The notes beneath the pieces were generated by a model. The model was not told where the DNA came from and ran no database searches. It saw only the letters and a list, made by a program, of their open reading frames with translations. Below, piece by piece: positions 1 to 64,000 of a stretch of DNA of 64,000 nucleotides. Both the position numbers and the translations under genes were made by a program. Numbering within the stretch: the first letter of the stretch is position 1; each line of letters begins with the position of its first letter. The stretch lies in NCBI RefSeq assembly GCF_030013595.1, contig NZ_CP122768.1; one strand, written 5' to 3'. This DNA comes from Escherichia coli. GTDB lineage: Bacteria; Pseudomonadota; Gammaproteobacteria; Enterobacterales; Enterobacteriaceae.

Positions 1-232
1 AGCGGCGGCAAAGTGGCAGCAGCTACAACGCGGAGCCGCAGCGTTCTCCATCACATTGGCACGTGGACGCGCAGAACTCTACCCCGAAATGCATGGCACG
101 GTAACAGGCTTTAAAAGCGAGATTGATAATCAGGACTGGATTATTGCGAAAGCCGAGCACACCATTGATAACAGCGGCTTTACCACGCAGCTTGAGCTTG
201 AGGCAAAAATCCCGGAATGGATAGCAGAATGA
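1..232 (+). CDS. 3' fragment of a phage late/tail gene, probably P2 gpD-like (runs off window start)
   Basis: Open frame from window start to TGA at 230-232 (..FTTQLELEAKIPEWIAE*); plus-strand, immediately upstream of an ogr-like gene as in P2 (D then ogr). Identification from position and weak sequence memory only. Confidence 0.4.
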   Translation, partial: AAAKWQQLQRGAAAFSITLARGRAELYPEMHGTVTGFKSEIDNQDWIIAKAEHTIDNSGFTTQLELEAKIPEWIAE

Positions 233-396
233 GACTCTTAAATGTATTAGTCCAGACACGTACTAGCGGGCTAAACGGCACAGTCTTATCTGACCATCTG
301 CCCCTGACACAGAGCAGACGGTCCTTGATCTTACCCACTAATAATGGACGCGCGACTAATATAATTTATTGCTTTTTATTTATACCTCACTGAGAT

Positions 397-1032
397 TTAG
401 CGAGCTAATATATTCAAAGAATTTAACAATTGAGTGTCGAGTGTTTCAGTTGCAGGAATCGGTAATCCATTCGCAATGCGGTAATTTTTCACAGACAGCC
501 TTGTGGATGGCCCCATTATGCCGTCAATATTTCCGTTATAAAATCCCCTGTCCAGCAATGCGAACTGAACTCGCATAATCAATCGCTTACGTTTCTCTGC
601 ATCAGAAGCAAGCCCATTACTCGTACGGTTAACCTCTGAAGTTCCAACAGAACTCGTGTTAGTGGTTCTATTATTATCGTTAGAACGAAGTGCACGCACC
701 GAGGAAGAGGACGATGAGGAACTTGCACCTGAACTTGAAGAACCAGATGAACTTGGTGAGCTGTATGTTTTTGGATAATAGGGGGTACTTCCACCATAGT
801 ATCCACCACCTGATGAGGATCTATGAGAGCTATGGCTCCTATGAGAACTATGGCTTCGATGCCCTGCGATATAAAATGGGACTTCCGTGTTAAGTGGAGC
901 TATCACTAAATCATGCTCATTAAGAGTCATACCAGGTAAATCACTCGCTCCTGTAGATGAATCGCTTGCCCATACAGAATTGTTGAGAGCCAAAAATCCC
1001 GGAAGTAGAGCAGCAAAATTAAACTTTTTCAT
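397..1032 (-). CDS. hxsA: HxsA-type His-Xaa-Ser repeat protein (signal peptide, tandem H-x-S triplets, Ser/Gly/Tyr-rich tract, C-terminal peptidoglycan-binding domain)
   Basis: Translation from MKKFNFAALLPGFLALNNSVWA (Sec-like signal) contains HRSHSSHRSHSSHRS, then SSPSSSGSSSSGASSSSSSSS, then a PG_binding_1-like C-terminus (LLDRGFYNGNIDGIMGPSTRLSVKNYRIANGL). Start ATG overlaps upstream gene stop (ATGA). Confidence 0.8.
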   Translation of the reverse strand: MKKFNFAALLPGFLALNNSVWASDSSTGASDLPGMTLNEHDLVIAPLNTEVPFYIAGHRSHSSHRSHSSHRSSSGGGYYGGSTPYYPKTYSSPSSSGSSSSGASSSSSSSSVRALRSNDNNRTTNTSSVGTSEVNRTSNGLASDAEKRKRLIMRVQFALLDRGFYNGNIDGIMGPSTRLSVKNYRIANGLPIPATETLDTQLLNSLNILAR

Positions 1033-2141
1033 AAAATTGGTCTCGGTGATTGATGAAAACGGCCTTTTGAGGAACTGAAATAGCCAGCACAGGAAGGCTT
1101 CTGAGTACATTCATCACATTCTTTTGGATAGTAATTTTTCCAATCAGAGATCGACTGAACAGCAAGCTCCCTAGCCCTTTCAGGAAGATAACACAAAGGA
1201 TAATTAAAAATTGTCAGAGGTATGCCTGACCTGTATGCAGCGTCTATGGCAGAGATTATTTTCTCACTATAACTACTGTGATCAATGAAGATGGTGGACC
1301 AGTTTTTTCGTGCCCAACCGATAGGCTCCAACCCCATAAGGGAAATCTGATTGATGTTGGAGAACACACGGCCAGCGAATTCTACGATATCATCCAATTC
1401 GGTATAGTTAGCCAGTGTAGGAATAACTCTAAGTTCGATATTAATCCCCAAGTTTCCTGCATTGATTAACCCTTTAACCGTTTCATTAAATGCGCCATCA
1501 CTCCCTACCAGATGATCATGCACAAGTGGTCTTGATGAGTAGAGCGGGATACCAAAGGTGATTTTGATCTTTTTGCTTCGCTTTGCCATTTCCTGTGTAA
1601 AGTTGGTATCAGCAAATTTGCGTCCGTTTGTTAAAACATGTAAAGCAGTATCTGGTGAATTCTCGATGATAAAATCAATGAAGTGAAGGAAGTCATCCCC
1701 ATATAGCAAAGGTTCACCACCGCTGACCCCAACAACTCCGTTCAAGCCAAATGAAGCTATAGCAAGAGCTGATTGGGTAAGTAGCCAGTCATCATTTATT
1801 TTCTTTGGTGGCTGCGAACAAAACAGACACAAGTTATTGCAGCGTTCCGTAACTAAGACAGTATTATGATTGGCTTTGCGTGACAGAATAACGCGTATCA
1901 TATTGCCATTGTTGATTATCCCAATATCTCCATCTTCAATTGACTCAAATAATTCAGTGCTAATAACAGAGAAATCAAAGCATGGTGGAATGGCATCATT
2001 ATTGCCTTCAGCAACTACTAGCAAATTGGGCAAAAAGAATAAAGGGTTCACTGGTTTTTGTTTGCATAACCGATAGAACCCCGTGGGCACGTTCTCTGTA
2101 GAAGCAAAATGAAAGATATCGTTCCTGATAACCTCAGACAT
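1029..2141 (-). CDS. Radical SAM maturase of the His-Xaa-Ser system (HxsB/HxsC-type; which of the two is not resolved)
   Basis: 370 aa ORF with CNNLCLFC (CxxxCxxC radical SAM cluster) and a C-terminal Cys-rich region (CDECTQKPSCAGY); sits between the other rSAM gene and hxsA with overlapping stop/start codons. Confidence 0.8.
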   Translation of the reverse strand: MSEVIRNDIFHFASTENVPTGFYRLCKQKPVNPLFFLPNLLVVAEGNNDAIPPCFDFSVISTELFESIEDGDIGIINNGNMIRVILSRKANHNTVLVTERCNNLCLFCSQPPKKINDDWLLTQSALAIASFGLNGVVGVSGGEPLLYGDDFLHFIDFIIENSPDTALHVLTNGRKFADTNFTQEMAKRSKKIKITFGIPLYSSRPLVHDHLVGSDGAFNETVKGLINAGNLGINIELRVIPTLANYTELDDIVEFAGRVFSNINQISLMGLEPIGWARKNWSTIFIDHSSYSEKIISAIDAAYRSGIPLTIFNYPLCYLPERARELAVQSISDWKNYYPKECDECTQKPSCAGYFSSSKGRFHQSPRPIL

Positions 2142-3522
2142 ATGCCCATCCTTTTAGCATCTCAGCCTTCGAACCACCCTCTGAGATGCAGTTCATCAGA
2201 TACCTGAACATCCCCTTGTGATATTGACAAAACGTTGAACGACTCCTATCACCGACAGGCTCACCCTGTACACTTATGTTCTGGCATGGATCTGAACCAC
2301 AAAATGGTTGATATGCACATGTATCACAACCTGGCAGAGCAAAATTGAACGATGAACTCAATACTGCGTTATAGTAAGGACTATCAGAAAATGATAGCGT
2401 CTTAACTTCACCCGCACTGAACTCCGTTTCAGGATTCACCTTCTGCAACATACGGCTCTCATCGCTACCATATACTCGACCGTCATAATTGAAAAGAATA
2501 CTGTTAAGCACGACTCCACTTGGAGACTTTAAATCCGCATAACCACTAAAACCGGGATTGAAGATCCTTTTCAGATGAATGGAGGCCGAATGTTCCACAA
2601 CCCTTATCCCTTCATTATTAATCTTAAGGATTTCATCTATCAACGAGGCATAGAAGCTGAAGTATTCGTCCATAGAAAAGGTGAAAGAAGCTTTTTGTGC
2701 AAACCCATAGGGACTAACAGGTCGGATAAACATGTCCTTGAGACCAAGAGACAAGTGAGCCTGAACAATCGATTCAGGACGTCTGATAAGCTCTTTAGTA
2801 ACTGTAGTAACCGTTGCAACGCGGCCAGCACCTAAAGAGTGTTTGATAGCCTCTACCCCTGACACTGTTCTACTGTACGCAAGCCCACGACCAAGAATTC
2901 GATTACTGTTGTGAACAACTTCCTCACCATCAAGCGACACAGAGAACGTTATGTTCCGGTCTCTCGACCATTCAATCATATCCTCATTCAAGACAGACAG
3001 ACTTGATGCCACCACCATCTCAAAATTGGTTCTTCCCAGCGTTTCAGCACATTGATCATAGATGCTCTGAATTAAATCAAACCGCAAGAGAGGCTCCCCA
3101 CCCTGTATCTCTATTTTGTAAGGTGGCGTTGATAGTTTTTTAATAGCCGAAATAATATCGGGGATGAGCTCAGGATTTAGGTCGTAACCTGAGGCATTAA
3201 CAGAAGCTCTACTAACCTGGCAATACTTGCATGTATGGTCACAACGTAATGTGGGTACAATCATGAAAATTGGCCTGACAGCCAGTTCATTCATCAATCG
3301 TTTTGCAAAAGCAGAACTTAAAGCATAGGGAGTTATAGCAGATGAGCTTTCACTGGTTATGAAAAGCTTACTTTCTAGCACGTTTGATTGCTCCGAACTA
3401 ATTCGCTCATCAGAAAGATCAATAAGGTCTTGCTCACCAATGAAATGATGAAAACCTGCAAGGTTGCTTATAAACACCTGTCCATTAGGCAATCTGTCAA
3501 AATTAAATGGCATCAATTCCAT
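2134..3522 (-). CDS. Radical SAM/SPASM-type maturase of the His-Xaa-Ser system (HxsB/HxsC-type)
   Basis: 462 aa ORF with CDHTCKYC radical SAM motif and C-terminal auxiliary-cluster cysteines (CDTCAYQPFCGSDPCQ...FCQ); stop overlaps next gene start by 8 nt; start overlaps hxsD stop (TAATG). Confidence 0.8.
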   Translation of the reverse strand: MELMPFNFDRLPNGQVFISNLAGFHHFIGEQDLIDLSDERISSEQSNVLESKLFITSESSSAITPYALSSAFAKRLMNELAVRPIFMIVPTLRCDHTCKYCQVSRASVNASGYDLNPELIPDIISAIKKLSTPPYKIEIQGGEPLLRFDLIQSIYDQCAETLGRTNFEMVVASSLSVLNEDMIEWSRDRNITFSVSLDGEEVVHNSNRILGRGLAYSRTVSGVEAIKHSLGAGRVATVTTVTKELIRRPESIVQAHLSLGLKDMFIRPVSPYGFAQKASFTFSMDEYFSFYASLIDEILKINNEGIRVVEHSASIHLKRIFNPGFSGYADLKSPSGVVLNSILFNYDGRVYGSDESRMLQKVNPETEFSAGEVKTLSFSDSPYYNAVLSSSFNFALPGCDTCAYQPFCGSDPCQNISVQGEPVGDRSRSTFCQYHKGMFRYLMNCISEGGSKAEMLKGWAYV

Positions 3523-3836
3523 TATGAAAGCCTCTCATCAACACTGCGAAGCACTTTATGGACAATAGAGTCTCTCAACGCCCCTGTTTTATGCTGTAGC
3601 TTTTCTCGCAAAGAGTAATCATTAAGCAGCCTATCGAATTCATAAAGGAATTTGGGATTATCGTTTTCAAAAGAGATTATCCAGTGGGAAACGTCTTCAT
3701 GGAGTTTCCATCGAGTAAGCGGAGTCATCCAATATAGACTATTGCGTATAACCCATTCAGAATATAGTTCTTTCTCAAACACTCTTTCGCTCATTGCAAT
3801 TATCTTCCAATACAAATATTCATGATCAGCAACCAC
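3522..3836 (-). CDS. hxsD: HxsD-type small protein carrying the LLNDYxLRE signature
   Basis: 104 aa ORF containing FDRLLNDYSLREKLQ; first gene of the four-gene minus-strand operon. True start may be an internal Met (MSERVF). Confidence 0.75.
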   Translation of the reverse strand: MVADHEYLYWKIIAMSERVFEKELYSEWVIRNSLYWMTPLTRWKLHEDVSHWIISFENDNPKFLYEFDRLLNDYSLREKLQHKTGALRDSIVHKVLRSVDERLS

Positions 3837-3871
3837 TTTAAAGCGGATTTTTCCTATGGCAACAATAATAT

Positions 3872-3974
3872 AACATATCCATAGATATGTTACAGATGCC
3901 TTGTTTCCCGTTGACTAATACATCACAACGTTAGTAATGGCTATCACAATTGTGAACTTCCACTTTTCACACAA
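3872..3974. promoter_or_regulatory. Divergent hxsD/ogr control region with two dyad-symmetric elements
   Basis: AACATAT-N6-ATATGTT palindrome at 3872-3891 and TGTGAA-N9-TTCACA dyad at 3954-3974, both in the 210-bp gap between divergent hxsD and ogr starts. Confidence 0.3.
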
Positions 3975-4046
3975 GACAAGCTGTTAATTGGAATCTGTAT
4001 CAGTACAACTTAGAATATCGGAAGCACCACAGTAAGGGAGGTCGCT

Positions 4047-4307
4047 ATGTTCCGTTGTCCGCTTTGTGGCGCATCCGCCCGAATCCGCACCAGTCGTCCG
4101 GAAAATGATTCAAACACCGTGCGGCAAAAGTATTACCAATGTAACAACCTAGAATGCGGCGTATGCTTCTCAACACTGGAAGCTTTCCATAAATTCACAT
4201 CAAAACACGCCTCCGGCGCTCACTCTTCAGAAGGTATCCCGTGGCATGAACTGCCAGCTTCACACAAAGGAAACAATCAGATGAGTTTGCCCTTACCTCA
4301 AAATTAA
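4047..4307 (+). CDS. ogr: Ogr/Delta-family zinc-finger late-gene transcription activator
   Basis: MFRCPLCGASARIRTSR...YYQCNNLECGVCF matches the P2 Ogr pattern (MFHCPLC..ARTSR...YHQCQNVNCSATF); C-terminally extended relative to P2 Ogr. Confidence 0.75.
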   Translation: MFRCPLCGASARIRTSRPENDSNTVRQKYYQCNNLECGVCFSTLEAFHKFTSKHASGAHSSEGIPWHELPASHKGNNQMSLPLPQN

Positions 4308-4367
4308 CAGGCAGAATTGCCGGAGTAACAAAAAAGAGATAGATTACGCGCGGGTGCCTTTCGGCTG

Positions 4368-4631
4368 ATGGTCGGAGGGAATACCCGAAGGCCAGATGTG
4401 GAAAGGCCCCGGAAAACATTTCTGTTTAACCGAGGCCCTAACCGCATTACCTTGACAAGTGAAAGGTTAGCGCCTCTCCGGAAAAGGAGCAAGTGCTATG
4501 TCGCAAAAATCGCTTACGGCCATCATGTTCTGCGTGACGGCAATCCTCATCATCTGGATGTTGCACGGTTCGCTGTGCGAAATACGGATGAGATTCTGGG
4601 GAGCGGAGTTTGCGGCGTTCTTACAGTGTAA
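4368..4631 (+). CDS. mok-like reading frame overlapping hok (translational coupling frame of a hok/sok locus)
   Basis: 87-codon ORF in a different frame that starts upstream of and overlaps the hok-like frame, the arrangement typical of mok. Confidence 0.4.
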   Translation: MVGGNTRRPDVERPRKTFLFNRGPNRITLTSERLAPLRKRSKCYVAKIAYGHHVLRDGNPHHLDVARFAVRNTDEILGSGVCGVLTV

Positions 4632-4638
4632 GCAGTAA
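4498..4638 (+). CDS. hok: Hok/Gef-family type I toxin, 46 aa
   Basis: ATG at 4498 preceded by GGAGCA; peptide MSQKSLTAIMFCVTAILIIWMLHGSLCEIRMRFWGAEFAAFLQCKQ has one hydrophobic helix and the Hok-type C-x-T...SLCEIR motif; the 5' element GGGTGCCTT (4352-4360) is complementary to AAGGCACCC (4695-4703), resembling tac/fbi pairing. Confidence 0.7.
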   Translation: MSQKSLTAIMFCVTAILIIWMLHGSLCEIRMRFWGAEFAAFLQCKQ

Positions 4639-4724
4639 GGAAACCGCGACGGGGGAGCAATCCCCCGTCAATCGGTTGCCAGGGTAAGGTCGATAAGGCA
4701 CCCTATCTCACAGACATGAACAAC

Positions 4725-4760
4725 AAACCCGCAACGTAAAAACTGCGGGTTTTCTTTTTG
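4725..4760 (+). terminator. Rho-independent terminator downstream of hok
   Basis: aaacccgcaacgtaaaaactgcggguuu hairpin followed by a T-run. Confidence 0.6.
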
Positions 4761-4902
4761 GTGTCCTTACTGACTTGAAACGGTGATCAGACTATAAGAC
4801 AAAGCCCACAATGTAGCGGGCTTACTCCCCTCTCCCTCCACTGAATGTGGACACATGGTGGAACGAAGATATATAAAACATTATAAATCAATCGGTTACT
4901 GA

Positions 4903-4928
4903 AAGAAAAAAGGCCGCAGAGCGGCCTT
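4903..4928 (-). terminator. Rho-independent terminator ending the minus-strand lambdoid gene set
   Basis: aggccgcagagcggcct hairpin with an A-run on plus strand (T-run on minus strand) immediately 3' of the ORF ending at 4949. Confidence 0.55.
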
Positions 4929-4948
4929 TATGGTTTATTGACAATTGA

Positions 4949-5164
4949 TTAAGACGTGTGGCACTTATTGGCACACCAATAGCAACCATTCACCCGGGAA
5001 TATCCTTTGGCCTTTGCCTCTGTTACCGCCGAAGAACAATCACTATAGTAACCAAGGTAATCGCGGTTAGCTACAGCAGGAAGATATGAACATTCCTCAG
5101 CATGCACCTCATGATCGCCATTGCTCTGAGCATTTTTGTTCACGTAATAGTGTTTAAAAACCAT
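4949..5164 (-). CDS. Hypothetical small Cys-rich phage protein
   Basis: 71 aa ORF, terminator immediately downstream; no family recognised. Confidence 0.4.
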   Translation of the reverse strand: MVFKHYYVNKNAQSNGDHEVHAEECSYLPAVANRDYLGYYSDCSSAVTEAKAKGYSRVNGCYWCANKCHTS

Positions 5165-5287
5165 TGTATAACTCCATGTTGACGCTGATATTCAGCATTA
5201 ACATGCTATATCACCAATTACACAAACATAAGCTTGTTATTTCAATTAGTTGATAACGATCACCACTGAACTTTGGCCTTGCGAAAT

Positions 5288-5497
5288 TCAAATGTTTTTC
5301 TGACTATTATTGGGCCGATAAACAGATATTATTTGAGCGTTTTGGTTCATTACATAAGCAATATCTCCATCTTTCAGAATGACTTTCCCATCCTTTCCCG
5401 ATACGGCAATACTCCGCTGCTCAGGATGATAGCCAATGCTACGCCCGCAATGGATCTCTTCCCCACCATTTTGAGACATGACTTTTACAGTTAACAT
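5288..5497 (-). CDS. Hypothetical small phage protein
   Basis: 69 aa ORF; no family recognised. Confidence 0.35.
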   Translation of the reverse strand: MLTVKVMSQNGGEEIHCGRSIGYHPEQRSIAVSGKDGKVILKDGDIAYVMNQNAQIISVYRPNNSQKNI

Positions 5498-5584
5498 TTT
5501 TCTGCTCCTATTTAGATGCCCTTTCCATCCGGGCCACTGTTCAAAGTAAATTTAGATTCAACAATATTCTGCTCTTACAGGCGA

Positions 5585-5767
5585 TCAGTTCTGCATACAC
5601 TGCCGAACACCGTCGACAATTTCACAGACCTGAGAAGCTGTATCGAAAAGCTGGCGCGCCTTATCCAGGCTGACGCATCCCACCAGGAAAAAAGGCACCA
5701 GTATCGCTACCAGTGCCCATTTCGCCGCCGTTCGCGGCATTCTGTGTGTCCAGTGTTTTCGCTTCAT
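5585..5767 (-). CDS. Small predicted lipoprotein (possible o-spanin or exclusion lipoprotein)
   Basis: MKRKHW... with hydrophobic signal and lipobox LVGC; lies downstream of the lysis cassette. Confidence 0.4.
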   Translation of the reverse strand: MKRKHWTHRMPRTAAKWALVAILVPFFLVGCVSLDKARQLFDTASQVCEIVDGVRQCMQN

Positions 5768-6266
5768 CTCACTATCCACCAATCAATCCGGATAAGCTCA
5801 ATACTCGCCAGGCGGTGGAAATGAAAATGGCAACCAACATTGCTGAAAATGAAAGGCCAACAACCACACAGAGAATTCGCGCCAGTTTTATAATGCTATC
5901 TGACATATTTACCCCTGCCCCACTTACGATTTCACAGCAATGAGCAATTTTGCCATCCCATACAGCATCGGAGACACAGCGATACCGACCGCCACCCACT
6001 TAATGGCAAAAGCCACCGCTCTGCTGATGTCATCAGTTACAGGCGCTTTCAATTCAAGGCCGTTTTTCATAGTCAACCTCAACAGAATTAGTTTATACTT
6101 CCTCATGTTCTCCTTTGCCTTACCCAAGGCCAGAAACAGAAAACCCCGGACTGTTACCGCAGCCGGGGTTTTTGCTATCTGATGCTATGCCCCTTACTTT
6201 CGCTCATCGTAGCCCCAGAAAAGAGCCTGCATGAGTTGAGGGTGTTCAGCACTTCAGTGTCAGTTT

Positions 6267-6812
6267 TTAAACCACCACGCGCTCTTTCATCCAGCCATAG
6301 ACAAACGACTCATTGGCCTCGCGTTTCTCTGCCAGCTCCAGATAACGCTCGCCCTGCGTACAGTTCAGGGCTTTCACCAGTACCAGTTCACCATCCCTGC
6401 TGCGATTTTTCAGATATGCCCGTAATGCATTAAGAGTACGCGGCCCGATGCGTCCATCAGCATCCATATCCGGATAGAGTTTCCCGCGCAGGTTGAAAAC
6501 GTTCAGCCAGCGCTGAAGCATTCTGGACGCCACAGTTGGCCCCATGTTCACGCCCGTATCGCACAACTCTGCGGCAATATCCGGAGACAGGTCCTCAACC
6601 TGGTCGAATCGTGGTCCGTACCAGTAGTCCGCCTCGAGTATTTCCAGCGCCTGCCCACGCGTCAGGTCACGCATATCGCCCTGATAACCGTGTGCACGGG
6701 CAACTTTTTCAGTGATGCCCCATTTAGTCGGACCACCTTTATCATCCGGGTGATTGACGTAACCGCCCTCTTTTCCCAGAATTTCGTCAAAAATTTCATC
6801 TTTCGACTTCAT
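6267..6812 (-). CDS. Endolysin, GH108-like muramidase with peptidoglycan-binding region
   Basis: MKSKDEIFDEILGKEGGYVNHPDDKGGPTKWGITE N-terminus typical of GH108 lysozyme-like phage proteins; follows two holin-like membrane genes. Confidence 0.65.
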   Translation of the reverse strand: MKSKDEIFDEILGKEGGYVNHPDDKGGPTKWGITEKVARAHGYQGDMRDLTRGQALEILEADYWYGPRFDQVEDLSPDIAAELCDTGVNMGPTVASRMLQRWLNVFNLRGKLYPDMDADGRIGPRTLNALRAYLKNRSRDGELVLVKALNCTQGERYLELAEKREANESFVYGWMKERVVV

Positions 6813-6813
6813 A

Positions 6814-7104
6814 TCAGCGCCTTCGTAATACAAGGATTTTTGATACGTTCCCGCGTGCTCGTATCACCAGCACGCAGAACACCAGGTTAATCAGGACGAC
6901 CAGCCAGTTACCGGGAGGAAAGCGACCACACAGATAACAAAGCGGCGCAAAGGCATAAAGCAGCATCAGCAGCCAGGCCAGCCACGACATCAGCGGTTTA
7001 TGTCTCGACTCACCACGACGATAAAAAAAGAGCGTCAGCACGATAACCGTGCTTAACACCACATTCAGTAATCCGGGAAGGTTACTTAACATTACCGCCT
7101 CCAC
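6814..7104 (-). CDS. Small multi-pass membrane protein, holin/antiholin-like
   Basis: 96 aa, strongly hydrophobic segments, wedged between holin-like gene and endolysin. Confidence 0.45.
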   Translation of the reverse strand: MEAVMLSNLPGLLNVVLSTVIVLTLFFYRRGESRHKPLMSWLAWLLMLLYAFAPLCYLCGRFPPGNWLVVLINLVFCVLVIRARGNVSKILVLRRR

Positions 7105-7471
7105 CCCGCAGACGGGAGAACAGCCCGGATACCAGCGATGCGATATCCTGCTGGTGGATGAATGAGAGAATCTTCACCGACACCACCGATACCAGTACCG
7201 CACAAAGCGCGTCGAGAGATGTGCTGTGGAGATTCAATTTTTCGACCAGCCAGGACGCAAGGACATCCGCCCCCAGCACGCCAACAATGAACGACACCAG
7301 AAAATGCGCCGCCACACGCCAGACAGAAATCACCTGTGGCATCGTGGCCACAAACAACGCCCCGGCAAACGCGCCAAACACAATCCCGAAATCCGTCCCG
7401 GTAAACAGCCCGAATACCGTCGCCCCGCCGAGCGCCACAGCAGTGCTGGAACCGGATAAGGGTTCAGACAT
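7082..7471 (-). CDS. Holin-like membrane protein
   Basis: Start MSEPLSG at 7471 with GGAGAA RBS; Gly/Ala-rich transmembrane segments; first gene of the lysis cassette. Confidence 0.5.
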   Translation of the reverse strand: MSEPLSGSSTAVALGGATVFGLFTGTDFGIVFGAFAGALFVATMPQVISVWRVAAHFLVSFIVGVLGADVLASWLVEKLNLHSTSLDALCAVLVSVVSVKILSFIHQQDIASLVSGLFSRLRGGGGNVK

Positions 7472-7670
7472 ATTTATTCTCCTGTAAATAAAAAGGACCA
7501 TCAGCGGCCCCGTAACTGACATTTTATTAACGTTTGAAGATATGGATATTTATCAGGGTTTACCGTTTTCTGAACCCTGGATATGTTAAGCATTCAGCCC
7601 GCCAGTGGTGGGACGCTGGCTCATCATAGAGAAAGAGGGATGGCTGATTACCTCTGATCAGGGAAATCAC

Positions 7671-7940
7671 ATGCAGTTTTTACATAAAAGAATGCATTTA
7701 AATGCAGGAGATACGGTAGTGGTTGACTGCTCTCATCAGTGCAATATTTTGCTGATGACAGATACAAACTTTAATAACTACCGCAACGCAAGAAGCTTTC
7801 ATCATCACGGTGGTGGCGGTTTTTTTCAGAGATTACCGGCCCACCTTCATGTACCGCATTCAGGTTACTGGAATATTACAATTGATTTAGGAGGCGGAAG
7901 TGCAGCTATTCGGCACTCCATTTCCGTCATCCCAGCATAG
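7671..7940 (+). CDS. Hypothetical phage protein, antisense to the late operon
   Basis: ATG at 7671 with AGGGA RBS (the listed ORF begins at a GTG at 7605); hairpin plus T-run downstream at about 8196-8235. Confidence 0.4.
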   Translation: MQFLHKRMHLNAGDTVVVDCSHQCNILLMTDTNFNNYRNARSFHHHGGGGFFQRLPAHLHVPHSGYWNITIDLGGGSAAIRHSISVIPA

Positions 7941-8298
7941 CAACTCGCCTTTAGCCTGAGTAAATGCGTCCTCAAGGACGGCAACGAGTCGCAGTTGCGT
8001 GCCGTCCTTTACACAGCGTGTGCAGGCAATACCTTCAGAACTTTCATTATGCCGAGCTCATACAATTTCACCATTTTGTTCAACTACAACGCTCATAATT
8101 TTCTTACACTTTTTTAATAAACCACACCAATAACAACCATCACCGATACCTTTTGTATGCTGTTATTTTGCATTACGGTGTAACGGCAAGAGCCCCCTCC
8201 CCGCCCTGAAAGGCTCTGTGTTTTTGATGTGCGCCTGATGTGGCTCAGATACAAAAAAGCTCGCAGTAGCGAGCTAACAGAAAATATGAAGCATGTTT

Positions 8299-8577
8299 TT
8301 ATCCACGAAGTATGACGTTGAATTCATCCATACCGACACGGCTGGCTATCTCGTTGTATTCCTCAACAAGAGCCAGCAATTCTGAATTAGCAGCCATGAA
8401 CTCTTCAAAAACCTTATGGATGGCATCACTGTTTAATAAAACAATGTTCTTTCCTGAAAGGCGATCAGGGGTAGAAAATATAACTGTCAAACGACTAAAG
8501 GCCCTGGCTCGTTCAGCATTAACATCCTCAATACGCTGCAACAAGCTGGAGCACCTGGAAATATCATCAATATTCAC
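8299..8577 (-). CDS. Hypothetical protein (cargo between Q and lysis genes)
   Basis: 92 aa ORF followed by a minus-strand hairpin terminator (gctcgcagtagcgagc with T-run) near 8254-8280. Confidence 0.4.
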   Translation of the reverse strand: MNIDDISRCSSLLQRIEDVNAERARAFSRLTVIFSTPDRLSGKNIVLLNSDAIHKVFEEFMAANSELLALVEEYNEIASRVGMDEFNVILRG

Positions 8578-9095
8578 TCTACTCCTGCCATCTGGATGAT
8601 AATCATTTCACGGAGAGAAGCACTCAGAAGTACCACTGAAGTATAGCTGGTGACCAGCTACTTACACATCTATTGCCATCCTGCTGATGATAAGTCGACA
8701 TTAGCCCTTCTGTCTATAAACGAAACAAAGGATAAGTTCAGGTTTTAAACACACTGCCAGGATAAAGTATTGTATACAGTATAGAAGAGCGTTATTGAAT
8801 GACATAAAAAACCAGACCTAATCCCTTATCCGGAAGATATATCAAATAAACGGGGAAAATGTATTAAGATGGCGTTCCTATTCTCTCCATCCCTGATGTC
8901 CACGTAACTCGTTATAGAATCAGAACGCCATCTGAATACACACAAAAAAGCTGACTTCACACCCTCCAGATGTGTGAACGCAGTGCCCGACCACGTGCTT
9001 TCGCAACCAGCACAAATCATTTTAAAGCATCGAAAAACGATCAGAATATATCAGAACTTCCTAGCATCCTGCTTGGCTTAGATATTAATCGAGGA

Positions 9096-10181
9096 TTAGC
9101 TCCTGTTCTTATCTAATTGTGCATTTCGCAATTTATCGTTCAGCACCAATATTTCACCAACTGTTTGTTCAAAACGCCCGGACTCAAGTTCAACCCCAAT
9201 CGTGCGACGCCCCAATCCCATTGCTGCTTTTATTGTTGCCCCCGATCCCATAAAAAAATCCGCAACCACATCCCCCGGACGACTGCTGGCAGAAATTATC
9301 TGACGCAACATATCCGCCGGTTTTTCGCAGGGATGCTTACCCGGATAATACTGCACGGGCTTATGCGTCCAGACGTCCGTATAAGGAACGGCGGCCGATA
9401 CAGAAAAATAACGCCGCAGAGATTTGTATTCCTCAAGCAGACTGGCATATTGCCGGTTCAGTTCACTGTATGTGCTGACCAGTTGCTGGTGTGGCGTTGC
9501 CAGCTCCCCACGCTGGTGCTTTTCTTCTGCAACACACGCGAACAGCGCCTGCAGTTTTCTGTAATCAGCTTCGTTCGGTAACTGCCACTGACAGGTACCA
9601 AACCAGTGCGACACCATGTTTTTCTTTCCGGTGGCTTCCGCTATCTGTTTGGACGTTATCCCCAGTGATTCACGCGCATCACGGAAGTAAGAAATCAGCG
9701 GGGCCATGACGTGTTGTTTAAGCTCGCGCTCCTTTGCCGCATAGCCATCATTTTTTGGCTGGTATGGCCCCTGATAATGTTCGGCAAACAGAATGCGCTC
9801 TGTTGCCGGGAAATACGCCCGCAGGCTTTCTTTGTTGCACCCGTTCCAGCGTCCGGATGGCTTCGCCCAGATAATGTGGTTCAGCACATTAAAGCGCTCA
9901 CGCATCATGATTTCGGTGTCAGATGCCAGGCGATGACCACAGAACAGGTAGAGACTTCCGGCAGGTTTCAGTACCCGCCAGAACTGAGCCAGACACTGAT
10001 CCAGCCATTTCAGGTAATCATCGTCGCCCTTCCACTGGTTATCCCAGCCCTCGGGCTTCACTTTAAAGTATGGCGGGTCTGTGACTATCAGATCGACAGA
10101 GTTTTCCGGTAAGGTCTGGATAAATTCCAGGCAATCAGCGTTGATTAACTCACAACTGGATATTTTTACAGTATCAACCAT
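9096..10181 (-). CDS. Orphan DNA N6-adenine (or N4-cytosine) methyltransferase, beta class
   Basis: LIVTDPPYF (motif IV) precedes DFFMGSGATIKAA (motif I); no adjacent restriction endonuclease gene. Confidence 0.75.
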   Translation of the reverse strand: MVDTVKISSCELINADCLEFIQTLPENSVDLIVTDPPYFKVKPEGWDNQWKGDDDYLKWLDQCLAQFWRVLKPAGSLYLFCGHRLASDTEIMMRERFNVLNHIIWAKPSGRWNGCNKESLRAYFPATERILFAEHYQGPYQPKNDGYAAKERELKQHVMAPLISYFRDARESLGITSKQIAEATGKKNMVSHWFGTCQWQLPNEADYRKLQALFACVAEEKHQRGELATPHQQLVSTYSELNRQYASLLEEYKSLRRYFSVSAAVPYTDVWTHKPVQYYPGKHPCEKPADMLRQIISASSRPGDVVADFFMGSGATIKAAMGLGRRTIGVELESGRFEQTVGEILVLNDKLRNAQLDKNRS

Positions 10182-10331
10182 AGATCAATAAGCACTTCTC
10201 TGATAGGCTCATACCGCTTTTGCGCAAAGCAGATGGGCCTGAGGTTTGCTTGTGACCCTAACGCATGAGCAGATGGCTGGCAGGTGCCGCTAACACCCAC
10301 CAGCCGCCCATTACCACAAATGAAAAAACCT

Positions 10332-10529
10332 TCACTGCGGAAGGCGTCTGTAACAACCGAACTGATAATCTGCCAGACCCGCCATAACAAGCTGGGTCAG
10401 TATTAACTGACAGCGTTCGCGTGAAAGGTAAGTATTCTGCGCAATTTCCCCAACTGTTGCCGGTTCAGTGACGCTTAATTCATTAAACACCACTCTGGCT
10501 GTTTCGGTCATATCCTGCTGTTTTAGCAT
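10332..10529 (-). CDS. Small hypothetical protein, possibly DNA-binding
   Basis: 65 aa ORF upstream of the methyltransferase. Confidence 0.3.
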   Translation of the reverse strand: MLKQQDMTETARVVFNELSVTEPATVGEIAQNTYLSRERCQLILTQLVMAGLADYQFGCYRRLPQ

Positions 10530-10702
10530 GTCTTTTTCTCTTTATTGGTTAACGTGACATACCAATAACTCTTGTCGAAAAAGCCAGCAAGCTGAAAGAC
10601 CGGTATTAATAACCACCTGCACATTTTATGTACCGAACCATTTTTCTGGCATAAAAAACCTCTCAATGGCGGGCGGTAAAAATCTTTGTTACTCAAGAAA
10701 TT

Positions 10703-11416
10703 TTAACGCACTCTGACTGTATTAATTTCAAAATCATTAATATTTCCGCTATTAAATATAACGAATTTCTTACCCCCACTCCTGTATGATTTCGATAACA
10801 CCAGACGATCATCATAACGCGCAATAATGTAATACCATACATTCTCATAGTGGATCGCCTGATATTCCCTCTTAAACTGTGGTTTGTACCAACCGGCAAT
10901 AAGAGAGAATGCCCAGAAATAAATCATAAACCCAGCCATCATGAACTCAATTCGGTGATGACGAATAAAAGACATTTCCGAAAAACATTTGACTGAAACA
11001 AGTCTTCTTCCAAACCTGACAAAAAGCGTGATTGTAAAGGCAGCAAGAATGCAGAAAATCAGTACATCTGGCTCAACATGCTGATGGATTACCGAAAACT
11101 CCAGAACAGGTGGAATAAAAAGCAGCAATATCGCGAGAAAAAGCCGGATAAAACTCAAATTTTGTATATTGCGCTTTTGTTTTATGCCCAAAAAGAAAAC
11201 AATACCAACTCCCCATCCAATAAGGAATATAACGATAACTGTCACAGCATAAAACAAACTTCGTGCTACATCATCGACACCAGCCCCGACAACCCACCAT
11301 GGAAAGCCATAGTAAAATGAAGTACCCCATCCATAGAAATAAGCGCTTCCCCATCCTAGACAGCCCATATAAGCAACAAAAAGTGAAGAGTTTCTGAGCA
11401 GAGCACTGTCATCCAT
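10703..11416 (-). CDS. Multi-pass membrane protein of unknown function (first gene after pR'/tR')
   Basis: 237 aa with about four hydrophobic helices and an approx 50 aa soluble C-terminus; lies in a visibly AT-rich segment. Confidence 0.5.
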   Translation of the reverse strand: MDDSALLRNSSLFVAYMGCLGWGSAYFYGWGTSFYYGFPWWVVGAGVDDVARSLFYAVTVIVIFLIGWGVGIVFFLGIKQKRNIQNLSFIRLFLAILLLFIPPVLEFSVIHQHVEPDVLIFCILAAFTITLFVRFGRRLVSVKCFSEMSFIRHHRIEFMMAGFMIYFWAFSLIAGWYKPQFKREYQAIHYENVWYYIIARYDDRLVLSKSYRSGGKKFVIFNSGNINDFEINTVRVR

Positions 11417-11554
11417 AGTAACACCATTAACAACTCAAAAATATCAACACATATTACATAACAAATTGGATTCCATGCAGTCAAGGGGCGTCATTGATGG
11501 AGAAAGTATTGGCACAATCATCATCACGTTTAATGTCTATGCCATTTTTTTGGG

Positions 11555-11583
11555 GATAAAAAAACCCGCTCGGTCACGGGTTT
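11555..11583 (-). terminator. tR'-like Rho-independent terminator
   Basis: aaacccgtgaccgagcggguuu hairpin followed by T-run on the minus strand, about 50 nt downstream of the putative pR'. Confidence 0.55.
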
Positions 11584-11637
11584 TACTAGCTTTGCCATCA
11601 CGTATAAAAACGGCAAAATATCAGATTCACACGAAAT

Positions 11638-11666
11638 ATATGCCTTTTTATCTACTTTTGCAATAC
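11638..11666 (-). promoter_or_regulatory. pR'-like late promoter immediately downstream of Q
   Basis: Minus-strand TTGCAA, 17 nt spacer, TATATT; positioned between Q stop (11671) and the terminator. Confidence 0.45.
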
Positions 11667-11670
11667 TTTG

Positions 11671-12342
11671 CTATGAAAATGCCGCCTTTTGTTTTGAACG
11701 TGTTCCCTCCACCAACAATAAAGCTTCACCATCCAGCCGATGAAAAATGTGTTTCATTGCAACCCAGTGACCAGTAAATGTCTTGGACCAGTTTTTGGTT
11801 GTTACTCCCACCAGTAACGCCAGTTCCTGGTATTCGTAACCTTCCCCACCAAAAAGCTCAGCTTTTACCGCCTGCGCCGCCAACCAGATCAACGTCTTCA
11901 GGCGCACCAGAGTTTTTCCTGCAATTTTTCTGGTACCGGATTGAGCATTAAATTCAGTCCACGCCCACTGCGTTATCGCGATCTGATGCTCCCAGCAAAT
12001 GCTACCGCTGTAACACCACAGCAGCCAGGCTTTATGATGTTCTTCAAGAGACAGAACGGCGCGTCGCCATGATGATGTCGAAAACTCAACCGGACTGACC
12101 AGGGCAATTGATGAACCTTTCACCAGCGATTGCTTTCCCGGGATCGGTGGATTATCCAGCGTTACTATTTTTCCAGTGACCTTATCGCGGTACCGGATTT
12201 TTTTACGTCTGTAACGCCCTGTATTGAACATGGCATTCTCCTGCCAGGCTTCAAGCTGACCTTTTGTTGCTCCACTCAAATCAGCGGTGGCGATCATGAG
12301 CTGCTCACGCACAAACTGTAAATACTGGTTATTCATGCGCAC
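11671..12342 (-). CDS. Probable late antiterminator (Q-like)
   Basis: 223 aa ORF directly upstream of a promoter/terminator pair and downstream of rusA, the canonical Q position; family assignment by context only. Confidence 0.45.
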   Translation of the reverse strand: MRMNNQYLQFVREQLMIATADLSGATKGQLEAWQENAMFNTGRYRRKKIRYRDKVTGKIVTLDNPPIPGKQSLVKGSSIALVSPVEFSTSSWRRAVLSLEEHHKAWLLWCYSGSICWEHQIAITQWAWTEFNAQSGTRKIAGKTLVRLKTLIWLAAQAVKAELFGGEGYEYQELALLVGVTTKNWSKTFTGHWVAMKHIFHRLDGEALLLVEGTRSKQKAAFS

Positions 12343-12692
12343 TCCAGTTCTGTGATTTTTATCCCCAGCCGACCACCGGGAACAACCTGACCGCGCATAA
12401 TATTAACTTCATCAAACTGCTCATCGTCGATAAGCAGTCCCGCATGTGTCAGCGCATCCAGTGGTGCCTTCAGGATATTGTCCAGGTCGCGGCGGCGCTT
12501 ATCCGGTGGCTCTGCAATAATTTTTATTGCCAGCCTTCCGGACAGGTTTAATTTCAGTCGCTGCTGGCGAACAATAAGCGCCACATCACGGCGATAACGC
12601 TCACCGGCTTTTGATACAAAATATGTGCTGCCACGACGTCGCCAGTAGGTGTTCACCGTTGGCGGGTAAGGCAAAACAAATTCTATCCCCAT
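12333..12692 (-). CDS. rusA: RusA-family Holliday junction resolvase
   Basis: 119 aa; PYPPTVNTYWRRRG...RRRDLDNILKAPLDALTHAGLLIDD matches RusA conserved motifs. Confidence 0.85.
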   Translation of the reverse strand: MGIEFVLPYPPTVNTYWRRRGSTYFVSKAGERYRRDVALIVRQQRLKLNLSGRLAIKIIAEPPDKRRRDLDNILKAPLDALTHAGLLIDDEQFDEVNIMRGQVVPGGRLGIKITELECA

Positions 12693-12704
12693 CAGTAACC
12701 TCTT

Positions 12705-13754
12705 TTATCCGAGTACGCCTGTTGCAAAGGCGTGATCAAGAAAACGAAAAATTAAATCAACCTGAGAACCATGTTTTTCTTCGAATGCCTGCGGATCCGC
12801 ATGAAGCTCGTTGTGATGCTCCCGACACAGCGGCAACGTAAAAATATCGTGGGCCTTTGTTCCCATCCCTCCCTGACCGTGACCAATCAGGTGATGGGGA
12901 TCGTCGGCTGGCTTACCACAACACGCACACGGCTGTGTCTTCACCCAGCGTGTGTATTTCTCATTTACCCAACGGCGACGTTTAGGTCGCTTCATGAAAG
13001 ATTCCGGAGACTCAGGATCAACGGCAATGCTGACCACCGTCTTTTCCTGTGGTGTGTTCTGTTGCTGGTGGACGTGAGGCAACGGCGCAAGATTTTTTGT
13101 GCGCTGCTTCAGTATGCTGGTGGCGGTCTGCTCTCCCGGTACGATGTCGCTTTCGCGGTAAACCGTGCGGATTTTTTCCGCACGTAATCCCAGAGAACGA
13201 CGTAATACTGCCTCCGGTAGCGCGTCCGCCACCTGATTGCAGACCGCCCACCAGGATAATTCAGCCAGCGATAATTCCCGTTCCTGTGCACCACTTATTG
13301 CGTGACGTATGACGTCAATCATCCAGGCTGTCAGATTTTGTTGAGCAAGCTGCCCGAGTGATTCGGATGTCTGGTCGCGCAGCTGGTTGTCGCAGTGCCA
13401 GCACAACAACATTGCGCCGGTACCGTAACGATGTATGACGGTTTCACTGTGGTGATAGTCTCCATGAGGCCACTGGCAGGATTTAACATGACGCAGGAGC
13501 CAGTCAGACAGTGCGCCAGCGCCGCCAGCAGCACGAATCACACGCTCATCGCTGAAAAACGGCAGCAATGTTTTATCTTCCGCCAGCGGCTGGCGAACGG
13601 CAGGAACGACTCCGGACGGCATACCGCGCATGTTTTTCGGTTCCGGCTCCACCAGCACCCTGCCGTTATGGAATACCTGCATGGATTCACGCCCCGGCTT
13701 AAGGACCACCAGCCCGAGTTCCGGTACCGGAACAGGTCGAAGTAATACCCGCAC
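12705..13754 (-). CDS. DUF968-like lambdoid nin-region protein with C-terminal Cys/His cluster
   Basis: 349 aa; C-terminus CACCGKPADDPHHL...CREHHNELH; family assignment from memory of YdfU-like prophage proteins. Confidence 0.5.
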   Translation of the reverse strand: MRVLLRPVPVPELGLVVLKPGRESMQVFHNGRVLVEPEPKNMRGMPSGVVPAVRQPLAEDKTLLPFFSDERVIRAAGGAGALSDWLLRHVKSCQWPHGDYHHSETVIHRYGTGAMLLCWHCDNQLRDQTSESLGQLAQQNLTAWMIDVIRHAISGAQERELSLAELSWWAVCNQVADALPEAVLRRSLGLRAEKIRTVYRESDIVPGEQTATSILKQRTKNLAPLPHVHQQQNTPQEKTVVSIAVDPESPESFMKRPKRRRWVNEKYTRWVKTQPCACCGKPADDPHHLIGHGQGGMGTKAHDIFTLPLCREHHNELHADPQAFEEKHGSQVDLIFRFLDHAFATGVLG

Positions 13755-13755
13755 G

Positions 13756-14028
13756 TTACCTCCAGATGCGTTGCTGGAATGTGCGGGACGGACGCGGCGG
13801 GCGTTCGGAATAAGGGAGCCTGACGTAGATTATCCAGTGATGGTAGTCGAGGCTAAGGGCTTTCTTAAACTCATACCCACGTCTGCGGTAGTTATGAATC
13901 AGCCATTCGGCCTGTTCTTCAGTGCAGGGATCGTGCTGATACCAGTCATATTTGAATGTGTGAGAACACCGCCCTTGCCTGCTGGCAGGGGCGGTATCAG
14001 AATTGTGATGTTTGGTATTGTGCGCCAT
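13756..14028 (-). CDS. Hypothetical nin-region protein
   Basis: ORF; likely start MAHNTKHH. Confidence 0.35.
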   Translation of the reverse strand: MAHNTKHHNSDTAPASRQGRCSHTFKYDWYQHDPCTEEQAEWLIHNYRRRGYEFKKALSLDYHHWIIYVRLPYSERPPRPSRTFQQRIWR

Positions 14029-14163
14029 CGGTTTTCTCTGCTGGCGCAGCAGGTGCCAGTTGTTCAAGCTGGCGTGCGGCAATATTGTCTCTGATTTCTG
14101 TTGTCGTCAACAGGCAACGTGCTATCATCGAATGGTGTTCTATCCTACTCCGTGAGGTTTACC

Positions 14164-14421
14164 ATGCGTACAACCCAACAATTCAGCATTACATTAACTA
14201 ACGAAATGGCTGACATGGTGCGCGCCCGTGTGGCTTCCGGTGCCTATGCTTCAGAAAGCGAGGTCATTCGTGAAGGGCTTCGCGCACTGAATGAGCGCGA
14301 TAAAGCAATCGAAGCGTGGTTAACGCATTCAGCCGCCCCCTCTCTTGATTCTATCCGCGAAACCCCAAACAACGGACGCTCCATTTCACAGGTTCGCGCC
14401 GCGATTCGATCCGGGAAGTAA
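14164..14421 (+). CDS. parD: ParD-family antitoxin (ribbon-helix-helix)
   Basis: 85 aa; MRTTQQFSITLTNEMADMVRARVASGAYASESEVIREGLRAL typical ParD; immediately upstream of a ParE-like gene. Confidence 0.8.
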   Translation: MRTTQQFSITLTNEMADMVRARVASGAYASESEVIREGLRALNERDKAIEAWLTHSAAPSLDSIRETPNNGRSISQVRAAIRSGK

Positions 14422-14426
14422 TCTGC

Positions 14427-14726
14427 ATGACATATGAAGTCATCATTACTCCTGAGGCCGAACAACAAATAATCAACCTGCACAGGTATATAACGGAGAA
14501 AGCAGGGAACGTCATTGCTGACAATTATGCCAATGCGCTTCTTGATTATCTTGATGGGTTTTCTACATTCCCGCATCGGGGCAATAAACGCGATGATATT
14601 CGCCAGGGGATGCGGGTAACTCATTTCCGCCACAGAACGATTATTGCTTTTGCCGTTGATAGCAGAAAAGTCTTTATTGTCGGTATCTATCATGGTGGGC
14701 AAAGTTATGAAACCGATTTCTTATAA
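14427..14726 (+). CDS. parE: ParE/RelE-family toxin
   Basis: 99 aa; starts 6 nt after parD stop; a hairpin terminator follows. Confidence 0.75.
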   Translation: MTYEVIITPEAEQQIINLHRYITEKAGNVIADNYANALLDYLDGFSTFPHRGNKRDDIRQGMRVTHFRHRTIIAFAVDSRKVFIVGIYHGGQSYETDFL

Positions 14727-14807
14727 ACTTTTACCCACATCATTCCGGTGTTAGAATTAACCGTCCGCCCCCTCTCTTACTGGCGGATTCGTAGGCTATA
14801 TAAATCA

Positions 14808-14845
14808 AAGATCCCGGCTCATGTTTGTGTCGGGATCTTTTTTCG
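14808..14845 (+). terminator. Rho-independent terminator after parDE
   Basis: gatcccgg..ccgggatc hairpin followed by TTTTTT. Confidence 0.6.
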
Positions 14846-14850
14846 GCGAT

Positions 14851-14934
14851 TTATCCCCAGCGGCAAATCGAATACACCACCAGCGCCACCGCCATCGCAA
14901 TTCCTACCGTTGTGAATGCTTCAGGCCAGGTCAT
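14851..14934 (-). CDS. Possible 27-aa hydrophobic peptide translationally coupled to the upstream gene
   Basis: ATG overlaps stop of the 114-aa gene (ATGA); peptide [27 protein letters not shown]. Below the ORF-track length cutoff, so speculative. Confidence 0.25.
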
Positions 14935-15275
14935 CGTAAAATATCCTCCACGCTTATCAGTCCGTTCCGCTCCAGATAACTCATCGCCTTATCCGGTAAT
15001 TTGCAGTCTGGCTTCGCTTTCCTCAGTTGCCAGGTTAACTGCTTTACCAGCATGGTTAACTCATCGACCAGACGCTGATATCCCACTGGTTTGTATTCAT
15101 GCAATTTACCGGCTGGCTCTGCTGCCAGCGATACCAGTGCGATTTCCAGAACAGCAATATCCATCTTATATGTGCGGATGATGTCATGGTCGATTGTGCC
15201 CGGTATGCACAGTCTCTGTGCTTCAATAGTCTCCTCTGCGTGAGCTATTAACTGCTCTCTGGTAAAAGTCGTCAT
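14931..15275 (-). CDS. Hypothetical phage protein
   Basis: 114 aa ORF overlapping the HNH gene stop by 4 nt. Confidence 0.4.
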
Positions 15276-15637
15276 GCCGTAGCCCCTTCTTGATATTTTT
15301 CAAACCAGAACACAACTGGGTCAGATTTCATTTCAACCAATCCCATACGAACCAGCGCTTTGCCTTTCCCGGACGCAAGGAATTCACGACGACCATCACT
15401 GATAATTCGCCGATAATCTTCCAGACTACTGCAATGCTTGTGCAGATTGCATGGGTGGCATGCCGGAACCATGTTGGATATATCGTCACGTTCCTGGTGA
15501 AGCATATTTCCATCAAAACGAATGACCGGTTTTACATGGTCTGCATGCCACTTTTCGCCAAGTTCGCAGCCGCAATAAGCACAGCGACCGCCGAACTTCA
15601 TGCGCAGCTCTGCACGTTGTTTTTTCGTCAGTGCCAT
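15272..15637 (-). CDS. HNH endonuclease
   Basis: Start MALTKKQ with AGGAAA RBS; CAYCGC...HADHVKP...N...[11 protein letters not shown] Cys/His-Asn-His motifs. Confidence 0.7.
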
Positions 15638-15638
15638 A

Positions 15639-15857
15639 TCAGCTTTCCTTATACGGATTAATTTTATTGTGCAGTGTGTTGAACGACGCCCACACCACGT
15701 CGTTATACAATTCAATAACTGGCTCAATTATTTTCACGATAAACCAGACCAGTAATAGCGGGGATATCGGTATCATCAACACGATAAATATAATGAGAAA
15801 CAAAAATTCTGTCGCTCTACTTTTTCTCGGATATTCTTTTCTGAATAATGTAGTCAT
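15639..15857 (-). CDS. Small membrane protein
   Basis: 72 aa with one long hydrophobic segment. Confidence 0.35.
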   Translation of the reverse strand: MTTLFRKEYPRKSRATEFLFLIIFIVLMIPISPLLLVWFIVKIIEPVIELYNDVVWASFNTLHNKINPYKES

Positions 15858-15889
15858 TTCTTACCGCCCTTTCGGGCGGCCTCCTGACA

Positions 15890-16102
15890 TTAATCATTGT
15901 GATAACTCATAGTTTCATTTGCAGCATCAACTGGATCAACATCCCACCAGCAATAATTTTGGTCGAGTCCTTCAGGTGTCCACGGCTCTAATTCATTTTT
16001 TACCGCATTCTCGTCACCAGTAATTTTAAAAATCTGCTCAGAAAATTTCCTCACCCACTCGTTATATTTTTCCGCATTAATGGTTTTCTGTGTATTTAAC
16101 AT
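15890..16102 (-). CDS. Hypothetical phage protein
   Basis: 70 aa ORF. Confidence 0.3.
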   Translation of the reverse strand: MLNTQKTINAEKYNEWVRKFSEQIFKITGDENAVKNELEPWTPEGLDQNYCWWDVDPVDAANETMSYHND

Positions 16103-16152
16103 AGATATGCCTCCAGTTAAGGATTTGATTTTATTTACAGTGCTAAATTTAA

Positions 16153-16509
16153 TTATTCAGTTCTGGATTTTGTCGCCCTGCGTATCCGCGCTTTCGCGTT
16201 ACGCTCAATCTGAATTAACTTTTCTATATTTTTCCGTCTTTCCTGTTCCTCCTGGCGCAATAGCCTTACATCATCTGCCAGTCTGGTTTCTCTTTTCGCC
16301 ACAGAGAGCATCCAGTCAAACGGCTCCACAACTGCACCGCAGATTTTACAGCGGACCTGACGCTCTTTTTCGTCAACCCGAACAGAGGCGTGATGACAAT
16401 ATGCTCTTTCCGATGGCTCATAAAGAAAATTAACCTGATTACGTGGGTCATCCTCTTTTACCGGAAATAAAACGATATTGCTTAACTCATCTTCTGGTTT
16501 TATTTCCAT
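16153..16509 (-). CDS. Hypothetical phage protein with Cys pair (possible zinc ribbon)
   Basis: Start MEIKPE with GGAGAAG RBS; CKICG motif. Confidence 0.4.
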   Translation of the reverse strand: MEIKPEDELSNIVLFPVKEDDPRNQVNFLYEPSERAYCHHASVRVDEKERQVRCKICGAVVEPFDWMLSVAKRETRLADDVRLLRQEEQERRKNIEKLIQIERNAKARIRRATKSRTE

Positions 16510-16566
16510 GCTCTTCTCCTTTGATGTGAATGCCAGCGGTAATTGAAGCCTGATAGCTAATTTCAT

Positions 16567-16989
16567 TCACAGTATCGCCTCCTGAAATTTACCCTGATAG
16601 AAAGCCAGTACACGCTGCATAGCTGCGCTCTTCCGGCACTCGCTACAGATTATGTTCTGACGCCTGTCGTAGCGGCGTATTTCTCCGTCTGGTAATGACC
16701 AGATAAGGTCCGGATCAACCACAGATGTTTTCTTCAGATTTGCCCTTGAGAGTTTTTTGCGGGCATTTTGCCAGTCCTTACGCGCCTGCGCTGACGGGAA
16801 TAACCCGTAACCAGAGTTGTATACATCGCCGCTGGCAACCAGCTCTCTTGCGAGAACGCTCATCAGATATCTTGTTGCCCCAGTTTTAGCTTCCAGTTGT
16901 CGTAACGTCTCTCGCCCGCTCTGGCGTACGAGATCAACAATCTGCCCTTTAATTTTTTCCCGCTCTTCCTGTGTAAATACTTTTGCCAT
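16567..16989 (-). CDS. Hypothetical phage protein
   Basis: Start MAKVFTQ with GGAGGG RBS. Confidence 0.4.
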   Translation of the reverse strand: MAKVFTQEEREKIKGQIVDLVRQSGRETLRQLEAKTGATRYLMSVLARELVASGDVYNSGYGLFPSAQARKDWQNARKKLSRANLKKTSVVDPDLIWSLPDGEIRRYDRRQNIICSECRKSAAMQRVLAFYQGKFQEAIL

Positions 16990-17005
16990 AAGCCCTCCCC
17001 TGGAA

Positions 17006-17731
17006 TCACTTTTCCGACACAATACGACTGGAGGAATCAACAATCTGTCGGACAATATCCCGGTGCTTGTTCAGCTCCCGCAGCGCGGCGCAGACTCGCT
17101 CCCACTTCTGGACATGACTTTTCGCCCGGCGCAGTTCGCGGTTTGCCATATGCAGCGATGGTAAAATCAGGCCATTCGCTCGCGTTTCAGTGAACGATGG
17201 CAGTGACTGCACAAGGTCCGCCACAGTTTCTGTTTTAATTTCCTCCTGTGTTGCCGCTTCCTGTACTGGTAACGCAACACCGGCTGGCTGAGGAAAGGCT
17301 TTACCAGATGTTTTCGCTACCGATACAACTTTCGGCTCTGCTGGTAAATTACCGTCCGGCAGGCAGTAACGAAATTTACCGTTCTGATTTACGCGAATCA
17401 GACGACCTTTGCTGATGGCCATAGCCAGCGATGAGTTCACCCTGCGGGAAGTAATTCTGAATATCAGTGCAAGTTCATCAGCCGCTTTAGGGCCATGCTG
17501 TTCAATCGCCTCGATCAGCATTTGCGCTGTCACTTTAGAAGCCTGTGCCACAGATGCGTTTTCGTCGGTTTGAGTCAACCACCACATCGGGCCCTTGTTA
17601 TCAGCTTCCCCGCGACGCTTCAGTTTCCACAGCTCGTTAATCGCCTCATCCCGGGTCATTCCCAGACGTGCTGCCACTTCCTGGGAAGAGGCTTTTCCCA
17701 TTGCTTTCAGTGCGTCAAAAACGGTCTCCAT
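17006..17731 (-). CDS. Hypothetical phage protein (nin/replication region)
   Basis: Start METVFD with GGGAGG RBS; 241 aa. Confidence 0.4.
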   Translation of the reverse strand: METVFDALKAMGKASSQEVAARLGMTRDEAINELWKLKRRGEADNKGPMWWLTQTDENASVAQASKVTAQMLIEAIEQHGPKAADELALIFRITSRRVNSSLAMAISKGRLIRVNQNGKFRYCLPDGNLPAEPKVVSVAKTSGKAFPQPAGVALPVQEAATQEEIKTETVADLVQSLPSFTETRANGLILPSLHMANRELRRAKSHVQKWERVCAALRELNKHRDIVRQIVDSSSRIVSEK

Positions 17732-17765
17732 TAAAATTTCCTCCCGGTAAAAATTACTTCTCAAC

Positions 17766-18431
17766 TCAAACAAAACCAGCCGCTTTCCGGCGTTCATATT
17801 CCTGTTTCAGCAACTCAATTGGCGTTGGTCCCGACGGGTGTTTGGGTGCCGCCAGTTGTCGCCGGACTGGCGGAATGCTCAGGCCATTACCAACATGCTT
17901 TGCCCATTTCGTCAGTTGCCATTCTGCAAGCCGTTTTAACTCCCCTTCGGTCATCTGGCGCTCAATCCCCTTTGAACGCATCTCGAGGCAAATGTGATAC
18001 AGCACAGGCTGAGACCACGGGTACTTATCACTTCCGTCGTATCGCCAGGACTCATTGCGCCAGCGGCGGTACTCCTCCATCACAGCATCCACCGTCAGAC
18101 CAAATGGATTGGCTCCGCTTTCCGAAATCAGCGCCACAAACTCAGCCAGGTCCGGAGGCCATGTTTCACCCGCCCGGCAGCGGTCCATGCACTGGCGGCA
18201 GACCTGCCGGATTTGCTGCTCAGTCATCGCGCCAATCTGTGCAATCCAGAGCTTCGAAGGTGCGGCCCCGTTCTTCTGGGTCCAGCGGTTCGAATAAACC
18301 TCCCCCATGAGTTCCCACAGCTTCCAGGCCGTTTCCGTCGCTGATAAATCCGTTTTCACGTTCCCACTGCTCACGTGCTGCCCGAATTTCCTGAACTGCT
18401 CGTGATGCGGTGCCACCTGGTGCTGCTGCAT
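17766..18431 (-). CDS. Replication protein P-like (helicase loader)
   Basis: C-terminal region resembles lambda P (YPWSQPVLYHICLEMR.. vs YPWKSNAHYWLVTNLY..); strong RBS AAGGGGG before ATG at 18431; start overlaps the O-like frame by about 210 nt, so start or O end is uncertain. Confidence 0.55.
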   Translation of the reverse strand: MQQHQVAPHHEQFRKFGQHVSSGNVKTDLSATETAWKLWELMGEVYSNRWTQKNGAAPSKLWIAQIGAMTEQQIRQVCRQCMDRCRAGETWPPDLAEFVALISESGANPFGLTVDAVMEEYRRWRNESWRYDGSDKYPWSQPVLYHICLEMRSKGIERQMTEGELKRLAEWQLTKWAKHVGNGLSIPPVRRQLAAPKHPSGPTPIELLKQEYERRKAAGFV

Positions 18432-19245
18432 GGTTTACCCCCTTGCTGACTGGTTTAACCTGCGCCCTGACGTGATTTACGTGACGGGCGAATTTCTGCT
18501 CCCACTGAATCTGCGTGAACACTTTCCCCTCCGCTGCCCAGTAGTCCCGGAAGGCTGCAAATTCAGCTGGTGTAAATTCCGGCTCAGGCAGAGCCACTCC
18601 CCACAGAGCAGCCCGTCGTCGAAAATCCGGCGACGGATGCCAGCCATCGGTCATCGGAAATTTCCCGATGGGTTCGCTCATGCCGTCCAGATATTCGGGC
18701 TCCGGTGTCTGCGATGGCGTACCGTTCGACTCACTGGTCGTAGCTCTCTCGCGCACGCGCGCGTTATGTGTGGGGTTTAATTCTTTATCTGTATCTTTAT
18801 CTGTCGTGACTCGTCGTGACATGTCGTGACATATGCGTGACTCGTCGTGACACCCCTCATTCTGTTTTCGTAATTTTTCCCTCTCGCGCTGCGCTCTCTT
18901 GCGCTCTGCCGGGGATTTCGCGGTTTGTGAAACGTTGCCATTGTCCTCTTTCAGTACCTGGCGTTTTTCCCATCCAGTGATTAAATCACCATCAAGTACC
19001 CGCCCCTGCATCGTCTGCAAAATTGAATCAATTACCTCTTCTGTCACGTCGAGCGCACTTGCCAAATCTTCTGTCGTGACATCAATGTGACCTCGCGTGA
19101 CATTTCGTGACGCGCTCACCAGGAGGTGGATATACACTGCCATCACTGTTGCAATTGGCTGCCCTGACACCCTGGCAATTGTTCGCCACTTAGGGTCATT
19201 TGGCATGTCATGCCATAATCTGAGCCAAGCGTTAGCCATACTCAC
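18220..19245 (-). CDS. Replication initiator O-like protein containing the origin iterons
   Basis: 341 aa ORF directly upstream of P-like gene; two clusters of GTCGTGAC-type direct repeats inside the coding sequence, as with ori in lambda O. Confidence 0.55.
   Translation of the reverse strand: MSMANAWLRLWHDMPNDPKWRTIARVSGQPIATVMAVYIHLLVSASRNVTRGHIDVTTEDLASALDVTEEVIDSILQTMQGRVLDGDLITGWEKRQVLKEDNGNVSQTAKSPAERKRAQREREKLRKQNEGCHDESRICHDMSRRVTTDKDTDKELNPTHNARVRERATTSESNGTPSQTPEPEYLDGMSEPIGKFPMTDGWHPSPDFRRRAALWGVALPEPEFTPAEFAAFRDYWAAEGKVFTQIQWEQKFARHVNHVRAQVKPVSKGVNHAAAPGGTASRAVQEIRAAREQWERENGFISDGNGLEAVGTHGGGLFEPLDPEERGRTFEALDCTDWRDD
18801..18852. repeat. Iteron cluster 1 (putative replication origin)
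   Basis: Five tandem approx 10-bp units ending in CGTGAC, preceded by an AT-rich tract. Confidence 0.6.
19070..19113. repeat. Iteron cluster 2
   Basis: Four further GTGAC-containing repeats. Confidence 0.45.
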
Positions 19246-19310
19246 CTCTTCTGATACCGAATCTTTTTACTCACGAGTTGCCGGAAGTGATTCGATATGG
19301 CTATTGTCAG

Positions 19311-19736
19311 TCAATGTACTGCCACAGCATTTCCTGCCGGGCCACCACGGTTCATCTGATTGAAACCGGCGATTGCCACTGCGACAAAATCATCAGCGTC
19401 TCTCACCAGTCGCTCCCGCGTCTCCACCAGCTCCCGAAAATAAGCTGAACTGTGGCTGCGCATTCTGGCCACCAGCAAAGGTGGCATTGCCTTTTCGATC
19501 GCTGGTAACAACGTCTGAATTTTTTCAACTGCATCAGGGGTGTCTTTCTCTACCCAGCGGAAAATTTTCTGGGTATTGCGAGCCAGGGCTTCCGGATGGC
19601 TATCGTCATACAGTTCAGGAAACGTCATACCCAACTCAAAATAAGCCTGGGTTATTCCAGCTGCTGGAACTTTTTCGCCATCAGGACGCGCCCAGGCATT
19701 CATCGCCATGCGGATGTGTTCATGCTTGATTTTCAT
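19311..19736 (-). CDS. YdaT-like protein (CII-position gene downstream of cro)
   Basis: 141 aa ORF in the position and size of Rac ydaT. Confidence 0.4.
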   Translation of the reverse strand: MKIKHEHIRMAMNAWARPDGEKVPAAGITQAYFELGMTFPELYDDSHPEALARNTQKIFRWVEKDTPDAVEKIQTLLPAIEKAMPPLLVARMRSHSSAYFRELVETRERLVRDADDFVAVAIAGFNQMNRGGPAGNAVAVH

Positions 19737-19758
19737 GAATCATTTGCCTCTTGATGTT

Positions 19759-20055
19759 TCAGGTATGATCAAATGAGGATTTGTTACTGTCATTTAGTTG
19801 CTTCACTGACATATTCTGCGAACAACATGCCGAACGTCGTAAATATGACCAGTCAATATCAGGACGAAGTTCTTCGCACAGAACCTCACCTCTTGTTGCA
19901 CGTTCAATTGCTGGACATCTCTCGGCAGGCAATTGACGTACCCCTTTGATCCATTGATTTACGCTTGGAGGTGATACACCTAAAAGCCTAGCCATTGCTG
20001 ATTGCCCACCGACAACAGCACAAGCTTGCTTGAATGAATAGTTCTCTTTTTTCAT
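19759..20055 (-). CDS. Cro-like HTH regulator (YdaS-like)
   Basis: 98 aa; divergent from repressor gene across an operator-rich gap; GGAG RBS. Confidence 0.6.
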   Translation of the reverse strand: MKKENYSFKQACAVVGGQSAMARLLGVSPPSVNQWIKGVRQLPAERCPAIERATRGEVLCEELRPDIDWSYLRRSACCSQNMSVKQLNDSNKSSFDHT

Positions 20056-20084
20056 CGAATGAACTCCAAAAACACACAGAAATA

Positions 20085-20150
20085 TTAGGCGACGCCTAAC
20101 ACAAATGTCAATAGGCTGTGCCTAATGCGATAAAGGTAGGAATTGCCTAA
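20085..20150. promoter_or_regulatory. OR-like operator cluster with divergent promoters
   Basis: Three sites matching TTAGGC-N3-GCCTAA (20085-20099 perfect palindrome; 20111-20125; 20137-20150); minus-strand TTGACA/TAATAT promoter candidate overlaps them. Confidence 0.55.
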
Positions 20151-20178
20151 TACAATGAGCATAGGAGAATATTAAGCA

Positions 20179-20655
20179 ATGCTTAGTGGTAAAGACTTAG
20201 GCCGAGCGATAGAGCAGGCCATTAACAAAAAAATCGCATCGGGATCCGTCAAATCAAAGGCGGAGGTCGCACGCCACTTCAAAGTCCAACCACCATCAAT
20301 TTATGACTGGATTAAGAAAGGCTCTATAAGTAAAGATAAACTTCCAGAATTATGGCGTTTCTTTTCTGATGTTGTTGGTCCAGAGCATTGGGGGCTTAAC
20401 GAATACCCCATACCAACCCCCACCAATTCAGATACAAAAAGTGAACTTTTAGATATAAACAACCTTTATCAAGCAGCCTCTGATGAAATAAGAGCGATTG
20501 TAGCTTTCCTGTTATCTGGAAATGCTACAGAACCAGATTGGGTTGACCACGATGTTCGCGCCTACATAGCAGCGATGGAAATGAAAGTGGGTAAGTATCT
20601 GAAAGCTCTAGAATCTGAACGGAAAAGCCAGAACATCACAAAAACTGGAACTTAA
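20179..20655 (+). CDS. Prophage repressor (CI-like, no peptidase domain; RacR-like size)
   Basis: 158 aa with N-terminal HTH-like region; flanked on both sides by the same operator motif. Confidence 0.55.
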   Translation: MLSGKDLGRAIEQAINKKIASGSVKSKAEVARHFKVQPPSIYDWIKKGSISKDKLPELWRFFSDVVGPEHWGLNEYPIPTPTNSDTKSELLDINNLYQAASDEIRAIVAFLLSGNATEPDWVDHDVRAYIAAMEMKVGKYLKALESERKSQNITKTGT

Positions 20656-20750
20656 ACTTATATGGTCTGACGGAAAACTCCTGGATTCCGTTATTTAACC
20701 CCCCATCACTTTCTGCTGTCGCCATCACCTATTAGGTTACGATCAAAACA

Positions 20751-20793
20751 TTAGGCATAGCCTATTGACAATCAATTAGGCATTACCTATAGT
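20751..20793 (+). promoter_or_regulatory. OL/PL-like: two operator sites overlapping a near-consensus sigma70 promoter
   Basis: TTAGGCATAGCCTAT and TTAGGCATTACCTAT; TTGACA (20765-20770), 17 nt spacer, TATAGT (20788-20793). Confidence 0.6.
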
Positions 20794-20892
20794 TCCAGCA
20801 TACCACCCACCCCGCCCCACAGAACGCAGGGCAATACTTCGAGTTACCAGGCAGTGGTCAGGGGTTAAGTAGCCAGCCCGAGGCGTAAGAAC

Positions 20893-21126
20893 ATGACGGC
20901 AGGGTTCAACTTTAACTATGCAGCAGGTTTTTGTTCCGCCACCCCGGCGTTAAGGGGAAATGAGGTCAGCATGGATACTATCGATCTTGGCAACAGCGAA
21001 TCTCTGGTATGTGGCGTGTTCCCCAACCAGGACGGCACGTTCACTGCGATGACGTATACCAAAAGCAAAACGTTTAAAACCGAATCTGGCGCGCGTCGCT
21101 GGCTGGAAAGAAACTCAGGTGAGTGA
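20893..21126 (+). CDS. Hypothetical early-left protein (start uncertain)
   Basis: ORF; alternative ATG at 20971. Confidence 0.3.
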   Translation: MTAGFNFNYAAGFCSATPALRGNEVSMDTIDLGNSESLVCGVFPNQDGTFTAMTYTKSKTFKTESGARRWLERNSGE

Positions 21127-21127
21127 T

Positions 21128-21259
21128 ATGGATTTCGACACAATCATGGAAAAGGCTTACGAAGAATACTTCGAAGGCCTTGCCGAAGGCGAAGAAGCTC
21201 TCAGCTTCAGTGAGTTTAAACAGGCGCTTTCCAGCTCGGCAAAATCTAACGGCTGATAA
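21128..21259 (+). CDS. Small acidic hypothetical protein, 43 aa
   Basis: ATG with AGGTGAG RBS; below ORF-track cutoff. Confidence 0.3.
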
Positions 21260-21285
21260 GCGAAGCAGCACCGCGAGGAATCAGT

Positions 21286-21504
21286 ATGCAGAAACGAGAA
21301 CCCGTCATCATCGCGCCAGACTATACCGATGATGAACTTTATGAGTGGATGCGCCAGAAAATTAATGCAGCGCAGGATCTGAAATGGGCCAATGAAGCCA
21401 GGGCTAAGCAGGCTGAAAATCTGTCCGCTCTGGAGCAGGATATCACCAGGCTGGAAAAAGCAGCGGCATTAAGCATTGCCAGAATGATTTCATACCCGCG
21501 TTAA
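21286..21504 (+). CDS. Hypothetical early-left protein
   Basis: 72 aa ORF with GAGGA RBS. Confidence 0.4.
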   Translation: MQKREPVIIAPDYTDDELYEWMRQKINAAQDLKWANEARAKQAENLSALEQDITRLEKAAALSIARMISYPR

Positions 21505-21639
21505 TAGCTAACCAACGAAGCTAAGGTTGGTAATTAAGGAGTTCTCCACGGGTCAGGTGGAGTGCGTGCGCCGGACACGGGTGAGCATCCGGTACGTTCT
21601 TTAAAAATCTGGATAGTCCCAACTTATTTAAACGGTTAA

Positions 21640-22071
21640 TTATCTTGAGTTCATCCAGAACTTATTATTGCAAGCGAGGCAAAAAGTACGAAAATGAGCA
21701 TCAAAGCGCATTATTTCCATTGGCTGAAGTACAGATATTACCTTTTTTCCAAAACATTGTGGGCAAAGATACACAGTTATCTCAGTATCGCCTATAAATT
21801 GCTTCTTGGAATATACAAGGGTTCCAGAATCAAGCTTGTTAAGCTTGTAACCTTCCGCCTGTCGCTGAAAATCTTCTGTCTCTGCAATTTTTGCTTTGAG
21901 ATGCATTATCTCTTCATCACGAAAGCGGATCGCATCGCAAAGAGAGAAGCATTCCGCCTGAAGCGTGATTAGTTTGTTCTGAAGTTCAATAGTTGCGGCT
22001 TTAACTTCTGCATCCGTTTTTGCGTCATTAATAACCTTAGCGAGACCAGCTGTCTCCTTTATCGCAGCCAT
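21640..22071 (-). CDS. Coiled-coil protein with C-terminal zinc-ribbon, encoded antisense to the early-left operon
   Basis: Probable start MAAIKETAG; CPQCFGK...CLACNNKF motifs; AT-rich segment. Confidence 0.4.
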   Translation of the reverse strand: MAAIKETAGLAKVINDAKTDAEVKAATIELQNKLITLQAECFSLCDAIRFRDEEIMHLKAKIAETEDFQRQAEGYKLNKLDSGTLVYSKKQFIGDTEITVYLCPQCFGKKVISVLQPMEIMRFDAHFRTFCLACNNKFWMNSR

Positions 22072-22411
22072 AGCCGCTGACAGTTCTGCTATCACGTTGA
22101 GTACTCTTCTCGTTGTTGGGGATATCCGGATTATACAAATTTCTTGTTGTTGGGGAATAACAGGAACCACCTCGCCTGACGTGGTTAAAAGCAGGCACAC
22201 AACGCGAAAGCGTACGGCGAGGTAGCTGGTTCATAGATAGCCTGTCGTTAAATTTTCGTCGACCGTGCACTTCCGGTTGTGGCAATCCGCGAAATGGCGC
22301 GGCGGTAAGTATGGCTGGGTTATCCTTACCCCATTAGTGGCACCGGGTTGTCAGGTTGACCATACGCTTAAGTGACAACCCCGCTGCAACAACCCATGTT
22401 GATTACCTTTT

Positions 22412-22622
22412 GGCGGGTATCCGTTTTTTGTTTTCCCTTGTGATACCCGCCCTTTTTAAAGTGAATTTTGTGATGCGGTGAATGCGGCTCAGCGCACGCG
22501 GAACAGTTAAAAAGGCCAGTTGACTTCCGTATTGGTTCTTATGGGTGGGTTCTCTGTATCCGGCGTTAATTATTAACTGGTTAACGTCACCTGGAGGCAC
22601 CAGGCACCGCATCACAAAATTC
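22412..22622 (+). promoter_or_regulatory. Nested inverted repeats in a 570-bp non-coding gap
   Basis: 10-bp perfect IR GGCGGGTATC/GATACCCGCC (22412-22421, 22442-22451) followed by T-run; 18-bp perfect IR GAATTTTGTGATGCGGTG (22463-22480) and its reverse complement (22605-22622). Confidence 0.4.
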
Positions 22623-22640
22623 ATTGTTGAGGATGCGATA

Positions 22641-22823
22641 ATGGAAACGTTATTACCAAACGTCAATACGTCTGAAGGTTGTTTTGAAATTGGTGTCAGA
22701 ATCAGTAACCCTGTATTTACTGAAGATGCCATTAATAAGAGAAAACACGAACGGGAGCTATTAAATCAAATATGCATTGTTTCAATGCTGGCCCGTTTAC
22801 GCCTGATGCAAAAAGGACGATGA
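22641..22823 (+). CDS. Small hypothetical protein
   Basis: METLLP start with GAGGA RBS. Confidence 0.3.
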   Translation: METLLPNVNTSEGCFEIGVRISNPVFTEDAINKRKHERELLNQICIVSMLARLRLMQKGR

Positions 22824-23029
22824 CAATGAATACAGTATTTGCACTCGTTCTGACGGTTTTTCTTAATACAGGCGAGCCAGTCGATCTTGTTATTGGTATA
22901 CATGACTCAATGAAAGAATGCATGGCTGCCGCAGCGGAACAGAAAATTCCCGGCAACTGTTATCCGGTTGATAAAGTTATTCGCATGGACAATAACGAAA
23001 TCCCGGCAGGACTTAAAACAGCACCGTAA
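22820..23029 (+). CDS. Small hypothetical protein with N-terminal hydrophobic segment
   Basis: ORF; AAGGA RBS. Confidence 0.35.
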   Translation: MTMNTVFALVLTVFLNTGEPVDLVIGIHDSMKECMAAAAEQKIPGNCYPVDKVIRMDNNEIPAGLKTAP

Positions 23030-23109
23030 TTAATATCCGGTTTCATTTTTATATGCCAGCAATGGCAGGGATTTGTTCACCCTTAAATCTGTAATGAGGT
23101 TAAAACAAA

Positions 23110-25581
23110 ATGAGTAAAGTCTTTATTTGCGCCGCCATTCCGGACGAACAGGCAATAAAGGAAGAAGGTGCAGTCGCTGTAGCCACTGCCATTGAAGCCG
23201 GCGACGAACGCCGCGCCCGAGCCAAATTTACCTGGCAATTCCTGGAGCAATATCCGGCTGCTCAGGACTGCGCTTATAAATTTCTTGTTTGCGAGGATAA
23301 ACCCGGCATGCCCCGCCCTGCCATCGACTCCTGGGATACCGAATATATGCAGGAAAACTGCTGGGATGAGGAATCCGCTTCCTTTATTCCGGTCGAACCA
23401 GAATCCGATCCGATGAACGTCAATTTTGACAAGCTGTCCCCTGAAGTACAGAACGCGGTCCTGGTTAAGTTCGACACATGTGAAAACATCACCGTTGATA
23501 TGGTTATTAGCGCACAGGAATTGTTGCAGGAAGACATGGCAACATTCGACGGACATATCGTTGAAGCGTTGATGAAAATGCCAGAAGTTAACGCCATGTA
23601 TCCGGAGCTTAAGTTGCACGCCATTGGGTGGGTTAAGCATAAATGTATTCCTGGTGCTAAATGGCCCGAAATTCAGGCAGAGATGCGCATCTGGAAAAAA
23701 CGTCGCGAAGGTGAACGCAAGGAAACCGGAAAATACACGTCTGTTGTTGATCTCGCCCGCGCCAGAGCCAATCAACAGTACACTGACAATTCAACAGGAA
23801 AAATCAGCCCGGTCATTGCTGCCACTCATCGCGAATACAAGCAGACATGGAAAACACTGGATGACGAACTGGCCTACGCTCTCTGGCCTGGTGATGTGGA
23901 TGCCGGAAACATTGACGGCAGCATCCATCGCTGGGCAAAAAATGAAGTTATCGACAACGACCGCGAAGACTGGAAGCGTATCTCGGCATCAATGCGCAAA
24001 CAGCCTGATGCCCTTCGCTACGACCGCCAGACTATTTTTGGCCTTGTCCGTGAACGTCCGATCGACATTCACAAAGACCCTGTGGCACTGAACAAATACA
24101 TTACTGAATACCTGACTACAAAGGGCGTGTTTGAAGATGAAGGAAGAAATCAGAGCGCAACTGATACTCTCTCGTCGCCAGTACCAGAAACTGATGCAGT
24201 GGAAACGGCAATTCCGGACAACGAAAAAACCGAATGCAAAGTGGAAGTCGAACCATCTGTAGAGCGTGAGGGGCCGTTCTACTTCCTCTTCACCGACAAG
24301 GATGGCGAAAAATATGGTCGCGCAAACAAACTTTCTGGTCTGAATAAGGCGCTGACTGCAGGGGCTACTGAAATCACGAAAGAAGAATATTTTGCCCGTA
24401 AAAACGGTACATACTCAGGTTCACAACAAAATACTGGTGCATCTGACACGACCGCACAACCAGAGCCGGTAAAAGTTACCGCTGACGAAGTAAACAAAAT
24501 TATGCAGGCAGCCAATATCAGCCAGCCTGACGCCGATAAGTTGCTTGCTGTATCACGTGGTGAATTTGTTGCAGGGATTAGCGACCCGAATGATCCGAAA
24601 TGGGTGAAGGGGATTGAAACCCGCGATTCAGTGAATCAGAACCAGCAAGAAACGGAACAGAACGACCAGAAAGCGGAACAAAACAGCCCAAATGCGTTAC
24701 AAAACGAGCCAGAAACGAAACAACCTGAGCCAGTAGCGCAACAGGAAGCGGAAAAAGTCTGCACCGCCTGCGGTCAGACCGGCGGCGGCAACTGCCCTGA
24801 TTGTGGTGCGGTGATGGGCGACGCAACATACCAGGAAACATTCGATGACAAGAACCAGGTTGAAGTTCAGGAAGACGATTCGGAGAAAATGGAAGGCGCT
24901 GAACATCCACACAAAGAGAATGCTGGCAGCGCTCAGGATCACGCCAGCGATAGTGAAACTGGCGAGACGGCAGATCCCTTAATTACGGTGAACGGTCATC
25001 ACGTTATCACATCCACCAGCAGGACGTGTGACCATCTAATGATCGACCTTGAAACCATGGGAAAAAATCCTGATGCCCCGATTATCTCAATAGGTGCAAT
25101 ATTTTTCGATCCGCAAACCGGAGATATGGGACCGGAATTTAGTAAGACTATCGATCTGGAAACTGCTGGCGGAGTCATTGATCGGGACACCATTAAATGG
25201 TGGCTTAAGCAATCACGCGAAGCGCAATCTGCCATTATGACCGATGAAATCCCGTTAGATGATGCACTGTTACAATTGCGGGAATTTATCGACGAAAACT
25301 CCGGTGAATTTTTTGTTCAGGTCTGGGGAAATGGAGCCAACTTCGACAACACGATTTTGCGCCGTTCATACGAACGGCAGGGGATCCCCTGCCCGTGGCG
25401 TTACTACAACGATCGCGATGTACGCACAATCGTTGAGCTGGGGAAAGCCATAGACTTCGATGCCAGAACGGCTATTCCATTCGAAGGTGAGCGCCATAAT
25501 GCACTTGATGACGCCCGTTACCAGGCAAAATACGTTTCAGCAATCTGGCAAAAACTGATCCCGAATCCGGTTGATTTTTAA
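23110..25581 (+). CDS. Large protein with C-terminal DnaQ-like DEDDh 3'-5' exonuclease domain (RecE-position gene)
   Basis: 823 aa; C-terminus has LMIDLETMG (Exo I), WGNGANFDNTIL (Exo II), HNALDDARYQAKY (Exo III); long acidic/Gln-rich linker. Confidence 0.6.
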   Translation: MSKVFICAAIPDEQAIKEEGAVAVATAIEAGDERRARAKFTWQFLEQYPAAQDCAYKFLVCEDKPGMPRPAIDSWDTEYMQENCWDEESASFIPVEPESDPMNVNFDKLSPEVQNAVLVKFDTCENITVDMVISAQELLQEDMATFDGHIVEALMKMPEVNAMYPELKLHAIGWVKHKCIPGAKWPEIQAEMRIWKKRREGERKETGKYTSVVDLARARANQQYTDNSTGKISPVIAATHREYKQTWKTLDDELAYALWPGDVDAGNIDGSIHRWAKNEVIDNDREDWKRISASMRKQPDALRYDRQTIFGLVRERPIDIHKDPVALNKYITEYLTTKGVFEDEGRNQSATDTLSSPVPETDAVETAIPDNEKTECKVEVEPSVEREGPFYFLFTDKDGEKYGRANKLSGLNKALTAGATEITKEEYFARKNGTYSGSQQNTGASDTTAQPEPVKVTADEVNKIMQAANISQPDADKLLAVSRGEFVAGISDPNDPKWVKGIETRDSVNQNQQETEQNDQKAEQNSPNALQNEPETKQPEPVAQQEAEKVCTACGQTGGGNCPDCGAVMGDATYQETFDDKNQVEVQEDDSEKMEGAEHPHKENAGSAQDHASDSETGETADPLITVNGHHVITSTSRTCDHLMIDLETMGKNPDAPIISIGAIFFDPQTGDMGPEFSKTIDLETAGGVIDRDTIKWWLKQSREAQSAIMTDEIPLDDALLQLREFIDENSGEFFVQVWGNGANFDNTILRRSYERQGIPCPWRYYNDRDVRTIVELGKAIDFDARTAIPFEGERHNALDDARYQAKYVSAIWQKLIPNPVDF

Positions 25582-25647
25582 TGTTCAACCCTGATCGCCG
25601 TCCCCGAATTATATTGGCGGCGGTCATGCTGTAAGGCACGTGACCAC

Positions 25648-25899
25648 ATGTACGAATTAACTCTATCGCCAGCAGAGATTCAAGAGATCACGAAATACGA
25701 GCGATACACAAAACAGCAACACCAGTTAAGGCTGCACGGTATCCCATTTGTAATCGGTCCTAAAAACGAACCAATAGTTCTTCGCAGGGATATTCCACAC
25801 GGACTGACTACGATGCCAAAAGCACCTGAACTGGTTTCCGCTGAACCCGATTTTGAGGCGCTGAACAATGGGAAGACCAAGAAAAAACAAAAAAGATAA
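25648..25899 (+). CDS. Probable excisionase / small recombination directionality protein
   Basis: 83 aa ORF overlapping the integrase start by 32 nt; assignment by position. Confidence 0.4.
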   Translation: MYELTLSPAEIQEITKYERYTKQQHQLRLHGIPFVIGPKNEPIVLRRDIPHGLTTMPKAPELVSAEPDFEALNNGKTKKKQKR

Positions 25900-26887
25900 T
25901 GCACTACCACCGCGTGTTAGATCGAATGGTTACAGTTACGTATGGAAACCCGAAGGAAGCACAAGAACTATAGGGCTCGGAAGAGTGCGGGAAACCAGCG
26001 TAGCTAAAGTCTGGCAAAATTATGAGCTGGAAAAAGCAAAACTCCACAACATAATGACAGTAGCTAAATTATGGCACATGTTTATGGACTCCCCTGCATT
26101 TACAGAACTGGCCCCCCGAACCCAAAAAGATTATCGGCAACATCAAAGGGCATTGTTGGCAGTATTCGGAAAAGTGCTTGCTGATAATGTAAAAATTGAA
26201 CAGGTAAGAATTTTCATGGATAAGCGAGGACTTGAGAGCAAGACCCAAGCAAACCATGAACTGGCAAGTCTGAGCCGTGTATACGGATGGGGATATGAGC
26301 GTGGGTATGTGAAAAATAATCCATGCAAAGGAGTCAGAAAATTCACACTTAAAGCCCGTACTGTTTACATCACCGATGAACAGTATGCTGCAATATATGC
26401 GGAAGCAATTCCACAGTTACGTATTGCAATGGAGATATCCTATCTTTGTGCGGCAAGGCTCGGTGATGTACTCGAGCTGAAATGGCAGGATATTATGGAG
26501 AAAGGGATTTACATTGAGCAAAACAAGACCGGCACTAAACAAATCAAGGAATGGTCTCCGCGATTACGTACGGCGATCCAGTTAGCCCGAAATGTATCTT
26601 CCGGCACATGCGAGTATGTGATCAACACAACCAAAGGCGGGAAGGTAATAGCCAAGACGCTGAACAACTGGTGGAATCAGGCTAAACGTGCAGCCGAGCA
26701 AAAAGCCGGCGTTCCGTTTGGGTGCAACTTCCATGACATAAAAGCCAAAGGGATTTCAGATTACGAAGGCAGCAGTCGCGACAAACAAATTTTCAGTGGA
26801 CACAAAACAGAAAATCAGGTGTTGATTTACGATCGTAAAACCAAAATAACACCAACACTGGATTTGCCGCTTGTGGTCAGTAAGTAG
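25868..26887 (+). CDS. Tyrosine-type site-specific integrase
   Basis: 339 aa; catalytic-region motifs (LCAARLGD, HDIKAKG, LIYDRK); adjacent to tRNA-derived att. Confidence 0.85.
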   Translation: MGRPRKNKKDNALPPRVRSNGYSYVWKPEGSTRTIGLGRVRETSVAKVWQNYELEKAKLHNIMTVAKLWHMFMDSPAFTELAPRTQKDYRQHQRALLAVFGKVLADNVKIEQVRIFMDKRGLESKTQANHELASLSRVYGWGYERGYVKNNPCKGVRKFTLKARTVYITDEQYAAIYAEAIPQLRIAMEISYLCAARLGDVLELKWQDIMEKGIYIEQNKTGTKQIKEWSPRLRTAIQLARNVSSGTCEYVINTTKGGKVIAKTLNNWWNQAKRAAEQKAGVPFGCNFHDIKAKGISDYEGSSRDKQIFSGHKTENQVLIYDRKTKITPTLDLPLVVSK

Positions 26888-27028
26888 GCAATACAGAAAA
26901 TTTTCTGGCAAAAAGACTTGGTATATTAACTCTGAATAACTCCCTAATATATTGATTTTTCTTGGTGTCAAGTCTGATTAACTTTTCGGATATTTTCCGT
27001 ATTATACTGATTTTTCTTTATTTTTCTT

Positions 27029-27088
27029 CGGTCTTGAAAACCGGCGACCCGAAAGGGTTCCAGAGTTCGAATCTCTGCGCTTCCGCCA
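27029..27088 (+). repeat. att core: truncated 3' 60 nt of tRNA-Ser (serT) ending in CCA; not a functional tRNA
   Basis: ggtcttgaaaaccggcgacccgaaagggttccagagttcgaatctctgcgcttccgcca matches anticodon stem to acceptor 3' end; the 5' 28 nt are replaced by AT-rich phage sequence. Confidence 0.8.
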
Positions 27089-27294
27089 AATAAGATAAGG
27101 GGTTAGCTAAATGCTACCCCCTTTTTCTTTTGCCTGTCGAAATTCTCAGGGCGTTATATTTGCTTAATGACCTGATAATCCGCTGTTAAACCTGTTCCAG
27201 ATCAAATGCGTAAAGATGGGTAAAACTTCTGGGTGCCCTTACGCATTATCATTATGCTGCTTAATTAATTACATCTGTCATAGAGAGTGACTCA

Positions 27295-27954
27295 ATGGAT
27301 CGTATTGTTAGTTCTTCACATGACCGTACATCGCTGCTTAGCACCCATAAGGTGCTGCGTAATACCTATTTTCTGCTGAGCCTGACGCTGGCCTTTTCTG
27401 CGATTACCGCAACTGCCAGTACGGTGCTGATGCTGCCATCTCCGGGTCTGATTCTGACGCTGGTGGGTATGTATGGTTTGATGTTCCTGACCTATAAAAC
27501 GGCGAATAAGCCGACCGGGATTATCTCCGCATTCGCCTTTACCGGTTTTCTGGGTTATATCCTCGGACCAATTCTGAATACCTATCTGTCTGCCGGAATG
27601 GGTGACGTAATCGCTATGGCACTGGGCGGAACGGCGTTAGTGTTCTTCTGCTGCTCTGCATATGTGCTGACCACCCGCAAAGATATGTCGTTCCTCGGCG
27701 GTATGCTGATGGCGGGTATTGTGGTGGTGCTGATTGGTATGGTTGCTAATATCTTCCTGCAACTGCCTGCTCTGCATCTGGCGATCAGCGCGGTCTTCAT
27801 TCTGATCTCCTCTGGCGCTATTTTGTTTGAAACCAGCAACATCATTCATGGCGGTGAAACGAACTATATTCGTGCCACGGTTAGCCTGTATGTTTCGCTG
27901 TACAACATCTTCGTCAGCCTGCTGAGCATTCTGGGCTTCGCCAGCCGCGATTAA
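27295..27954 (+). CDS. yccA: YccA, FtsH modulator (Bax inhibitor-1 family membrane protein)
   Basis: 219 aa; sequence and synteny match E. coli yccA. Confidence 0.9.
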
Positions 27955-28044
27955 TCTCGCCCAGGGTTACTTACCGAGCCTCGCTTTATGCGGGGCTTTG
28001 TTTTTTGTTACACTGCCGCCAGTCTGATTAAGGTAGTAATAATT

Positions 28045-28374
28045 ATGCTGATCTTCGAAGGTAAAGAGATAGAAACGGATACCGAAGGCTATCTCAAAGA
28101 AAGCAGCCAGTGGAGTGAGCCGCTGGCGGTGGTGATTGCAGAGAACGAAGGGATTACGCTGTCGCCAGAACACTGGGAAGTGGTGCGTTTTGTGCGTGAT
28201 TTCTATCTGGAATTCAATACTTCTCCGGCGATTCGTATGCTGGTAAAAGCGATGGCGAATAAATTTGGCGAAGAAAAAGGTAACAGCCGCTATTTATACC
28301 GACTGTTTCCGAAAGGTCCGGCTAAGCAAGCCACCAAAATTGCTGGCCTGCCAAAACCGGTAAAATGTATTTAA
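28045..28374 (+). CDS. tusE: Sulfur transfer protein TusE
   Basis: 109 aa from [12 protein letters not shown]. Confidence 0.9.
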
Positions 28375-28649
28375 CGGATACGAAAATCGGTTAATTCCCC
28401 CGAGGGATGATGCGGCTCGCTGAGCACCCGTTCTACACGCGCAGAACGCGGGCCGCCACTCTTTAACCACTGCATTAATTTTTCTACCTGCCCTTCTTCA
28501 CCGCAGGCAACCACTTCCACGCTGCCATCGTCAAGATTTTTGGCGTACCCGGCTAATCCCAGTTTTTTCGCTTCGTACTGCGTGGTATAGCGAAATCCAA
28601 CGCCCTGAACTCGCCCGTAAACCCAGGCAATTATGCAGACTTTCGACAT
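28371..28649 (-). CDS. yccX: Acylphosphatase
   Basis: 92 aa from [21 protein letters not shown]. Confidence 0.9.
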
Positions 28650-28743
28650 TGCTGCTCTCCTTATCCTTAATGGACGCGTTGCAAATCCATGGAAAACTCC
28701 GGACAATGACGCCCATTTCTTTGCATCGACAGAAAAGTAAATT

Positions 28744-29934
28744 ATGAGTGTACGTTTAGTGTTAGCCAAAGGGCGCGAAAAATCATTACTTCGTCGCCAT
28801 CCGTGGATCTTTTCCGGGGCCGTTGCCCGCATGGAAGGTAAAGCCAGCCTCGGTGAAACCATCGATATTGTTGATCATCAGGGAAAATGGTTAGCACGCG
28901 GCGCTTATTCGCCAGCTTCGCAAATCCGGGCGCGCGTCTGGACGTTTGACCCGAATGAATCTATCGACATTGCTTTTTTTTCCCGCCGTTTGCAACAAGC
29001 ACAAAAATGGCGTGACTGGCTGGCGCAAAAAGATGGCCTCGACAGTTATCGTTTAATCGCCGGAGAATCTGATGGCCTGCCGGGTATTACTATCGATCGT
29101 TTCGGTAATTTTCTGGTGCTGCAACTACTGAGTGCTGGCGCAGAATATCAGCGCGCGGCATTAATTAGCGCCCTGCAAACGCTGTACCCGGAATGTGCGA
29201 TTTACGATCGCAGCGATGTTGCGGTACGTAAAAAAGAAGGGATGGAGCTGACCCAGGGCCCCGTCACCGGCGAGTTGCCGCCTGCCCTGCTGCCGATTGA
29301 AGAACACGGCATGAAGCTGCTGGTGGATATTCAACACGGACACAAAACGGGCTACTACTTGGATCAGCGTGATAGCCGCCTGGCTACCCGCCGCTACGTT
29401 GAAAATAAACGCGTACTGAACTGTTTCTCCTATACCGGTGGTTTCGCCGTATCGGCACTGATGGGCGGTTGCAGCCAGGTTGTCAGCGTTGATACCTCCC
29501 AGGAAGCCCTGGATATTGCACGGCAGAACGTTGAGCTGAACAAACTGGATCTGAGCAAGGCTGAGTTTGTCCGTGATGATGTCTTTAAATTGCTGCGTAC
29601 CTATCGCGATCGCGGTGAAAAATTTGACGTTATCGTGATGGACCCGCCGAAGTTTGTTGAGAATAAAAGCCAGTTGATGGGCGCGTGTCGTGGTTATAAA
29701 GACATCAACATGCTGGCGATTCAGTTGCTGAATGAAGGCGGTATTCTCCTGACTTTCTCCTGTTCCGGTCTGATGACCAGCGATTTATTTCAGAAAATCA
29801 TCGCGGATGCCGCAATTGATGCCGGTCGTGATGTACAATTTATAGAGCAGTTCCGTCAGGCAGCCGATCATCCGGTGATCGCTACCTATCCGGAAGGGCT
29901 ATATCTGAAAGGGTTTGCCTGTCGCGTCATGTAA
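28744..29934 (+). CDS. rlmI: 23S rRNA m5C1962 methyltransferase RlmI
   Basis: 396 aa; synteny. Confidence 0.9.
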
Positions 29935-30309
<375 letters not shown>

Positions 30310-30321
30310 TCCCTGAACAAA

Positions 30322-30356
30322 TCCCCGGAAGGTTTTTGCCTTCCGGGGATTTTTTA
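30322..30356 (+). terminator. Rho-independent terminator after hspQ
   Basis: ccccggaagg..ccttccgggg hairpin followed by T-run. Confidence 0.6.
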
Positions 30357-30767
30357 TTTGGCCAGGCCCAGGCGAGGGATCTCAATAGCCGGGCAGCGAT
30401 CCATCACTACATTTAACCCGGCATCCCGTGCCAGTACTGCCGCTTGCTCATTAATCACCCCCAGTTGCATCCAGAGGGTTTTCGCGCCAATGGCAATAGC
30501 TTCCTGCGCTACGCCCCACGCCGCTTCTGAATTCCGGAAAACATCGACCATATCGACTTTTTCAGGAACTTCTGCCAGCGTGCCATACCCCTGCTGGCCC
30601 AGCAGTGTTTTGCCGGCAACTTTTGGCGAAACCGGAATGACGTGATACCCCTGGTCGAGTAGATATTTCATCACACGATAGCTGGGACGATCGGGTTTGT
30701 CGCTTGCCCCCACCAGCGCAATGGTGTGAGTGGACGTTAAAATGCCTGCAATATCGGTTTCTTTCAT
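30354..30767 (-). CDS. yccU: CoA-binding protein YccU
   Basis: 137 aa from [22 protein letters not shown]. Confidence 0.9.
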
Positions 30768-30939
30768 TATTTCCTCCAGACTGTTTAACAAAGTGTACGA
30801 CAAAGCCGACATGCCAACCATGCAGCTAATACGAATGAATGAGAGCAAAAGCGGGAAATATGTCTATATGTTAGTAAGTATGATTAAAGAAAAATTTTGA
30901 CACATTATTATTCGGGCGGTCTTTTGACAGGAGCTACCT

Positions 30940-31602
30940 ATGAAAACCGGCATCGTGACCACCTTGATTGCATTATGTTTGCCGGTATCCGTTTTTGCCA
31001 CCACGCTGCGGCTTTCAACCGATGTCGATCTTCTGGTACTCGACGGCAAGAAGGTTTCCAGCTCTCTGCTGCGCGGTGCGGACAGCATTGAACTGGATAA
31101 CGGACCGCATCAGTTAGTGTTTCGCGTTGAGAAGACGATTCATCTTTCCAATAGTGAAGAACGGCTGTATATCTCCCCACCGCTGGTGGTCAGTTTTAAT
31201 ACCCAGCTCATCAACCAGGTCAATTTTCGCCTGCCTCGCCTGGAGAATGAGCGGGAAGCTAACCATTTTGATGCCGCGCCGCGCCTTGAATTGTTGGATG
31301 GCGATGCGACGCCGATTCCGGTAAAGCTGGATATTCTCGCCATTACCTCAACGGCAAAAACGATTGATTATGAGGTCGAGGTTGAACGCTATAACAAATC
31401 CGCGAAACGCGCTTCACTACCGCAATTTGCCACGATGATGGCAGATGACAGTACGCTGCTTTCGGGTGTTTCCGAGCTGGATGCTATTCCACCGCAGTCT
31501 CAGGTGCTCACAGAACAACGGCTGAAGTATTGGTTTAAACTGGCTGACCCACAAACGCGAAATACTTTTCTGCAATGGGCGGAAAAACAACCATCTTCCT
31601 GA
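30940..31602 (+). CDS. yccT: Periplasmic protein YccT
   Basis: 220 aa with signal peptide; synteny. Confidence 0.85.
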
Positions 31603-31698
31603 GATTTTTGTGCCTGTGCGCAGGCTTTTTCGGTCTTTATCTTGCAGCGATAAGTGCTTACAGTAATCTGTAGGAAAGTTAACTACGGATGTAACATT

Positions 31699-32157
31699 AT
31701 GGAACTGACGACACGCACTTTACCTGCGCGGAAACATATTGCGCTGGTGGCACACGATCACTGCAAACAAATGCTGATGAGCTGGGTGGAACGACATCAA
31801 CCGTTACTGGAACAACACGTACTGTATGCAACAGGCACTACCGGTAACTTGATTTCCCGTGCAACCGGCATGAACGTCAACGCGATGTTGAGTGGCCCAA
31901 TGGGGGGTGACCAGCAGGTTGGCGCATTGATCTCAGAAGGGAAAATTGATGTATTGATTTTCTTCTGGGACCCACTAAATGCCGTTCCGCACGATCCTGA
32001 CGTGAAAGCCTTGCTGCGTCTGGCGACGGTATGGAACATTCCGGTTGCCACCAACGTGGCAACGGCAGACTTCATTATCCAGTCGCCGCATTTCAACGAC
32101 GCGGTCGATATTCTGATCCCCGATTATCAGCGTTATCTCGCGGACCGTCTGAAGTAA
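31699..32157 (+). CDS. mgsA: Methylglyoxal synthase
   Basis: 152 aa from [21 protein letters not shown]. Confidence 0.95.
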
Positions 32158-32162
32158 TATTG

Positions 32163-32190
32163 CACAGGTGGCAAACGCCACCTGTTTCTT
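32163..32190. terminator. Hairpin terminator between convergent mgsA and helD
   Basis: caggtggcaaacgccacctg followed by T-run. Confidence 0.5.
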
Positions 32191-34243
32191 ACGGTTTTCT
32201 CGCCACCGGCACATCCAGATTTTTCAGTATTTCCACAAAGGGAGAGGGATTCTCTTTGTTAAACAGTGCCCATACCCGATGGCGTGCCCGGGTCAGCGCC
32301 ACGTACATTAACCGCCGTTCTTCAGCGTCCGGGAAATCCTCAACCGGTGGCAGTAGCGCCTCTTCCATAATCGACTCCCGCGCCGCAGCCGGAAAACCAT
32401 CACTCCCCTCCTGCAAGCCAACGATGATGACGTAATCCGCCTGTTGCCCTTTGCTGGCATGAATGGTCATAAAGTCGATTTGCAACTTCGGCCAGCGTGT
32501 TGCCGCTTTTTCCAGGCTGGCAGGCCTCATGTGATGGTAACGCGCCAGGATCAGAATGCGCTCTTCCGGTTTGGCATAACCAGAGAGCTTATCCAGCAAA
32601 GCGTCAAGATGGCTCTCATCCAATAACGTGACGGCTTTTTTGTCTCCATTGGTTAAGCTGTTTAGCGGCTTTTTCAGCTGGCCTGGGTTCTGCTGAATAA
32701 ACCGGTTTGCCACCTCACCGATACGACTGTTAAAACGGTAAGTCGTGTCTAAATCGCAGCGATCACCTTCACCAAAGTTTTCATGGAAAGCGGTGGTGAG
32801 CGACATTTGCGCACCGCTGAAGCGATAAATCGCCTGCCAGTCATCACCAACGGCGAACAACGTCGTCTGACTGTTTTGCTTGCGTAATGCCGCTAACAAC
32901 GCTGCGCGCTGCGGCGAGATATCCTGAAATTCATCAACCAGAATATGCTTCCACGGGCTGATAAAGCGACCTTTCTCCAGAATCACAATCGCCTGGTGAA
33001 TAAGGCCCGAAAAATCGACAGCGTTTTCTGCCTTCAGCGCACCTTTCCAGGCTTTTAATAACGGGGCCATCAACTTGATACGTTTACTGAACAGATCGCG
33101 AATCTCTTCGGGTGCACTGGCAATCATTTCTGCCTGTGCACCACCGTGCATCCGCATCAGACTTACCCAACGATCGAGGCGTGAGGCAAGACGACGCTGT
33201 AATTTTTCATCATCCCAGAAGTTACCTTCTGGCACTGACCACTGCATTTCTTCCGTCAGCCATTGCCGCCAGCCCTTCGCCTGCGCTTTCTTTTCGCTGC
33301 ATTGCTTGCGCCACTCAGCAATAAAGAGTTCATGACGGGCAGCGGTATCATTTTCCAGTTTGCTGACTATCGGAACTTTTTTGCTGCCCTGCTGAATAAT
33401 ATGCAGCGCCAGCGCATGAAACGTGCGTGCGGTAATGTCTTCGGTATGTAGCCGTTCGCGAATACGCTCGTCCATCTCTTCAGCGGCTTTGCGACCAAAC
33501 GCCAGCAATAAAATTTGCTCAGGGGACGCTTCACCACGCGCCAGCAACCAGCCTGCACGGGCCACCAGCACCGACGTTTTTCCGCTTCCTGCACCAGCCA
33601 GCACTAACAAAGAATGCTCGCCATTAACGACTGCCCGGGCCTGCGCCGGATTCAGCGGTGAAGACTCGACCTGGCGGAAAAAATCCGCATACTCGGTAAG
33701 CATGGCTTCGGTATACGCCTGATTATGCTGCAACCGAGCGCTTTCAATATCTTTCAACCAGGCCTGACATTTACGCCACGCCTCACGGCAGTTATCGAAT
33801 TCTTCCAGTCGGTTAACCGGCAACGGCAACGCCGACAAAGCCTGGCGGATTTGTTGCTGCACGCCAGAGGTTTGCTCACGCGTCAGCCATTTATTTTCTC
33901 CAGTACGCGTGGCAATCAAATCCAGTTGCTGGCGTAAAACACCAGACGCAATTTCGCTCATCTCGCCACTCCACCGCCGCCAGTGAGCATCAAGATGATG
34001 GTAAAAACGCTGCGTCTCGCCCCATTCGGTGCCGTGCAGACGCACCACTTTTTCGTCCGGCAGTACAAACTCCAGCTCGCCCCATACCAGACCGCGCTTA
34101 CAGTGAATCGCCAGTAATTGATTGAAAGGAATAAGGTATTCGTGGCGATCGCCGGAGACTTTAATCCCGGCATTGAGGATCACCGCCCGATCGTAAGGGT
34201 GCTGTGCCAGACGTTTTCCAAGCGTTGTCGCTTTCAGTTCCAT
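32189..34243 (-). CDS. helD: DNA helicase IV
   Basis: 684 aa from MELKATTLGKRLAQHPYDR; Walker A GAGSGKT. Confidence 0.95.
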   Translation of the reverse strand: MELKATTLGKRLAQHPYDRAVILNAGIKVSGDRHEYLIPFNQLLAIHCKRGLVWGELEFVLPDEKVVRLHGTEWGETQRFYHHLDAHWRRWSGEMSEIASGVLRQQLDLIATRTGENKWLTREQTSGVQQQIRQALSALPLPVNRLEEFDNCREAWRKCQAWLKDIESARLQHNQAYTEAMLTEYADFFRQVESSPLNPAQARAVVNGEHSLLVLAGAGSGKTSVLVARAGWLLARGEASPEQILLLAFGRKAAEEMDERIRERLHTEDITARTFHALALHIIQQGSKKVPIVSKLENDTAARHELFIAEWRKQCSEKKAQAKGWRQWLTEEMQWSVPEGNFWDDEKLQRRLASRLDRWVSLMRMHGGAQAEMIASAPEEIRDLFSKRIKLMAPLLKAWKGALKAENAVDFSGLIHQAIVILEKGRFISPWKHILVDEFQDISPQRAALLAALRKQNSQTTLFAVGDDWQAIYRFSGAQMSLTTAFHENFGEGDRCDLDTTYRFNSRIGEVANRFIQQNPGQLKKPLNSLTNGDKKAVTLLDESHLDALLDKLSGYAKPEERILILARYHHMRPASLEKAATRWPKLQIDFMTIHASKGQQADYVIIVGLQEGSDGFPAAARESIMEEALLPPVEDFPDAEERRLMYVALTRARHRVWALFNKENPSPFVEILKNLDVPVARKP

Positions 34244-34365
34244 GACTCTGTAGATCCACACGAAATGATTTCTTATCAGTGTAACCGTCAGAGAAAACGT
34301 GCTCCAGCCCAAAAAAACGTTACAATTGCCGCCCATTACTGAAAACCACAGTAAAGCGAGGTTTT

Positions 34366-34812
34366 ATGCGTACCGTTTTGAACATTCTGAACTTTGTGCT
34401 TGGCGGATTTGCCACCACTCTGGGCTGGCTGTTGGCGACTCTGGTCAGTATTGTGCTGATTTTTACCTTACCGCTGACACGATCCTGCTGGGAGATCACT
34501 AAACTGTCTCTGGTGCCTTATGGCAATGAAGCTATTCATGTCGATGAACTGAACCCGGCTGGCAAAAATGTGCTGCTGAATACTGGCGGTACGGTATTGA
34601 ATATTTTCTGGCTGATTTTCTTTGGCTGGTGGTTATGCCTGATGCACATTGCAACGGGCATCGCACAATGTATTTCCATCATTGGCATTCCTGTCGGCAT
34701 TGCGAACTTTAAAATTGCCGCTATTGCACTATGGCCGGTCGGTCGTCGCGTGGTATCGGTAGAAACAGCGCAAGCTGCGCGTGAAGCCAATGCACGTCGT
34801 CGTTTTGAATAA
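34366..34812 (+). CDS. yccF: Inner membrane protein YccF
   Basis: 148 aa; synteny. Confidence 0.9.
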   Translation: MRTVLNILNFVLGGFATTLGWLLATLVSIVLIFTLPLTRSCWEITKLSLVPYGNEAIHVDELNPAGKNVLLNTGGTVLNIFWLIFFGWWLCLMHIATGIAQCISIIGIPVGIANFKIAAIALWPVGRRVVSVETAQAAREANARRRFE

Positions 34813-34830
34813 TCCACTAATATGGCCTTT

Positions 34831-36984
34831 ATGCTAAGTCCTTTGCTCAAACGCTATACCTGGAACAGCGCCTGGCTGTATTACGCGCGTATTTTTATTG
34901 CGCTTTGTGGAACCACAGCGTTTCCGTGGTGGCTGGGTGATGTAAAACTGACGATTCCGCTGACGCTGGGGATGGTGGCAGCGGCGCTGACCGATCTCGA
35001 TGACCGACTGGCGGGACGTTTGCGTAACCTCATCATTACGCTGTTCTGCTTTTTTATCGCCTCGGCCTCAGTAGAACTGCTGTTTCCCTGGCCCTGGCTA
35101 TTTGCGATTGGCTTAACGCTCTCAACCAGCGGCTTCATTTTGCTCGGCGGTCTGGGTCAACGCTATGCAACAATTGCCTTCGGTGCGTTACTGATCGCCA
35201 TTTACACTATGTTGGGGACGTCACTGTATGAGCACTGGTATCAGCAGCCGATGTATCTGCTGGCCGGTGCCGTCTGGTACAACGTCCTGACACTTATTGG
35301 TCATCTACTGTTCCCGGTCCGCCCGCTGCAGGACAACCTGGCGCGTTGCTATGAACAACTGGCGCGTTACCTTGAGCTCAAGTCGCGCATGTTTGATCCT
35401 GATATTGAAGATGAAAGCCAGGCACCGCTGTACGATTTGGCTCTCGCCAACGGTCAGCTGATGGCGACATTGAATCAGACGAAACTCTCGCTGCTGACCC
35501 GCTTACGTGGCGATCGTGGTCAACGGGGAACGCGTCGCACGCTGCATTATTACTTCGTCGCGCAGGATATTCACGAGCGTGCCAGCTCTTCTCATATTCA
35601 GTATCAAACATTGCGTGAACATTTTCGCCACAGCGACGTGCTGTTCCGTTTTCAGCGGCTGATGTCGATGCAGGGCCAGGCGTGCCAGCAACTGTCACGC
35701 TGTATTTTGTTGCGTCAGCCTTATCAACATGATCCGCATTTCGAGCGCGCTTTTACGCATATTGATGCTGCGCTGGAGCGGATGCGCGATAACGGCGCAC
35801 CTGCCGATTTACTCAAAACACTGGGATTTTTGCTGAACAATTTACGCGCCATTGATGCCCAACTGGCAACAATTGAATCAGAACAGGCCCAGGCACTGCC
35901 CCATAATAATGACGAAAATGAGCTCGCTGATGACAGCCCGCACGGATTGAGTGATATCTGGCTGCGTCTTAGCCGTCACTTCACGCCGGAATCCGCCCTC
36001 TTCCGTCATGCGGTAAGAATGTCGCTGGTGTTGTGCTTCGGCTACGCCATCATTCAGATAACCGGAATGCATCACGGGTATTGGATCTTGCTGACAAGTT
36101 TGTTTGTCTGCCAGCCAAACTATAACGCCACGCGCCACCGCCTGAAGTTAAGGATTATTGGTACGCTGGTAGGTATCGCCATTGGCATTCCTGTGCTGTG
36201 GTTTGTACCGTCACTGGAAGGGCAACTGGTGCTACTGGTTATTACCGGCGTGCTCTTTTTTGCCTTCCGTAACGTGCAATACGCCCATGCAACGATGTTC
36301 ATCACACTTTTGGTGCTACTTTGTTTTAACTTGCTGGGTGAAGGTTTTGAAGTGGCGTTACCTCGCGTAATCGATACGCTGATTGGTTGTGCCATTGCGT
36401 GGGCGGCGGTGAGCTACATCTGGCCTGACTGGAAGTTTCGCAATCTGCCGCGCATGCTCGAACGTGCCACCGAGGCCAACTGTCGCTATCTCGATGCCAT
36501 ACTGGAGCAATACCATCAGGGGCGTGATAACCGTCTGGCGTATCGTATTGCCCGCCGCGATGCACACAACCGTGATGCTGAACTGGCGTCGGTGGTATCA
36601 AATATGTCCAGCGAGCCGAACGTTACCCCGCAAATTCGCGAGGCCGCGTTTCGGTTGCTGTGCCTTAACCATACGTTTACCAGCTATATCTCAGCCCTCG
36701 GTGCTCACCGGGAGCAGTTAACTAATCCTGAAATTCTGGCGTTTCTTGATGACGCAGTTTGCTATGTTGATGACGCGCTACATCATCAACCTGCTGATGA
36801 AGAACGCGTCAATCAGGCATTAGCTGACCTGAAACAGCGGATGCAGCAACTTGAACCGCGGGCAGACAGCAAAGAACCTCTGGTCGTACAACAAGTCGGG
36901 TTATTGATTGCATTACTGCCAGAGATTGGTCGTCTGCAACGCCAGATTACTCAAGTTCCGCAGGAAACTCCTGTTTCGGCGTAA
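34831..36984 (+). CDS. yccS: Inner membrane protein YccS
   Basis: 717 aa from MLSPLLKRY (an in-frame ATG 9 nt upstream also exists). Confidence 0.9.
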   Translation: MLSPLLKRYTWNSAWLYYARIFIALCGTTAFPWWLGDVKLTIPLTLGMVAAALTDLDDRLAGRLRNLIITLFCFFIASASVELLFPWPWLFAIGLTLSTSGFILLGGLGQRYATIAFGALLIAIYTMLGTSLYEHWYQQPMYLLAGAVWYNVLTLIGHLLFPVRPLQDNLARCYEQLARYLELKSRMFDPDIEDESQAPLYDLALANGQLMATLNQTKLSLLTRLRGDRGQRGTRRTLHYYFVAQDIHERASSSHIQYQTLREHFRHSDVLFRFQRLMSMQGQACQQLSRCILLRQPYQHDPHFERAFTHIDAALERMRDNGAPADLLKTLGFLLNNLRAIDAQLATIESEQAQALPHNNDENELADDSPHGLSDIWLRLSRHFTPESALFRHAVRMSLVLCFGYAIIQITGMHHGYWILLTSLFVCQPNYNATRHRLKLRIIGTLVGIAIGIPVLWFVPSLEGQLVLLVITGVLFFAFRNVQYAHATMFITLLVLLCFNLLGEGFEVALPRVIDTLIGCAIAWAAVSYIWPDWKFRNLPRMLERATEANCRYLDAILEQYHQGRDNRLAYRIARRDAHNRDAELASVVSNMSSEPNVTPQIREAAFRLLCLNHTFTSYISALGAHREQLTNPEILAFLDDAVCYVDDALHHQPADEERVNQALADLKQRMQQLEPRADSKEPLVVQQVGLLIALLPEIGRLQRQITQVPQETPVSA

Positions 36985-37576
36985 GAGAGTCAGCCCATTC
37001 TGCAAGCTCCTGGCGGCGTGCCACCGGGAGCGCAGCTTCATGAATGCCGATAATGGCCCCTTCAAGCATAAACAGAATCTTTTCTGTCACCAGACTGTTT
37101 TGCTGCCGCAGTCGCAACCAACACATTTTTGCCCCAAGTATACGTAACGCCCGTACATCCTTAATCCCCACCTCCCCGAGAATCGCTTCCAGATGAAAAG
37201 ACATATTGGGCAAATCTTTCAGTCTTTCCCGGGTATTGCGCGTGCTTTTCTCTTTCAGCGCTGCATCGAGAGAATATTTCGACAGACGCACCAGCTTCAG
37301 TTGATTTCGCCATAGACTTTCATCAACCCGATAGTAATTGAGGGTAACGGATCGGCCACACTTTTTATATGTCAGCCAGACAGGCGGATGTTTTACACAG
37401 TACTGTGCACTTTGCTCACAAGCCCGAAGATACAACTCACCATCAGAAACCATCGCAAACACCGTGTCATCAACGGTCAGGCTGTAACTACCAAACAATG
37501 ATCGGTATTCAATTGTGCCCAACGTTGCCAGGTATTCTTGTGATTTATAGATCCGCTTATAGGAGAGGCTTTTCAT
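36947..37576 (-). CDS. sxy: Competence regulator Sxy/TfoX
   Basis: 209 aa; 3' end overlaps the convergent yccS 3' end. Confidence 0.9.
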   Translation of the reverse strand: MKSLSYKRIYKSQEYLATLGTIEYRSLFGSYSLTVDDTVFAMVSDGELYLRACEQSAQYCVKHPPVWLTYKKCGRSVTLNYYRVDESLWRNQLKLVRLSKYSLDAALKEKSTRNTRERLKDLPNMSFHLEAILGEVGIKDVRALRILGAKMCWLRLRQQNSLVTEKILFMLEGAIIGIHEAALPVARRQELAEWADSLTPKQEFPAELE

Positions 37577-37752
37577 AAAATTCCTTTTAAAATCATAACA
37601 TAAAAGAATGATTCACATTAACGGATCCGTTAACTACGAAAATAGGCAACTTATTCTTAAGGGGCAAGATTAATTTATGTTTTCCCGTCACCAACGACAA
37701 AATTTGCGAGGCTCTTTCCGAAAATAGGGTTGATCTTTGTTGTCACTGGATG

Positions 37753-37772
37753 TACTGTACATCCATACAGTA
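37753..37772. promoter_or_regulatory. LexA box (SOS operator) of sulA
   Basis: TACTGTACATCCATACAGTA about 20 bp upstream of the sulA start. Confidence 0.9.
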
Positions 37773-37794
37773 ACTCACAGGGGCTGGATTGATT

Positions 37795-38304
37795 ATGTAC
37801 ACTTCAGGCTATGCACATCGTTCTTCGTCGTTCTCATCCGCAGCAAGTAAAATTGCGCGTGTCTCTACGGAAAACACTACAGCCGGGCTTATCAGTGAAG
37901 TTGTCTATCGCGAAGATCAGCCCATGATGACGCAACTTCTACTGTTGCCATTGTTACAGCAACTCGGTCAGCAATCGCGCTGGCAACTCTGGTTAACACC
38001 GCAACAAAAACTGAGTCGCGAATGGGTTCAGGCATCTGGGCTACCCTTAACGAAAGTAATGCAGATTAGCCAGCTCTCCCCTTGCCACACCGTGGAGTCA
38101 ATGGTTCGCGCTTTACGCACGGGCAATTACAGCGTGGTGATCGGTTGGTTGGCAGATGATTTGACTGAAGAAGAGCATGCTGAACTTGTTGATGCGGCAA
38201 ATGAAGGTAACGCTATGGGGTTTATTATGCGTCCGGTAAGTGCATCCTCTCACGCCACGAGACAACTTTCCGGGCTAAAAATTCACTCTAATTTGTATCA
38301 TTAA
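37795..38304 (+). CDS. sulA: SOS cell division inhibitor SulA
   Basis: 169 aa from [23 protein letters not shown]. Confidence 0.95.
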
Positions 38305-38659
38305 GTAAATTTAGGATTAATCCTGGAACTTTTTTTGTCGCCCAGCCAATGCTTTCAGTCGTGACTAATTTTCCTTGCGGAGGCTTGTCTGAAGCGGTTT
38401 CCGCGATTTTCTTCTGTAAATTGTCGCTGACAAAAAAGATTAAACGTACCTTATACAAGACTTTTTTTTCATATGCCTGACGGAGTTCACACTTGTAAGT
38501 TTTCAACTACGTTGTAGACTTTACATCGCCAGGGGTGCTCGGCATAAGCCGAAGATATCGGTAGAGTTAATATTGAGCAGATCCCCGGTGAAGGATTTAA
38601 CCGTGTTATCTCGTTGGAGATATTCATGGCGTATTTTGGATGATAACGAGGCGCAAAAA

Positions 38660-39700
38660 ATGAAAAAGACAGCTATCGCGATTGCAGTGGCACTGGCTGG
38701 TTTCGCTACCGTAGCGCAGGCCGCTCCGAAAGATAACACCTGGTACACTGGTGCTAAACTGGGCTGGTCCCAGTACCATGACACTGGTTTCATCAACAAC
38801 AATGGTCCGACCCATGAAAACCAACTGGGCGCTGGTGCTTTTGGTGGTTACCAGGTTAACCCGTATGTTGGCTTTGAAATGGGTTATGACTGGTTAGGTC
38901 GTATGCCATACAAAGGCAGCGTTGAAAACGGTGCATATAAAGCTCAGGGCGTTCAGCTGACCGCTAAACTGGGTTACCCAATCACTGACGATCTGGACGT
39001 ATACACTCGTCTGGGTGGTATGGTATGGCGTGCAGACACTAAATCCAACTTTGATGGTAAAAACCACGATACCGGCGTTTCTCCGGTCTTCGCTGGCGGT
39101 GTTGAGTATGCGATCACTCCTGAAATCGCTACCCGTCTGGAATACCAGTGGACCAACAACATCGGTGACGCACACACCATCGGTACTCGTCCGGACAACG
39201 GCATGCTGAGCCTGGGTGTTTCCTACCGTTTCGGTCAGGGCGAAGCAGCTCCAGTAGTTGCTCCGGCTCCAGCTCCGGCACCGGAAGTACAGACCAAGCA
39301 CTTCACTCTGAAGTCTGACGTTCTGTTCACCTTCAACAAAGCAACCCTGAAACCGGAAGGTCAGGCTGCTCTGGATCAGCTGTACAGCCAGCTGAGCAAC
39401 CTGGATCCGAAAGACGGTTCCGTAGTTGTTCTGGGTTACACCGACCGCATCGGTTCTGACGCTTACAACCAGGGTCTGTCCGAGCGCCGTGCTCAGTCTG
39501 TTGTTGATTACCTGATCTCTAAAGGTATCCCGGCAGACAAAATCTCCGCACGTGGTATGGGCGAATCCAACCCGGTTACTGGCAACACCTGTGACAACGT
39601 GAAACAGCGTGCTGCACTGATCGACTGCCTGGCTCCGGATCGTCGCGTAGAGATCGAAGTTAAAGGTATCAAAGACGTTGTAACTCAGCCGCAGGCTTAA
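38660..39700 (+). CDS. ompA: Outer membrane protein A
   Basis: 346 aa from [21 protein letters not shown]; [10 protein letters not shown] hinge; C-terminal OmpA domain. Confidence 0.97.
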
Positions 39701-39713
39701 GTTCTCGTCTGGT

Positions 39714-39743
39714 AAAAAACCCCGCAGCTGCGGGGTTTTTTTT
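39714..39743 (+). terminator. ompA Rho-independent terminator
   Basis: ccccgcagctgcgggg hairpin followed by eight T. Confidence 0.8.
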
Positions 39744-39775
39744 CGCCTTTAGTAAATTGAAGTGACTTTTGACAG

Positions 39776-40228
39776 TTATTCCTTACCCAGCAATGCCTGC
39801 AGATCCTGCTTCAAAGAAGACATTTTATTCGCGTATTTCTCTTTGTTTTCCGCATCTTCAATCAGCTGAACAATCGTTTCAGAAAGCGTTTTACCGCGAC
39901 GCTGCGCAAGACCAGCCAGACGTTGCCAGACAATAAATTCCAGATCGATCGATTTTTTGCGCGTATGCTGGTGTTCCGCATTAAAATGGCGCTTCCGTCT
40001 GGCCCGAATGGTTTGCTTCATGCGATTGACCAGTTCCGGATTCATATGCTTGTCAATCCAGCCATTTACCAGCACGGGTTCATTTTCCAGCGAGAGCAAC
40101 ACATCGACGGCTTCCTGGGCGGCACTGGCTTCTATGTAACGGGTGATTAACTCCCCTTCGCGGTGCTTCTTCACCAGATACTTCCATTTCCAACCGCTTT
40201 CAAGATTTTCAAGTTGTTGATATTTCAT
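39776..40228 (-). CDS. matP: Macrodomain Ter protein MatP
   Basis: 150 aa from [26 protein letters not shown]. Confidence 0.95.
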
Positions 40229-40413
40229 AGCGATCTCAATGTTACCGTGTAACTCTTTACAGAATATCAGCTTTTTGGGCCAGTGAAGAAAAGAATCTCC
40301 ATCCTGTGAGCTTTAACGCCCATGCCAGGAGTATTGTCGGTGCTTTCTACGTGTGCTGTAGTGCCGGTTACGGTATAATCGCGGCTTTGACAACAGACTA
40401 AAAAACATCAACT

Positions 40414-42174
40414 TTGACCATTACGAAACTTGCATGGCGTGACCTGGTTCCTGATACCGATAGCTATCAGGAAATATTTGCTCAGCCACATTTGATTGAC
40501 GAAAACGATCCTTTATTCAGTGATACTCAACCGCGACTGCAATTTGCGCTGGAGCAGTTGCTGCATACGCGAGCATCCTCCTCTTTTATGCTGGCGAAGG
40601 CCCCGGAAGAGTCTGAGTATCTGAATCTTATTGCCGATGCCGCGCGTGCGCTACAAAGCGATGCAGGCCAACTGGTGGGCGGTCACTATGAGGTTTCCGG
40701 GCACACCATCCGCTTACGTAACGCAGTGAGTGCAGATGATAATTTTGCGACTTTAACGCAAGTTGTCGCTGCCGACTGGGTAGAAGCGGAACAACTCTTT
40801 GGCTGCCTGCGCCAGTTTAATGGCGACATTACCCTGCAGCCAGGTCTGGTGCATCAGGCAAATGGCGGTATTCTCATCATCTCTTTGCGTACACTGCTGG
40901 CGCAACCTCTGCTGTGGATGCGGCTGAAAAATATCGTTAACCGCGAGCGTTTTGACTGGGTTGCGTTTGATGAGTCGCGCCCTCTCCCCGTCTCTGTGCC
41001 TTCGATGCCATTGAAGCTGAAAGTCATTCTGGTAGGCGAACGCGAATCATTGGCTGATTTCCAGGAGATGGAGCCAGAGCTTTCAGAGCAGGCTATTTAT
41101 AGCGAATTTGAAGATACTCTGCAGATTGTCGATGCGGAGTCAGTAAGCCAGTGGTGTCGCTGGGTAACATTGACCGCCAGACATAATCACTTACCTGCAC
41201 CGGGAGCGGATGCCTGGCCGGTACTTATCCGCGAAGCAGCCCGCTACACCGGTGAACAAGAAACACTTCCGCTTAGCCCGCAGTGGATCCTCCGCCAGTG
41301 TAAAGAGGTCGCCTCCCTGTGCGATGGCGACACCTTCTCCGGCGAGCAGCTAAACTTAATGCTACAGCAGCGTGAATGGCGCGAAGGTTTCCTCGCTGAA
41401 CGCATGCAGGATGAGATTCTTCAGGAGCAAATCCTGATTGAAACCGAAGGCGAACGCATCGGGCAAATTAACGCCCTTTCGGTCATTGAATTTCCGGGTC
41501 ATCCACGCGCTTTTGGCGAACCTTCTCGCATTAGCTGCGTTGTGCATATTGGCGATGGTGAATTCACCGACATCGAACGCAAAGCGGAGCTTGGCGGCAA
41601 TATCCATGCGAAAGGGATGATGATCATGCAGGCGTTCCTGATGTCGGAACTACAGCTTGAGCAACAGATCCCCTTCTCAGCATCGCTGACATTTGAGCAG
41701 TCATACAGTGAAGTGGATGGCGATAGCGCCTCGATGGCTGAACTCTGCGCCCTGATAAGCGCCCTCGCCGATGTGCCGGTGAATCAGAGTATCGCTATCA
41801 CAGGTTCAGTCGATCAGTTCGGTCGTGCCCAGCCGGTCGGTGGTTTAAATGAGAAAATCGAAGGCTTCTTTGCTATTTGCCAGCAACGTGAGTTAACCGG
41901 GAAACAAGGTGTCATTATCCCCACTGCTAACATTCGCCATTTAAGTCTTCACAGTGAACTGGTGAAAGCGGTAGAAGAAGGCAAATTCACCATCTGGGCA
42001 GTAGACGATGTGACTGACGCACTGCCGTTATTATTAAATCTGGTGTGGGATGGCGAAGGCCAAACGACGCTGATGCAAACCATCCAGGAACGTATCGCGC
42101 AAGCATCGCAACAGGAAGGACGTCACCGTTTTCCATGGCCATTACGTTGGCTGAACTGGTTTATTCCGAACTGA
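40414..42174 (+). CDS. ycbZ: Lon-like protease homologue YcbZ (LonH)
   Basis: 586 aa; synteny between matP and fabA. Confidence 0.9.
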
Positions 42175-42242
42175 TCGGACTTGTTCAGCGTACACGTGTT
42201 AGCTATCCTGCGTGCTTCAATAAAATAAGGCTTACAGAGAAC

Positions 42243-42761
42243 ATGGTAGATAAACGCGAATCCTATACAAAAGAAGACCTTCTTGCCTCTGGTCGCGGTG
42301 AACTGTTTGGCGCTAAAGGCCCGCAATTGCCAGCACCGAACATGCTGATGATGGACCGTGTGGTCAAAATGACCGAAACGGGTGGTAACTTCGACAAAGG
42401 GTATGTTGAAGCAGAACTGGATATCAATCCGGATCTGTGGTTCTTCGGATGCCACTTCATTGGCGATCCGGTTATGCCAGGATGCCTGGGCCTGGACGCA
42501 ATGTGGCAGCTGGTAGGGTTCTACCTCGGCTGGCTGGGCGGCGAAGGTAAAGGCCGCGCGCTGGGCGTTGGCGAAGTGAAATTCACTGGTCAGGTACTGC
42601 CGACAGCGAAAAAAGTGACCTACCGTATTCACTTTAAACGCATTGTTAATCGTCGTCTGATTATGGGTCTGGCAGATGGCGAAGTGCTGGTTGATGGTCG
42701 TCTGATCTATACCGCCAGCGACCTGAAAGTCGGTCTGTTCCAGGATACGTCTGCCTTCTGA
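42243..42761 (+). CDS. fabA: 3-hydroxydecanoyl-ACP dehydratase/isomerase
   Basis: 172 aa from [23 protein letters not shown]. Confidence 0.95.
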
Positions 42762-42787
42762 TTATAATCAGACAGTGTATCAAAAGG

Positions 42788-42820
42788 CGAAACCTCCGCA
42801 ATGCGGAGGTTTCTTTTTAA
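42788..42820. terminator. Bidirectional hairpin terminator between fabA and rmf
   Basis: cctccgcaatgcggagg flanked by A-run and T-run. Confidence 0.7.
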
Positions 42821-42830
42821 AGAGACAGAA

Positions 42831-42998
42831 TCAGGCCATTACTACCCTGTCCGCCATGGCTTCTCGCCAGCCTCCCAGCCATTGTGACCTTTGATTCAGC
42901 GTCTGATAGGGACACATTTCTTTTGAGCGTCCGGCGATGCCGGCCTGATAACCACGTTGATGTGCCCGTTCCAGGCGATCTCGTTTTTGTCTCTTCAT
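42831..42998 (-). CDS. rmf: Ribosome modulation factor
   Basis: 55 aa MKRQKRDRLERAHQRGYQAGIAGRSKEMCPYQTLNQRSQWLGGWREAMADRVVMA read from the minus strand; absent from the ORF track because under 60 aa. Confidence 0.9.
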   Translation of the reverse strand: MKRQKRDRLERAHQRGYQAGIAGRSKEMCPYQTLNQRSQWLGGWREAMADRVVMA

Positions 42999-43253
42999 GC
43001 CTCGTTTCCCTCATACTGGTTTCTGGTGGAAAAGAAAACAGTGATTACTAAATGTGCAATCACAGTTAAGCAATACCGCGAATCATAACTGCCGTCAATG
43101 CGCAAAATTCACGCCACGGTCATATTTGTGAGCTACACGGGCATGTCGGTTGTACAAAAAATGTGAAGAGGAACAACTTTTTCCGCAAGTTAGAAACAAA
43201 AAAACCGCCTCAGGCAACATACCGGAGACGGTTATATTTACAAATCTTTATGA

Positions 43254-43817
43254 TTACGGTAGACGCTTTATCTCTTGCGCAATAGAAGCGGCTTCCTGAC
43301 TCCAGACACTGGCCAGCACTTTAACCATTTCATCGTAACCATCCTGAGTTTGCACCCCTTCCAGACGGAACGGACGTTTGATCAGTTGTCCCTGGTGGTT
43401 CAACAGCCACTCACCACTGACAATGACCTTGCCATCATATCGCCCGTTAAACTCCGTTACGGTAACATTGAGCGTGTCCTGGGCGCTTCCCAGAGGCTGG
43501 GATGCAACCACCCAGCCGGGCAGTTGCGTGCTCAGGTTGGCAACCAGAGTGTTGCGCAACTGTTGATCCAACGGGCTGGCCCACAAGTTGTTGTTGGCAA
43601 TCACATACTTCACATCACTGGTTTGATAAACCACACCATTTCCGGCCAGATAGTCAGGAACAGCGACCTGCTCTACCCATAACAGGCGATTACCCTGGCT
43701 GGCGGTACTTTGTGTACCGCTCTGCACCACAGGTAACTGGTAATAGTTTTTATTTATTTCGCCGGAGCTGCATCCGGCCAGCCACAGTGCTGCAATCGTC
43801 ACTAGCCACTTTTTCAT
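43254..43817 (-). CDS. pqiC: Paraquat-inducible lipoprotein PqiC (YmbA)
   Basis: 187 aa with lipobox LAGC; synteny. Confidence 0.9.
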   Translation of the reverse strand: MKKWLVTIAALWLAGCSSGEINKNYYQLPVVQSGTQSTASQGNRLLWVEQVAVPDYLAGNGVVYQTSDVKYVIANNNLWASPLDQQLRNTLVANLSTQLPGWVVASQPLGSAQDTLNVTVTEFNGRYDGKVIVSGEWLLNHQGQLIKRPFRLEGVQTQDGYDEMVKVLASVWSQEAASIAQEIKRLP

Positions 43818-45454
43818 TGTTTCGCCCTCTTCGGCTCTGGATCTTTTTTGTCCTTCGCTTCAAATACCAGCGCGTTACTCTTCTCATTGAGCGTTTTCAG
43901 CACCGGTTGCAGTTCTCGCAACACCTGATCAAGGCGCTGCATATCCGCCACCATCTTGTTGTAGGCTGCTGAGCCAGGCTGGAAGCCCTGCATACTGCGA
44001 TTCAATTCACGCAACGTTGACTGCATATCCGTCGGTAACTGCTGCATCGACTGGCTGGCGAGGATCTTGTTCATGCTATCCAGCGTCGTTTGCAGGTTTT
44101 TCATTGTGCGCTGACTTTCAGAAAGCGTACTGGTTGCCTGTTCAATCATCGGATTCAATGGCAGTTTGTTGATCTTATCCAACGCTTCCATCAGTCGTTG
44201 CTGGATTTGCGCCAGACCGCCGCTAACGGTCGGGATAATCTGATAACCATTAAATTCACGAATACCGGTTATTGCAGGCGTATTTGGATAGAAATCGAGA
44301 TCAACATACAGTGCGCCAGTGACCAGGTTTCCGGTTTTCAGCGATCCGCGTAAACCACGTTTCAACAATTCGCCAAGGTGCTCAACAACATCCGCATTTT
44401 CGCCAAGCTGCATTTTCAGCCGCTCTGGCTCGATACGAATCAGTACCGGAATACGGTAATCATCGTTAAATGTCTGACGCATATTCGGCGCAAAGAATGG
44501 CACTTTGCTTACGGTACCCAGGCGAATACCCCGGAATTCTACCGGAGCTCCCGGTTGCAGACCGCGTACCGAATCTTTAAAGAACATCAGATAATCAATG
44601 TGATCGGTGTACAACGAATCCTGAATGCTCTTCTGATCATCATACAAAACGAAAGCTGTTTTCGGTGCCACTGGCTGCCCTAAATCCAGACCTTCCGGCA
44701 CATCAAAGCTGACACCGCCACTAAGCAGCGTTGTCAATGAGCCCATCTCCACACGCATTCCCGCTGACGTCAAATCAACCGCAATGCCACTATCTTTCCA
44801 GAAGCGAACATTGCTGGTCACCAGACGGTCATAAGGTGCATTGATGAACAGTTGATAGCTGATATTGCGTTTTTGCGTATCGAAGGTGCTGGTTTCAACC
44901 GAACCTACCCGATAGCCACGGAACAGCACGGGATCTCCTGGCGAGAGCTGCCCGGCTTTTTTGCTATCGAGAATCACACGGATACCTTTCGCATCAGGCG
45001 GGGCCAACGGTGGCGAGTCCAGCAAATCGTATTTATCCATTTTGCTGCCTTTCGCGCCTGGCTGCAGTTCGATATAAACCCCAGACAGCAGCGTTCCCAG
45101 GCCGCTAATCCCTTCTCGACCAATCTGCGGTTTCACCACCCAAAAGACGGTATCTTTATGCAGCAATTTTTCCATACCGGAATTCAGCCGCGCTTTGATT
45201 TCAACGTGCGTCAAATCATCAGCCAGTGTGGCGCTTTCAACCACGCCGACGTCAACGCTACGGCTTTTAATGGTGGTTTTACCACCTTCTATTCCTTCCG
45301 CATTCGCGGTGATCAGGGTCACTTCCGGCCCCTGATGGCTGTAATGATAAAATAGAACCCAGGCCCCAATGAGCGCCGTGACGATAGGAAATATCCACAC
45401 GGGAGACCAGTTCTTCACTTTCTGGATTTTGGCTTCCCCATTATTAGATTCCAT
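43814..45454 (-). CDS. pqiB: Paraquat-inducible protein B (MCE-domain)
   Basis: 546 aa from MESNNGEAKIQKVKNWSPVW. Confidence 0.9.
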   Translation of the reverse strand: MESNNGEAKIQKVKNWSPVWIFPIVTALIGAWVLFYHYSHQGPEVTLITANAEGIEGGKTTIKSRSVDVGVVESATLADDLTHVEIKARLNSGMEKLLHKDTVFWVVKPQIGREGISGLGTLLSGVYIELQPGAKGSKMDKYDLLDSPPLAPPDAKGIRVILDSKKAGQLSPGDPVLFRGYRVGSVETSTFDTQKRNISYQLFINAPYDRLVTSNVRFWKDSGIAVDLTSAGMRVEMGSLTTLLSGGVSFDVPEGLDLGQPVAPKTAFVLYDDQKSIQDSLYTDHIDYLMFFKDSVRGLQPGAPVEFRGIRLGTVSKVPFFAPNMRQTFNDDYRIPVLIRIEPERLKMQLGENADVVEHLGELLKRGLRGSLKTGNLVTGALYVDLDFYPNTPAITGIREFNGYQIIPTVSGGLAQIQQRLMEALDKINKLPLNPMIEQATSTLSESQRTMKNLQTTLDSMNKILASQSMQQLPTDMQSTLRELNRSMQGFQPGSAAYNKMVADMQRLDQVLRELQPVLKTLNEKSNALVFEAKDKKDPEPKRAKQ

Positions 45455-45458
45455 ACTG

Positions 45459-46712
45459 TCAGGACTCCTCATGCTCTGATTCAGGTTGACGATCCCACGA
45501 CAAACGCGGGTCAAACGTCATAGCAGAAAACATTGTCATTATGACGACTAAAGCAAACATTAATGCACCCATTGCCGGATAAATACTCATTAAACCTCCC
45601 ATACGCACCAGCGCCGAGAGCACCGCGATAACGAAAACGTCAATCATCGACCAGCGGCCTACAAACTCAACAACTTCATAAATCAAATGCATTCTTTCAC
45701 TGTCGCGCTTGCCATGCCCTTTGGCATCCCAACACAGCCACGCGATGGCGATCATCTTTAACGTTGGCACCATAATACTGGCAAGAAAGATCACCGCAGC
45801 GACGGGATAAGAGCCTTCGCTCCATAACAGGATGACCCCAGCGAGAATCGTCGACGGCATCTTCGAGCCTAATAAATCCGTCACCATGATGGGCAAAATA
45901 TTAGCCGGAAGATACAGCATGATGGACGTAACAAGCAGCGCGAGTGTCCATTGCAGGCTGTTTCTACGTCGAACGTACCCTTTGGTACTACAGCGCGGGC
46001 ATACGGGTTCGTCAGCAGGAAGGATTGCCGTACAACAGGAGCACGAACGCAGCCCCTGACGTATCCCCGTGACGCCTGGTTTTAGCGGCTGGTGCAGTTC
46101 TGGCATCGGGGCGATATCGTCCCATAACCAGCGACGATCAACGCACTGAAAGGCGCGCAGTTGCAGGACACAAAATAAACACCAGGGGAGAAAGCTGCTG
46201 CCGACACCAATGCTGCCGTAGGCCATCAGTTTAACGAAACTGACCAGCACACCCGCGAGGAAAATCTCCGCCATTCCCCAGGTTTTGAGTTGAAAAAGCA
46301 CCCGTGCCAGTTGCTCTTTTAAACGGACCGGTAATTCCGCGCGATTCACCAGTAACAGAATGGTTATCAGACAAAACGCGGGAACCAGTTGCACAAACAA
46401 CAGGAAAAAGGTGCCGAGGCTGGCGTAGTCCTCAGAAAAAAGCACGCCGGGAATTTCCAGTAATGTAATTTCACTGGTGACTCCCGCAACGTTCATATTC
46501 ACAAAAGGAAACAAGTTGGACAGCAACAGCATGAACAGTGCAGCCAACGCATAGGCGGTGGGACGCTGCCGAGGGGCATCCCACGCCACGGTTAACGTTG
46601 TGCCACACCGGGGACATGCCGCTTTCTGACCATGCTCAAGGCGCGGTAACGCCACCAGCATGTCACACTGCGAGCACAGGATGTGCTTCGCGGCATGATG
46701 ATGTTCGCACAT
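45459..46712 (-). CDS. pqiA: Paraquat-inducible protein A
   Basis: 417 aa membrane protein with paired CxxC motifs; synteny. Confidence 0.9.
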   Translation of the reverse strand: MCEHHHAAKHILCSQCDMLVALPRLEHGQKAACPRCGTTLTVAWDAPRQRPTAYALAALFMLLLSNLFPFVNMNVAGVTSEITLLEIPGVLFSEDYASLGTFFLLFVQLVPAFCLITILLLVNRAELPVRLKEQLARVLFQLKTWGMAEIFLAGVLVSFVKLMAYGSIGVGSSFLPWCLFCVLQLRAFQCVDRRWLWDDIAPMPELHQPLKPGVTGIRQGLRSCSCCTAILPADEPVCPRCSTKGYVRRRNSLQWTLALLVTSIMLYLPANILPIMVTDLLGSKMPSTILAGVILLWSEGSYPVAAVIFLASIMVPTLKMIAIAWLCWDAKGHGKRDSERMHLIYEVVEFVGRWSMIDVFVIAVLSALVRMGGLMSIYPAMGALMFALVVIMTMFSAMTFDPRLSWDRQPESEHEES

Positions 46713-46841
46713 TGGTACTCCTTAATGATGCGCTATTTTACAGATGACGAACAAAGTGTTGGTTTTCATGCCTGATAAACCCAGTTCATCAGGCAATTTT
46801 ACCGTTGTCAGCTGTCTCTGTTTAAATCGACTATTTTGCGA

Positions 46842-48749
46842 TCAGCCACCATTTTTTAACGCTTCAAGATACTCCCAGCGTTCAAAGGCTTGCTCCAGCT
46901 CCTGCTCTGCAGCAGCCATATCGGCGAGCACTTTTTGCGTCTGCTCATGGGGCTGAGTGAAGAAGGAAGCATCCGCCACCTGCGTCTGTAGGGCTTCCAG
47001 CTTCGCCTCCAGATCTTCGAGCAATTGCGGTAGCTGCTCCAGTTCGCGCTGCAATTTATAGCTTAGTTTGCTACTGCTGCGTTTTACAGTTTCTGCTTTT
47101 GGCGCGGCGGCTTCTTCGATTTTTTTCACCGCAGGCTGTTTGAGCGCCACATACTGTTCTTGCTGACCACGGGCATCATGATAACCGCCGACATAACGAC
47201 CAATTTTTCCGCCGCCTTCGAAGATCCAGCATTCTGTAACGGTGTTATCGACAAACTGACGATCGTGGCTCACCAGCAATACCGTGCCCTGGTAGCTGTC
47301 GATCAGTTCTTCCAGCAGTTCCAGCGTTTCAACATCAAGATCGTTGGTCGGTTCGTCAAGAATCAATAAGTTGCTTGGTTTGAGGAACAAACGCGCCAAT
47401 AACAAGCGGTTACGCTCACCGCCAGAAAGCGCACGTACCGGCGTCATCGCCCGTTTCGGATGGAACAGGAAGTCCTGCAAATAGCCCAAAACATGGCGTG
47501 GCTTGCCGTTAACCATCACCTCTTGCTTACCTTCAGCAAGGTTATCCATCACCGTTTTATCGGGATCCAATTCCGCACGGTGCTGATCGAAATAAGCCAC
47601 TTCCAGTTTGGTGCCAACGTGAATACGCCCGCTGTCCGCCTGAAGCTGACCGAGCATCAGTTTCAGCAGCGTGGTTTTGCCGCATCCATTCGGACCAATC
47701 AGGGCAATTTTGTCGCCACGTAGAACCTGGGCAGAAAAATCTTTCACCAGTTGCTTACCGTCGACCTGGTAGCAAACGTCTTCCATTTCGAAAACGATCT
47801 TACCGGAGCGGCTGGCCTCTTCCACCTGCATCTTTGCGGTACCCATCACTTCGCGACGTTCGCCACGCTCGCGACGCATTGCTTTCAGGGCGCGTACGCG
47901 GCCTTCATTACGGGTACGGCGTGCTTTGATCCCCTGGCGGATCCACACCTCTTCCTGCGCCAGTTTGCGATCGAACTCGGCATTTTGTAGTTCTTCCACA
48001 CGCAGAGCTTCTTCTTTTTCCAGCAGGTACTGGTCGTAATTCCCTGGATAGGTCACAAGTTTGCCGCGATCGAGATCAACAATGCGCGTCGCCATATTGC
48101 GGATAAACGAACGGTCGTGGGAGATGAAAATTATCGTCCCATTGAAGGTTTTAAGGAATCCTTCCAGCCAGTCGATGGTTTCGATATCCAGGTGGTTAGT
48201 CGGTTCGTCGAGCAGCAATACGCGCGGATTGCTCACCAGCGCGCGTCCTAATGCCGCTTTACGCAACCAGCCGCCGGAAAGCGACGACAGCGCAACGTTA
48301 GGATCTAACCCCAGTTGCGCCAGCACTTCGTTAATGCGGTTTTCCAGCTGCCACAGGTTGTGGTGATCCAACTGTTCCTGAACCTTCGCCAGTTCGTTGA
48401 GATTTTTCTCGCTCGGGTCGTTCATCACCAGGCGCGAAATATCGTGATAGCGTTTCAGGTATTCCGCTTGTTCTTCAATGCCTTCGGCAACGAAATCATA
48501 AACACTCCCCTCAACGTTACGCGGCGGATCCTGTTGCAGACGAGCTACAATCAAATCTTGCTCGTAAATAATGCGACCGTCATCCAGCCCTTGTTCACGG
48601 TTGAGGATTTTCATTAACGTCGATTTGCCTGCGCCGTTGCGGCCCACCAGACAAACACGTTCGTTATCTTCGATATGCAGTTCTGCGTTATCGAGAAGCG
48701 GCGCGTCGCTGAACGACAGCCATGCGCCATGCATACTGATTAATGACAT
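46842..48749 (-). CDS. uup: ABC-F ATPase Uup
   Basis: 635 aa; two ABC cassettes (GRNGAGKST, GPNGCGKTT). Confidence 0.95.
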   Translation of the reverse strand: MSLISMHGAWLSFSDAPLLDNAELHIEDNERVCLVGRNGAGKSTLMKILNREQGLDDGRIIYEQDLIVARLQQDPPRNVEGSVYDFVAEGIEEQAEYLKRYHDISRLVMNDPSEKNLNELAKVQEQLDHHNLWQLENRINEVLAQLGLDPNVALSSLSGGWLRKAALGRALVSNPRVLLLDEPTNHLDIETIDWLEGFLKTFNGTIIFISHDRSFIRNMATRIVDLDRGKLVTYPGNYDQYLLEKEEALRVEELQNAEFDRKLAQEEVWIRQGIKARRTRNEGRVRALKAMRRERGERREVMGTAKMQVEEASRSGKIVFEMEDVCYQVDGKQLVKDFSAQVLRGDKIALIGPNGCGKTTLLKLMLGQLQADSGRIHVGTKLEVAYFDQHRAELDPDKTVMDNLAEGKQEVMVNGKPRHVLGYLQDFLFHPKRAMTPVRALSGGERNRLLLARLFLKPSNLLILDEPTNDLDVETLELLEELIDSYQGTVLLVSHDRQFVDNTVTECWIFEGGGKIGRYVGGYHDARGQQEQYVALKQPAVKKIEEAAAPKAETVKRSSSKLSYKLQRELEQLPQLLEDLEAKLEALQTQVADASFFTQPHEQTQKVLADMAAAEQELEQAFERWEYLEALKNGG

Positions 48750-48760
48750 TACTATTCCTT

Positions 48761-50869
48761 TCAGGCTGCGGTAATCAGCCAGCAGTTGTGGATCTGGCGG
48801 TTACGGGCGAAATCCTGGGAGAGCGTTTTTTGCGTAATTTCTTGTGCTTTCAGTCCCAGTTTTGCCAGGCCGTCGAGATCCATACGGAAGCCACGTTTGT
48901 TGTTCGAGAACATGATCGTCCCACCTGCACGCAGCAGACGTTTCAAATCTTTCATCAGCGCCAGATGATCGCGCTGAACATCAAACGCATCTTCCATTCG
49001 TTTTGAGTTAGAGAAGGTTGGCGGATCGATAAAGATCAGATCGAACTGTTCATTTGCCTCACGCAGCCACGCCAGGCAATCGGCTTGAATCAGGCGATGC
49101 GCACGCCCGGTTAGGCCATTCAGACGCAGGTTGCGTTCTGCCCACTCCAGATAAGTACGTGACATATCCACGGTGGTGGTGCTGCGTGCACCGCCTAATC
49201 CCGCATGCACGGTGGCGCTGCCGGTATAAGAGAACAGGTTGAGGAAATCTTTGCCTTTGCTCATCTGACCGAGCATACGACGGGCGATACGGTGATCGAG
49301 GAACAGACCGGTATCGAGGTAATCCGTCAGGTTCACCCACAAGTGAGCGTTATATTCGGTGACTTCGAGAAACTCGCCCTTCTCGCCCAGTTTCTGGTAC
49401 TGATTTTTGCCCTTCTGGCGTTCGCGGGTTTTCAGTACCAGTTTGTTTGGCGCAATCCCCAGTACCGAAATGGTTGCAGCGATAATATCGAACAGACGCT
49501 GACGCGCTTTGTGCGCATCAATAGTTTTTGGCGGCGCATACTCCTGCACCACCACCCAGTCGGCATAACGGTCAACTGCAACGTTGTATTCCGGTAGATC
49601 GGCGTCGTACAGGCGGTAGCATTCAATGCCTTCCTGACGCGCCCACTTCTCGAATTTTTTGAGGTTCTTACGCAGACGGTTGGCGTAGTCTTCTGCCACC
49701 ATTGCCGGTTTGCTGTCTGGTGTGCTTTCGGCAACGTGGTAATTTTTCTGCACGCAGTCTAATGGACCGTTTTTCGCTTTGTACTGTTTGTCTGCACGCA
49801 ACTGCAGGCAACTTAACAGATCCGGCGAGGCACTAAACAAAGAGAGATTCCAGCCACCGAACTGGTTTTTCATGATTCGGCCCAGCAGACTATGCAGCGC
49901 AATCAGCGCCGGTTCGCTGTCCAGACGTTCACCGTATGGCGGGTTGCTCAACACTGTACCGTACGGCCCTTTCGGCAGCGGATTGGTCAGTTGCGCGACA
50001 TCTTTCACCTCAAAGGTGATCAGTTCACCAATCCCCGCAAGACGGGCGTTAGTGCGCGCACGTTGAATCACCCGTGCGTCGCTGTCCGAACCGTAAAAAT
50101 GAGAGCTATACTCAGCCAGGCCTTTACGGGCGCGGGTTTGCGCTTCTGCTTTCACTTCCTGCCAGATGGCTTCATCATGCTGTGCCCAGCCGCTAAAGCC
50201 CCAACGTCCACGGTGCAAGCCTGGTGCGCGATCGGTCGCCAGCATCGCCGCTTCAATCAACAACGTACCGGAACCACACATCGGATCGAGCAGCGGTGTT
50301 CCTGGCTGCCAGCCGGATCGCATAACAATCGCGGCGGCCAGGGTTTCTTTGATCGGCGCAATACCAGCACGATCGCGATAGCCACGCAGATGTAAACCAT
50401 CACCACTGAGATCAAGGGCGATACTGGCGGTTTCTTTATGCAGCCAGACGTTAACGCGAATATCCGGCGCATCGCGATCAACATTTGGACGCGGCAGATT
50501 TTTCCGCGTGAAAGCATCGACAATCGCGTCTTTCACTTTCATCGCACCGTACTGACTGTTGCGGATGGTGTCATTCAAACCACTGAAGTGGACAGCGAAG
50601 GTCGCGCCAGGATTAAACATCTCTGTCCAGTTGATCGCCTGAACACCGAGATAGAGGTCTAAATCGCTGTAAACCTTACACTCGCCCAGCGGCAACATAA
50701 TACGCGAGGCCAGGCGGCTCCACATCAGGCTCTGGTAAACAAGCCGTGTGTCGCCCTTGAAATGGACCCCACCCTGAACCACCTGGCATTCAACGGCCTC
50801 CAGGTTTTCCAGTTCAGTTTTTAACAGCTCTTCCAGCCCACGGGCCGTACTGGCAAACAGAGAATTCAT
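48761..50869 (-). CDS. rlmL: Bifunctional 23S rRNA methyltransferase RlmKL
   Basis: 702 aa; synteny. Confidence 0.95.
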
Positions 50870-51112
50870 ATCGTCACTTTTACTCTAAGAGCCTACCGCA
50901 GTAGGCGTAATTGTTGCAGTCAGTCTGGACATGGACAGCGCGGAGAAACCGGAGCGTACACAAGTACGTGAGGATTTCGAGCACTTCCCTGGGCCAAACT
51001 GACAAATAAAATAGCCTAATGGGACAGGCGCTAAGAAAATTGTTGCGCATTATAGCTAATAAGCGCGTCATGTCATAAAGTTGAGGGCTTATTTTCATTT
51101 GAGGACCGCACC

Positions 51113-52222
51113 GTGGCGACATTAACCCGGCTTTTTATTCATCCTGTTAAATCGATGCGCGGCATTGGTCTTACACATGTTCTGGCAGATGTCAGTGGTC
51201 TGGCCTTCGATCGCATCTTTATGATCACGGAACCTGACGGTACGTTTATTACCGCTCGCCAGTTTCCCCAGATGGTACGGTTTACTCCTTCACCTGTGCA
51301 TGATGGCTTGCATCTCACCGCACCAGATGGCAGTAGCGCATATGTTCGTTTTGCTGATTTCGCCACACAAGACGCACCAACCGAAGTTTGGGGCACACAT
51401 TTTACCGCGCGAATTGCACCAGACGCGATCAACAAATGGCTAAGTGAATTTTTCTCCCGCGAAGTGCAGTTGCGCTGGGTGGGGCCACAAATGACGAGGC
51501 GCGTGAAACGCCACAACACTGTACCCCTGTCATTTGCTGATGGCTATCCTTACCTTCTTGCTAACGAAGCCTCGTTACGTGATCTCCAACAACGTTGTCC
51601 GGCCAGTGTAAAAATGGAGCAATTCCGCCCCAATCTGGTGGTTTCCGGCGCGTCAGCCTGGGAAGAAGATAGCTGGAAAGTGATTCGCATTGGTGATGTG
51701 GTATTTGATGTGGTTAAACCTTGTAGCCGCTGTATTTTCACCACCGTCAGCCCAGAAAAAGGGCAAAAACATCCGGCAGGCGAACCATTAAAAACATTGC
51801 AATCTTTCCGCACTGCCCAGGATAACGGCGATGTCGATTTTGGTCAGAATTTAATTGCCCGTAATAGCGGCGTAATTCGCGTTGGCGATGAGGTGGAAAT
51901 TCTGGCAACGGCTCCGGCTAAAATTTACGGCGCAGCCGCCGCTGATGATACCGTCAACATCACGCAACAACCGGACGCAAATGTAGATATTGACTGGCAG
52001 GGACAGGCATTTCGTGGAAATAACCAGCAGGTGTTGCTGGAGCAATTAGAAAATCAGGGAATTCGTATCCCTTATTCTTGCCGCGCGGGCATTTGTGGAA
52101 GTTGCCGTGTTCAGCTTTTAGAAGGCGAAGTCACGCCGCTGAAAAAATCAGCAATGGGCGATGATGGCACCATTCTTTGCTGTAGCTGTGTACCGAAGAC
52201 TGCGCTTAAGCTGACGCGTTAG
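51113..52222 (+). CDS. ycbX: MOSC/2Fe-2S ferredoxin-domain protein YcbX
   Basis: 369 aa; C-terminal CRAGICGSC ferredoxin motif. Confidence 0.9.
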
Positions 52223-52761
52223 ACTGCCTGTTCGAGGCTGAAGCTGTCAACATTAACCTGCGGTTTCAGCCTGTCGTTCATGATTTTGATGGCGTCGCCC
52301 AGCTGCATCGCGCGACCCGCAATAACAACGCAGGGTTGTGCCAGCAGGCATAGTGCGGCATTTTCGCCAGATTCAACGACCAGCAAATTGACTTGCTCGT
52401 GAGTGTCGCTCAACCAAACGCAGGCCGCATCGCCCGGCATGGGCACCCACATTTCACCATGGGAAACAAAATGCCAGCTTTTCGGCATTTGCGGTTTGAG
52501 ATAACGAATTGCTACCAGCGCATTAAGCACCAGTTCGGCTTTTTGTTCTTTAGATAAATTAAAATCGCGGCATTTTTCTTCAAATGAGAAATAGAGCGCG
52601 GCGTCGTCAACGCAAAAGCCTGCGGGAGAAAAGGCATCTGGAGTCAACATTTTGCGCGCAAAACGTGAGCGAAATAGCATACCATTGGCTAAATCGAGCA
52701 TCATTCGATCGTGCTCTTCATCGTAATACCAACGCCAGTTATCGTCTGGTTTAATTCGCAT
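52219..52761 (-). CDS. zapC: Cell division protein ZapC
   Basis: 180 aa from [21 protein letters not shown]. Confidence 0.9.
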
Positions 52762-52934
52762 TTGCCTCCCCCCTACCCTATAAAACCGCAGCAACACAAT
52801 CCATTGTCGCTTCGCTTAATAACCTCAACAATAAAAGTACAAAATGTCTAAATAAGCAACAGCGATGAATATAAAACAACCAGGGCTTAAAATAAAGCCC
52901 TGATTATCTTATAAAGAGGAATTCGAAGAAATAA

Positions 52935-53945
52935 TTAGATATGGGTAACGATTTCTTTAATCAGCGGCGGACCTTTAAAAATAAAACCAGAATAAATTTG
53001 CACCAGTGAGGCCCCCGCAGCAATCTTTTCACGCGCAGCGATAACCGAGTCAATGCCGCCAACACCGATGATCGGTAAGCGACCGTTTAATTCCTGTGAC
53101 AAGCGGCGAATAATTTCTGTGCTTTTTAACTGAAGCGGACGACCACTTAAGCCACCGGTTTGATCACAATTTTTCATTCCCTGAACCAGAGAACGATCGA
53201 GCGTGGTATTGGTTGCAATAACGCCATCAATATTATGGCGAACTAAACTATCGGCAACCTGGATCAATTCTTCTTCAGAAAGATCCGGCGCGATCTTCAC
53301 TGCGATCGGCACATATTTATGGTGCATCGCTTGCAAATCATTTTGCTTATTTTTAATCGCGGTTAAGAGATCATCCAGCGCTTCGCCATATTGCAGTGTG
53401 CGTAGTCCTGGGGTATTCGGCGATGAAATATTGATGGCGATATATCCCGCATAAGCATAGATTTTTTCCATACAAATCAGATAGTCATCTTTACCCTGCT
53501 CCACCGGCGTATCTTTATTTTTGCCGATGTTAATACCCAGGACGCCATCATAATGGGCTTTTTTTACGTTCTCTACGAGGTTATCAACGCCAAGATTATT
53601 AAAGCCCATACGGTTGATCAAACCTTCGGCATCTACCAGACGAAAGAGACGCGGCTTGTCATTACCTGGCTGTGGACGTGGCGTGACGGTACCGATCTCG
53701 ATCGATCCAAATCCCATCGCGCCTAACGCGTCAATGCACTCCCCGTCTTTATCAAGACCGGCTGCCAGACCAAGCGGATTTTTAAACGTCAGGCCCATGC
53801 AGTTAACAGGTTTCGCAGGCACTTTCTGCCGCACCAGTGCTTCAAACGGCGTTCCTGTAATACGGCGTAATTGCTGAAAAGTAAACTCATGAGCACGCTC
53901 TGGATCGAGCTGGAAAAGGGCTTTACGAACGAAGGGGTAGTACAT
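52935..53945 (-). CDS. pyrD: Dihydroorotate dehydrogenase (quinone)
   Basis: 336 aa from [21 protein letters not shown]. Confidence 0.95.
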
Positions 53946-54181
53946 GAACTCTCCTGGATTCCCGGTGTGCAAACCGGGGGCGTATTATGTGCGAGTTCGG
54001 ACCAAAAGGGAATTGACCTGTGGCAATAAATAGCAAACGTTTTCTTATTGCGCTTTTTTTATGCTTTTTTTGGCTTTTCTTCCTCAGATAAATCATTTCG
54101 ACTCGCGGACGCCCTCTGTCAGACTGACCGAATTGTTATCAATGTTAACAAAACAAGAACAATTGGTTATAAGGAGAGAGT

Positions 54182-54757
54182 ATGCGTGTCATCACCCTGG
54201 CGGGTAGTCCTCGCTTTCCTTCTCGTTCCAGCTCCTTGCTGGAATATGCGCGGGAAAAACTAAATGGCCTGGATGTAGAGGTTTATCACTGGAATCTGCA
54301 AAACTTCGCCCCGGAAGATCTACTTTATGCTCGTTTCGATAGTCCGGCACTCAAAACCTTCACCGAACAGCTGCAACAGGCCGATGGGCTGATTGTCGCC
54401 ACGCCTGTGTATAAAGCCGCCTATTCCGGTGCGCTGAAAACCCTGCTCGACCTACTGCCAGAACGTGCGTTGCAAGGCAAAGTGGTGCTACCGCTGGCGA
54501 CGGGCGGTACGGTGGCCCATCTGCTGGCGGTCGATTATGCCCTTAAGCCAGTTTTAAGTGCGCTGAAAGCCCAGGAGATCCTGCACGGCGTGTTTGCCGA
54601 TGACTCACAGGTGATTGATTACCACCACAAGCCGCAGTTCACGCCAAATCTGCAAACCCGTCTTGATACCGCGCTGGAAACTTTCTGGCAGGCGCTGCAC
54701 CGCCGCGATATTCAGGTTCCCGATCTTCTGTCTCTGCGAGGTAATGCCCATGCGTAA
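54182..54757 (+). CDS. ssuE: NADPH-dependent FMN reductase SsuE
   Basis: 191 aa; first gene of ssuEADCB. Confidence 0.95.
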   Translation: MRVITLAGSPRFPSRSSSLLEYAREKLNGLDVEVYHWNLQNFAPEDLLYARFDSPALKTFTEQLQQADGLIVATPVYKAAYSGALKTLLDLLPERALQGKVVLPLATGGTVAHLLAVDYALKPVLSALKAQEILHGVFADDSQVIDYHHKPQFTPNLQTRLDTALETFWQALHRRDIQVPDLLSLRGNAHA

Positions 54758-55708
54758 CATCATTCAACTGGCGCTGGCGGGATTACTTAGCGTCTCTACG
54801 ATTGCGGTTGCTGCAGAATCCTCTCCTGAAGCGTTACGTATAGGCTATCAGAAAGGCAGTATTGGTATGGTGCTGGCAAAAAGCCACCAGTTACTGGAAA
54901 AACGCTATCCGCAAACCAAAATCTCCTGGGTGGAGTTCCCGGCTGGCCCACAGATGCTGGAGGCGTTAAACGTTGGCAGTATTGATCTCGGCAGTACCGG
55001 GGATATTCCGCCAATCTTTGCCCAGGCTGCCGGGGCTGATTTGGTATACGTGGGCGTCGAGCCGCCGAAGCCCAAAGCCGAAGTGATTCTGGTGGCAGAT
55101 AACAGCCCGATCAAAACCGTAGCCGATCTTAAAGGTCACAAAGTTGCCTTTCAGAAAGGTTCCAGCTCGCACAATCTTTTACTACGCGCACTACGCCAGG
55201 CCGGGCTTAAATTCACGGATATCCAGCCCACTTACCTGACACCTGCCGATGCCCGCGCCGCGTTCCAGCAAGGTAACGTCGACGCCTGGGCTATCTGGGA
55301 TCCCTACTACTCCGCTGCATTATTACAGGGCGGCGTGCGGGTGCTAAAAGACGGCACCGATCTCAATCAGACCGGATCGTTTTATCTGGCTGCCCGTCCG
55401 TATGCAGAAAAAACGGCGCATTTATTCAGCGTGTGCTGGCAACCTTTAGTGAAGCCGATGCGTTAACCCGCAGCCAGCGCGAGCAAAGCATCGCTTTACT
55501 GGCAAAAACAATGGGCTTACCGGCACCGGTGATTGCCTCTTACTTAGATCATCGCCCTCCTACCACCATCAAACCGGTTAACGCCGAGGTTGCCGCCTTA
55601 CAGCAGCAAACGGCAGATCTGTTTTATGAAAACCGTCTGGTGCCGAAAAAAGTCGATATTCGCCAGCGCATCTGGCAGCCCACTCAACTGGAAGGAAAAC
55701 AATTATGA
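54750..55708 (+). pseudogene. ssuA: ssuA (aliphatic sulfonate binding protein) interrupted by an apparent -1 frameshift in an A-run
   Basis: Frame from ATG 54750 stops at 55464-55466 (..PYAEKTAHLFSVCWQPLVKPMR*); homology continues in the +1 frame (LATFSEADALTRSQ.. to 55708). One extra A in the A6 run at 55408-55413 would restore a 319-aa product. Confidence 0.6.
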
Positions 55709-56850
55709 GTCTGAATATGTTCTGGTTTTTACCGACCCACGGTGACGGGCACTATCTGGGAACGGAAGAAGGTTCACGTCCGGTTGATCACGGTTATCTG
55801 CAACAAATTGCGCAAGCGGCGGATCGTCTGGGCTATACCGGTGTGCTGATCCCAACGGGGCGATCGTGTGAAGATGCGTGGCTGGTGGCGGCGTCGATGA
55901 TCCCGGTGACGCAGCGGCTGAAGTTTCTTGTCGCCCTGCGCCCCAGCGTAACCTCACCTACCGTTGCCGCTCGCCAGGCCGCCACGCTTGACCGTCTCTC
56001 AAATGGTCGTGCGTTGTTTAATCTGGTCACAGGCAGCGATCCACAAGAGCTGGCAGGCGACGGCGTGTTCCTTGATCATAGCGAGCGCTACGAAGCCTCG
56101 GCGGAATTTACCCAGGTCTGGCGGCGCTTATTGCTGGGGGAAACCGTCGATTTCAACGGTAAACATATTCATGTGCGGGGAGCCAAACTGCTCTTCCCGC
56201 CGATTCAACAGCCGTATCCTCCGCTTTACTTTGGCGGATCGTCAGACGTCGCCCAGGAGCTGGCGGCAGAACAAGTTGATCTCTACCTCACCTGGGGCGA
56301 ACCGCCGGAACTGGTTAAAGAGAAAATCGAACAAGTGCGGGCGAAAGCTGCCGCGCATGGACGCAAAATTCGTTTCGGTATTCGCCTGCATGTGATTGTT
56401 CGTGAAACTAACGACGAAGCGTGGCAGGCCGCCGAGCGGTTAATCTCGCATCTTGATGATGAGACTATCGCCAAAGCACAGGCCGCATTCGCCCGGACGG
56501 ATTCCGTAGGACAACAGCGGATGGCGGCGTTACATAACGGCAAGCGCGACAATCTGGAGATTAGCCCCAATTTATGGGCGGGCGTTGGCTTAGTGCGCGG
56601 CGGTGCCGGGACGGCGCTGGTGGGCGATGGTCCGACGGTCGCCGCGCGAATCAACGAATACGCTGCACTTGGCATCGACAGTTTTGTGCTTTCGGGCTAC
56701 CCGCATCTGGAAGAAGCGTATCGGGTTGGCGAGTTGCTGTTTCCGCATCTGGATGTTGCCATCCCGGAAATACCCCAGCCACAACCGCTGAATCCGCAAG
56801 GCGAAGCGGTGGCGAATGATTTTATCCCCCGTAAGGTCGCGCAAAGCTAA
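55705..56850 (+). CDS. ssuD: Alkanesulfonate monooxygenase SsuD
   Basis: 381 aa; synteny. Confidence 0.95.
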
Positions 56851-56860
56851 GGAAGAAATA

Positions 56861-57652
56861 ATGGCAACGCCAGTGAAGAAGTGGTTATTGCGCGTTGCCC
56901 CCTGGTTTTTACCGGTGGGCATCGTGACGGTGTGGCAACTAGCCTCCTCAGTTGGCTGGCTGTCGACGCGTATTTTGCCCTCTCCGGAAGGAGTGGTGAC
57001 GGCGTTCTGGACGCTCTCCGCCAGCGGCGAATTGTGGCAGCATCTGGCGATCAGCTCCTGGCGGGCGTTGATTGGCTTTTCAATTGGCGGATCGCTGGGC
57101 TTGATTTTGGGACTGATTAGCGGGCTATCTCGCTGGGGAGAACGGCTGCTGGATACCTCCATTCAAATGTTGCGCAACGTGCCGCATCTGGCGCTGATCC
57201 CGCTGGTGATTTTGTGGTTTGGCATTGATGAATCCGCAAAAATCTTTCTGGTGGCGCTCGGCACGCTATTCCCCATTTATATCAACACCTGGCACGGCAT
57301 CCGTAATATCGATCGCGGTCTGGTGGAAATGGCGCGTAGCTATGGATTATCCGGCATACCGCTGTTTATCCATGTGATCCTGCCTGGTGCCCTGCCCTCC
57401 ATTATGGTCGGCGTGCGTTTTGCGTTGGGCCTGATGTGGCTGACGCTGATTGTTGCCGAAACCATTTCTGCCAATTCCGGCATTGGTTATCTGGCGATGA
57501 ATGCGCGGGAGTTTCTGCAAACGGACGTGGTGGTGGTCGCCATTATTCTTTACGCCCTGCTCGGCAAACTGGCTGACGTCAGCGCACAGCTGTTAGAGCG
57601 CCTCTGGTTGCGCTGGAACCCGGCTTATCATTTGAAGGAGGCCACGGTATGA
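56861..57652 (+). CDS. ssuC: Alkanesulfonate ABC permease SsuC
   Basis: 263 aa from [15 protein letters not shown]. Confidence 0.95.
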
Positions 57653-58416
57653 ATACTGCTCGTCTGAACCAGGGCACGCCATTGTTGCTCAATGCAGTAA
57701 GCAAACATTACGCGGAAAATATCGTTCTGAACCAACTGGATTTACATATTCCGGCTGGTCAGTTTGTGGCGGTGGTGGGCCGCAGCGGTGGTGGCAAAAG
57801 TACCCTGCTGCGCCTGCTGGCAGGTCTGGAAACGCCAACCGCTGGCGATGTGTTAGCGGGTTCCACACCGCTGGCTCAGATTCAGGAAGACACGCGAATG
57901 ATGTTTCAGGATGCGCGTCTGCTGCCGTGGAAATCGGTGATTGATAACGTTGGGTTAGGCCTTAAAGGCCAGTGGCGCGATGCCGCGCGTCGGGCGTTGG
58001 CTGCAGTAGGACTGGAGAATCGCGCAGGGGAATGGCCTGCCGCACTTTCAGGCGGGCAGAAACAGCGAGTGGCGCTGGCAAGAGCGTTGATTCATCGACC
58101 GGGTTTATTGTTGCTTGATGAACCGCTCGGGGCGCTGGACGCCTTAACGCGACTCGAGATGCAGGATTTGATTGTGTCACTTTGGCAGGAGCACGGCTTT
58201 ACCGTACTGTTGGTGACGCATGATGTTAGCGAAGCGGTGGCAATGGCTGACCGGGTGTTGTTAATTGAAGAGGGAAAAATTGGTCTGGATTTGACGGTGG
58301 ATATCCCCCGTCCGCGCCGGTTAGGGTCGGTGCGATTAGCGGAGCTGGAAGCGGAAGTGTTGCAACGGGTGATGCAGCGTGGTGAATCTGAAACTCGCCT
58401 GAGAAAACAGGGGTAA
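57649..58416 (+). CDS. ssuB: Alkanesulfonate ABC ATPase SsuB
   Basis: 255 aa; Walker [10 protein letters not shown]. Confidence 0.95.
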
Positions 58417-58420
58417 ATTC

Positions 58421-58460
58421 CCGAATGGCGGCGCTATTGCCGCCATTCGGTTATTTTTTA
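58421..58460. terminator. Bidirectional terminator between ssuB and pepN
   Basis: ccgaatggcggc..gccgccattcgg hairpin followed by T-run. Confidence 0.7.
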
Positions 58461-61070
58461 AGCCAGTGCTTTGGTGATCTTCTCGTACAGATCGCCAGAG
58501 AGATTTTCCAGCCCTTTCAACTGCTCCAGCGCCGCGCGCATTTTCTCCTGACGTTTGGCATCGTAACGTTTCAGGCGAATCAGCGGTTCAATCAGACGTG
58601 AAGCCACCTGCGGGTTACGGCTGTTGAGGTCGGTAAGCATTTCCACCAGGAACTGGTAACCGCTGCCATCTTCAGCATGAAACGCTGCCGGGTTGCTGCC
58701 CGCAAATGCGCCAATCAACGAACGAATACGGTTCGGGTTGCTCATGGTAAATGAGCGATGCTGCAACAGGCCGCGCACCGTCTCCAGCACATTCGCCGCC
58801 GGGCTGGTGGCTTGCAGGATAAACCATTTATCCATCACCAGACCGTCCTGATGCCACTTGTCGTCGTACTCCTGCATCAGCGCGTCACGGCAAGGCAGCT
58901 GTGCGGCAACCGCCGCAGAAAGCGCCGCCAGCGCATCAGTCATATTGTTTGCTTCGTGGAACTGCTTGCTCACCAGCACATCAGCCAGATGCGTTTCACC
59001 AAAAGCGAGGAAGCGCAGGCAGGCATTTCGCAGAGTGCGTTTTGCAATATCGTCATGCTCAACACGGTACTCGCTCTGGTAATTCGCGTTGTAAATAGCC
59101 AGTAGCTCATCCGCCAGTTCAGTCGCCAGAGTACGAGTGAGTGCTTCGCGTACTTCAGCAATAGCAATCGGGTCGATGATATCGAACAGTTCTGCCATTT
59201 CATTGACGGAAGGCAGCGTCAGGATTTCTGCCGCCAGTGCCGGATCAATCTTCTCATCAAGCAGTACCGCGCGGAAAGCATCAGCCACATGCACCGGCAG
59301 AGACAGCGGCTGACCTTGCTGATGACGCGCGACGTTCAGCTTGATGTAGGTTGCCTGCAGGCTTTGCGCCGCATCCCAGCGGGAGAAATCATTACGCGCA
59401 TGGCGCATCAGGAAGGTCAGTTGCTGATCGCTCCACTTATATTCCAGTTTCACTGGCGCAGAGAATTCGCACAGCAGCGCAGGCACCGGCTGGAAGTAGA
59501 CATTATCAAAGACAAAGGTCTGTTCCGCCTGGGTGACGTTCAGCACCGAATTCACCGGGTGACCGCCTTTCTGCAACGGGATCACTTTGCCTTCGTTATC
59601 ATACAGTTCGATGGCAAACGGAATATGCAGCGGCTGTTTTTCTGCCTGATCCGGCGTAGCAGGCGTACGCTGGCTGATGGTCAGGGTGTACTGCTCGGTT
59701 TCCGGATTGTAGTCATCTTTGACGGTCACAACCGGCGTACCGGACTGGCTGTACCAACGGCGGAAATGGGAGAGATCGACATTTGACGCATCTTCCATTG
59801 CCTGAACAAAATCGTCGCAGGTTGCCGCGCTGCCATCATGGCGCTCGAAATAAAGCTGCATCCCTTTCTGGAAGTTTTCTTCGCCCAGCAGGGTGTGGAT
59901 CATGCGAATCACTTCCGCGCCCTTCTCGTAAACGGTCAGGGTGTAGAAGTTGTTCATCTCAATGACCATATCCGGGCGGATCGGGTGCGCCATCGGGCTG
60001 GCGTCTTCCGCAAACTGCAATCCGCGCATGGTGCGCACGTTGTTGATACGGTTTACCGCGCGGGAACCAAGGTCAGAGCTGAATTCCTGATCGCGGAAGA
60101 CGGTTAAACCTTCTTTCAGGCTGAGCTGGAACCAGTCGCGGCAGGTCACACGGTTACCGGTCCAGTTGTGGAAATATTCGTGACCAATAACACGCTCAAT
60201 ATCGAGGTAATCTTTATCGGTGGCGGTGTCGGTACGGGCCAGCACATATTTGGAGTTAAAGATATTCAGACCTTTATTCTCCATTGCGCCCATATTAAAG
60301 AAATCCACCGCGACGATCATATAGATGTCGAGGTCATACTCCAGGCCGAAGCGTTCTTCATCCCATTTCATGGAGTTTTTCAGCGAGGTCATCGCCCACG
60401 GCGCACGATCAAGGTTGCCGCGATCGACGTACAGCTCCAGCGCAACTTCGCGACCAGAACGCGTGGTGAAGGTGTCGCGCAGCACGTCGAAGTCGCCTGC
60501 CACCAGCGCAAACAGGTAGCACGGTTTAGGGAACGGGTCCTGCCACTGTACCCAGTGACGTCCGTTTTCCAGTTCGCCTTGCGCAACGCGGTTACCGTTG
60601 GAAAGAAGGAAGGGATATTTGGTTTTATCGGCAATAATTTTGGTGGTAAAACGCGCCAGCACGTCCGGGCGGTCGAGATAATACGTAATATGGCGGAAAC
60701 CTTCGGCTTCACACTGGGTGCAAAGCGCATCGCCTGACTGATAAAGCCCTTCCAGCGCGGTATTCGTCGCCGGGCTAATTTCATTAACGATCTTAAGCGT
60801 AAAACGCTCCGGCAAATTACTGATGACCAGTGCGCCCTCTTCTTCTTTCCAGGCGGTCCACGGCTCATCATTAATATGAACAGAAACCAGTTTAAGATCT
60901 TCGCCATCAAGACGAAGCGGAGCATCTGATGCACCATGACGGACAGCCTGGCTGACCGCGGTAACGACCGTCTTTTGCGCGTCCAGGTCAAAGGTCAAGT
61001 CAATATCAGTAATCTGGTAATCCGGCGCACGATAATCGTGACGGTATTTGGCTTGTGGCTGTTGAGTCAT
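58458..61070 (-). CDS. pepN: Aminopeptidase N
   Basis: 870 aa; HEYFHNWTGN zinc-binding motif. Confidence 0.97.
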   Translation of the reverse strand: MTQQPQAKYRHDYRAPDYQITDIDLTFDLDAQKTVVTAVSQAVRHGASDAPLRLDGEDLKLVSVHINDEPWTAWKEEEGALVISNLPERFTLKIVNEISPATNTALEGLYQSGDALCTQCEAEGFRHITYYLDRPDVLARFTTKIIADKTKYPFLLSNGNRVAQGELENGRHWVQWQDPFPKPCYLFALVAGDFDVLRDTFTTRSGREVALELYVDRGNLDRAPWAMTSLKNSMKWDEERFGLEYDLDIYMIVAVDFFNMGAMENKGLNIFNSKYVLARTDTATDKDYLDIERVIGHEYFHNWTGNRVTCRDWFQLSLKEGLTVFRDQEFSSDLGSRAVNRINNVRTMRGLQFAEDASPMAHPIRPDMVIEMNNFYTLTVYEKGAEVIRMIHTLLGEENFQKGMQLYFERHDGSAATCDDFVQAMEDASNVDLSHFRRWYSQSGTPVVTVKDDYNPETEQYTLTISQRTPATPDQAEKQPLHIPFAIELYDNEGKVIPLQKGGHPVNSVLNVTQAEQTFVFDNVYFQPVPALLCEFSAPVKLEYKWSDQQLTFLMRHARNDFSRWDAAQSLQATYIKLNVARHQQGQPLSLPVHVADAFRAVLLDEKIDPALAAEILTLPSVNEMAELFDIIDPIAIAEVREALTRTLATELADELLAIYNANYQSEYRVEHDDIAKRTLRNACLRFLAFGETHLADVLVSKQFHEANNMTDALAALSAAVAAQLPCRDALMQEYDDKWHQDGLVMDKWFILQATSPAANVLETVRGLLQHRSFTMSNPNRIRSLIGAFAGSNPAAFHAEDGSGYQFLVEMLTDLNSRNPQVASRLIEPLIRLKRYDAKRQEKMRAALEQLKGLENLSGDLYEKITKALA

Positions 61071-61335
61071 AAATAACCTTTAGCATCTTTTATAGAGTCT
61101 GGTGTTCAGTCTATTCCTGTTGCGTAAATCGCGCTATGCAGAATCTTCATCTTTTCAGGTACAAACGCCTTTATTGCTACATTTTTATAACATACACCGC
61201 GTAATGCCATCGACCAGAAAGGTGGCATATGGTGTGATCGGGGTTCAATAAATTGCGAAACAAGGTATACTCCAGCAGTTCCTGAAGATGTTTATTGTAC
61301 TAAACGCTCCTGTACGAGGACGCTACTGCGCACCT

Positions 61336-62538
61336 ATGACACAATTCGCTTCTCCTGTTCTGCACTCGTTGCTGGATACAGATGCTTATAAGTTGCATAT
61401 GCAGCAAGCCGTGTTTCATCACTATTACGATGTGCATGTCGCGGCGGAGTTTCGTTGCCGAGGTGACGATCTGCTGGGTATTTATGCCGATGCTATTCGT
61501 GAACAGGTTCAGGCGATGCAGCACCTGCGCCTGCAGGATGATGAATATCAATGGCTCTCAGCCCTGCCTTTCTTTAAGGCCGACTATCTTAACTGGCTAC
61601 GCGAGTTCCGCTTTAACCCGGAACAAGTCACCGTGTCCAACGATAATGGCAAGCTGGATATTCGTTTAAGCGGCCCGTGGCGTGAAGTCATCCTCTGGGA
61701 AGTTCCTTTGCTGGCGGTTATCAGTGAAATGGTACATCGCTATCGCTCACCGCAGGCCGACGTTGCGCAAGCCCTCGACACGCTGGAAAGCAAATTAGCC
61801 GATTTCTCGGCATTAACCGCCGGTCTTGATATGTCGCGCTTCCATCTGATGGATTTTGGCACCCGCCGACGTTTTTCTCGTGAAGTACAAGAAACCATCG
61901 TGAAACGTCTCCAACAGGAATCCTGGTTCGTGGGCACCAGCAACTACGATCTGGCGCGTCGGCTTTCCCTCACGCCGATGGGAACACAGGCACACGAATG
62001 GTTCCAGGCGCATCAGCAAATCAGCCCGGATCTAGCCAACAGCCAGCGAGCTGCACTTGCTGCCTGGCTGGAAGAATATCCCGACCAACTTGGCATTGCA
62101 TTAACCGACTGCATCACTATGGATGCTTTCCTGCGTGATTTCGGTATCGAGTTCGCCAGTCGCTATCAGGGCCTGCGTCATGACTCCGGCGACCCGGTTG
62201 AATGGGGTGAAAAAGCCATTGCACATTATGAGAAGCTGGGAATTGATCCACAGAGTAAAACGCTGGTTTTCTCTGACAATCTGGATTTACGCAAAGCGGT
62301 TGAGCTATACCGCCATTTCTCTTCCCGCGTGCAATTAAGTTTTGGTATTGGGACTCGCCTGACCTGCGATATCCCCCAGGTAAAACCCCTGAATATTGTC
62401 ATTAAGTTGGTTGAGTGTAACGGTAAACCGGTGGCGAAACTTTCTGACAGCCCTGGCAAAACTATCTGCCACGATAAAGCGTTTGTTCGGGCGCTGCGTA
62501 AAGCGTTCGACCTTCCGCATATTAAAAAAGCCAGTTAA
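61336..62538 (+). CDS. pncB: Nicotinate phosphoribosyltransferase
   Basis: 400 aa from [24 protein letters not shown]. Confidence 0.95.
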
Positions 62539-62544
62539 TATCAT

Positions 62545-62574
62545 CAGGGAGCTAATCGGCTCCCTTTTTTTACC
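62545..62574 (+). terminator. pncB Rho-independent terminator
   Basis: gggagctaatcggctccc followed by seven T. Confidence 0.7.
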
Positions 62575-62707
62575 TTTAATTCCGAAATCTTTCGCTGCAT
62601 TTGCGAATTCTGCTTGTCTGATTGCAGATGCCAGGTAACATAGGTATCCCCCCCATTTACGGGTGGACAAGTGTTTATTTTTTCCGACTATTAACAGAGA
62701 GAATATT

Positions 62708-64000
62708 ATGAGCGTTGTGCCTGTAGCCGACGTACTCCAGGGCCGCGTAGCCGTTGACAGCGAAGTCACCGTACGCGGATGGGTACGTACCCGCCGAGAT
62801 TCAAAAGCTGGCATCTCCTTCCTCGCCGTTTATGACGGTTCCTGCTTTGATCCTGTACAGGCTGTCATCAATAATTCTCTGCCCAATTACAATGAAGACG
62901 TCTTGCGTCTGACCACCGGTTGCTCGGTCATTGTGACGGGTAAAGTCGTGGCATCGCCGGGCCAGGGGCAACAATTTGAAATTCAGGCCAGCAAGGTTGA
63001 AGTTGCTGGTTGGGTTGAAGATCCAGACACTTACCCGATGGCGGCAAAACGCCACAGCATTGAGTATCTGCGTGAAGTCGCTCACCTGCGTCCGCGCACA
63101 AACCTGATTGGTGCCGTCGCGCGCGTTCGCCATACGCTGGCGCAGGCGCTGCATCGCTTCTTTAACGAGCAGGGATTCTTCTGGGTTTCAACGCCACTGA
63201 TTACTGCGTCTGATACCGAAGGGGCTGGCGAAATGTTCCGCGTTTCTACGCTGGATCTGGAAAACCTGCCGCGTAACGATCAGGGCAAAGTGGATTTCGA
63301 CAAAGACTTCTTTGGTAAAGAGTCTTTCCTGACCGTATCTGGCCAGTTGAACGGCGAAACCTACGCTTGCGCATTGTCCAAAATTTATACCTTCGGCCCG
63401 ACTTTCCGTGCTGAAAACTCCAACACCAGCCGTCACCTGGCGGAATTCTGGATGCTGGAGCCGGAAGTGGCGTTTGCTAACCTGAACGATATCGCGGGTC
63501 TGGCTGAAGCCATGCTGAAATATGTCTTCAAAGCGGTTCTCGAAGAACGCGCTGACGACATGAAATTCTTCGCTGAACGCGTAGATAAAGATGCCGTTTC
63601 ACGTCTGGAACGCTTCATTGAAGCCGATTTTGCGCAGGTGGATTACACCGACGCAGTGACTATTCTCGAAAACTGCGGCAGGAAGTTTGAAAACCCAGTT
63701 TACTGGGGCGTTGATCTCTCTTCTGAGCATGAGCGTTATCTGGCGGAAGAACACTTTAAAGCACCGGTAGTGGTTAAAAACTATCCGAAAGATATTAAAG
63801 CGTTCTATATGCGCCTTAACGAAGACGGTAAAACCGTTGCGGCTATGGACGTTCTGGCTCCGGGCATCGGTGAGATCATTGGTGGCTCCCAGCGTGAAGA
63901 ACGTCTGGACGTGCTGGACGAGCGTATGCTGGAAATGGGCCTGAATAAAGAAGATTACTGGTGGTATCGCGATCTGCGTCGCTACGGTACTGTTCCGCAT
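62708..64000 (+). CDS. asnS: Asparaginyl-tRNA synthetase (3' end beyond window)
   Basis: Open frame from ATG 62708 to window end, [31 protein letters not shown]...; not in ORF track because it is unterminated. Confidence 0.95.

Follow-up and report, generated by a model that had tools for sequence, protein, structure and literature searches.

A P2-like prophage very probably integrated within a lambdoid prophage at serT of Escherichia coli

Genes and features of the two phage segments

We analyzed a stretch of 64,000 nucleotides of Escherichia coli DNA (contig NZ_CP122768.1 of assembly GCF_030013595.1), hereafter called the window. Positions 1-4906 are the right end of a P2-like prophage, and from 4907 onward the sequence belongs to a lambdoid prophage, located at serT, whose late region begins the segment. 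The first-pass annotation had proposed that two phage backbones meet here; genome matches on either side agreed, and placed the join at about 4902-4935.

The window begins with the last 232 nt of a gpD gene (1-232, plus strand), which encodes a P2 tail/baseplate spike-like protein. This fragment was colinear with a 367-amino acid PF05954 (Phage_GPD) gene in contig L016 (4632-5735; window coordinates equal those of L016 minus 5503), and RefSeq annotates gpD in H22 and A24. Four minus-strand genes follow: hxsA (397-1032; TIGR03979, 161 bits), hxsC (1029-2141; TIGR03977, 398 bits), hxsB (2134-3522; TIGR03978, 559 bits) and hxsD (3522-3794; TIGR03976, 91 bits). All four matches to these NCBIfam equivalog models exceeded the curated cut-offs, and the RefSeq names agreed. 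The HxsABCD cassette (397-3794) is thus predicted to be an anti-phage cassette of the HXS type, and represents P2 cargo that lies between gpD and ogr. HXS is described as acting against phages by blocking the entry of DNA (PMC13128918). Beyond the cassette lies ogr (4047-4307, plus strand), the P2 late-gene activator of the Ogr/Delta zinc finger type, which matched PF04606 (Ogr_Delta) and phrog_603 (E = 3.6e-15) and adjoins the att site. It scored 43 bits against NCBIfam PRK09678, where the cut-off is 116; thus, we regard it as a member of the Ogr family and not as the PRK09678 equivalog. The plus-strand genes gpD and ogr had both been reported earlier. The call for ogr held, whereas only the 3' end of gpD is in the window, and 3.4 kb of minus-strand hxs genes separate the two.

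Between ogr and the junction is a putative hok/sok-type type I toxin-antitoxin locus (4352-4757, plus strand), consisting of Hok, a mok-like ORF, a sok match and a hairpin. The hok gene (4498-4638, plus strand) matched phrog_251 (E = 7e-23) and Pfam HOK_GEF, and its matches to the NCBIfam Hok models fell below their cut-offs. The mok-like ORF (4368-4631, plus strand) overlaps hok, and the Rfam sok model RF01794 matched at 49.4 bits (E = 1.4e-9), below its gathering score of 59. The Hok protein of the window carries a rare T10M change, which we used as a lineage marker. A hairpin at 4725-4752, followed by TCTTTTT on the plus strand (−12.6 kcal/mol, z −1.5), is the terminator of this locus. It had been thought that each set of late genes ends in its own terminator. 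Both hairpins exist, but the first one ends the hok/sok-type locus and not ogr.

Contigs that were 99.99-100% identical to the P2 part of the window (L016, L017, L032, L036) contained a complete set of P2-type tail, baseplate and head genes: gpD, sheath, tube, E, T, U, H, I, J, W, V, S, R, portal, terminase and capsid. A P2-type tyrosine integrase and C repressor were found beside attL in relatives located at btuC (L004) or at the lambdoid site (L076, L094). Judged by these sequence comparisons, the element is a P88/Xuanwuvirus-like member of the Peduoviridae that carries HxsABCD and a hok/sok-type locus.

On the other side, minus-strand lambdoid late genes converge on the junction and end at 4949, as originally reported. 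The lambdoid right end (4927-7471, minus strand) was recognized by its identity or near-identity to uninterrupted prophages and by matches to phrog_4298, phrog_3909 and Pfam. It contains small ORFs of 71 amino acids (4949-5164) and 69 amino acids (5288-5497), two further small ORFs (5585-5767, 5924-6106), a GH108 endolysin (6267-6812; Pfam) and two holins (6814-7092 and 7082-7471; Pfam), all on the minus strand. Gene tables of L016 and L003, mapped with the L016 offset given above, placed a late-regulation region at 9096-13754, with minus-strand genes for a DNA methyltransferase (9096-10181), a TfpB-like protein (10703-11416), antiterminator Q (11671-12336), RusA (12333-12692) and DUF968 (12705-13754). 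The lambdoid tyrosine integrase (25868-26887, plus strand) is an ORF that RefSeq names 'tyrosine-type recombinase/integrase' under the match. Next to it lies the int-side att site, a displaced 3' part of serT (27029-27093, plus strand), followed by yccA (27295-27954). The truncated serT copy noted earlier was real: all 65 nt agreed with the serT 3' end plus AATAA taken from L021, and we found no intact tRNA in the window, in agreement with the reported absence of an intact serT. The integrase beside the serT copy, with Q, RusA and holin/endolysin in lambda order, identifies a lambdoid prophage at serT.

The junction and its attachment core

The P2 end (3800-4935) was matched by ~1,600 E. coli genomes, the lambdoid sequence from 4907 rightwards by 20, and the two sets of matches overlapped at 4907-4935. 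The meeting point is a hairpin with a 9-bp stem. To its left, the ogr-side arm of the P2-like attP (4760-4901; the P arm of the junction, attR') was defined by comparison with ihfA-adjacent arms, and was 100% identical to the arm in L017, L018 and L020. A table of attB, attL, attR, attB', attL' and attR' sequences then revealed a 25-nt att core, AAAGAAAAAAGGCCGCAGAGCGGCC, at 4902-4926, which occurs once in the window (0.01 expected); the search for P2-type att cores that had been recommended thus found one at the junction itself. Twenty nucleotides (4907-4926) are identical among attP, the chromosomal attB and the lambdoid attB', and hence we place the crossover within them. The hairpin at 4909-4929 (−14.8 kcal/mol, z −3.0, on one strand and −14.3 kcal/mol, z −4.7, on the other) is, as predicted from its fold, a bidirectional terminator. 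Rfam matches to Trp_leader and STnc540 on this hairpin were low-scoring, and we set them aside as generic terminator matches. The second hairpin had been read as the terminator of the lambdoid genes. It is more than that: the two genomes recombined at this att core, which they share.

Normally the P2-like phage targets a copy of the 25-nt core that lies within the ihfA terminator, in the btuC-ihfA interval. In the ~1,600 complete genomes the P2 end lies beside ihfA, and the match to the window stops at 4929-4935. The core is common to attL and attR of strain H22, and the site is empty in K-12. Prophage PP_SE11-4 of E. coli SE11, a P2-like prophage at btuC/ihfA, is 35.8 kb long with a 25-nt duplication (PMC2608844). 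PP_SE11-4-like prophages share the integration module, core and ogr-hok arm of the window, and the P2 part of the window was 99.3-99.6% identical to btuC/ihfA prophages in 45 complete genomes. In those prophages the right arm joins ihfA, whereas in the window it joins lambdoid DNA. Other strains had, at ihfA, a P2 right end with 100% identity over 10.4 kb; therefore, the same phage type uses both sites.

The same lambdoid prophage was observed uninterrupted in 20 complete E. coli genomes, which matched the window from 4907. In the two of these that we read, the sequence left of 4907 consisted of ~0.6 kb of cos region followed by Nu1, terminase, portal, head and tail genes, and the left flank matched lambda cos/nu1. 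An intact serT was read past the morphogenetic genes in HCP5S3_I2, whose uninterrupted lambdoid was ~99.9% identical to that of the window, and an intact tail-end serT was also present in L076. The site in the uninterrupted prophage, attB', agrees with the core at 22 of 25 positions, of which 20 are contiguous. It is ~0.4 kb away from cos, with the lysis-side ORFs on one side and Nu1/terminase on the other, and was seen unoccupied in L003, L005, L021, L022, L091 and L093. It shares 23 contiguous nucleotides (AAAAAGGCCGCAGAGCGGCCTTT) with the ihfA terminator, and the flanks gave no convincing alignment. Capture from the chromosome and chance likeness of a simple terminator are both compatible with these sequences as the origin of attB'.

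Up to the core, the alignment and the att table showed that the window equals attR of H22/L017, and from 4907 on it equals the uninterrupted lambdoid. It might be suggested that two contigs were wrongly joined at a short common hairpin, as the common sequence is brief (20-29 nt) and palindromic and can mislead small-k assemblers. The junction was, however, present in at least 20 independent NCBI draft assemblies. Several Logan assemblies from other runs contain it too, as do two IMG/VR contigs, one of them 99.97% identical to the window, and the contigs extend many kilobases on both sides. Strains that bear the junction include GCA_012656035.1 and GCA_012651895.1. Among contigs read with the rare Hok T10M variant, 20 of 24 carried it. 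It was absent from all 5,426 complete E. coli genomes searched. We consider the probability of an assembly artifact negligible.

Probable integration and the alternatives to it

Whether a cryptic lambdoid remnant abuts a P2-like prophage or one element integrated into the other had been left undecided. Our data favored the second: the junction is very probably the right att site of a P2-like phage that integrated site-specifically into a secondary attB inside the lambdoid prophage. We propose that window positions 4902-4935 are attR' of a P2-like temperate phage, whose tyrosine integrase presumably catalyzed the event by using attB' in place of the ihfA-terminator core. The lambdoid would thereby have been split, with its int-to-lysis part (4927-27093) remaining beside yccA, and cos and the morphogenetic genes pushed beyond a P2-like prophage of ~36 kb, outside the window. 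The expected product would read hya-serT-(lambdoid tail...Nu1-cos, or deletion scar)-AACATGAAAAAGGCCGCAGAGCGGCCATAAACAC-P2 int, and on excision the attP circle junction would read ...GGTTACTGAAAGAAAAAAGGCCGCAGAGCGGCCATAAACAC.... The lambdoid had been described as lacking all morphogenetic genes. It has none in the window, but this is mainly an effect of the insertion: in the uninterrupted relative they lie left of 4907. The 'missing' genes are probably displaced, or truly deleted in one sub-lineage.

That sub-lineage of serT prophages (L076, L091, L093) bears a 20.7-kb deletion from Nu1 to the tail-fibre region, so that cryptic versions of the lambdoid do occur. This lends some substance to the remnant reading, in which a lambdoid that lost its morphogenetic genes abuts an independent P2-like prophage, either in tandem or through a deletion that fused neighbouring prophages. 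Nevertheless, the deletion-bearing relatives retain the core and ~0.6 kb of left flank, and occur both with and without the P2 insertion; the deletion and the insertion are thus separate events. Moreover, the join is internal to the lambdoid genome and coincides exactly with the att core: one flank is the P2 arm, and on the other the lambdoid sequence continues unchanged. The P2-like phage also has its natural site elsewhere, at btuC/ihfA, ~0.76 Mb from serT by K-12 map positions. We therefore regard an abutting remnant as very improbable.

Evidence for integration came from the reciprocal junction, attL' (lambdoid left flank, core and P2 int arm), which we observed in two other genomes, one of which has both junctions. 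In L076 (GCA_012541535.1), where attL' alone was seen, the order is hyaBA-serT-lambdoid tail remnant-lambdoid left flank-core-P2 int arm-Int-...A.... IMG genome 2737471845 contains attL' (L094, with the terminase small and large subunits to its left) and attR' (L095, 98.9% identical to the window). The left end of attR' in the window is P2-type, GAAAGAAAAAAGG, as in attP, and its right flank is lambdoid; the left end of attL' is lambdoid, AACATGAAAAAGG, as in attB', and its other side is the P2 int arm. The attP/attB' core mismatches thus go to opposite junctions, as site-specific exchange predicts, which places the exchange within the 20 identical nucleotides. Because the P2 and lambdoid variants in L076 and IMG 2737471845 differ somewhat from those of the window (89-99% identity), these genomes establish the mechanism and not the window's own history.

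The right junction by itself would fit equally well with a chromosomal inversion between attR at ihfA and attB'. Here, attR of a prophage at btuC/ihfA would have recombined with the inverted look-alike in the serT lambdoid, by Int or by RecA acting on 20-23 nt of identity, flipping a segment of ~0.76 Mb. Gene orders suggest that the two cores lie inverted to each other, so that such an exchange would yield the window's junction, and an identical P2 right end does occur at ihfA in other strains. In opposition to this, attL' of L076 and L094 connects the lambdoid left flank with the int end of the P2-like prophage, which in L076 is also linked to serT/hya; this is the product of integration and not of inversion. 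No locus that we fetched contained a junction of ihfA with the lambdoid left flank. Exchange between attR and attB is not normal for lambda- or P2-type integrases, as the intasome needs both arms, and 20-23 nt is far short of efficient RecA substrates. We judged an inversion to be quite improbable.

Given integration, the window's own genome probably carries the reciprocal junction too. The window starts inside the P2-like prophage, and exact-protein look-ups walking left did not reach attL' of this lineage. A look-up with the terminase variant of the closest uninterrupted relative yielded 21 contigs, and in none of them did it lie beside P2 or ihfA. Exact HxsB matches (969 blocks) were too common and had ihfA contexts only. 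The V protein, an 89-amino acid ORF (11,002 blocks), the P2 terminase, a 120-amino acid cargo ORF (6,699 blocks) and the 131-amino acid variant P0018 had only btuC or unrelated contexts, and clusters of Int, the 131-amino acid ORF and C did not discriminate between contexts. The P2 contig of GCA_012651895.1 (32,462 bp) ends between 0.7 kb short of and 0.6 kb beyond attL, depending on the P2 left-end variant assumed. We set aside the 47-kb contig of L047 as left-flank evidence: its V-H region is 100% identical to L036, its head region is identical to prophages with an integrase beside pheL, and it may be a second P2-like prophage. Recurrent contig ends in gpU and H, considered as a sign of double lysogeny, show only that the tail-fibre region is partly repeated in the genomes concerned.

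Comparison with known nested prophages

Integration accounts for a gene-poor, seemingly cryptic lambdoid without gene loss, since its structural genes are displaced by the nested prophage; for the same reason, prophage callers and readers of short windows would mis-score both elements. The lambdoid is presumably disabled, because its late operon is cut from the structural genes and the composite is oversized; cos-to-cos, ~46 + 36 kb would exceed the capacity of a lambda-type head. The insertion also imports the HXS anti-phage cassette and the hok toxin locus, and the case is therefore relevant to the silencing and later erosion of resident prophages in polylysogens. The presence of the junction in draft assemblies and in no closed genome indicates that nested prophages are under-represented among finished references. 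A broader idea is that the ihfA-terminator look-alike near cos is a recurrent, selectable landing pad for P2-like phages in at least two or three independent backgrounds. Insertion, which also sets the P2-borne HXS cassette in the same orientation as the Q-antiterminated late transcription of the lambdoid, would cut the resident's late operon from its packaging and morphogenetic genes. It would thus act as inter-prophage sabotage or begin a domestication that deletion then carries further, as in L076; we consider this unlikely.

Neither the core with its lambdoid right flank nor the window-type attP was found in any isolated phage searched. The closest phage likenesses were in P88, Chuche, PhiR44_2 and 500465-2 (Peduoviridae, Xuanwuvirus), in which the ogr-hok region was 94-97% identical over ~0.7 kb. 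The likeness ends at the hok terminator (~4760). Beyond it these phages differ in attP and in the integrase module, and the hit listed no match to hxs. Phage P2 is able to use secondary attachment sites in the chromosome, such as locII, locIII and locH. As in those cases, a P2-family integrase appears to have acted on an imperfect core match away from its primary site, although here the integrase specificity and core differ, and the site is in a prophage and not in the chromosome proper.

The case adds a new example to the known phenomenon of a prophage within a prophage. Nakamura, Ogura, Gotoh and Hayashi (2021, PMC8112680) described prophages integrating into prophages at attB-in-PP sites, proposed as derived from the host chromosomal site. 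Their cases and ours share the use of a short copy of a chromosomal target inside a resident, often defective lambdoid, the resulting nested prophages with hybrid att sites, and an empty site that is widespread in related prophages. They differ in that lambda-like phages had entered lambda-like prophages, whereas the incoming phage here is P2-like. Documented sites of this kind are few and have so far involved lambdoid phages at type III effector loci near prophage ends; to these our window adds a P2-like phage at a terminator ~0.4 kb from cos, between lysis and packaging genes. Lastly, their 21-, 96- and 121-bp sites have flanks that are recognizably host-derived (yecE, ykgJ/ecpE, ompW), in contrast to attB' of the window, where likeness to the chromosomal site ends at ~23 nt.

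The P2-like arm of the window

The ORF listing, our reading of positions 3600-5800 and comparison with annotated genomes identified the left part of the window as the right end of a P2-like prophage. ORFs and annotated genomes placed there the last 232 nt of gpD (its 3' end, plus strand), and the genes hxsA, hxsC, hxsB and hxsD, in this order, occupied 397-3794 on the minus strand, all four reaching NCBIfam equivalog cut-offs. The ogr gene (4047-4307, plus strand) preceded a hok/sok-type locus (4352-4757, plus strand) that contained hok (4498-4638) and an overlapping mok-like ORF (4368-4631); its Rfam sok match, at 49.4 bits, fell under the gathering score. A hairpin followed by TCTTTTT lay at 4725-4752, and a spacer of ~140 nt separated it from a second hairpin at 4909-4929. 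The coordinates of the first-pass annotation, which had described gpD and ogr as late genes ending here, were accurate; both genes were present, gpD only by its last 232 nt, but the hxs cassette and the hok locus had been omitted.

Several features of this P2-like lineage were observed in passing. A hok/sok-type toxin locus stood between ogr and the att site, and the window's Hok carried a rare T10M substitution (45 blocks in the collection; 24 contigs read, the majority junction-bearing). The complete HxsABCD cassette kept its position between gpD and ogr in 45 complete genomes, in many of which it was broken by IS elements (IS2, ISCro1, ISVsa5, IS600). A 2026 report describes HXS, the system encoded by this cassette, as an anti-phage system that blocks phage DNA entry (PMC13128918). 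PADLOC 2023 had no HXS model and returned only weak radical-SAM matches.

The tail block FI-FII-E-T-U, left of the window, was on the strand opposite to gpD/ogr and V-W-J-I-H-G in three loci (L001 1-4433; L016 1-5735; L032 8740-16188), so that gpD was divergent from the sheath gene and U convergent with the tail-fibre assembly gene. On the canonical P2 map, all of these genes are co-oriented. The slot between int and the att core held alternative cargo, either a 131-aa ORF (phrog_14142) or a 120-aa ORF with a 109/145-aa ORF (L004 16394-16789; L076 5426-6225; L094 4688-5104), and both versions were very widespread (240 to 6,699 blocks). Draft contigs of this sub-lineage ended repeatedly at the same points, gpU codon ~100 (L034, L040) and the tail-fibre gene H (L033, L035, L037, L047, L048). 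One of them, L047, was 100% identical to L036 over V-H, yet its head region was identical to that of pheL-site P2-like prophages. The recurrent ends show that part of the tail-fibre region is present more than once in those genomes; with the L047 mosaic, they may point to a second P2-like prophage that has this segment in common with the first, and to mosaic exchange among these prophages.

The lambdoid arm and the shared att core

All genes from 4949 rightwards were lambdoid and on the minus strand, in the order small ORFs (phrog_4298, phrog_3909), GH108 endolysin, two holins, methyltransferase, Q, RusA and DUF968, with a tyrosine integrase at the far end (25868-26887). A ParD/ParE-type toxin-antitoxin pair (14164-14726, plus strand; Pfam ParD_antitoxin and ParE_toxin, L016 gene table) lay inside this otherwise minus-strand region. 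Next to int was a 65-nt copy of the serT 3' end (27029-27093), as the first-pass annotation had remarked, followed by yccA, tusE and rlmI; thus, the lambdoid prophage sits at serT with its int end adjoining yccA. The same prophage in strain HCP5S3_I2 was colinear with the window from 4907 to past yccA, with equal spacing and ~99.9% identity. We read the left flank in two uninterrupted relatives, N18-04097 and HCP5S3_I2. In both, ~0.6 kb matching lambda cos/nu1 lay left of the hairpin, which is therefore an internal terminator that lies ~0.4 kb from cos and at the right-hand end of the lambdoid genome in its mature form. Beyond this flank, both relatives carried Nu1, large terminase, portal, protease, decoration, capsid and tail genes, and HCP5S3_I2 continued leftward through J, Lom, tail fibre, tail-fibre assembly, an intact serT and hyaA.

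The hairpin at 4909-4929 had a perfect 9-bp stem flanked by an A-run and a T-run, and no shuffle equalled its folding energies (-14.8 and -14.3 kcal/mol on the two strands). About 1,600 of 5,426 complete E. coli genomes matched 3800-4935 and then ran into ihfA, whose stop codon was 9 bp on, and 20 complete genomes matched the window from 4907 rightwards at 99.6-100%. The two sets overlapped at 4907-4935, and no complete genome among the 5,426 spanned both sides of the junction. A three-way alignment and att table identified AAAAAGGCCGCAGAGCGGCCTTT as the piece common to both sides; left of this piece the window follows the P2-type sequence and right of it the lambdoid-type one, and the motif occurred once in the window versus 0.01 expected.

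In strain H22, the P2-like prophage occupies its normal site, flanked by btuC and ihfA; int, the 131-aa ORF and the core are all on the btuC side. The empty primary site in K-12 reads ...GTGAAAAGAAAAAAGGCCGCAGAGCGGCCTTTTTAGTTAGATCAGATTA (ihfA stop). Comparison of attL, attR and attB yielded a 25-nt common core, AAAGAAAAAAGGCCGCAGAGCGGCC, at window positions 4902-4926. This core agrees with the 25-nt duplication of the 35.8-kb P2-like prophage described 'between btuC and ihfA' in SE11 (PMC2608844). The lambdoid hairpin shares 22 of its 25 bases, including a contiguous run of 20, and the five variable core positions segregated as conservative exchange within the 20 identical bases would predict.

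The reciprocal junction

Twenty of the 24 contigs read with Hok T10M carried the window junction (L016 with 18 similar places, and L019); the two that we read, L016 and L019, were 99.99% identical to the window. In the other four, a P2 end with 100% identity across as much as 10.4 kb lay next to ihfA. Thus, the junction is real, whether clonal or recurrent, and both sites are used by the same phage type.

An inversion between attR and its lambdoid look-alike would yield the same right junction as integration. Gene orientations indicate that the lambdoid and ihfA sites are mutually inverted in the chromosome, so the right junction (attR') alone cannot separate the two events, and we therefore searched for the reciprocal one. 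A look-up of a P2 replication protein provided contig L076 (GCA_012541535.1). Its order, in window orientation, was hyaB, hyaA, serT, the lambdoid gene for tail-fibre assembly, an incomplete tail-fibre gene and 637 bp of flank from the cos side of the lambdoid, followed by AACATGAAAAAGGCCGCAGAGCGGCC|ATAAACACAAGTGAAAATCAATAAGTTAGA..., P2 cargo ORFs, P2 Int and C, with A, ParM, portal and terminase farther on. The arrangement matches the predicted attL' exactly. In contrast to what inversion predicts, the int end of the P2-like prophage is here connected with the lambdoid prophage on its serT side and not with btuC. Scanning IMG/VR with the two junction strings recovered attL' and attR' on two contigs of one genome, 2737471845: L094, with small and large terminase subunits (phrog_141, phrog_15) left of the flank, and L095, 98.9% identical to the window across 12.9 kb. 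We concluded that a P2-like phage integrated into a lambdoid prophage, the second of two options that the first-pass annotation had offered. For the window's own genome, where the evidence covers the right junction, inversion keeps a small probability.

The same scan returned a further window-lineage contig (L096, UViG_2778261251_000007; 99.97%) that starts at window 4853, in the P2 arm, 54 nt left of the 20 shared core bases (4907). This start would fit a genome with the P2 arm twice, for example with a second copy at ihfA, and equally a trivial assembly break.

Mechanism, gene loss and known systems

For the primary site, attB, attL and attR were shown, and for the secondary one attB', the two hybrid junctions and a crossover within the 20-nt identity. 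A P2-type tyrosine integrase probably catalysed the event and, as is established for P2, would have acted together with host IHF; curiously, the terminator of ihfA is itself the primary site. The insertion would leave cos and the structural genes cut off from the lambdoid pR'-Q late transcript, and the composite, at ~82 kb, would exceed lambda-type packaging limits. As long as the P2-like element stays in place, the lambdoid prophage would thereby be disabled. Any Q-modified late transcripts that reach into the insert would be antisense for hok and ogr; the hxs genes would be read in the sense direction.

The earlier claim that the lambdoid part lacks all morphogenetic genes was mostly an effect of the window, given the Nu1-to-tail genes of HCP5S3_I2 and N18-04097, but deleted lambdoids do exist (L076, L091, L093). 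L076 additionally lacks the 20.7 kb between codon 8 of Nu1 and the 3' third of the tail-fibre gene; this deletion, at a 7-bp microhomology (L076 4664-4670), created an in-frame 259-aa Nu1'-'tail-fibre fusion ORF shared with L091 and L093. The fusion protein was found in seven contigs only: five in which the deleted lambdoid has its attB' unoccupied (L091 and three similar places, plus L093) and two with the P2 insertion (L092, which is L076, and one similar place). Deletion and insertion were therefore independent events, and 'intact' and 'gutted' lambdoids both exist. The window lineage probably does not carry this particular deletion, because, of at least 20 assemblies with the junction, the majority lack the fusion. 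An exact-protein look-up (21 contigs) did not find the HCP5S3_I2 terminase variant beside P2 genes.

Similarity of the P2 part to the P88/Xuanwuvirus group ends at the hok terminator, and thus its attP/int module differs. Nakamura et al. 2021 (PMC8112680) described nested prophages that formed via attB copies within prophages; the three sites in that study, of 21, 96 and 121 bp, are used by lambda-like phages and adjoin effector loci. Here, by contrast, a P2-like phage came in at a terminator close to cos, and homology to the chromosomal site is only ~23 nt, so that attB' may be of host origin or may be a simple terminator that is similar by chance. The window case belongs with the already known integrations at attB copies in prophages and secondary att sites.

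What the first reader, a model, noticed from the sequence alone, without database searches (positions are those of the whole stretch)
4340..4760. hok/mok/sok-like type I toxin-antitoxin locus next to ogr
A 46-aa hydrophobic peptide with the Hok-family SLCEIR motif (4498-4638) is overlapped by a longer out-of-frame ORF (mok-like, 4368-4631). It is flanked by complementary 5' and 3' elements (GGGTGCCTT at 4352 and AAGGCACCC at 4695) and a downstream terminator, the classic hok mRNA fold-back design. It is not at any K-12 hok position I know and may stabilise this element or act in abortive infection.
Basis: partly seen in the sequence, partly recalled or inferred. Interest (0 to 1): 0.5.

Follow-up and report, generated by a model that had tools for sequence, protein, structure and literature searches.

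The report
Prophage-borne hok/sok toxin–antitoxin module
This is a real but ordinary hok/sok-type "host-killing" toxin–antisense RNA module, carried as the last gene of a P2-like prophage and already annotated in about a fifth of complete E. coli genomes; its one unusual trait is that its relatives lack the usual mok leader reading frame.

Summary
The sequence features are all present at the stated coordinates. The 46-aa ORF (4498-4638) is a Hok/Gef toxin by Pfam (E 4e-8) and PHROG 251 (E 7e-23). The leader matches Rfam sok/hok at 49.4 bits, below the gathering score of 59.

The 5'/3' complementarity is real. The full-length transcript folds end-to-end (z = -7.4). A 3'-shortened transcript re-pairs its 5' end with an internal box. 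Across 20 relatives, the same two 5' columns covary with both partners, which is the hallmark of hok mRNA.

The 87-codon "mok-like" ORF is not conserved. In 15 of 19 diverse relatives no start codon in any frame reads into hok. Sok is inferred only from positional homology to the R1 sok promoter.

The module is already known. The ogr-hok pair occurs in 1178 of 5426 complete E. coli genomes, where RefSeq names it "Hok/Gef family protein". It is also in P88-like phages, Salmonella P2-like prophages, Stx phages and plasmids. A 2026 preprint lists a peptide two residues different (cluster 72_1621) in its over-expression toxicity panel and does not list it among the three non-toxic homologs.

Its role in the prophage (addiction, abortive infection or help with lysis) is untested. 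Interest is low.

The parts
4047..4307 (+). ogr/Delta-like zinc-finger gene (86 aa), the P2-type late-gene activator. It is the neighbour of the module, not part of it.
   Evidence: ORF. NCBIfam PRK09678 at 43 bits, below its cut-off. PHROG 603, transcriptional regulator. RefSeq names it 'ogr/Delta-like zinc finger family protein'.
4317..4345 (+). Putative hok promoter: -35 TTGCCG (4317-4322), 17-nt spacer, -10 TAGATT (4340-4345). The predicted start is the G at about 4352.
   Evidence: The -10 hexamer TAGATT/TAGAAT/TAAATT lies exactly 6 nt upstream of GGGTGCC in 15 of 16 relatives that sit in unrelated upstream contexts. Homology to non-P2 copies begins at 4340. The scan tool reported no promoter at its threshold. 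The assignment is inferred, not mapped.
4352..4759 (+). Predicted full-length hok mRNA (about 408 nt).
   Evidence: The fold has MFE -174.9 kcal/mol and z = -7.4, with the 5' end paired to 4688-4703. Homology in other elements ends at about 4713 or about 4771.
4352..4362 (+). tac element, the 5'-terminal GGGUGCCUUUC.
   Evidence: It pairs with fbi in the full-length fold and with ucb in the shortened fold. Alignment columns 43 and 44 covary with both partners.
4401..4410 (+). ucb-like box GAAAGGCCCC, the alternative partner of tac. In the full-length fold its 3' part pairs with the GAGG region.
   Evidence: Inverted repeat I5. tac-ucb stem in the 325-nt fold. Pairs 43-86 are UA:14/CG:6 and pairs 44-85 are CG:14/GC:5.
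4432..4476 (+). Sok-target (sokT-like) hairpin beginning with the invariant GAGG (4432-4435). GAGG is the positional equivalent of the R1 mok Shine-Dalgarno, but no start codon follows it.
   Evidence: Hairpin of -19.7 kcal/mol, z = -4.8. Helix 6 is 99.1% paired in 20 sequences. GAGG is invariant. The loop is variable and carries indels.
4396..4457 (-). Predicted Sok-like cis-antisense RNA (about 60 nt): a single-stranded 5' tail followed by a long hairpin and UUUCC.
   Evidence: Fold of -26.4 kcal/mol, z = -3.4. The region is covered by the Rfam sok model. No transcript data are available, so this part is inferred.
4464..4492 (-). Putative sok promoter on the minus strand: -35 TTGCTC (4492-4487), 17-nt spacer, -10 TAACCT (4469-4464). 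The -35 overlaps the hok Shine-Dalgarno, as in R1.
   Evidence: It occupies the same position and spacing as TTGCGC-17-TATCCT in an IncFII hok/sok locus. All 17 relatives examined have TA[A/T]CCT with a -35-like hexamer 17-18 nt upstream: TTGCTC, TTTACT or TTGACT. It falls below the threshold of the generic scan.
4484..4489 (+). hok Shine-Dalgarno AAGGAG, 8 nt before the ATG. It sits in a local hairpin and is paired with the upstream CUCC.
   Evidence: Sequence. Helix 8 and the SD/anti-SD pairing appear in the folds.
4498..4638 (+). hok toxin gene (46 aa).
   Evidence: Pfam PF01848. PHROG 251. It is 91-96% identical to proteins RefSeq names 'Hok/Gef family protein'. It is the only Hok-like ORF in the window.
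4368..4631 (+). It is judged not to be a gene.
   Evidence: The ORF is present. It is confined to the window's allele group and is absent or closed in diverse relatives. It matches no family.
4642..4677 (+). Stable stem-loop directly after the stop codon. It is the predicted 3' end and protective hairpin of the processed (truncated) mRNA.
   Evidence: Hairpin of -25.3 kcal/mol, z = -5.1. Helix 14 has 5 of 9 pairs with compensatory changes.
4688..4703 (+). fbi element (core AAGGCACCC, 4695-4703), which pairs with the mRNA 5' end.
   Evidence: (I4). Helices 1 and 2: helix 2 has 4 of 4 pairs with compensatory changes, and helix 1 varies only by G-U wobbles.
4725..4759 (+). Intrinsic-terminator-like hairpin (4725-4752) plus a U tract.
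   Evidence: It is conserved in P88 and other copies as far as about 4759-4771.

Best explanation
This is an intact hok/sok-type type I toxin-antitoxin module. It belongs to the 46-aa Hok subfamily called 'cluster 72' in a 2026 preprint. It is carried as a moron between ogr and the right attachment end of a P88-like (P2-family) prophage.

How it most likely works:
1. A weak constitutive promoter (-10 TAGATT) starts the mRNA at about 4352. (Inferred.)
2. The full-length mRNA of about 408 nt is locked by pairing of its 5' end (tac) with the fbi box at 4688-4703. The hok Shine-Dalgarno and start codon are held in helices. (The fold is computed here; the 5'-3' pairing is also supported by covariation.)
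3. Slow 3' trimming back to the stable hairpin at 4642-4677 removes fbi. The 5' end then re-pairs with the ucb box at 4401-4410, and the GAGG...GCCUC hairpin forms. (The alternative fold is computed and supported by coupled covariation. The processing itself is inferred from the R1 paradigm.)
4. A short, unstable antisense RNA is transcribed from the opposite strand, from about 4457 to about 4396. It pairs with that leader and causes repression and decay. (Inferred from positional homology to R1 sok.)
5. When transcription of the locus stops, through loss of the element or shut-off by an infecting phage, the antisense RNA decays first. Hok is then made and depolarises the inner membrane. (Inferred from the family.)

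The main departure from R1 is that this subfamily has no conserved mok leader ORF. Hok must therefore be translated from its own strong Shine-Dalgarno sequence. The antisense RNA would act about 30-90 nt upstream of it, by cleavage, refolding or blocking ribosome standby. (Inferred.)

The biological role is unresolved. My rough weighting is prophage addiction about 0.4, abortive infection about 0.3, help with lysis about 0.15, and no current role about 0.15.
For: Toxin identity:
- Pfam HOK_GEF, E 4.2e-8.
- PHROG 251, E 7.4e-23.
- NCBIfam Hok models as sub-threshold hits.
- RefSeq annotation 'Hok/Gef family protein'.
- 38% identity to R1 Hok and 43% to K-12 HokA across the conserved core.

RNA leader:
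- Rfam sok RF01794 scores 49.4 bits, E 5.6e-10.
- The same model gives 87.2 bits on a canonical IncFII locus and 59.7 bits on a Salmonella relative.

Fold-back and switch:
- Perfect tac/fbi repeat.
- Full-length MFE with the ends paired, z = -7.4.
- The 325-nt form switches to tac-ucb, z = -6.2.
- The RNAalifold consensus contains the 5'-3' helix.
- 97.3% of cells are paired, against 38-43% in slid controls. Twenty compensatory pairs are seen, against 1-7 in slid controls.
- Columns 43 and 44 covary with fbi (UA:13/CG:6 and CG:14/GC:6) and with ucb (UA:14/CG:6 and CG:14/GC:5).

Promoters:
- The hok -10 is conserved 6 nt upstream of GGGTGCC across unrelated contexts.
- The sok -10 and -35 are conserved at R1-equivalent positions.
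- The Sok-like hairpin has z = -3.4.

Absence of mok. As a positive control, the same scan finds an ATG preceded by GAGG in the IncFII locus.

Toxicity: peptide 72_1621 differs from the window's by 2 residues. It is listed in the preprint's test-panel table (Table S2), whose text names only three other homologs as non-toxic out of 45 tested (preprint 10.1101/2025.08.07.668861).

Context and spread.
Against: - No transcript, processing or toxicity data exist for this exact locus.
- The window scores below the Rfam gathering threshold (49.4 against 59).
- The generic sigma-70 scan found no promoter on either strand. Both proposed promoters match consensus weakly (8 of 12 and 6 of 12).
- The antisense hairpin is followed only by UUUCC, which is a poor intrinsic terminator.
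- Equilibrium folding does not show the hok Shine-Dalgarno opening much in the shortened form. The unpaired probability moves from 0.20 to 0.26 in the window and in the opposite direction in some relatives. How translation is activated without mok is therefore unexplained.
- The structures were derived from these same sequences, which inflates the paired-cell contrast with slid controls (see the caveat).
- The window's peptide carries two substitutions (T10M, S33R) relative to the tested one.
Confidence: 0.85

Rival explanations
1. This is a canonical three-gene hok/mok/sok locus. The 4368-4631 ORF, or a shorter version starting at TTG 4452, is mok, and its translation is needed to open the hok ribosome-binding site.
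For: The ORF exists and stays open across the hok start as far as 4631, ending 7 nt before the hok stop, much like R1 mok. The same open frame is present in the window's close allele group, which accounts for many of the 29 of 49 unique sequences that have an upstream start. R1 strictly needs mok translation (PMC9841398).
Against: - In 15 of 19 diverse relatives no ATG, GTG or TTG upstream of hok reads into it in either alternative frame. Frame 0 is closed 6-27 nt upstream in all 20 sequences.
- An indel in the hairpin loop shifts the frame between the window and P88.
- Most members have TGA in that frame at the Cys-Glu codons.
- ATG 4368 lies 16 nt from the 5' end, inside a stem, without a Shine-Dalgarno sequence. 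TTG 4452 lies 16 nt after GAGG, which is too far.
- The product matches no protein family.
Confidence: 0.1
2. This is an inactive relic, like most K-12 chromosomal hok loci. The peptide or its regulation has decayed, and the locus does nothing.
For: K-12 hokA is interrupted by IS150. One relative (L091) has lost the 5' tac region. In strain STEC384 an IS2 sits between ogr and hok. The window's peptide has two private substitutions.
Against: - All elements are intact in the window: promoter, tac, ucb, hairpins, fbi, terminator and ORF.
- The module is kept at 65-99% identity in E. coli, Salmonella, Citrobacter and Klebsiella, on phages, prophages and plasmids, with compensatory RNA changes.
- A peptide differing by 2 residues is in the preprint's toxicity panel and is not among the three homologs it reports as non-toxic.
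Confidence: 0.05
3. The module is the same, but its selected role is phage defence by abortive infection. A superinfecting lytic phage shuts off host transcription, the antisense RNA decays, and Hok kills the cell before the phage yields progeny.
For: - R1 hok/sok reduces T4 plating (cited in PMC8621323).
- P2-family prophages carry anti-phage cargo. Here the adjacent gpD|ogr slot holds variable cargo: HxsABCD in the window and GapS6a in another strain.
Against: The same preprint states that hok is not enriched near defence systems (section heading; discussion). PADLOC has no model that hits this peptide. The published T4 effect was modest and was obtained on a high-copy plasmid. Nothing was tested here.
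Confidence: 0.3
4. The module is the same, but its role is to assist lysis and release when the prophage is induced, as shown for hokW-sokW of Stx phage Sp5.
For: In Sp5, mitomycin C removes sokW RNA, HokW accumulates in a RecA-dependent way, and deletion halves phage release (PMC8621323). An 81%-identical copy of the present module lies in Stx phages downstream of lom.
Against: HokW is a different Hok: 51 aa and 34% identical over 35 residues. The 'MokW-like' name on this peptide is only the PHROG family label. To my knowledge P2-type prophages are generally not SOS-inducible; this was not tested here.
Confidence: 0.15

Closest known systems
Hok 'cluster 72' (representatives 72_1621 and 72_1589) in Escalera-Maurer et al., bioRxiv 10.1101/2025.08.07.668861; in RefSeq, WP_001416438.1 'Hok/Gef family protein'
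   Same: The 46-aa peptide is the same apart from 2 residues (T10M, S33R), and the coding DNA is nearly the same. The cluster is rated high-abundance, and the preprint's Table S2 lists 72_1621 in its test panel, whose text names only three other homologs as non-toxic. The RefSeq protein sits next to ogr in the same arrangement.
   Different: That work analysed only the coding sequence. It states explicitly that Mok, Sok and the mRNA ends were not analysed. The fold-back and switch anatomy, the missing mok and the ogr/attR position are described here.
hok/mok/sok of plasmid R1 (IncFII), the paradigm type I toxin-antitoxin system
   Same: Shared features are the Hok core motif (38% identity), tac-fbi closure of the full-length mRNA and the tac-ucb alternative. 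Also shared are a GAGG-containing target hairpin, a sok promoter whose -35 overlaps the hok Shine-Dalgarno, a stable post-stop hairpin, and fbi followed by a terminator.
   Different: - The toxin is 46 aa rather than 52 aa.
- No conserved mok ORF follows the GAGG.
- The leader is shorter, 146 nt from the predicted start to the ATG.
- The Rfam score is 49 bits against 87 bits.
- The module sits on a prophage, not a plasmid.
E. coli K-12 hokA (with the mokA and sokA pseudogenes)
   Same: It is the best NCBIfam match and the closest K-12 protein (43% identity). The motifs MxQK...W-M...SLCE...AAFLxCK are shared. The locus also has a TAGAAT -10, a GGGTGC 5' end and a GCACCC 3' box.
   Different: The window scores 36 bits against the equivalog cut-off of 89, so it is not an orthologue. 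K-12 hokA is split by IS150 and sits at a different genomic site.
hokW-sokW of Stx2 phage Sp5 (Takada et al. 2021, PMC8621323)
   Same: It is a hok-type type I toxin-antitoxin system encoded by a temperate phage. It is the only prophage hok with an experimentally assigned role.
   Different: HokW is 51 aa and only 34% identical. It has a different leader (GCGGGTGCTTGAGGCTATCTGCC, from the primers). It is a lambdoid-phage locus. The Stx-phage copy related to the present module is a separate 46-aa gene downstream of lom.
tisB/istR-1 (ribosome-standby control of a type I toxin)
   Same: The resemblance is only functional. An antisense RNA binds well upstream of an autonomous, structured toxin ribosome-binding site. 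This rests on my own knowledge of the literature and was not tested.
   Different: There is no sequence relationship, and the antitoxin there is trans-encoded. Standby binding has not been shown for any hok.

Membership tests
Hok/Gef toxin family (Pfam PF01848; PHROG 251) | A hydrophobic peptide of about 50 aa matching the family profile, with the conserved Cys-Glu core and C-terminal (E)xAA motif | tested here: met
   Pfam E 4.2e-8 over residues 7-44. PHROG 251 E 7.4e-23 over residues 1-46. C27, E28, E37, A39 and A40 are invariant in 21 subfamily members.
Hok/Gef toxin family (Pfam PF01848; PHROG 251) | Toxic to the cell when over-expressed | not testable with these tools
   From the literature only. 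A peptide differing by 2 residues (72_1621) is listed in the preprint's test-panel table, and only 19_179, 60_1482 and 69_1540 were reported non-toxic.
hok/sok type I TA locus (R1 paradigm) | Long-range pairing of the mRNA 5' end (tac) with a 3' box (fbi) that closes the full-length mRNA | tested here: met
   Perfect 9-nt repeat. MFE with ends paired, z = -7.4. Helix 2 has 4 of 4 compensatory pairs and helix 1 shows only wobble changes.
hok/sok type I TA locus (R1 paradigm) | Alternative pairing of tac with an internal box (ucb) in the 3'-shortened mRNA, with coupled covariation | tested here: met
   The 325-nt fold forms the tac-ucb stem. Columns 43 and 44 covary with both ucb and fbi.
hok/sok type I TA locus (R1 paradigm) | A short cis-antisense RNA (Sok) with its own promoter opposite the leader | tested here: inconclusive
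   The -35 and -10 are conserved at R1-equivalent positions in 17 of 17 relatives. The hairpin has z = -3.4. However, the generic promoter scan found none, and no transcript data are available.
hok/sok type I TA locus (R1 paradigm) | [quoted passage not shown] | tested here: not met
   An ORF exists in the window but lacks a Shine-Dalgarno. In 15 of 19 diverse relatives no start codon in any frame reads into hok. The positive control on the IncFII locus finds GAGG-N8-ATG. The translational requirement itself is not testable here.
hok/sok type I TA locus (R1 paradigm) | Slow 3' processing of a stable mRNA, combined with an unstable antitoxin | not testable with these tools
   Only the protective hairpin at 4642-4677 is seen.
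Rfam RF01794 (sok / hok leader) | Score at or above the gathering threshold of 59 bits | tested here: not met
   The window scores 49.4 bits, E 5.6e-10. The Salmonella relative L096 scores 59.7, the Stx-phage relative 33.1 and a canonical IncFII locus 87.2. This is a divergent branch that straddles the threshold.
NCBIfam NF007290 HokA (equivalog) | Score at or above the curated cut-off of 89 bits | tested here: not met
   36.4 bits, and 43% identity to K-12 HokA.
P2-family (Peduoviridae) prophage cargo | Location between the late genes (gpD, ogr) and the prophage end | tested here: met
   The order tail genes, gpD, cargo, ogr, hok, host gene ihfA is seen in two E. coli strains. The same module is in phage P88 and other Xuanwuvirus genomes. 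Salmonella prophages show gpD-ogr-hok.

The most novel reading that the evidence does not exclude
The 46-aa Hok subfamily may be a natural mok-independent variant of hok/sok. It keeps the whole tac/fbi/ucb folding switch and the GAGG-containing Sok target, but Hok is translated from its own Shine-Dalgarno sequence. The antisense RNA would then have to act at a distance, about 30-90 nt upstream of the toxin ribosome-binding site, through RNase III cleavage, RNA refolding or blocking a ribosome standby site. In that case the invariant GAGG would be a structural or standby element rather than a leader-peptide Shine-Dalgarno.
Probability: 0.5. Interest if true: 0.4.

Novelty: already known. Interest (0 to 1): 0.2.

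Why it matters
As a finding it matters little. The gene is already named in RefSeq in more than a thousand E. coli genomes. It belongs to a catalogued Hok cluster, and a near-identical peptide is in a published over-expression toxicity panel and is not listed among its non-toxic members.

Two points may interest specialists:
- This very common prophage-borne branch keeps every RNA element of the classic hok folding pathway but has lost, or never had, mok. That makes it a natural test case for whether leader-peptide coupling is essential to hok control.
- The module is fixed at one position, immediately after ogr at the right end of P88-like prophages of E. coli and Salmonella, next to a variable cargo slot. 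This gives a clean genetic system (P88 with and without hok) to ask what hok does for a prophage, which the recent Hok survey says remains to be studied.

Tried and rejected
1. Direct-switch model. I proposed that in the shortened mRNA GAGGC captures GCCUC and so frees the hok Shine-Dalgarno from the CUCC anti-SD, and that Sok binding reverses this. Partition-function folding of 19 relatives showed only a small and inconsistent change in Shine-Dalgarno accessibility, for example 0.20 to 0.26 and back to 0.20 in the window, and 0.17 to 0.05 in four relatives. The model is not supported as stated.

2. Generic promoter scan. It found no sigma-70-like site on either strand of 4200-4950. The promoter assignments therefore rest on conservation and on homology to R1.

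3. Small leader ORFs. I looked for a small conserved leader ORF or a near-cognate start (CTG, ATT, ATC, ATA in frame 0) in the target hairpin and found none. The GTG AAA GGT TAG mini-ORF is not conserved.

4. Literature search for hok loci lacking mok. It returned nothing relevant. A search for hok in P2-like phages found no description of this arrangement.

5. Species-representative genome scan. Only 6 loci were found, three of them on contigs labelled Collinsella, Planococcaceae and Xanthomonas. I take these to be contaminated bins or assemblies, not real hosts.

6. IMG/VR loci. The best 80 hits are all 96% identical at the protein level, and most are cut 3 nt after hok at a prophage-prediction boundary. 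They added little 3' information.

7. PADLOC. It has no model that hits this peptide or ogr.

8. Identity with hokW or K-12 hokA. Both were considered and rejected.
Full report
**1. What is there**

- A 46-codon ORF at 4498-4638 encodes MSQKSLTAIMFCVTAILIIWMLHGSLCEIRMRFWGAEFAAFLQCKQ.
- It is preceded by AAGGAG (4484-4489), 8 nt upstream of the ATG.
- An 87-codon ORF lies in another frame at 4368-4631.
- GGGTGCCTT (4352-4360) and AAGGCACCC (4695-4703) form a perfect inverted repeat.
- A 9-bp hairpin at 4725-4752 is followed by a U-rich tract.
- An 86-aa ogr/Delta-like zinc-finger gene ends at 4307.

**2. Identity of the peptide**

- Pfam gives HOK_GEF, E 4.2e-8.
- PHROGs gives family 251, 'MokW-like host killing', E 7.4e-23 over the full length.
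- NCBIfam gives only sub-threshold hits: HokA at 36.4 bits (cut-off 89) and the Hok subfamily at 25.6 bits (cut-off 73).
- Identity is 43% to K-12 HokA, 38% to R1 Hok and 34% to the HokW-type sequence.
- It is therefore a Hok, but none of the named ones.
- A protein search found a tight 46-aa subfamily in Escherichia, Shigella, Salmonella and Klebsiella oxytoca. Every source-given name in the table is Hok/Gef or HokA; many rows carry no name.
- It is the only Hok-like ORF in the 64-kb window.

**3. It is already annotated and widespread**

- The 501-bp region matches 1549 of 5426 complete E. coli genomes. The feature under the match is 'Hok/Gef family protein', usually next to 'ogr/Delta-like zinc finger family protein'.
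- The ogr+hok pair as a unit (at least 80% of a 674-bp query) is in 1178 genomes.
- It is 93-98% identical in P2-family phages of the genus Xuanwuvirus: P88, P884B11, 500465-2, Chuche, PhiR44_2 and Citrobacter phage Shae_phiSM.
- It is about 81% identical in many Stx phages, where it lies downstream of lom. It also occurs on some plasmids.
- In two E. coli strains the gene order is tail genes, gpD, variable cargo, ogr, hok, then the host gene ihfA.
- In Salmonella P2-like prophages the order is gpD, ogr, hok, host DNA, although the peptide is only 65% identical.
- Homology to copies outside P2-like elements starts at 4340, the -10 hexamer, and ends at about 4713 or about 4771. These positions delimit a self-contained module.

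**4. RNA anatomy**

- Rfam's sok model is built on the sense strand of the hok leader. It matches 4352-4511 end to end at 49.4 bits (E 5.6e-10 on 701 nt), below the gathering score of 59.
- As calibration, a canonical IncFII hok/sok scores 87.2 bits, a Salmonella relative of the present module 59.7 and the Stx-phage relative 33.1.
- The predicted 409-nt transcript (4352-4760) folds with its 15 5'-terminal nucleotides paired to 4688-4703. The fold has z = -7.4, and none of 100 shuffles did as well.
- Cutting the RNA after the strong post-stop hairpin (4352-4676) changes the MFE. The 5' end now pairs with GAAAGGCCCC at 4401-4410, and a GAGGC...GCCUC hairpin (4432-4476) forms.

I aligned 20 relatives spanning 67-99% identity (A3).
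- RNAalifold recovered the 5'-3' helix.
- For the consensus fold, 97.3% of cells are paired, against 38-43% when partners are slid. Twenty pairs carry compensatory changes, against 1-7 when slid. No shuffle of 500 reached the observed covariation score.
- The four-pair extension of the 5'-3' helix has compensatory changes at all four pairs.
- The same two 5' columns (43 and 44) covary with the 3' box (UA:13/CG:6 and CG:14/GC:6) and with the internal box (UA:14/CG:6 and CG:14/GC:5).
- Coupled covariation of one segment with two alternative partners is, from established knowledge of this family, the signature of the hok folding pathway. PMC9841398 summarises the tac/fbi/ucb scheme.
- One caveat applies. 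The structures were derived from these sequences, so the paired-cell contrast is inflated. The compensatory counts are the stronger evidence.

**5. Promoters and Sok (inferred)**

- A -10 hexamer (TAGATT, TAGAAT or TAAATT) lies exactly 6 nt upstream of GGGTGCC in 15 of 16 relatives, whose upstream DNA is otherwise unrelated.
- On the minus strand, TTGCTC-17 nt-TAACCT (4492-4464) occupies the position of TTGCGC-17-TATCCT in the IncFII locus. Its -35 overlaps the hok Shine-Dalgarno.
- All 17 relatives examined keep TA[A/T]CCT with a -35-like hexamer 17-18 nt upstream.
- An RNA of about 60 nt started there (about 4457 to 4396) has a free 5' tail and a long hairpin (z = -3.4).
- The generic scan reports no promoter, and I have no transcript data. 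Sok is therefore an inference.

**6. mok**

- The 4368-4631 ORF is real in this copy and in its near-identical allele group.
- Among 19 diverse relatives, 15 have no ATG, GTG or TTG upstream of hok that reads into it in either alternative frame.
- Frame 0 is closed 6-27 nt upstream of the ATG in all 20 sequences, with no start codon, near-cognate ones included.
- An indel in the hairpin loop shifts the frame between the window and P88.
- Most members have TGA in that frame at the Cys-Glu codons.
- ATG 4368 has no Shine-Dalgarno and lies in the 5' stem.
- The invariant GAGG (4432-4435) is the counterpart of the R1 mok Shine-Dalgarno, but no start codon follows it.
- The same scan finds GAGG-N8-ATG in the IncFII control.
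- I conclude that this subfamily has no conserved mok. The recent Hok survey explicitly did not analyse Mok or Sok, and I found no paper noting this absence.
- How Hok translation is then activated is open. My direct Shine-Dalgarno-release model was not borne out by ensemble folding.

**7. Function**

- A 2026 preprint clusters Hok peptides and lists representatives for an over-expression toxicity test. Its Table S2 lists 72_1621 (MSQKSLTAITFCVTAILIIWMLHGSLCEIRMSFWGAEFAAFLQCKQ, 2 residues from the window's) and 72_1589 (the Stx-phage type).
- The text says 42 of 45 homologs were toxic and names three others as the non-toxic ones.
- The preprint also reports enrichment of hok in prophages and no enrichment near defence systems, and says the prophage function remains to be studied.
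- The only assigned prophage role is for the unrelated hokW-sokW of Sp5, which helps phage release after induction.
- Addiction, abortive infection and lysis help all follow from the same release mechanism. They cannot be separated by sequence analysis.

**8. Verdict**

The module is a known, annotated, very common prophage moron, so interest is low. The missing mok is the only point that might repay an experiment.

Noticed in passing
window 397-3836 (-): A complete His-Xaa-Ser system (HxsA, HxsC, HxsB, HxsD; two radical-SAM maturases), with all four proteins above their NCBIfam cut-offs. It fills the slot between the prophage gpD gene (left of the window) and ogr. In another E. coli strain the same slot holds GapS6a plus a 930-aa protein. 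In P88 and the Salmonella prophages no annotated gene lies between gpD and ogr. This looks like a variable cargo slot of P88-like prophages, so Hxs could be a candidate anti-phage system. PADLOC gave only weak viperin-like radical-SAM hits.
   Followed up: partly
window 4600-5100 (junction about 4907-4935): Window 4600-4935 equals the sequence that lies next to ihfA in other strains. From 4907 onward the window is 100% identical to the lysis-gene side of a lambdoid prophage in other strains, where terminase and portal genes occupy the other side. The two matches overlap in a 29-bp terminator-like hairpin (AAAGGCCGCAGAGCGGCCTTT). No complete RefSeq E. coli genome has this junction, but one IMG/VR contig (L011) does at 95% identity. 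The cause may be a secondary integration site or recombination between prophages; this is not resolved.
   Followed up: partly
L100 (IncFII plasmid pMTY1886_IncFII) 340-560: In this plasmid the Hok protein is 100% identical to my recalled R1 Hok sequence, and the upstream ATG preceded by GAGG is in frame with hok. That arrangement would give an N-terminally extended Hok rather than an out-of-frame Mok as described for R1.
   Followed up: no
window 4949-5164 (-): A 71-aa Cys/His-rich ORF immediately right of the junction matches PHROG 4298 (unknown function, E 4.5e-32). It has no NCBIfam or PADLOC hit.
   Followed up: no
L097 3286-3895 and L091 1-619: In Salmonella, HicA/HicB type II toxin-antitoxin genes lie within 0.2-2.5 kb of the hok copy. 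In L097 they sit just beyond hok at the prophage end, so two toxin-antitoxin types cluster at one element boundary.
   Followed up: no
L004 (E. coli STEC384) 7628-8856: An IS2 element is inserted between ogr and hok, truncating ogr. The hok module downstream remains 99.8% identical to the window.
   Followed up: no
window 53940-54013 (-): The only Rfam match above a gathering threshold in the window is the PyrD leader (97.9 bits). This places the window in an Escherichia-type chromosome near pyrD.
   Followed up: no
L005, L006, L009: Near-identical copies of the module occur on short contigs of assemblies labelled Collinsella sp., Planococcaceae bacterium and Xanthomonas pisi. These are probably enterobacterial contamination of those bins or assemblies.
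   Followed up: no

Follow-up and report, generated by a model that had tools for sequence, protein, structure and literature searches.

Organization of the Lysis Cassette

The window described here is the whole stretch of DNA that was analyzed, 64,000 nucleotides of Escherichia coli (GCF_030013595.1, NZ_CP122768.1), with positions counted from its first letter. Positions 6267-7471 are the span of exactly three minus-strand genes, which ORF calling finds closely packed. The gene holin1 (7082-7471, minus strand) encodes a protein of 129 aa that matches the Pfam profile Phage_holin_8 (PF16931, E = 1.5e-22) and the PHROG family phrog_198, annotated ‘holin’ (5e-41). It is followed by holin2 (6814-7092, minus strand, 92 aa), a match to Phage_holin_3_7 (PF05449, E = 9e-21) and to phrog_217, likewise ‘holin’ (4e-35), and then by the endolysin gene (6267-6812, minus strand, 181 aa), whose product carries the domains Glyco_hydro_108 (PF05838, E = 1.3e-26) and PG_binding_3 (PF09374, E = 1e-26). 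The gathering scores are exceeded by a wide margin for every Pfam match, which excludes a chance pattern. An earlier note on this DNA had read the locus as a lysis cassette of two holins and a GH108-type endolysin, and the Pfam and PHROG profiles together with hydropathy bear this out; the search against holin families that it had proposed, once run, matches both membrane ORFs to holin profiles.

The three genes are arranged with an overlap of 11 nt between holin1 and holin2 and a gap of 1 nt between holin2 and the endolysin, a spacing that fits translational coupling. Shine-Dalgarno sites are clear for holin1 and holin2 and weaker for the endolysin. The cassette had also been thought to be intact, and this stands: all reading frames are uninterrupted, the ORFs are identical (100%) to annotated copies elsewhere, and dN/dS against diverged relatives (dS 0.34-0.74) is 0.08-0.47 across the three core genes. 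Such low values indicate that the genes are maintained by selection.

Five complete E. coli genomes carry the 2.5 kb surrounding the cassette at 100% identity, and in 12 the identity is at least 99%; the genes are annotated there as ‘putative holin’, ‘phage holin family protein’, and ‘glycoside hydrolase family 108 protein’. In strain N18-04097, the identical cassette lies inside a complete lambdoid prophage beside yccA, with terminase, portal, capsid, head, and tail genes. The neighbors of the cassette within the window are a methylase gene, a DUF1883 gene (7671-7940, plus strand) that sits between the antiterminator gene Q and holin1, and small hypothetical ORFs. The window holds no tRNA genes, which are present in phiP27 and SerU-LTIIb. 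The cassette type is ordinary, already annotated, and partly characterized by experiment in relatives. It is very probably the lysis module in the late operon of an E. coli lambdoid prophage of the phiP27/SerU-LT-II type, most likely working in the canonical holin-endolysin manner.

The Two Holin-Family Proteins

The hydropathy of holin1 reveals three clear transmembrane domains (TMDs) and a less pronounced hydrophobic segment at the N-terminus; the C-terminal tail is basic and ends in SRLRGGGGNVK. Its Pfam match covers the full PF16931 profile at 80.4 bits (cut-off 26.4). As a small membrane protein with a charged tail and a holin profile match, encoded two genes upstream of an endolysin, holin1 has the features of a holin. 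An AGGAG ribosome-binding site precedes its ATG at 7471. Its counterparts in SerU-LTIIb, phiP27, and the Stx2k phage share 81-86% identity with it, and dN/dS against them is 0.14-0.18.

A longer holin1 of 146 aa, starting at an upstream ATG (7522) as annotated for phiP27 L28, was rejected because a Shine-Dalgarno site is missing there; that ATG precedes a hairpin and a T-run. The hairpin (7494-7511) was itself considered as an intrinsic terminator and rejected, since it has six pairs and a folding z-score of -0.35, which is not significant. The apparent conservation of ‘FIYRR’ ahead of holin1 is an artifact of the AGGAG ribosome-binding site and the T-run being read in frame.

The second protein, holin2, is class-I-like, with three TMDs and a strongly basic C-terminus (RARGNVSKILVLRRR), and matches PF05449 at 74.1 bits (cut-off 25.4). 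Its gene has a GGAGG ribosome-binding site and dN/dS of 0.24-0.47. The loop RRGESRHKP and the C-terminal tail agree with the positive-inside rule, from which an N-out/C-in topology is predicted, as for a class I holin. A check of the in-frame starts found the lambda-type dual-start holin/antiholin arrangement in neither holin1 nor holin2. The upstream GTG of holin2 would add the residues V-E-A-V only, none of them basic.

Experimental work on a relative bears on the division of labor between the two proteins. In a 2025 study of porcine STEC, a 130-aa homologue of holin1 was deleted and complemented, and was found to be needed for fluoroquinolone-induced (SOS) release of Stx2e (PMC12571312). 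Because this homologue alone restores toxin release, holin1 appears to be the better-supported candidate for the hole-forming protein.

The Endolysin

Hydropathy finds no hydrophobic segment, signal peptide, or SAR segment in the endolysin, and an enzyme that has neither a TMD nor a signal sequence is expected to depend on a holin. The GH108 domain matches PF05838 at 93.3 bits (cut-off 21.2) over profile positions 1-85 of 85, and the C-terminal PG_binding_3 domain matches PF09374 at 93.4 bits (cut-off 24.6). NCBIfam gives a sub-threshold match for the endolysin only and none for the other proteins.

A search of solved structures returns two close relatives, Sen1395 of S. Enteritidis (PDB 6V3Z; E = 4e-107, 153/180 identical, 85%) and TtsA of S. 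Typhi (PDB 6V40; E = 5e-86, 124/177 identical, 70%), both of which align to the endolysin over its full length and ungapped. The catalytic triad of TtsA consists of Glu14, Asp19, and Thr28 (PMC6996933). The corresponding residues of the endolysin are E15, N20, and T29, of which the Glu and Thr are identical to TtsA and the Asn is also found in active Sen1395. Missing catalytic residues would have counted against the earlier note, and here they are kept. The endolysin, with a dN/dS of 0.08 against SerU-LTIIb, is thus predicted from sequence to be an active cytoplasmic GH108 N-acetylmuramidase of the Sen1395/TtsA class.

The two relatives have different roles. Purified peptidoglycan is hydrolyzed by Sen1395, the overexpression of which arrests growth. 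TtsA is a muramidase devoted to toxin secretion that acts specifically on LD-crosslinked polar peptidoglycan, and Sen1395 is unable to replace it in this task. Four groove residues distinguish Sen1395 from TtsA. In the endolysin, D117, R121, and E165 are Sen1395-like and N167 is TtsA-like; because three of the four are of the Sen1395 kind, the enzyme looks like a general phage endolysin and not a specialized toxin-secretion muramidase.

These residues also bear on a different reading of the cassette, as a holin/muramidase-dependent secretion device (type 10 secretion, of which TtsA with typhoid toxin and ChiWXYZ of Serratia are examples) that releases cargo without killing the whole population. 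The identity of the endolysin to TtsA and the TtsA-like N167 fit such a device, as do the AB5 toxin genes that adjoin relatives of the cassette (stx2e in phiP27, LT-IIb in SerU-LTIIb) and the promotion of Stx2e release by the holin1 homologue in strains reported to be without endolysin (PMC12571312). The enzyme is nevertheless closer to Sen1395, which cannot substitute for TtsA, both in overall identity and at the groove. No toxin, chitinase-like gene, or other obvious cargo adjoins the cassette in the window, and the complete lambdoid prophage of N18-04097 has no lysis module other than the identical cassette. A secretion device is accordingly judged highly improbable, and canonical holin-endolysin lysis is the reading followed below.

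Antiterminator Q, Late Transcription, and the Proposed Mechanism

The antiterminator gene Q (11671-12342, minus strand) matches Phage_antiter_Q (PF06323, 1e-89) over profile positions 1-216 of 220. It is intact, lies ~4.2 kb upstream of the cassette on the same strand, and carries the annotation Q in the N18-04097 prophage, which is 98% identical. Just downstream of Q, a promoter scan finds a consensus match, TTGCAA-17-TATATT (11635-11663, minus strand), which is a candidate for the late promoter pR'. Since promoter-like sites in the region are no more numerous than in the shuffled expectation, it is the position of this site that suggests its role. The interval from Q to holin1 contains the plus-strand DUF1883 gene and several terminator-like hairpins, so that expression of the cassette probably depends on antitermination. 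In this prophage, Q and a complete lysis module have stayed linked, and the module could lyse the cell.

The identities, intactness, conservation, and order of the cassette genes are established here, and on this basis the following course of lysis is proposed. RNA polymerase modified by Q would start just downstream of Q and read ~4 kb to the cassette, presumably under the control of Q, and holin1, holin2, and the endolysin would be transcribed as translationally coupled genes. The GH108 muramidase, which is without an export signal, would accumulate folded in the cytoplasm. At a programmed time, one holin, probably holin1, would open large holes in the inner membrane, and the second membrane protein would act as a co-holin or timing regulator. 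Having reached the wall, the enzyme would cleave the MurNAc-GlcNAc backbone while the PG_binding_3 domain at its C-terminus binds the peptide stem. The outer membrane would then be breached with the help of the outer-membrane lipoprotein encoded by orfC, a conserved fourth gene to which this role is provisionally given.

The Interrupted Prophage

From 4907 to ~27350, the window matches the N18-04097 prophage, including Q, the methylase, most of the early region, the integrase, and yccA. No virion module is found within this match. The immunity region is Rac-like (racR/ydaS/ydaT), and the Rac prophage is cryptic in E. coli K-12. To the left of 4907 lies the right end of a P2-like prophage, with a fragment of tail gene D, hxsA/C/B/D, ogr, and hok; in other strains, the P2-like prophage sits between ihfA and btuC.

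The two prophages meet at 4907-4929, a shared att core and terminator hairpin (AAAAAGGCCGCAGAGCGGCCTTT) that forms the left end of the lambdoid DNA. The att core of the P2-like prophage (AAAGAAAAAAGGCCGCAGAGCGGCC, 25 nt) is duplicated at both prophage ends in strain B2, and in the uninterrupted lambdoid prophage of N18-04097 an identical site of 20 nt lies exactly at the point where the window switches. The order at the junction in the window is P2 arm, core, and lambdoid arm. None of 5426 complete E. coli genomes contains this junction, and neither it nor the predicted hybrid attL (CATGAAAAAGGCCGCAGAGCGGCC joined to ATAAACAC) has a match in a collection of species-representative genomes (0 matches). 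The most economical reading is that a P2-like phage has probably integrated at a secondary site in the lambdoid prophage; the alternative is that the secondary site recombined with attR at ihfA, giving an inversion. The earlier note had described the element as lacking virion genes; with the prophage interrupted here and the identical cassette sitting in a complete prophage in N18-04097, the lambdoid virion module may lie beyond the edge of the window, or an inversion may have separated it. Under both readings, any virion genes that persist have lost their contiguity with the lysis genes, while the linkage between Q and the cassette is kept.

A prophage cut off in this way, with virion genes absent from the window and an immunity region of the kind found in Rac, could be taken for a defective one whose cassette is a silent, recently acquired remnant that is never expressed or lytic, and the terminator-like hairpins and antisense gene between Q and holin1 might be added to that case. 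The state of the genes argues otherwise, as the reading frames are all intact and identical to those of the complete prophage, purifying selection acts across the family, and Q is intact. The truncation is also an att-core junction, which is typical of insertion by another phage and not of erosion. A silent remnant is thus an improbable explanation, and a lysis module still linked to its antiterminator is preferred.

Small Downstream ORFs and the Outer-Membrane Step

Three small minus-strand ORFs lie beyond the endolysin. The first, orfA (5924-6106, minus strand), encodes 60 aa with a C-terminal TMD and belongs to phrog_1115, of unknown function. The second, orfB (5772-5906, minus strand; 44 aa, single TMD, phrog_4906), is an optional accessory ORF. 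The third, orfC (5585-5767, minus strand), encodes a 60-aa lipoprotein precursor with a signal peptide, the lipobox L-V-G-C, Val as the +2 residue, and a mature part of 30 aa that includes two invariant cysteines. An alignment of 16 homologues gives G30, C31, C48, and C57 as invariant and shows that the basic n-region of the signal peptide is unusually well conserved. The family is confined to Enterobacterales (Escherichia, Salmonella, Citrobacter, Cronobacter, and Yersinia), and its members are at least ~70% identical.

The lipoprotein orfC resembles an o-spanin in that it is short, has a lipobox and a +2 residue other than Asp, and is placed in a lysis cassette. It is 95% identical to an unannotated ORF of phiP27 (record coordinates 20679-20858), and that ORF overlaps the o-spanin computed for phiP27 by Kongari et al. 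2018 (20706-20861, with an i-spanin at 20348-20542; PMC6139136 supplementary file 5). The spanin of phiP27 was there classed as ‘separated’ two-component, and its combined periplasmic length of 62 residues was the shortest of all (Kongari et al. 2018, PMC6139136). The phiP27 ‘i-spanin’ corresponds to an ORF of 64 aa that runs antisense to one of 90 aa, the latter being the more plausible of the two. A tblastn search of the window reveals no counterpart of this i-spanin, nor do the other relatives examined contain one. Among 80 IMG/VR loci that carry holin1 relatives, which form the survey sample, the i-spanin ORF occurs in one, phiP27 itself. The published phiP27 spanin assignment does not hold across relatives.

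The common order in these 80 loci is holin1, holin2, an M15 or GH108 enzyme, optionally a 93-aa ORF, orfA, and orfB, and then orfC. The last gene of the cassette is orfC in 65 of the 80, with either endolysin type. It follows the endolysin directly in at least 28 of these 65, where orfA and orfB are missing. Examples of such direct succession are E. coli E7, AQ15, and a Yersinia enterocolitica prophage, in which the start of orfC and the stop of the endolysin overlap by 4 nt.

The distribution of orfA and orfB is different. In PhiR12_3 and GER2, homologues of orfA separate the endolysin from Rz, in the Stx2k phage a homologue precedes orfC, and a 77% identical homologue of orfB (dN/dS 0.25) lies just upstream of Rz in PhiR12_3. 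A query spanning orfC to orfA matches 1979 of 5426 E. coli genomes, many of which match the orfA-orfB stretch or part of it. In structure, the TMD of orfB is followed by ~14 aa and orfA has its TMD at the C-terminus, and neither has the form of an i-spanin. Both were rejected as i-spanins because they are optional, because PhiR12_3 and GER2 have them ahead of genuine Rz, and because they are frequent among E. coli genomes without orfC.

Other spanin types were sought in the window. No Rz or Rz1 homologue is found anywhere in it by tblastn, no same-strand ORF with a lipobox or TMD is nested in the cassette, and orfC is not embedded in any other ORF of its strand. A u-spanin of the T1 gp11 type does not describe orfC, which has no hydrophobic segment past the signal peptide; neither an i-spanin nor a u-spanin was found in the window. 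Two loci carry canonical Rz/Rz1 in addition to orfC, and in both orfC looks degenerate, with stop codons in GER2 and an ORF without its N-terminal part in L089. This points towards functional redundancy between orfC and Rz/Rz1, although two cases are too few for proof.

The earlier note had suggested that the small membrane and lipoprotein ORFs may be spanins. For the lipoprotein the suggestion holds up in part, given the coincidence of orfC with the o-spanin of Kongari et al. and its constancy among related loci; for orfA and orfB, which are optional, it does not, and the inner-membrane partner that a spanin would call for is absent from the window. In our view, orfC belongs to the cassette as a real and conserved component and is the leading candidate for the outer-membrane step; it does not appear to be part of a demonstrable two-component spanin and does not have orfA or orfB as its partners. 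At 30 residues, mature orfC is too short to span the periplasm. Since the i-spanin is seen only in phiP27 and orfC is the constant last gene, the phiP27-type cassette could conceivably work without a two-component spanin, orfC then being a new class of partner-less outer-membrane lysis factor or else using a holin as its inner-membrane partner; this is a tentative proposal, and rather unlikely on present evidence. Of modest wider interest is that a common enterobacterial cassette ends in a lipoprotein of 30 mature residues without a detectable inner-membrane partner.

Comparison with Known Systems

The endolysin shares the two-domain fold family of Sen1395 and TtsA, with the catalytic Glu and Thr conserved. 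It differs from TtsA in its charged, Sen1395-type groove, N167 excepted.

With Rz1 of lambda, orfC has in common a 60-aa precursor, a lipobox, a +2 residue compatible with outer-membrane sorting, periplasmic cysteines, and its position at the end of the cassette. It differs from lambda Rz/Rz1 in lacking an Rz-like inner-membrane partner and any sequence similarity to Rz or Rz1. Rz1 is proline-rich, whereas the mature 30 aa of orfC are proline-free and predicted to be helical. For the phiP27 o-spanin, 25 of 30 residues are predicted to be helical (PMC6139136 supplementary file 3).

SerU-LTIIb (GenBank KU052038, a partial genome) has holin1, holin2, and the endolysin in the same order, at 81%, 86%, and 87% amino acid identity and 84% DNA identity. 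It differs in having the LT-IIb toxin genes directly after the endolysin and an extra copy, holin1a, upstream; probes for orfA, orfB, and orfC are unmatched at that locus by local tblastn. The endolysin reads EAGY in SerU-LTIIb and EGGY in the window.

The cassettes of phiP27 (Stx2e) and phiSTEC1575-Stx2k resemble that of the window in holin1 (86% amino acid identity) and holin2 (76-78%), in the same gene order and overlap, in the terminal lipoprotein orfC (95% and 82%, respectively), and in lying between the Q/methylase region and terminase. Both phages differ in encoding an M15 L-Ala-D-Glu peptidase where the window has the GH108 muramidase, and in phiP27 the stretch from the endolysin to orfC, which is taken up by orfA and orfB in the window, consists of unrelated DNA. 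Related cassettes flank the Stx2e and LT-II toxin genes, and they control the release of toxin.

Spanin Candidates and Small Membrane Proteins of the Lysis Region

The lipoprotein encoded by orfC (5585–5767), downstream of the GH108 endolysin, belongs to a family with an unusual signal peptide. The n-region is basic, unusually long, and conserved, with M1, R3, H5, H8, R9, and P11 invariant in the family alignment, and the mature part of 30 amino acids contains two cysteines that are invariant across the family in the same alignment. Canonical Rz/Rz1, the inner-membrane spanin component and its lipoprotein partner, occur together with an orfC homologue at two loci, phage GER2 and the related locus L089. 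The GER2 homologue (3489–3671 of its locus) is interrupted by stop codons, and the sole orfC ORF found in L089 (6107–6250 of its locus) is N-terminally shortened. Judged from these reading frames, orfC looks degenerate in both of the Rz/Rz1-bearing loci.

For phiP27, Kongari (2018) assigned the i-spanin to an ORF on the minus strand of its locus (4345–4539). Given that this ORF is antisense to a 90-amino-acid ORF (4283–4555, plus strand) and that none of the 79 other related loci carries it, the published phiP27 spanin pair is probably half wrong.

The small membrane ORFs orfA (5924–6106) and orfB (5772–5906) have DNA matches in many E. coli genomes, O157:H7 prophages included, where the matching DNA is positioned between the endolysin and Rz. 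A possible functional parallel is Lcc6 of LambdaSo, a 65-amino-acid TM protein needed for lysis (bioRxiv 10.1101/2024.01.23.576932).

Junction with the P2-Like Prophage

The right end of a P2-like prophage occupies 1–4935 of the window and comprises a tail gene D fragment, hxsA/C/B/D, ogr, and a hok-like ORF. The lambdoid prophage meets it at 4907–4929, at a copy of the P2-like prophage's own att core. This junction has no match among 5426 complete E. coli genomes, and it looks like either a secondary attB inside another prophage that was used for integration or the product of an att-mediated inversion. At the extreme edge of the lambdoid DNA, adjoining the att-core hairpin, is orfE (4949–5164, minus strand), a 71-amino-acid soluble, Cys-rich ORF with the motif ..CYWCANKC.. 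that belongs to phrog_4298 (function unknown). The P2-like prophage carries as cargo, between tail gene D and ogr, a complete His-Xaa-Ser system (397–3836, minus strand), in which HxsB and HxsC are radical-SAM maturases and the other members are the HxsA repeat protein and HxsD.

Comparison with Related Phages

The endolysin of SerU-LTIIb (4991–5536 of its locus) has EAGY beside the catalytic Glu, whereas the window protein and the crystallised muramidases Sen1395 and TtsA have EGGY. Upstream of holin1, a DUF1883 gene (7671–7940, plus strand) lies between the methylase and holin1 on the opposite strand, antisense to the presumed late transcript. At the equivalent spot, phiP27 has a small plus-strand ORF (L27), with stx2e just past it.

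Follow-up and report, generated by a model that had tools for sequence, protein, structure and literature searches.

What does this Escherichia coli prophage carry between its late antiterminator gene Q and its lysis genes? A preliminary description of the 64,000-nucleotide stretch analysed here (hereafter the window) had placed about 4 kb of cargo between Q/pR' and the lysis cassette, and had equated this place with the toxin position of Stx phages. Both points were confirmed: position 7471 is the start of the holin gene, 11560 fits the terminator at 11584-11558, and the Stx phage phiP27 carries stx2eAB between the same flanking blocks. We consider it probable that the interval 7472-11560 represents the hypervariable late leader of a remnant lambdoid prophage whose immunity region is Rac-like and whose antiterminator is of the Q82 type.

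Gene content and boundaries of the interval

On the minus strand, Q is followed by a pR'-like promoter, a tR'-like terminator, five non-structural genes, two holins and an endolysin (Table 1); four of the five array genes read on this strand and one, encoding a DUF1883 protein, on the plus strand. Q was named 'bacteriophage antitermination protein Q' by PGAP in a 99.9%-identical genome and shares 76% identity with the Q82-like antiterminator of phage 434, with DNA homology running 57 bp beyond the stop codon. A promoter scan placed a sigma-70-like site (TTGCAA-17-TATATT) at 11663-11635(-), and folding gave a canonical hairpin, AAAACCCG..CGGGUUUUUUU, at 11584-11558(-), with a stem of -11.5 kcal/mol followed by U7; their location after Q suggests the role of late leader. 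At the opposite boundary, the lysis genes are ~85% identical to those of phiP27 (holins, window 6832-7510) and of SerU-LTIIb (holins and endolysin).

Table 1 Features of the array, its non-coding elements and its boundaries (positions in the window)
Feature	Position	Strand	Basis or remark
Antiterminator Q, Q82 type, 223 aa	11671-12342	-	phrog_304, E 1.6e-104; upstream boundary of array
Late-promoter leader, pR'-like site and tR'-like intrinsic terminator	11558-11663	-	Promoter scan, sequence reading, folding
Integral membrane protein, 237 aa, Pfam PF27470 'TfpB'	10703-11416	-	phrog_1521, E 1e-84; first gene past tR'
65-aa acidic protein, weakly winged-helix-like (TrmB/MarR-like)	10332-10529	-	phrog_331, E 1e-37
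Orphan beta-class N6-adenine DNA methyltransferase, M.EcoGII family, 361 aa	9096-10181	-	Pfam N6_N4_Mtase, E 1e-41
Non-coding spacer, 518 bp	8578-9095	-	No tRNA, no Rfam match
92-aa acidic soluble protein	8299-8577	-	phrog_2873, E 9e-47
Intrinsic terminator and ~80-bp element	8191-8275	-	Terminator scan and fold
DUF1883 cassette, 694 bp	7511-8204	+	Gene, hairpin and upstream block
Hairpin just 3' of DUF1883 stop	7976-8007	+	Terminator scan and fold
Stand-alone DUF1883 gene, 89 aa	7671-7940	+	Start from homologues and PGAP
80-bp block upstream of DUF1883 gene	7542-7620	+	Part of DUF1883 cassette
Lysis cassette	6267-7511	-	PGAP annotation of 99.9%-identical genome; downstream boundary
Terminator-like hairpin of lysis cassette	7511-7486	-	Terminator scan and fold
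Holin	7082-7471	-	PGAP start 7471; phrog_198, E 3.5e-41
Second holin	6814-7092	-	PGAP annotation
GH108 endolysin	6267-6812	-	PGAP annotation

The five genes had been described as lying outside phage morphogenesis, and none of the five ORFs matched a core lambdoid function. Homology searches of each ORF returned accessory families (PF27470, M.EcoGII and DUF1883), but no toxin gene was found in the array, nor any PADLOC defence protein there apart from the methyltransferase. The content is an anti-restriction DNA methylase and four other proteins. Base composition is uneven: G+C is 0.36-0.43 in the leader, the membrane-protein gene (0.39) and 7671-9095, 0.485 in Q and 0.50-0.57 in the methyltransferase, holin, endolysin and RusA genes; the AT-rich parts of the array are its modules other than the methyltransferase. 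Terminator-like sites were in modest excess (9 vs 5.3 +/- 2.2 in shuffled sequence), whereas promoter-like sites were not (8 vs 8.7), so that promoters belonging to the 92-aa and DUF1883 genes themselves are putative.

The same frame was seen in seven arrangements, namely this window, ARS-C301, 442/2, AREA_497, phiP27, SerU-LTIIb and O157 Xuzhou21. ARS-C301 has TerB and DUF3927 added at window position 8205/8206; in strain 442/2 the same two genes replace the DUF1883 cassette; the AREA_497 prophage, colinear in other respects, is missing three genes, those for the membrane protein, the 92-aa protein and DUF1883; SerU-LTIIb carries tRNAs and an additional holin; and Xuzhou21 has Q, three tRNAs, TerB and DUF3927. 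In other E. coli the slot holds TerB/DUF3927 or no annotated gene. phiP27 (NC_003356, L21-L30) has Q, a variable gene, L23 (65 aa), the L24 methyltransferase, a variable slot, a small opposite-strand gene and then two holins, with ~90% DNA identity over L23-L24 (window 9160-10660). It differs in having tRNA-Ile, tRNA-Arg, stxA2e, stxB2e and the opposite-strand L27 where the window has its 518-bp spacer, 92-aa gene and DUF1883, a GIY-YIG nuclease (L22) in place of the TfpB-family membrane protein, another type of Q (126 aa vs 223 aa) and another type of endolysin. The late leader of phage 434 ('434B non-homology', OL657226) likewise has a Q82-type antiterminator, a terminator, a TfpB-family first late gene and further small accessory genes ahead of the lysis genes, but these are TciB (DUF3927), a small membrane protein and a NanS-p esterase, and the methyltransferase module, 92-aa gene and DUF1883 are absent. 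The array is probably made up of at least four modules independently gained, lost and swapped among related phages, and not a single functional system.

The 65-aa gene and methyltransferase module

The orphan methyltransferase named in the preliminary description was borne out by a match to N6_N4_Mtase with no restriction partner. Its motif order is that of the beta class, with DPPY N-terminal and FMGSG C-terminal, and 293 of 345 residues (85%) are identical to M.EcoGII (reference sequence taken from PMC11551740, supplement file 5). M.EcoGII and M.EcoGI, encoded by prophages of E. coli O104:H4, methylate adenine non-specifically (PMC5778455). M.EcoGII resembles the window enzyme in its order of DPPY, target-recognition domain and FxGxG, in being an orphan in a lambdoid late region and in having the same small gene upstream, as in phage 1720a-02; it differs in length (349 aa vs 361 aa), in its C-terminal tail and by some substitutions in the central target-recognition region. 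The enzyme of 1720a-02, described as very similar to M.EcoGII (PMC5778455), is also 85% identical to that of the window, and Stx2a phages are reported to encode methylases of ~352 aa on the downstream side of Q (PMC10462455).

The small upstream gene is tightly conserved. Its product is identical at 63 of 63 aligned residues to its counterpart in Stx phage 1720a-02, and the gene differs from phiP27 L23 by six synonymous and no non-synonymous changes; at loci where the upstream region was available, it precedes the methyltransferase in phiP27, 1720a-02, ARS-C301, 442/2 and AREA_497. A terminator-like hairpin (10345-10322) overlaps its stop codon. The label 'possibly DNA-binding' given to this protein holds as far as a weak Pfam TrmB match (E 0.0027) carries it, this being the sole source of the winged-helix signal.

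A sequence-specific methyltransferase within a restriction-modification or other defence system, with the 65-aa protein as controller and an unrecognised nuclease nearby, is a very improbable reading of the pair. The best PADLOC model of the enzyme is labelled Type II MTase (MTase_II PDLC03265, E 8e-153), a small helix-turn-helix-like gene directly upstream is a layout like that of restriction-modification controller proteins, and phiP27 has its GIY-YIG nuclease two genes upstream. However, the phiP27 nuclease slot is occupied here by the membrane protein, no neighbour in the window matched a nuclease or restriction-enzyme model, the call on the putative controller is weak, and the closest characterised enzyme is orphan and non-specific.

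On sequence comparison, the 65-aa gene and the methyltransferase form a two-gene module that is conserved among Stx phages and their relatives and is not exotic cargo. The expectation that genes in this place are frequently virulence or defence morons does not hold for the methyltransferase: at 85% identity to M.EcoGII, the enzyme most likely protects the phage from host restriction, an anti-restriction role serving the phage (PMC5778455; PMC10462455). It is the one part of the array whose predicted function is well founded, with non-specific activity probable from its resemblance to M.EcoGII. Against this, a handful of changes in the target-recognition domain can alter methyltransferase specificity, and the two enzymes differ at 15% of residues.

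The AT-rich accessory genes

The first array gene encodes a multi-pass protein in which four windows are strongly hydrophobic, the N-terminus is rich in aromatic residues and Gly, and the C-terminal ~60 aa are soluble, in keeping with its earlier label as a membrane protein. PGAP names it 'STM1630 family', all its homologues (42-98% identity) have a precomputed PF27470 assignment, and phage 434 holds a 56%-identical copy straight after Q and the terminator.

The 92-aa protein, one of two hypotheticals noted before, has a predicted helix, beta-hairpin, helix topology (AlphaFold2 pLDDT 92), and its best PDB matches, prefoldin beta subunits (E 0.01), share topology only. The family is represented by only four clusters in a set of 5.8 billion proteins and by 19 hits in one of 1.84 billion representatives. 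In mEp460 a 61%-identical homologue follows Q, tRNA-Met and tRNA-Arg, and a 40%-identical homologue precedes TerB, DUF3927 and a holin; the recurrent order of 92-aa gene, TerB and DUF3927 hints that the gene may be part of a larger unit, incomplete here. A very small family bound to the late-leader position is mildly new.

Of the two non-coding gaps with hairpins reported previously, 7941-8298 is indeed 358 bp, but 8578-9095 is 518 bp and not 515, and hairpins were found at 8275-8253, 8007-7976 and 8978-8944. The tRNA and sRNA scans proposed for these gaps found no tRNA and no Rfam RNA; the hairpins in them are discrete terminators, and no structured RNA was seen (whole-gap folding of 8578-9095, z = -0.56). 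The longer spacer has a terminator-like hairpin (8978-8944) behind the methyltransferase gene and promoter-like sites (8805-8778 and 8716-8687) ahead of the 92-aa gene; it is annotated in none of the 50 genomes that carry it and showed no resemblance to the sequence preceding diverged 92-aa homologues. A 64-aa ORF at 8826-9020 is reduced to 32 aa in AREA_497, whose copy of the spacer is 79% identical. On the other side of the 92-aa gene, the terminator at 8275-8253 (AGCUCGC-UACU-GCGAGCU-U6, -11.9 kcal/mol) stands together with an ~80-bp element that follows the late-leader tRNA cluster in other lambdoid prophages, with ~80% identity to the tRNA-TerB stretch of O157 Xuzhou21 and matches in ~900 E. 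coli genomes; 33 bp at 8242-8274 match phiP27 between argO and stxA2e.

The second hypothetical is antisense, as described, but homologues and PGAP place its start at 7671 (89 aa), not at the head of ORF 7605-7940. DUF1883 recurs as a single opposite-strand late-region gene in Serratia, Pseudomonas, Citrobacter and Morganella prophages, and among the late genes of Klebsiella and Pseudomonas phages. The protein has 83-84% amino-acid identity among E. coli, Serratia and Morganella, with synonymous sites saturated. DUF1883 is among the domains in a figure of predominant TIR-protein architectures (PMC9153377), and the window protein shares the beta-sandwich of DUF1883-TIR/ADP-ribosyl cyclase fusions (Foldseek E ~1e-7, query-normalised TM-score ~0.9), from which it differs in being the domain alone, with no adjacent TIR or effector domain. 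This recurrence of a stand-alone, opposite-strand gene in temperate-phage late regions, with the same domain fused to TIR NADases elsewhere, is mildly new.

Such genes raise the prospect of lysogenic conversion, in which at least one of the DUF1883, 92-aa and TfpB-family proteins would help the host through superinfection exclusion, abortive infection or virulence, DUF1883 in particular by acting on TIR-type NADase immunity as a trans sensor or decoy. We regard this as possible, though doubtful. The genes fill the slot of stx2e in phiP27, are AT-rich and vary in presence among relatives; the DUF1883 gene is strongly conserved, has a hairpin of its own and the opposite orientation, and recurs as a lone inserted gene in temperate phages that are not related, while its domain also occurs fused to TIR and ADP-ribosyl cyclase effectors. 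Exclusion factors are often small membrane proteins of phages. On the other hand, none of the three candidates matches a PADLOC model or has a toxin-like, secreted or enzymatic signature, a search for phenotype reports on STM1630 returned none, and the 92-aa and membrane-protein genes are co-directional with late transcription, any promoters of their own being putative. Lysogenic conversion is compatible with a patchwork of independent modules.

Expression and persistence of the array

After induction, Q would load onto RNA polymerase at pR', giving read-through of tR' (11584-11558) and of four terminator-like hairpins (10345, 8978, 8275 and 7511), so that the TfpB-family protein, the 65-aa protein with the methyltransferase, the 92-aa protein and the holin-holin-endolysin genes would be transcribed in that order. 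Induction-dependent expression of the minus-strand array in this cut-off prophage is plausible. The methyltransferase, silent in the lysogen and turned on late, would modify adenines of replicating phage DNA with little or no sequence preference, and methylated progeny would evade the restriction systems of the next host. That all five genes depend on Q, as first supposed, fails for the DUF1883 gene, whose opposite orientation puts it out of reach of Q-dependent late transcription, so that it requires a promoter of its own; it would be transcribed most likely in the lysogen, as classic morons are, and its product would be a small cytoplasmic binding module with a beta-sandwich fold. The array resembles the morons of lambdoid and Stx phages (PMC8065619) in its late-region position, deviating base composition, variable presence and flanking terminators, as does the DUF1883 gene in its transcription independent of the late operon owing to orientation. 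It differs in that none of its genes is known to benefit the host, and the methyltransferase module would benefit the phage and is better termed an anti-restriction gene.

Could the interval instead be decaying DNA in a cryptic prophage, its ORFs intact only through the youth of the element and nothing in it functional? In the window the prophage ends ~1.4 kb past the endolysin, with terminase and structural genes missing beyond ~4907, and a near-identical locus in ETEC1706 has frameshifted or partial genes for terminase, portal and a DnaT-like replication protein; copies of the interval mostly share >=97% identity, and recent descent accordingly accounts for much of the intactness of the ORFs. 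Yet all five ORFs are under purifying selection against diverged copies, with dN/dS of 0.12-0.27 where measurable (0.12-0.14 for the methyltransferase, 0.13-0.27 for the 92-aa gene) and low dN with saturated dS elsewhere. Their reading frames are free of frameshifts and internal stops, the lysis genes are intact, as are Q and pR'/tR', and each gene holds the same relative position in phages just 40-60% identical, making an inert remnant unlikely.

With the morphogenesis genes lost, a benefit to progeny phage is not realisable at present, and the array genes may persist for another reason, or merely through recent descent. The 4 kb between late switch and lysis is a patchwork of swappable accessory genes, an ordinary case of a known kind.

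The Q-to-lysis frame and its exchangeable slots

The late region of the phage lies on the minus strand, and the interval at 7472–11560 is framed upstream by the gene for a Q antiterminator and downstream by two holin genes and a GH108 endolysin gene. Past Q lie a sigma-70-like promoter match and a canonical intrinsic terminator (AAAACCCG-loop-CGGGUUUUUUU, −11.5 kcal/mol), in the lambdoid pR'/tR' layout that the preliminary description had proposed. With Q, this putative pR'/tR' pair and the holin and endolysin genes in place, the interval fits, as far as sequence can tell, a lambdoid late-leader (Q to lysis) accessory region. All five ORFs predicted between terminator and lysis cassette are intact, from 10703–11416(−) to 7671–7940(+), and they are real genes, not chance ORFs. 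Measured against diverged copies, dN/dS was 0.13–0.27 for the 92-aa gene and 0.12–0.14 for the methyltransferase gene; the 65-aa gene differs from its homologue in the Stx2e phage phiP27 (NC_003356) by six synonymous and no non-synonymous changes, and for the DUF1883 and membrane-protein genes dS is saturated at a dN of just 0.12–0.44. Modules within the region are distinguished by base composition: G+C is 0.36–0.43 in the leader, the membrane-protein gene, the 518-bp gap, the 92-aa gene and DUF1883, and 0.50–0.57 in the methyltransferase, holin, endolysin and RusA genes, with Q at 0.485.

Features of the late region and its surroundings, by position (related loci last)
Feature	Position	Strand	Basis or remark
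HxsA	397–1110	−	NCBIfam; HRSHSS repeats
HxsC	1029–2141	−	NCBIfam
HxsB	2134–3522	−	NCBIfam
HxsD	3522–3836	−	NCBIfam
Ogr/Delta-type zinc-finger regulator	4047–4307	+	beside Hxs operon
Five small ORFs past endolysin (71, 69, 60, 44, 60 aa)	4949–6127	−	phrog_4298, 3909, 7528, 4906, 1115
GH108 endolysin	6267–6812	−	downstream, same strand as late genes
Second holin	6814–7092	−	downstream, same strand as late genes
Holin, first lysis gene	7082–7471	−	phrog_198, PGAP
Hairpin	7511–7486		directly ahead of holin ribosome-binding site
Stand-alone DUF1883 protein, 89 aa	7671–7940	+	Pfam PF08980
Hairpin	8007–7976		directly beyond DUF1883 stop
Strong terminator	8275–8253	−	past 92-aa gene; homologous to widespread element behind tRNAs
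92-aa protein	8299–8577	−	phrog_2873 match
Hairpin	8978–8944	−	past methyltransferase gene
Methyltransferase, 361 aa	9096–10181	−	Pfam N6_N4_Mtase PF01555, E 1e-41; PADLOC MTase_II, E 8e-153
65-aa protein	10332–10529	−	weak winged-helix signal, Pfam TrmB E 0.0027
TfpB-family membrane protein, 237 aa	10703–11416	−	phrog_1521 match
Putative tR', hairpin + U7	11584–11558	−	sequence + fold
Putative pR', TTGCAA-17-TATATT	11663–11635	−	sequence match
Q antiterminator	11671–12342	−	phrog_304, E 1.6e-104; 76% identity to Q82-like protein, phage 434
ParD/ParE type II toxin-antitoxin pair	~14164–14726	+	annotation of 99.96%-identical ETEC1706 locus
TerB/DUF3927 unit	L016 3151–3710; L020 3473–4047; L023 4489–5063		related loci

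Comparison with related phages and strains shows the interval to be a set of exchangeable slots. Phage phiP27 is ~90% identical to the window over 9160–10660 (65-aa and methyltransferase genes) and ~85% identical over 6832–7510 (holins), and between these blocks it carries tRNA-Ile, tRNA-Arg, stxA2e, stxB2e and the small opposite-strand gene L27; a 33-bp remnant of its argO–stxA spacer is found at window 8242–8274. The LT-II toxin phage SerU-LTIIb has the methyltransferase and lysis genes in common, with tRNAs and a duplicated holin between them and the LT-IIb genes after the endolysin. E. coli ARS-C301 has the window arrangement with TerB and DUF3927 inserted at 8205/8206, E. coli 442/2 carries TerB and DUF3927 in place of the DUF1883 cassette (window 7511–8204), and E. 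coli AREA_497 is without the membrane protein, 92-aa gene and DUF1883, having ~790 bp of unannotated DNA from methyltransferase to holin. O157 Xuzhou21 shows Q, three tRNAs, an ~80-bp element matching window 8274–8191, TerB, DUF3927 and NanS-p. The DUF1883 cassette, the membrane-protein gene and TerB/DUF3927 are polymorphic in presence or absence among colinear phages, and the polymorphic genes are moron-like in composition (G+C 0.39–0.43 vs 0.50–0.57 in flanking genes). The arrangement across 7000–12400 occurs in 48 of 5426 complete E. coli genomes, 39 of which also have the 7523–9095 part, and among the examples listed the hosts of the full arrangement are mostly pig and cattle isolates.

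Because related phages and strains fill the same frame, phiP27 with stxA2e and stxB2e, the earlier proposal that these ~4 kb of cargo occupy the position of Stx toxin genes is directly supported. The stx2e and eltIIb genes of phiP27 and SerU-LTIIb have no DNA similarity in the window, where the slot holds the 92-aa gene and DUF1883, and the ileZ/argN/argO-type tRNA cluster is absent, the ~80-bp element that elsewhere trails tRNAs being left over. Since toxin genes and tRNAs were both looked for and are absent, the prophage in the window is not an Stx or LT-II phage.

The non-coding gaps had been put at 358 and 515 bp; the first figure holds (7941–8298), and the second gap measures 518 bp (8578–9095). 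ARAGORN found no tRNA in the window, no Rfam RNA was detected in 6800–12400 up to E = 1, and whole-gap folding of both gaps was unremarkable (z = −0.56 and −1.13); a tRNA or small RNA in either gap was rejected on these grounds, discrete terminator hairpins excepted. A hairpin lies past the stop codon of both the 92-aa gene and the DUF1883 gene, and promoter-like sites are no commoner than chance. A hidden gene in the 518-bp gap was rejected, as the 64-aa ORF at 8826–9020(−), which has no ribosome-binding site by eye, is only 32 aa long in AREA_497, whose copy of the gap is 79% identical; so was the view of the gap as a leader conserved ahead of the 92-aa gene, since it has no sequence in common with the regions upstream of diverged homologues. 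An 80-bp block at 7542–7620, with a hairpin (CAGGGTT..AACCCTG), recurs at ~92% identity upstream of the lysozyme gene in ~100 E. coli prophages, and in strain LF82 it likewise lies between a lysis/late gene and an unrelated small opposite-strand gene; the block may serve opposite-strand morons as a portable promoter or as a recombination linker.

The methyltransferase and the 65-aa gene

Motifs in the methyltransferase run in the order DPPY (residues 35–38), target-recognition domain and FMGSG (~310–314), the last corresponding to FxGxG. The protein is identical to M.EcoGII at 293 of 345 residues (85%), the reference sequence, from the supplement of PMC11551740, being machine-read with a few reading errors. 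It is also 85% identical to the enzyme of Stx phage 1720a-02, which has been named as very similar to M.EcoGII (PMC5778455). PADLOC, NCBIfam and Pfam searches gave no match to a restriction enzyme or nuclease among the flanking ORFs; because no neighbour resembles a restriction enzyme, the methyltransferase was correctly called an orphan at the outset. Fold, motif order, full-length similarity and orphan state point to membership of the M.EcoGII family, and the locus probably encodes a non-specific adenine methyltransferase. M.EcoGII is prophage-borne, methylates adenine in any context, is silent in the lysogen, and impairs cell health if produced constitutively (PMC5778455), and methylases of ~352 aa lie downstream of Q in Stx2a phages (PMC10462455). 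The methyltransferase was the sole match in the interval to the known defence systems in PADLOC. The 65-aa gene precedes the methyltransferase in every locus whose upstream region could be inspected, and its product is identical at 63 of 63 aligned residues to that of the gene before the methyltransferase in phage 1720a-02.

In the scheme with the best support, Q-modified polymerase would start at pR' and pass five terminators, so that the membrane protein, the methyltransferase together with its winged-helix-like partner, and finally the 92-aa protein would be produced just ahead of lysis. The methyltransferase, were its specificity that of M.EcoGII, would hypermethylate phage DNA against restriction, and DUF1883 would be expressed independently, from the other strand. 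Of this scheme, the anatomy, homology, modularity and selection are observed, and the pattern of expression, the specificity of the enzyme and any role of the membrane, 92-aa and DUF1883 proteins are inferred.

The membrane, 92-aa and DUF1883 proteins

The 237-aa membrane protein combines four strong hydrophobic windows with an N-terminus rich in aromatic residues and glycine and a soluble tail of ~60 aa. Precomputed Pfam PF27470 ('TfpB') annotation is carried by its homologues of 42–98% identity, including those at 95–98%, and PGAP labels the identical protein WP_000342735.1 'STM1630 family'. It had no match in PADLOC or NCBIfam models, and a family profile search of PDB sequences returned nothing significant. 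Literature on STM1630 assigns the protein no function, and the name 'TfpB' retrieved only unrelated uses. The copy in phage 434, 56% identical, is likewise the first gene past Q and its terminator; chromosomal copies adjoining lpxR in Citrobacter and, in Salmonella, an sseJ-like gene have the appearance of phage remnants.

The 92-aa protein belongs to a tiny family, with four clusters among 5.8 billion proteins and 19 matches among 1.84 billion representatives. Its model (pLDDT 92) consists of two long helices linked by a beta-hairpin, and the best PDB matches, prefoldin beta subunits at E 0.01, indicate a likeness of topology only; no match reached E 0.001 or better, and a family profile search of PDB sequences found nothing significant. 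The order in phage mEp460 is Q, tRNA-Met, tRNA-Arg and then a 61%-identical copy, and in a phiP27-like prophage a 40%-identical copy is followed by TerB, DUF3927, two holins and the endolysin. On account of these placements, we assign the 92-aa gene to the same post-tRNA slot as stx. TerB and DUF3927 genes are frequent neighbours of the family and are absent from the window; the three genes may form one unit, and the window would then retain its first gene only. In mEp460 a TerB link was rejected, the 'TolA protein' near the 92-aa homologue not being TerB-like.

The pair of TerB (phrog_632) and DUF3927 (TciB-like, phrog_1470) genes itself recurs in the late-leader slot, often directly after the 92-aa gene, and was seen in E. 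coli ARS-C301, 442/2 and O157 Xuzhou21 and in the phiP27-like prophage; phage 434 has a DUF3927/TciB gene in the same slot without an annotated TerB gene.

For the DUF1883 gene the longest ORF starts at 7605, and PGAP and more than 100 homologues favour a start at 7671. The product matches Pfam DUF1883 at E 4.1e-26 over model positions 1–87 of 89, and is related to Atu1913 (PDB 2b1y, E 3e-8). Its model (pLDDT 93) is an eight-strand beta-sandwich that superposes on DUF1883 proteins of AFDB with a query-normalised TM-score of 0.9 or more; beyond the family, it matches generic sandwiches only. No hydrophobic segment hints at a signal peptide or membrane anchor, and the protein is therefore probably cytoplasmic. 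DUF1883 is rare among sequenced phages (3/50,697 records), and occurs as a single gene on the strand opposite to flanking late or structural genes in prophages of Serratia, Pseudomonas, Citrobacter and Morganella. Two phages, ST13-OXA48phi12.5 of Klebsiella and vB_Pae_U8 of Pseudomonas, have it in the same manner. The Morganella copy sits between the Q and holin genes, the very placement seen in the window; contexts in Mesorhizobium and Burkholderia are mobile-element-like and less clear. A literature search under 'PF08980' found nothing.

Foldseek against AFDB50 showed the DUF1883 domain also fused to TIR/ADP-ribosyl cyclase proteins of 230–280 aa, in agreement with a remark on DUF1883 in TIR proteins (PMC9153377), and the 268-position phrog_9211 profile is consistent with such fusions; A0A2N4YV94 of Klebsiella variicola is one DUF1883-TIR protein. 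The profile raised the idea that the window gene is the truncated front of a DUF1883-TIR protein; the more than 100 stand-alone homologues of 87–90 aa, together with strong purifying selection on the gene, led us to reject it. Unlike the DUF1883-TIR immune effectors, which carry a TIR/ADP-ribosyl cyclase domain, the window protein is the DUF1883 domain alone, and no such domain is present in it or in adjacent genes, its neighbours being the holin and the 92-aa gene. We consider it improbable, though worth stating, that the stand-alone opposite-strand DUF1883 protein is a widespread prophage modulator of TIR-type NADase immunity, acting as a sensor in trans or as a decoy that keeps host DUF1883-TIR effectors from working. 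On that view it would be expressed in the lysogen and would have been captured repeatedly, as a single-gene cassette, by temperate phages of many genera; a second counter-defence factor, unrelated to it, might be the 92-aa protein of the late leader.

A prophage remnant and the re-use of its late-leader slot

Over 4907–14986 the window matches E. coli ETEC1706 at 99.96% identity; left of 4907 the two are unrelated. E. coli EC42405 is a further strain with this prophage. As a caveat to the scheme above, the prophage in the window ends ~1.4 kb past the endolysin, other genes being encoded from 4906 leftwards; at the matching place ETEC1706 has genes for a DNA-packaging protein, a terminase (frameshifted) and a portal protein (partial), and the window instead has a His-Xaa-Ser (Hxs) island. 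To the left of the lysis cassette the window is devoid of terminase and structural genes, which marks the prophage as a remnant. The Hxs radical-SAM operon, 397–3836(−), is complete, with four of four genes above curated NCBIfam cut-offs, and directly adjoins the truncated late region on the late-gene strand; PADLOC gave only weak viperin-like radical-SAM matches there. The small ORFs past the endolysin all match phrogs of unknown function, and the product of 5585–5767, which has an LVGC lipobox-like motif, may be a spanin-type lipoprotein. Their stretch, 4949–6127, is the LT-IIb toxin position of SerU-LTIIb, and holds no toxin in the window. Within the nin-like region, the ParD/ParE pair seems to be one more accessory insertion on the opposite strand of this prophage. 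Beyond 14986, where ETEC1706 positions were converted to window coordinates by a shift of ~+80, ~19760–27131 comprises a Rac-like immunity region (racR, ydaS, ydaT) followed by dicB, an exonuclease gene and an integrase gene. The right attachment site is a 103-bp partial tRNA-Ser repeat at 27029–27131, just before yccA; the intact tRNA-Ser at the left end in ETEC1706 is absent from the window.

As an accessory array of a lambdoid late leader that includes a methyltransferase of the M.EcoGII family, the region is of a kind already known. Two of its components appear to be undescribed in the searchable literature, namely the recurrent opposite-strand stand-alone DUF1883 of temperate phages, with its TIR NADase fusions elsewhere, and the very small late-leader-tied 92-aa family. 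Although the locus is homologous to an Stx2e phage, and its lineage is common among pig and cattle isolates of E. coli, it is not a toxin locus. It offers a clean natural example of re-use of the Q-to-lysis slot: phiP27 fills the frame with stx2e and other E. coli fill it with TerB/TciB-like genes, one strain has nothing annotated there, and the window has two uncharacterised proteins. An M.EcoGII-type enzyme is relevant to reading methylomes and to predicting phage escape from restriction, and the array provides three conserved proteins under selection, in stereotyped positions, as candidates for exclusion, defence or counter-defence activity: the stand-alone DUF1883 protein, the 92-aa helical hairpin and the TfpB-family membrane protein.
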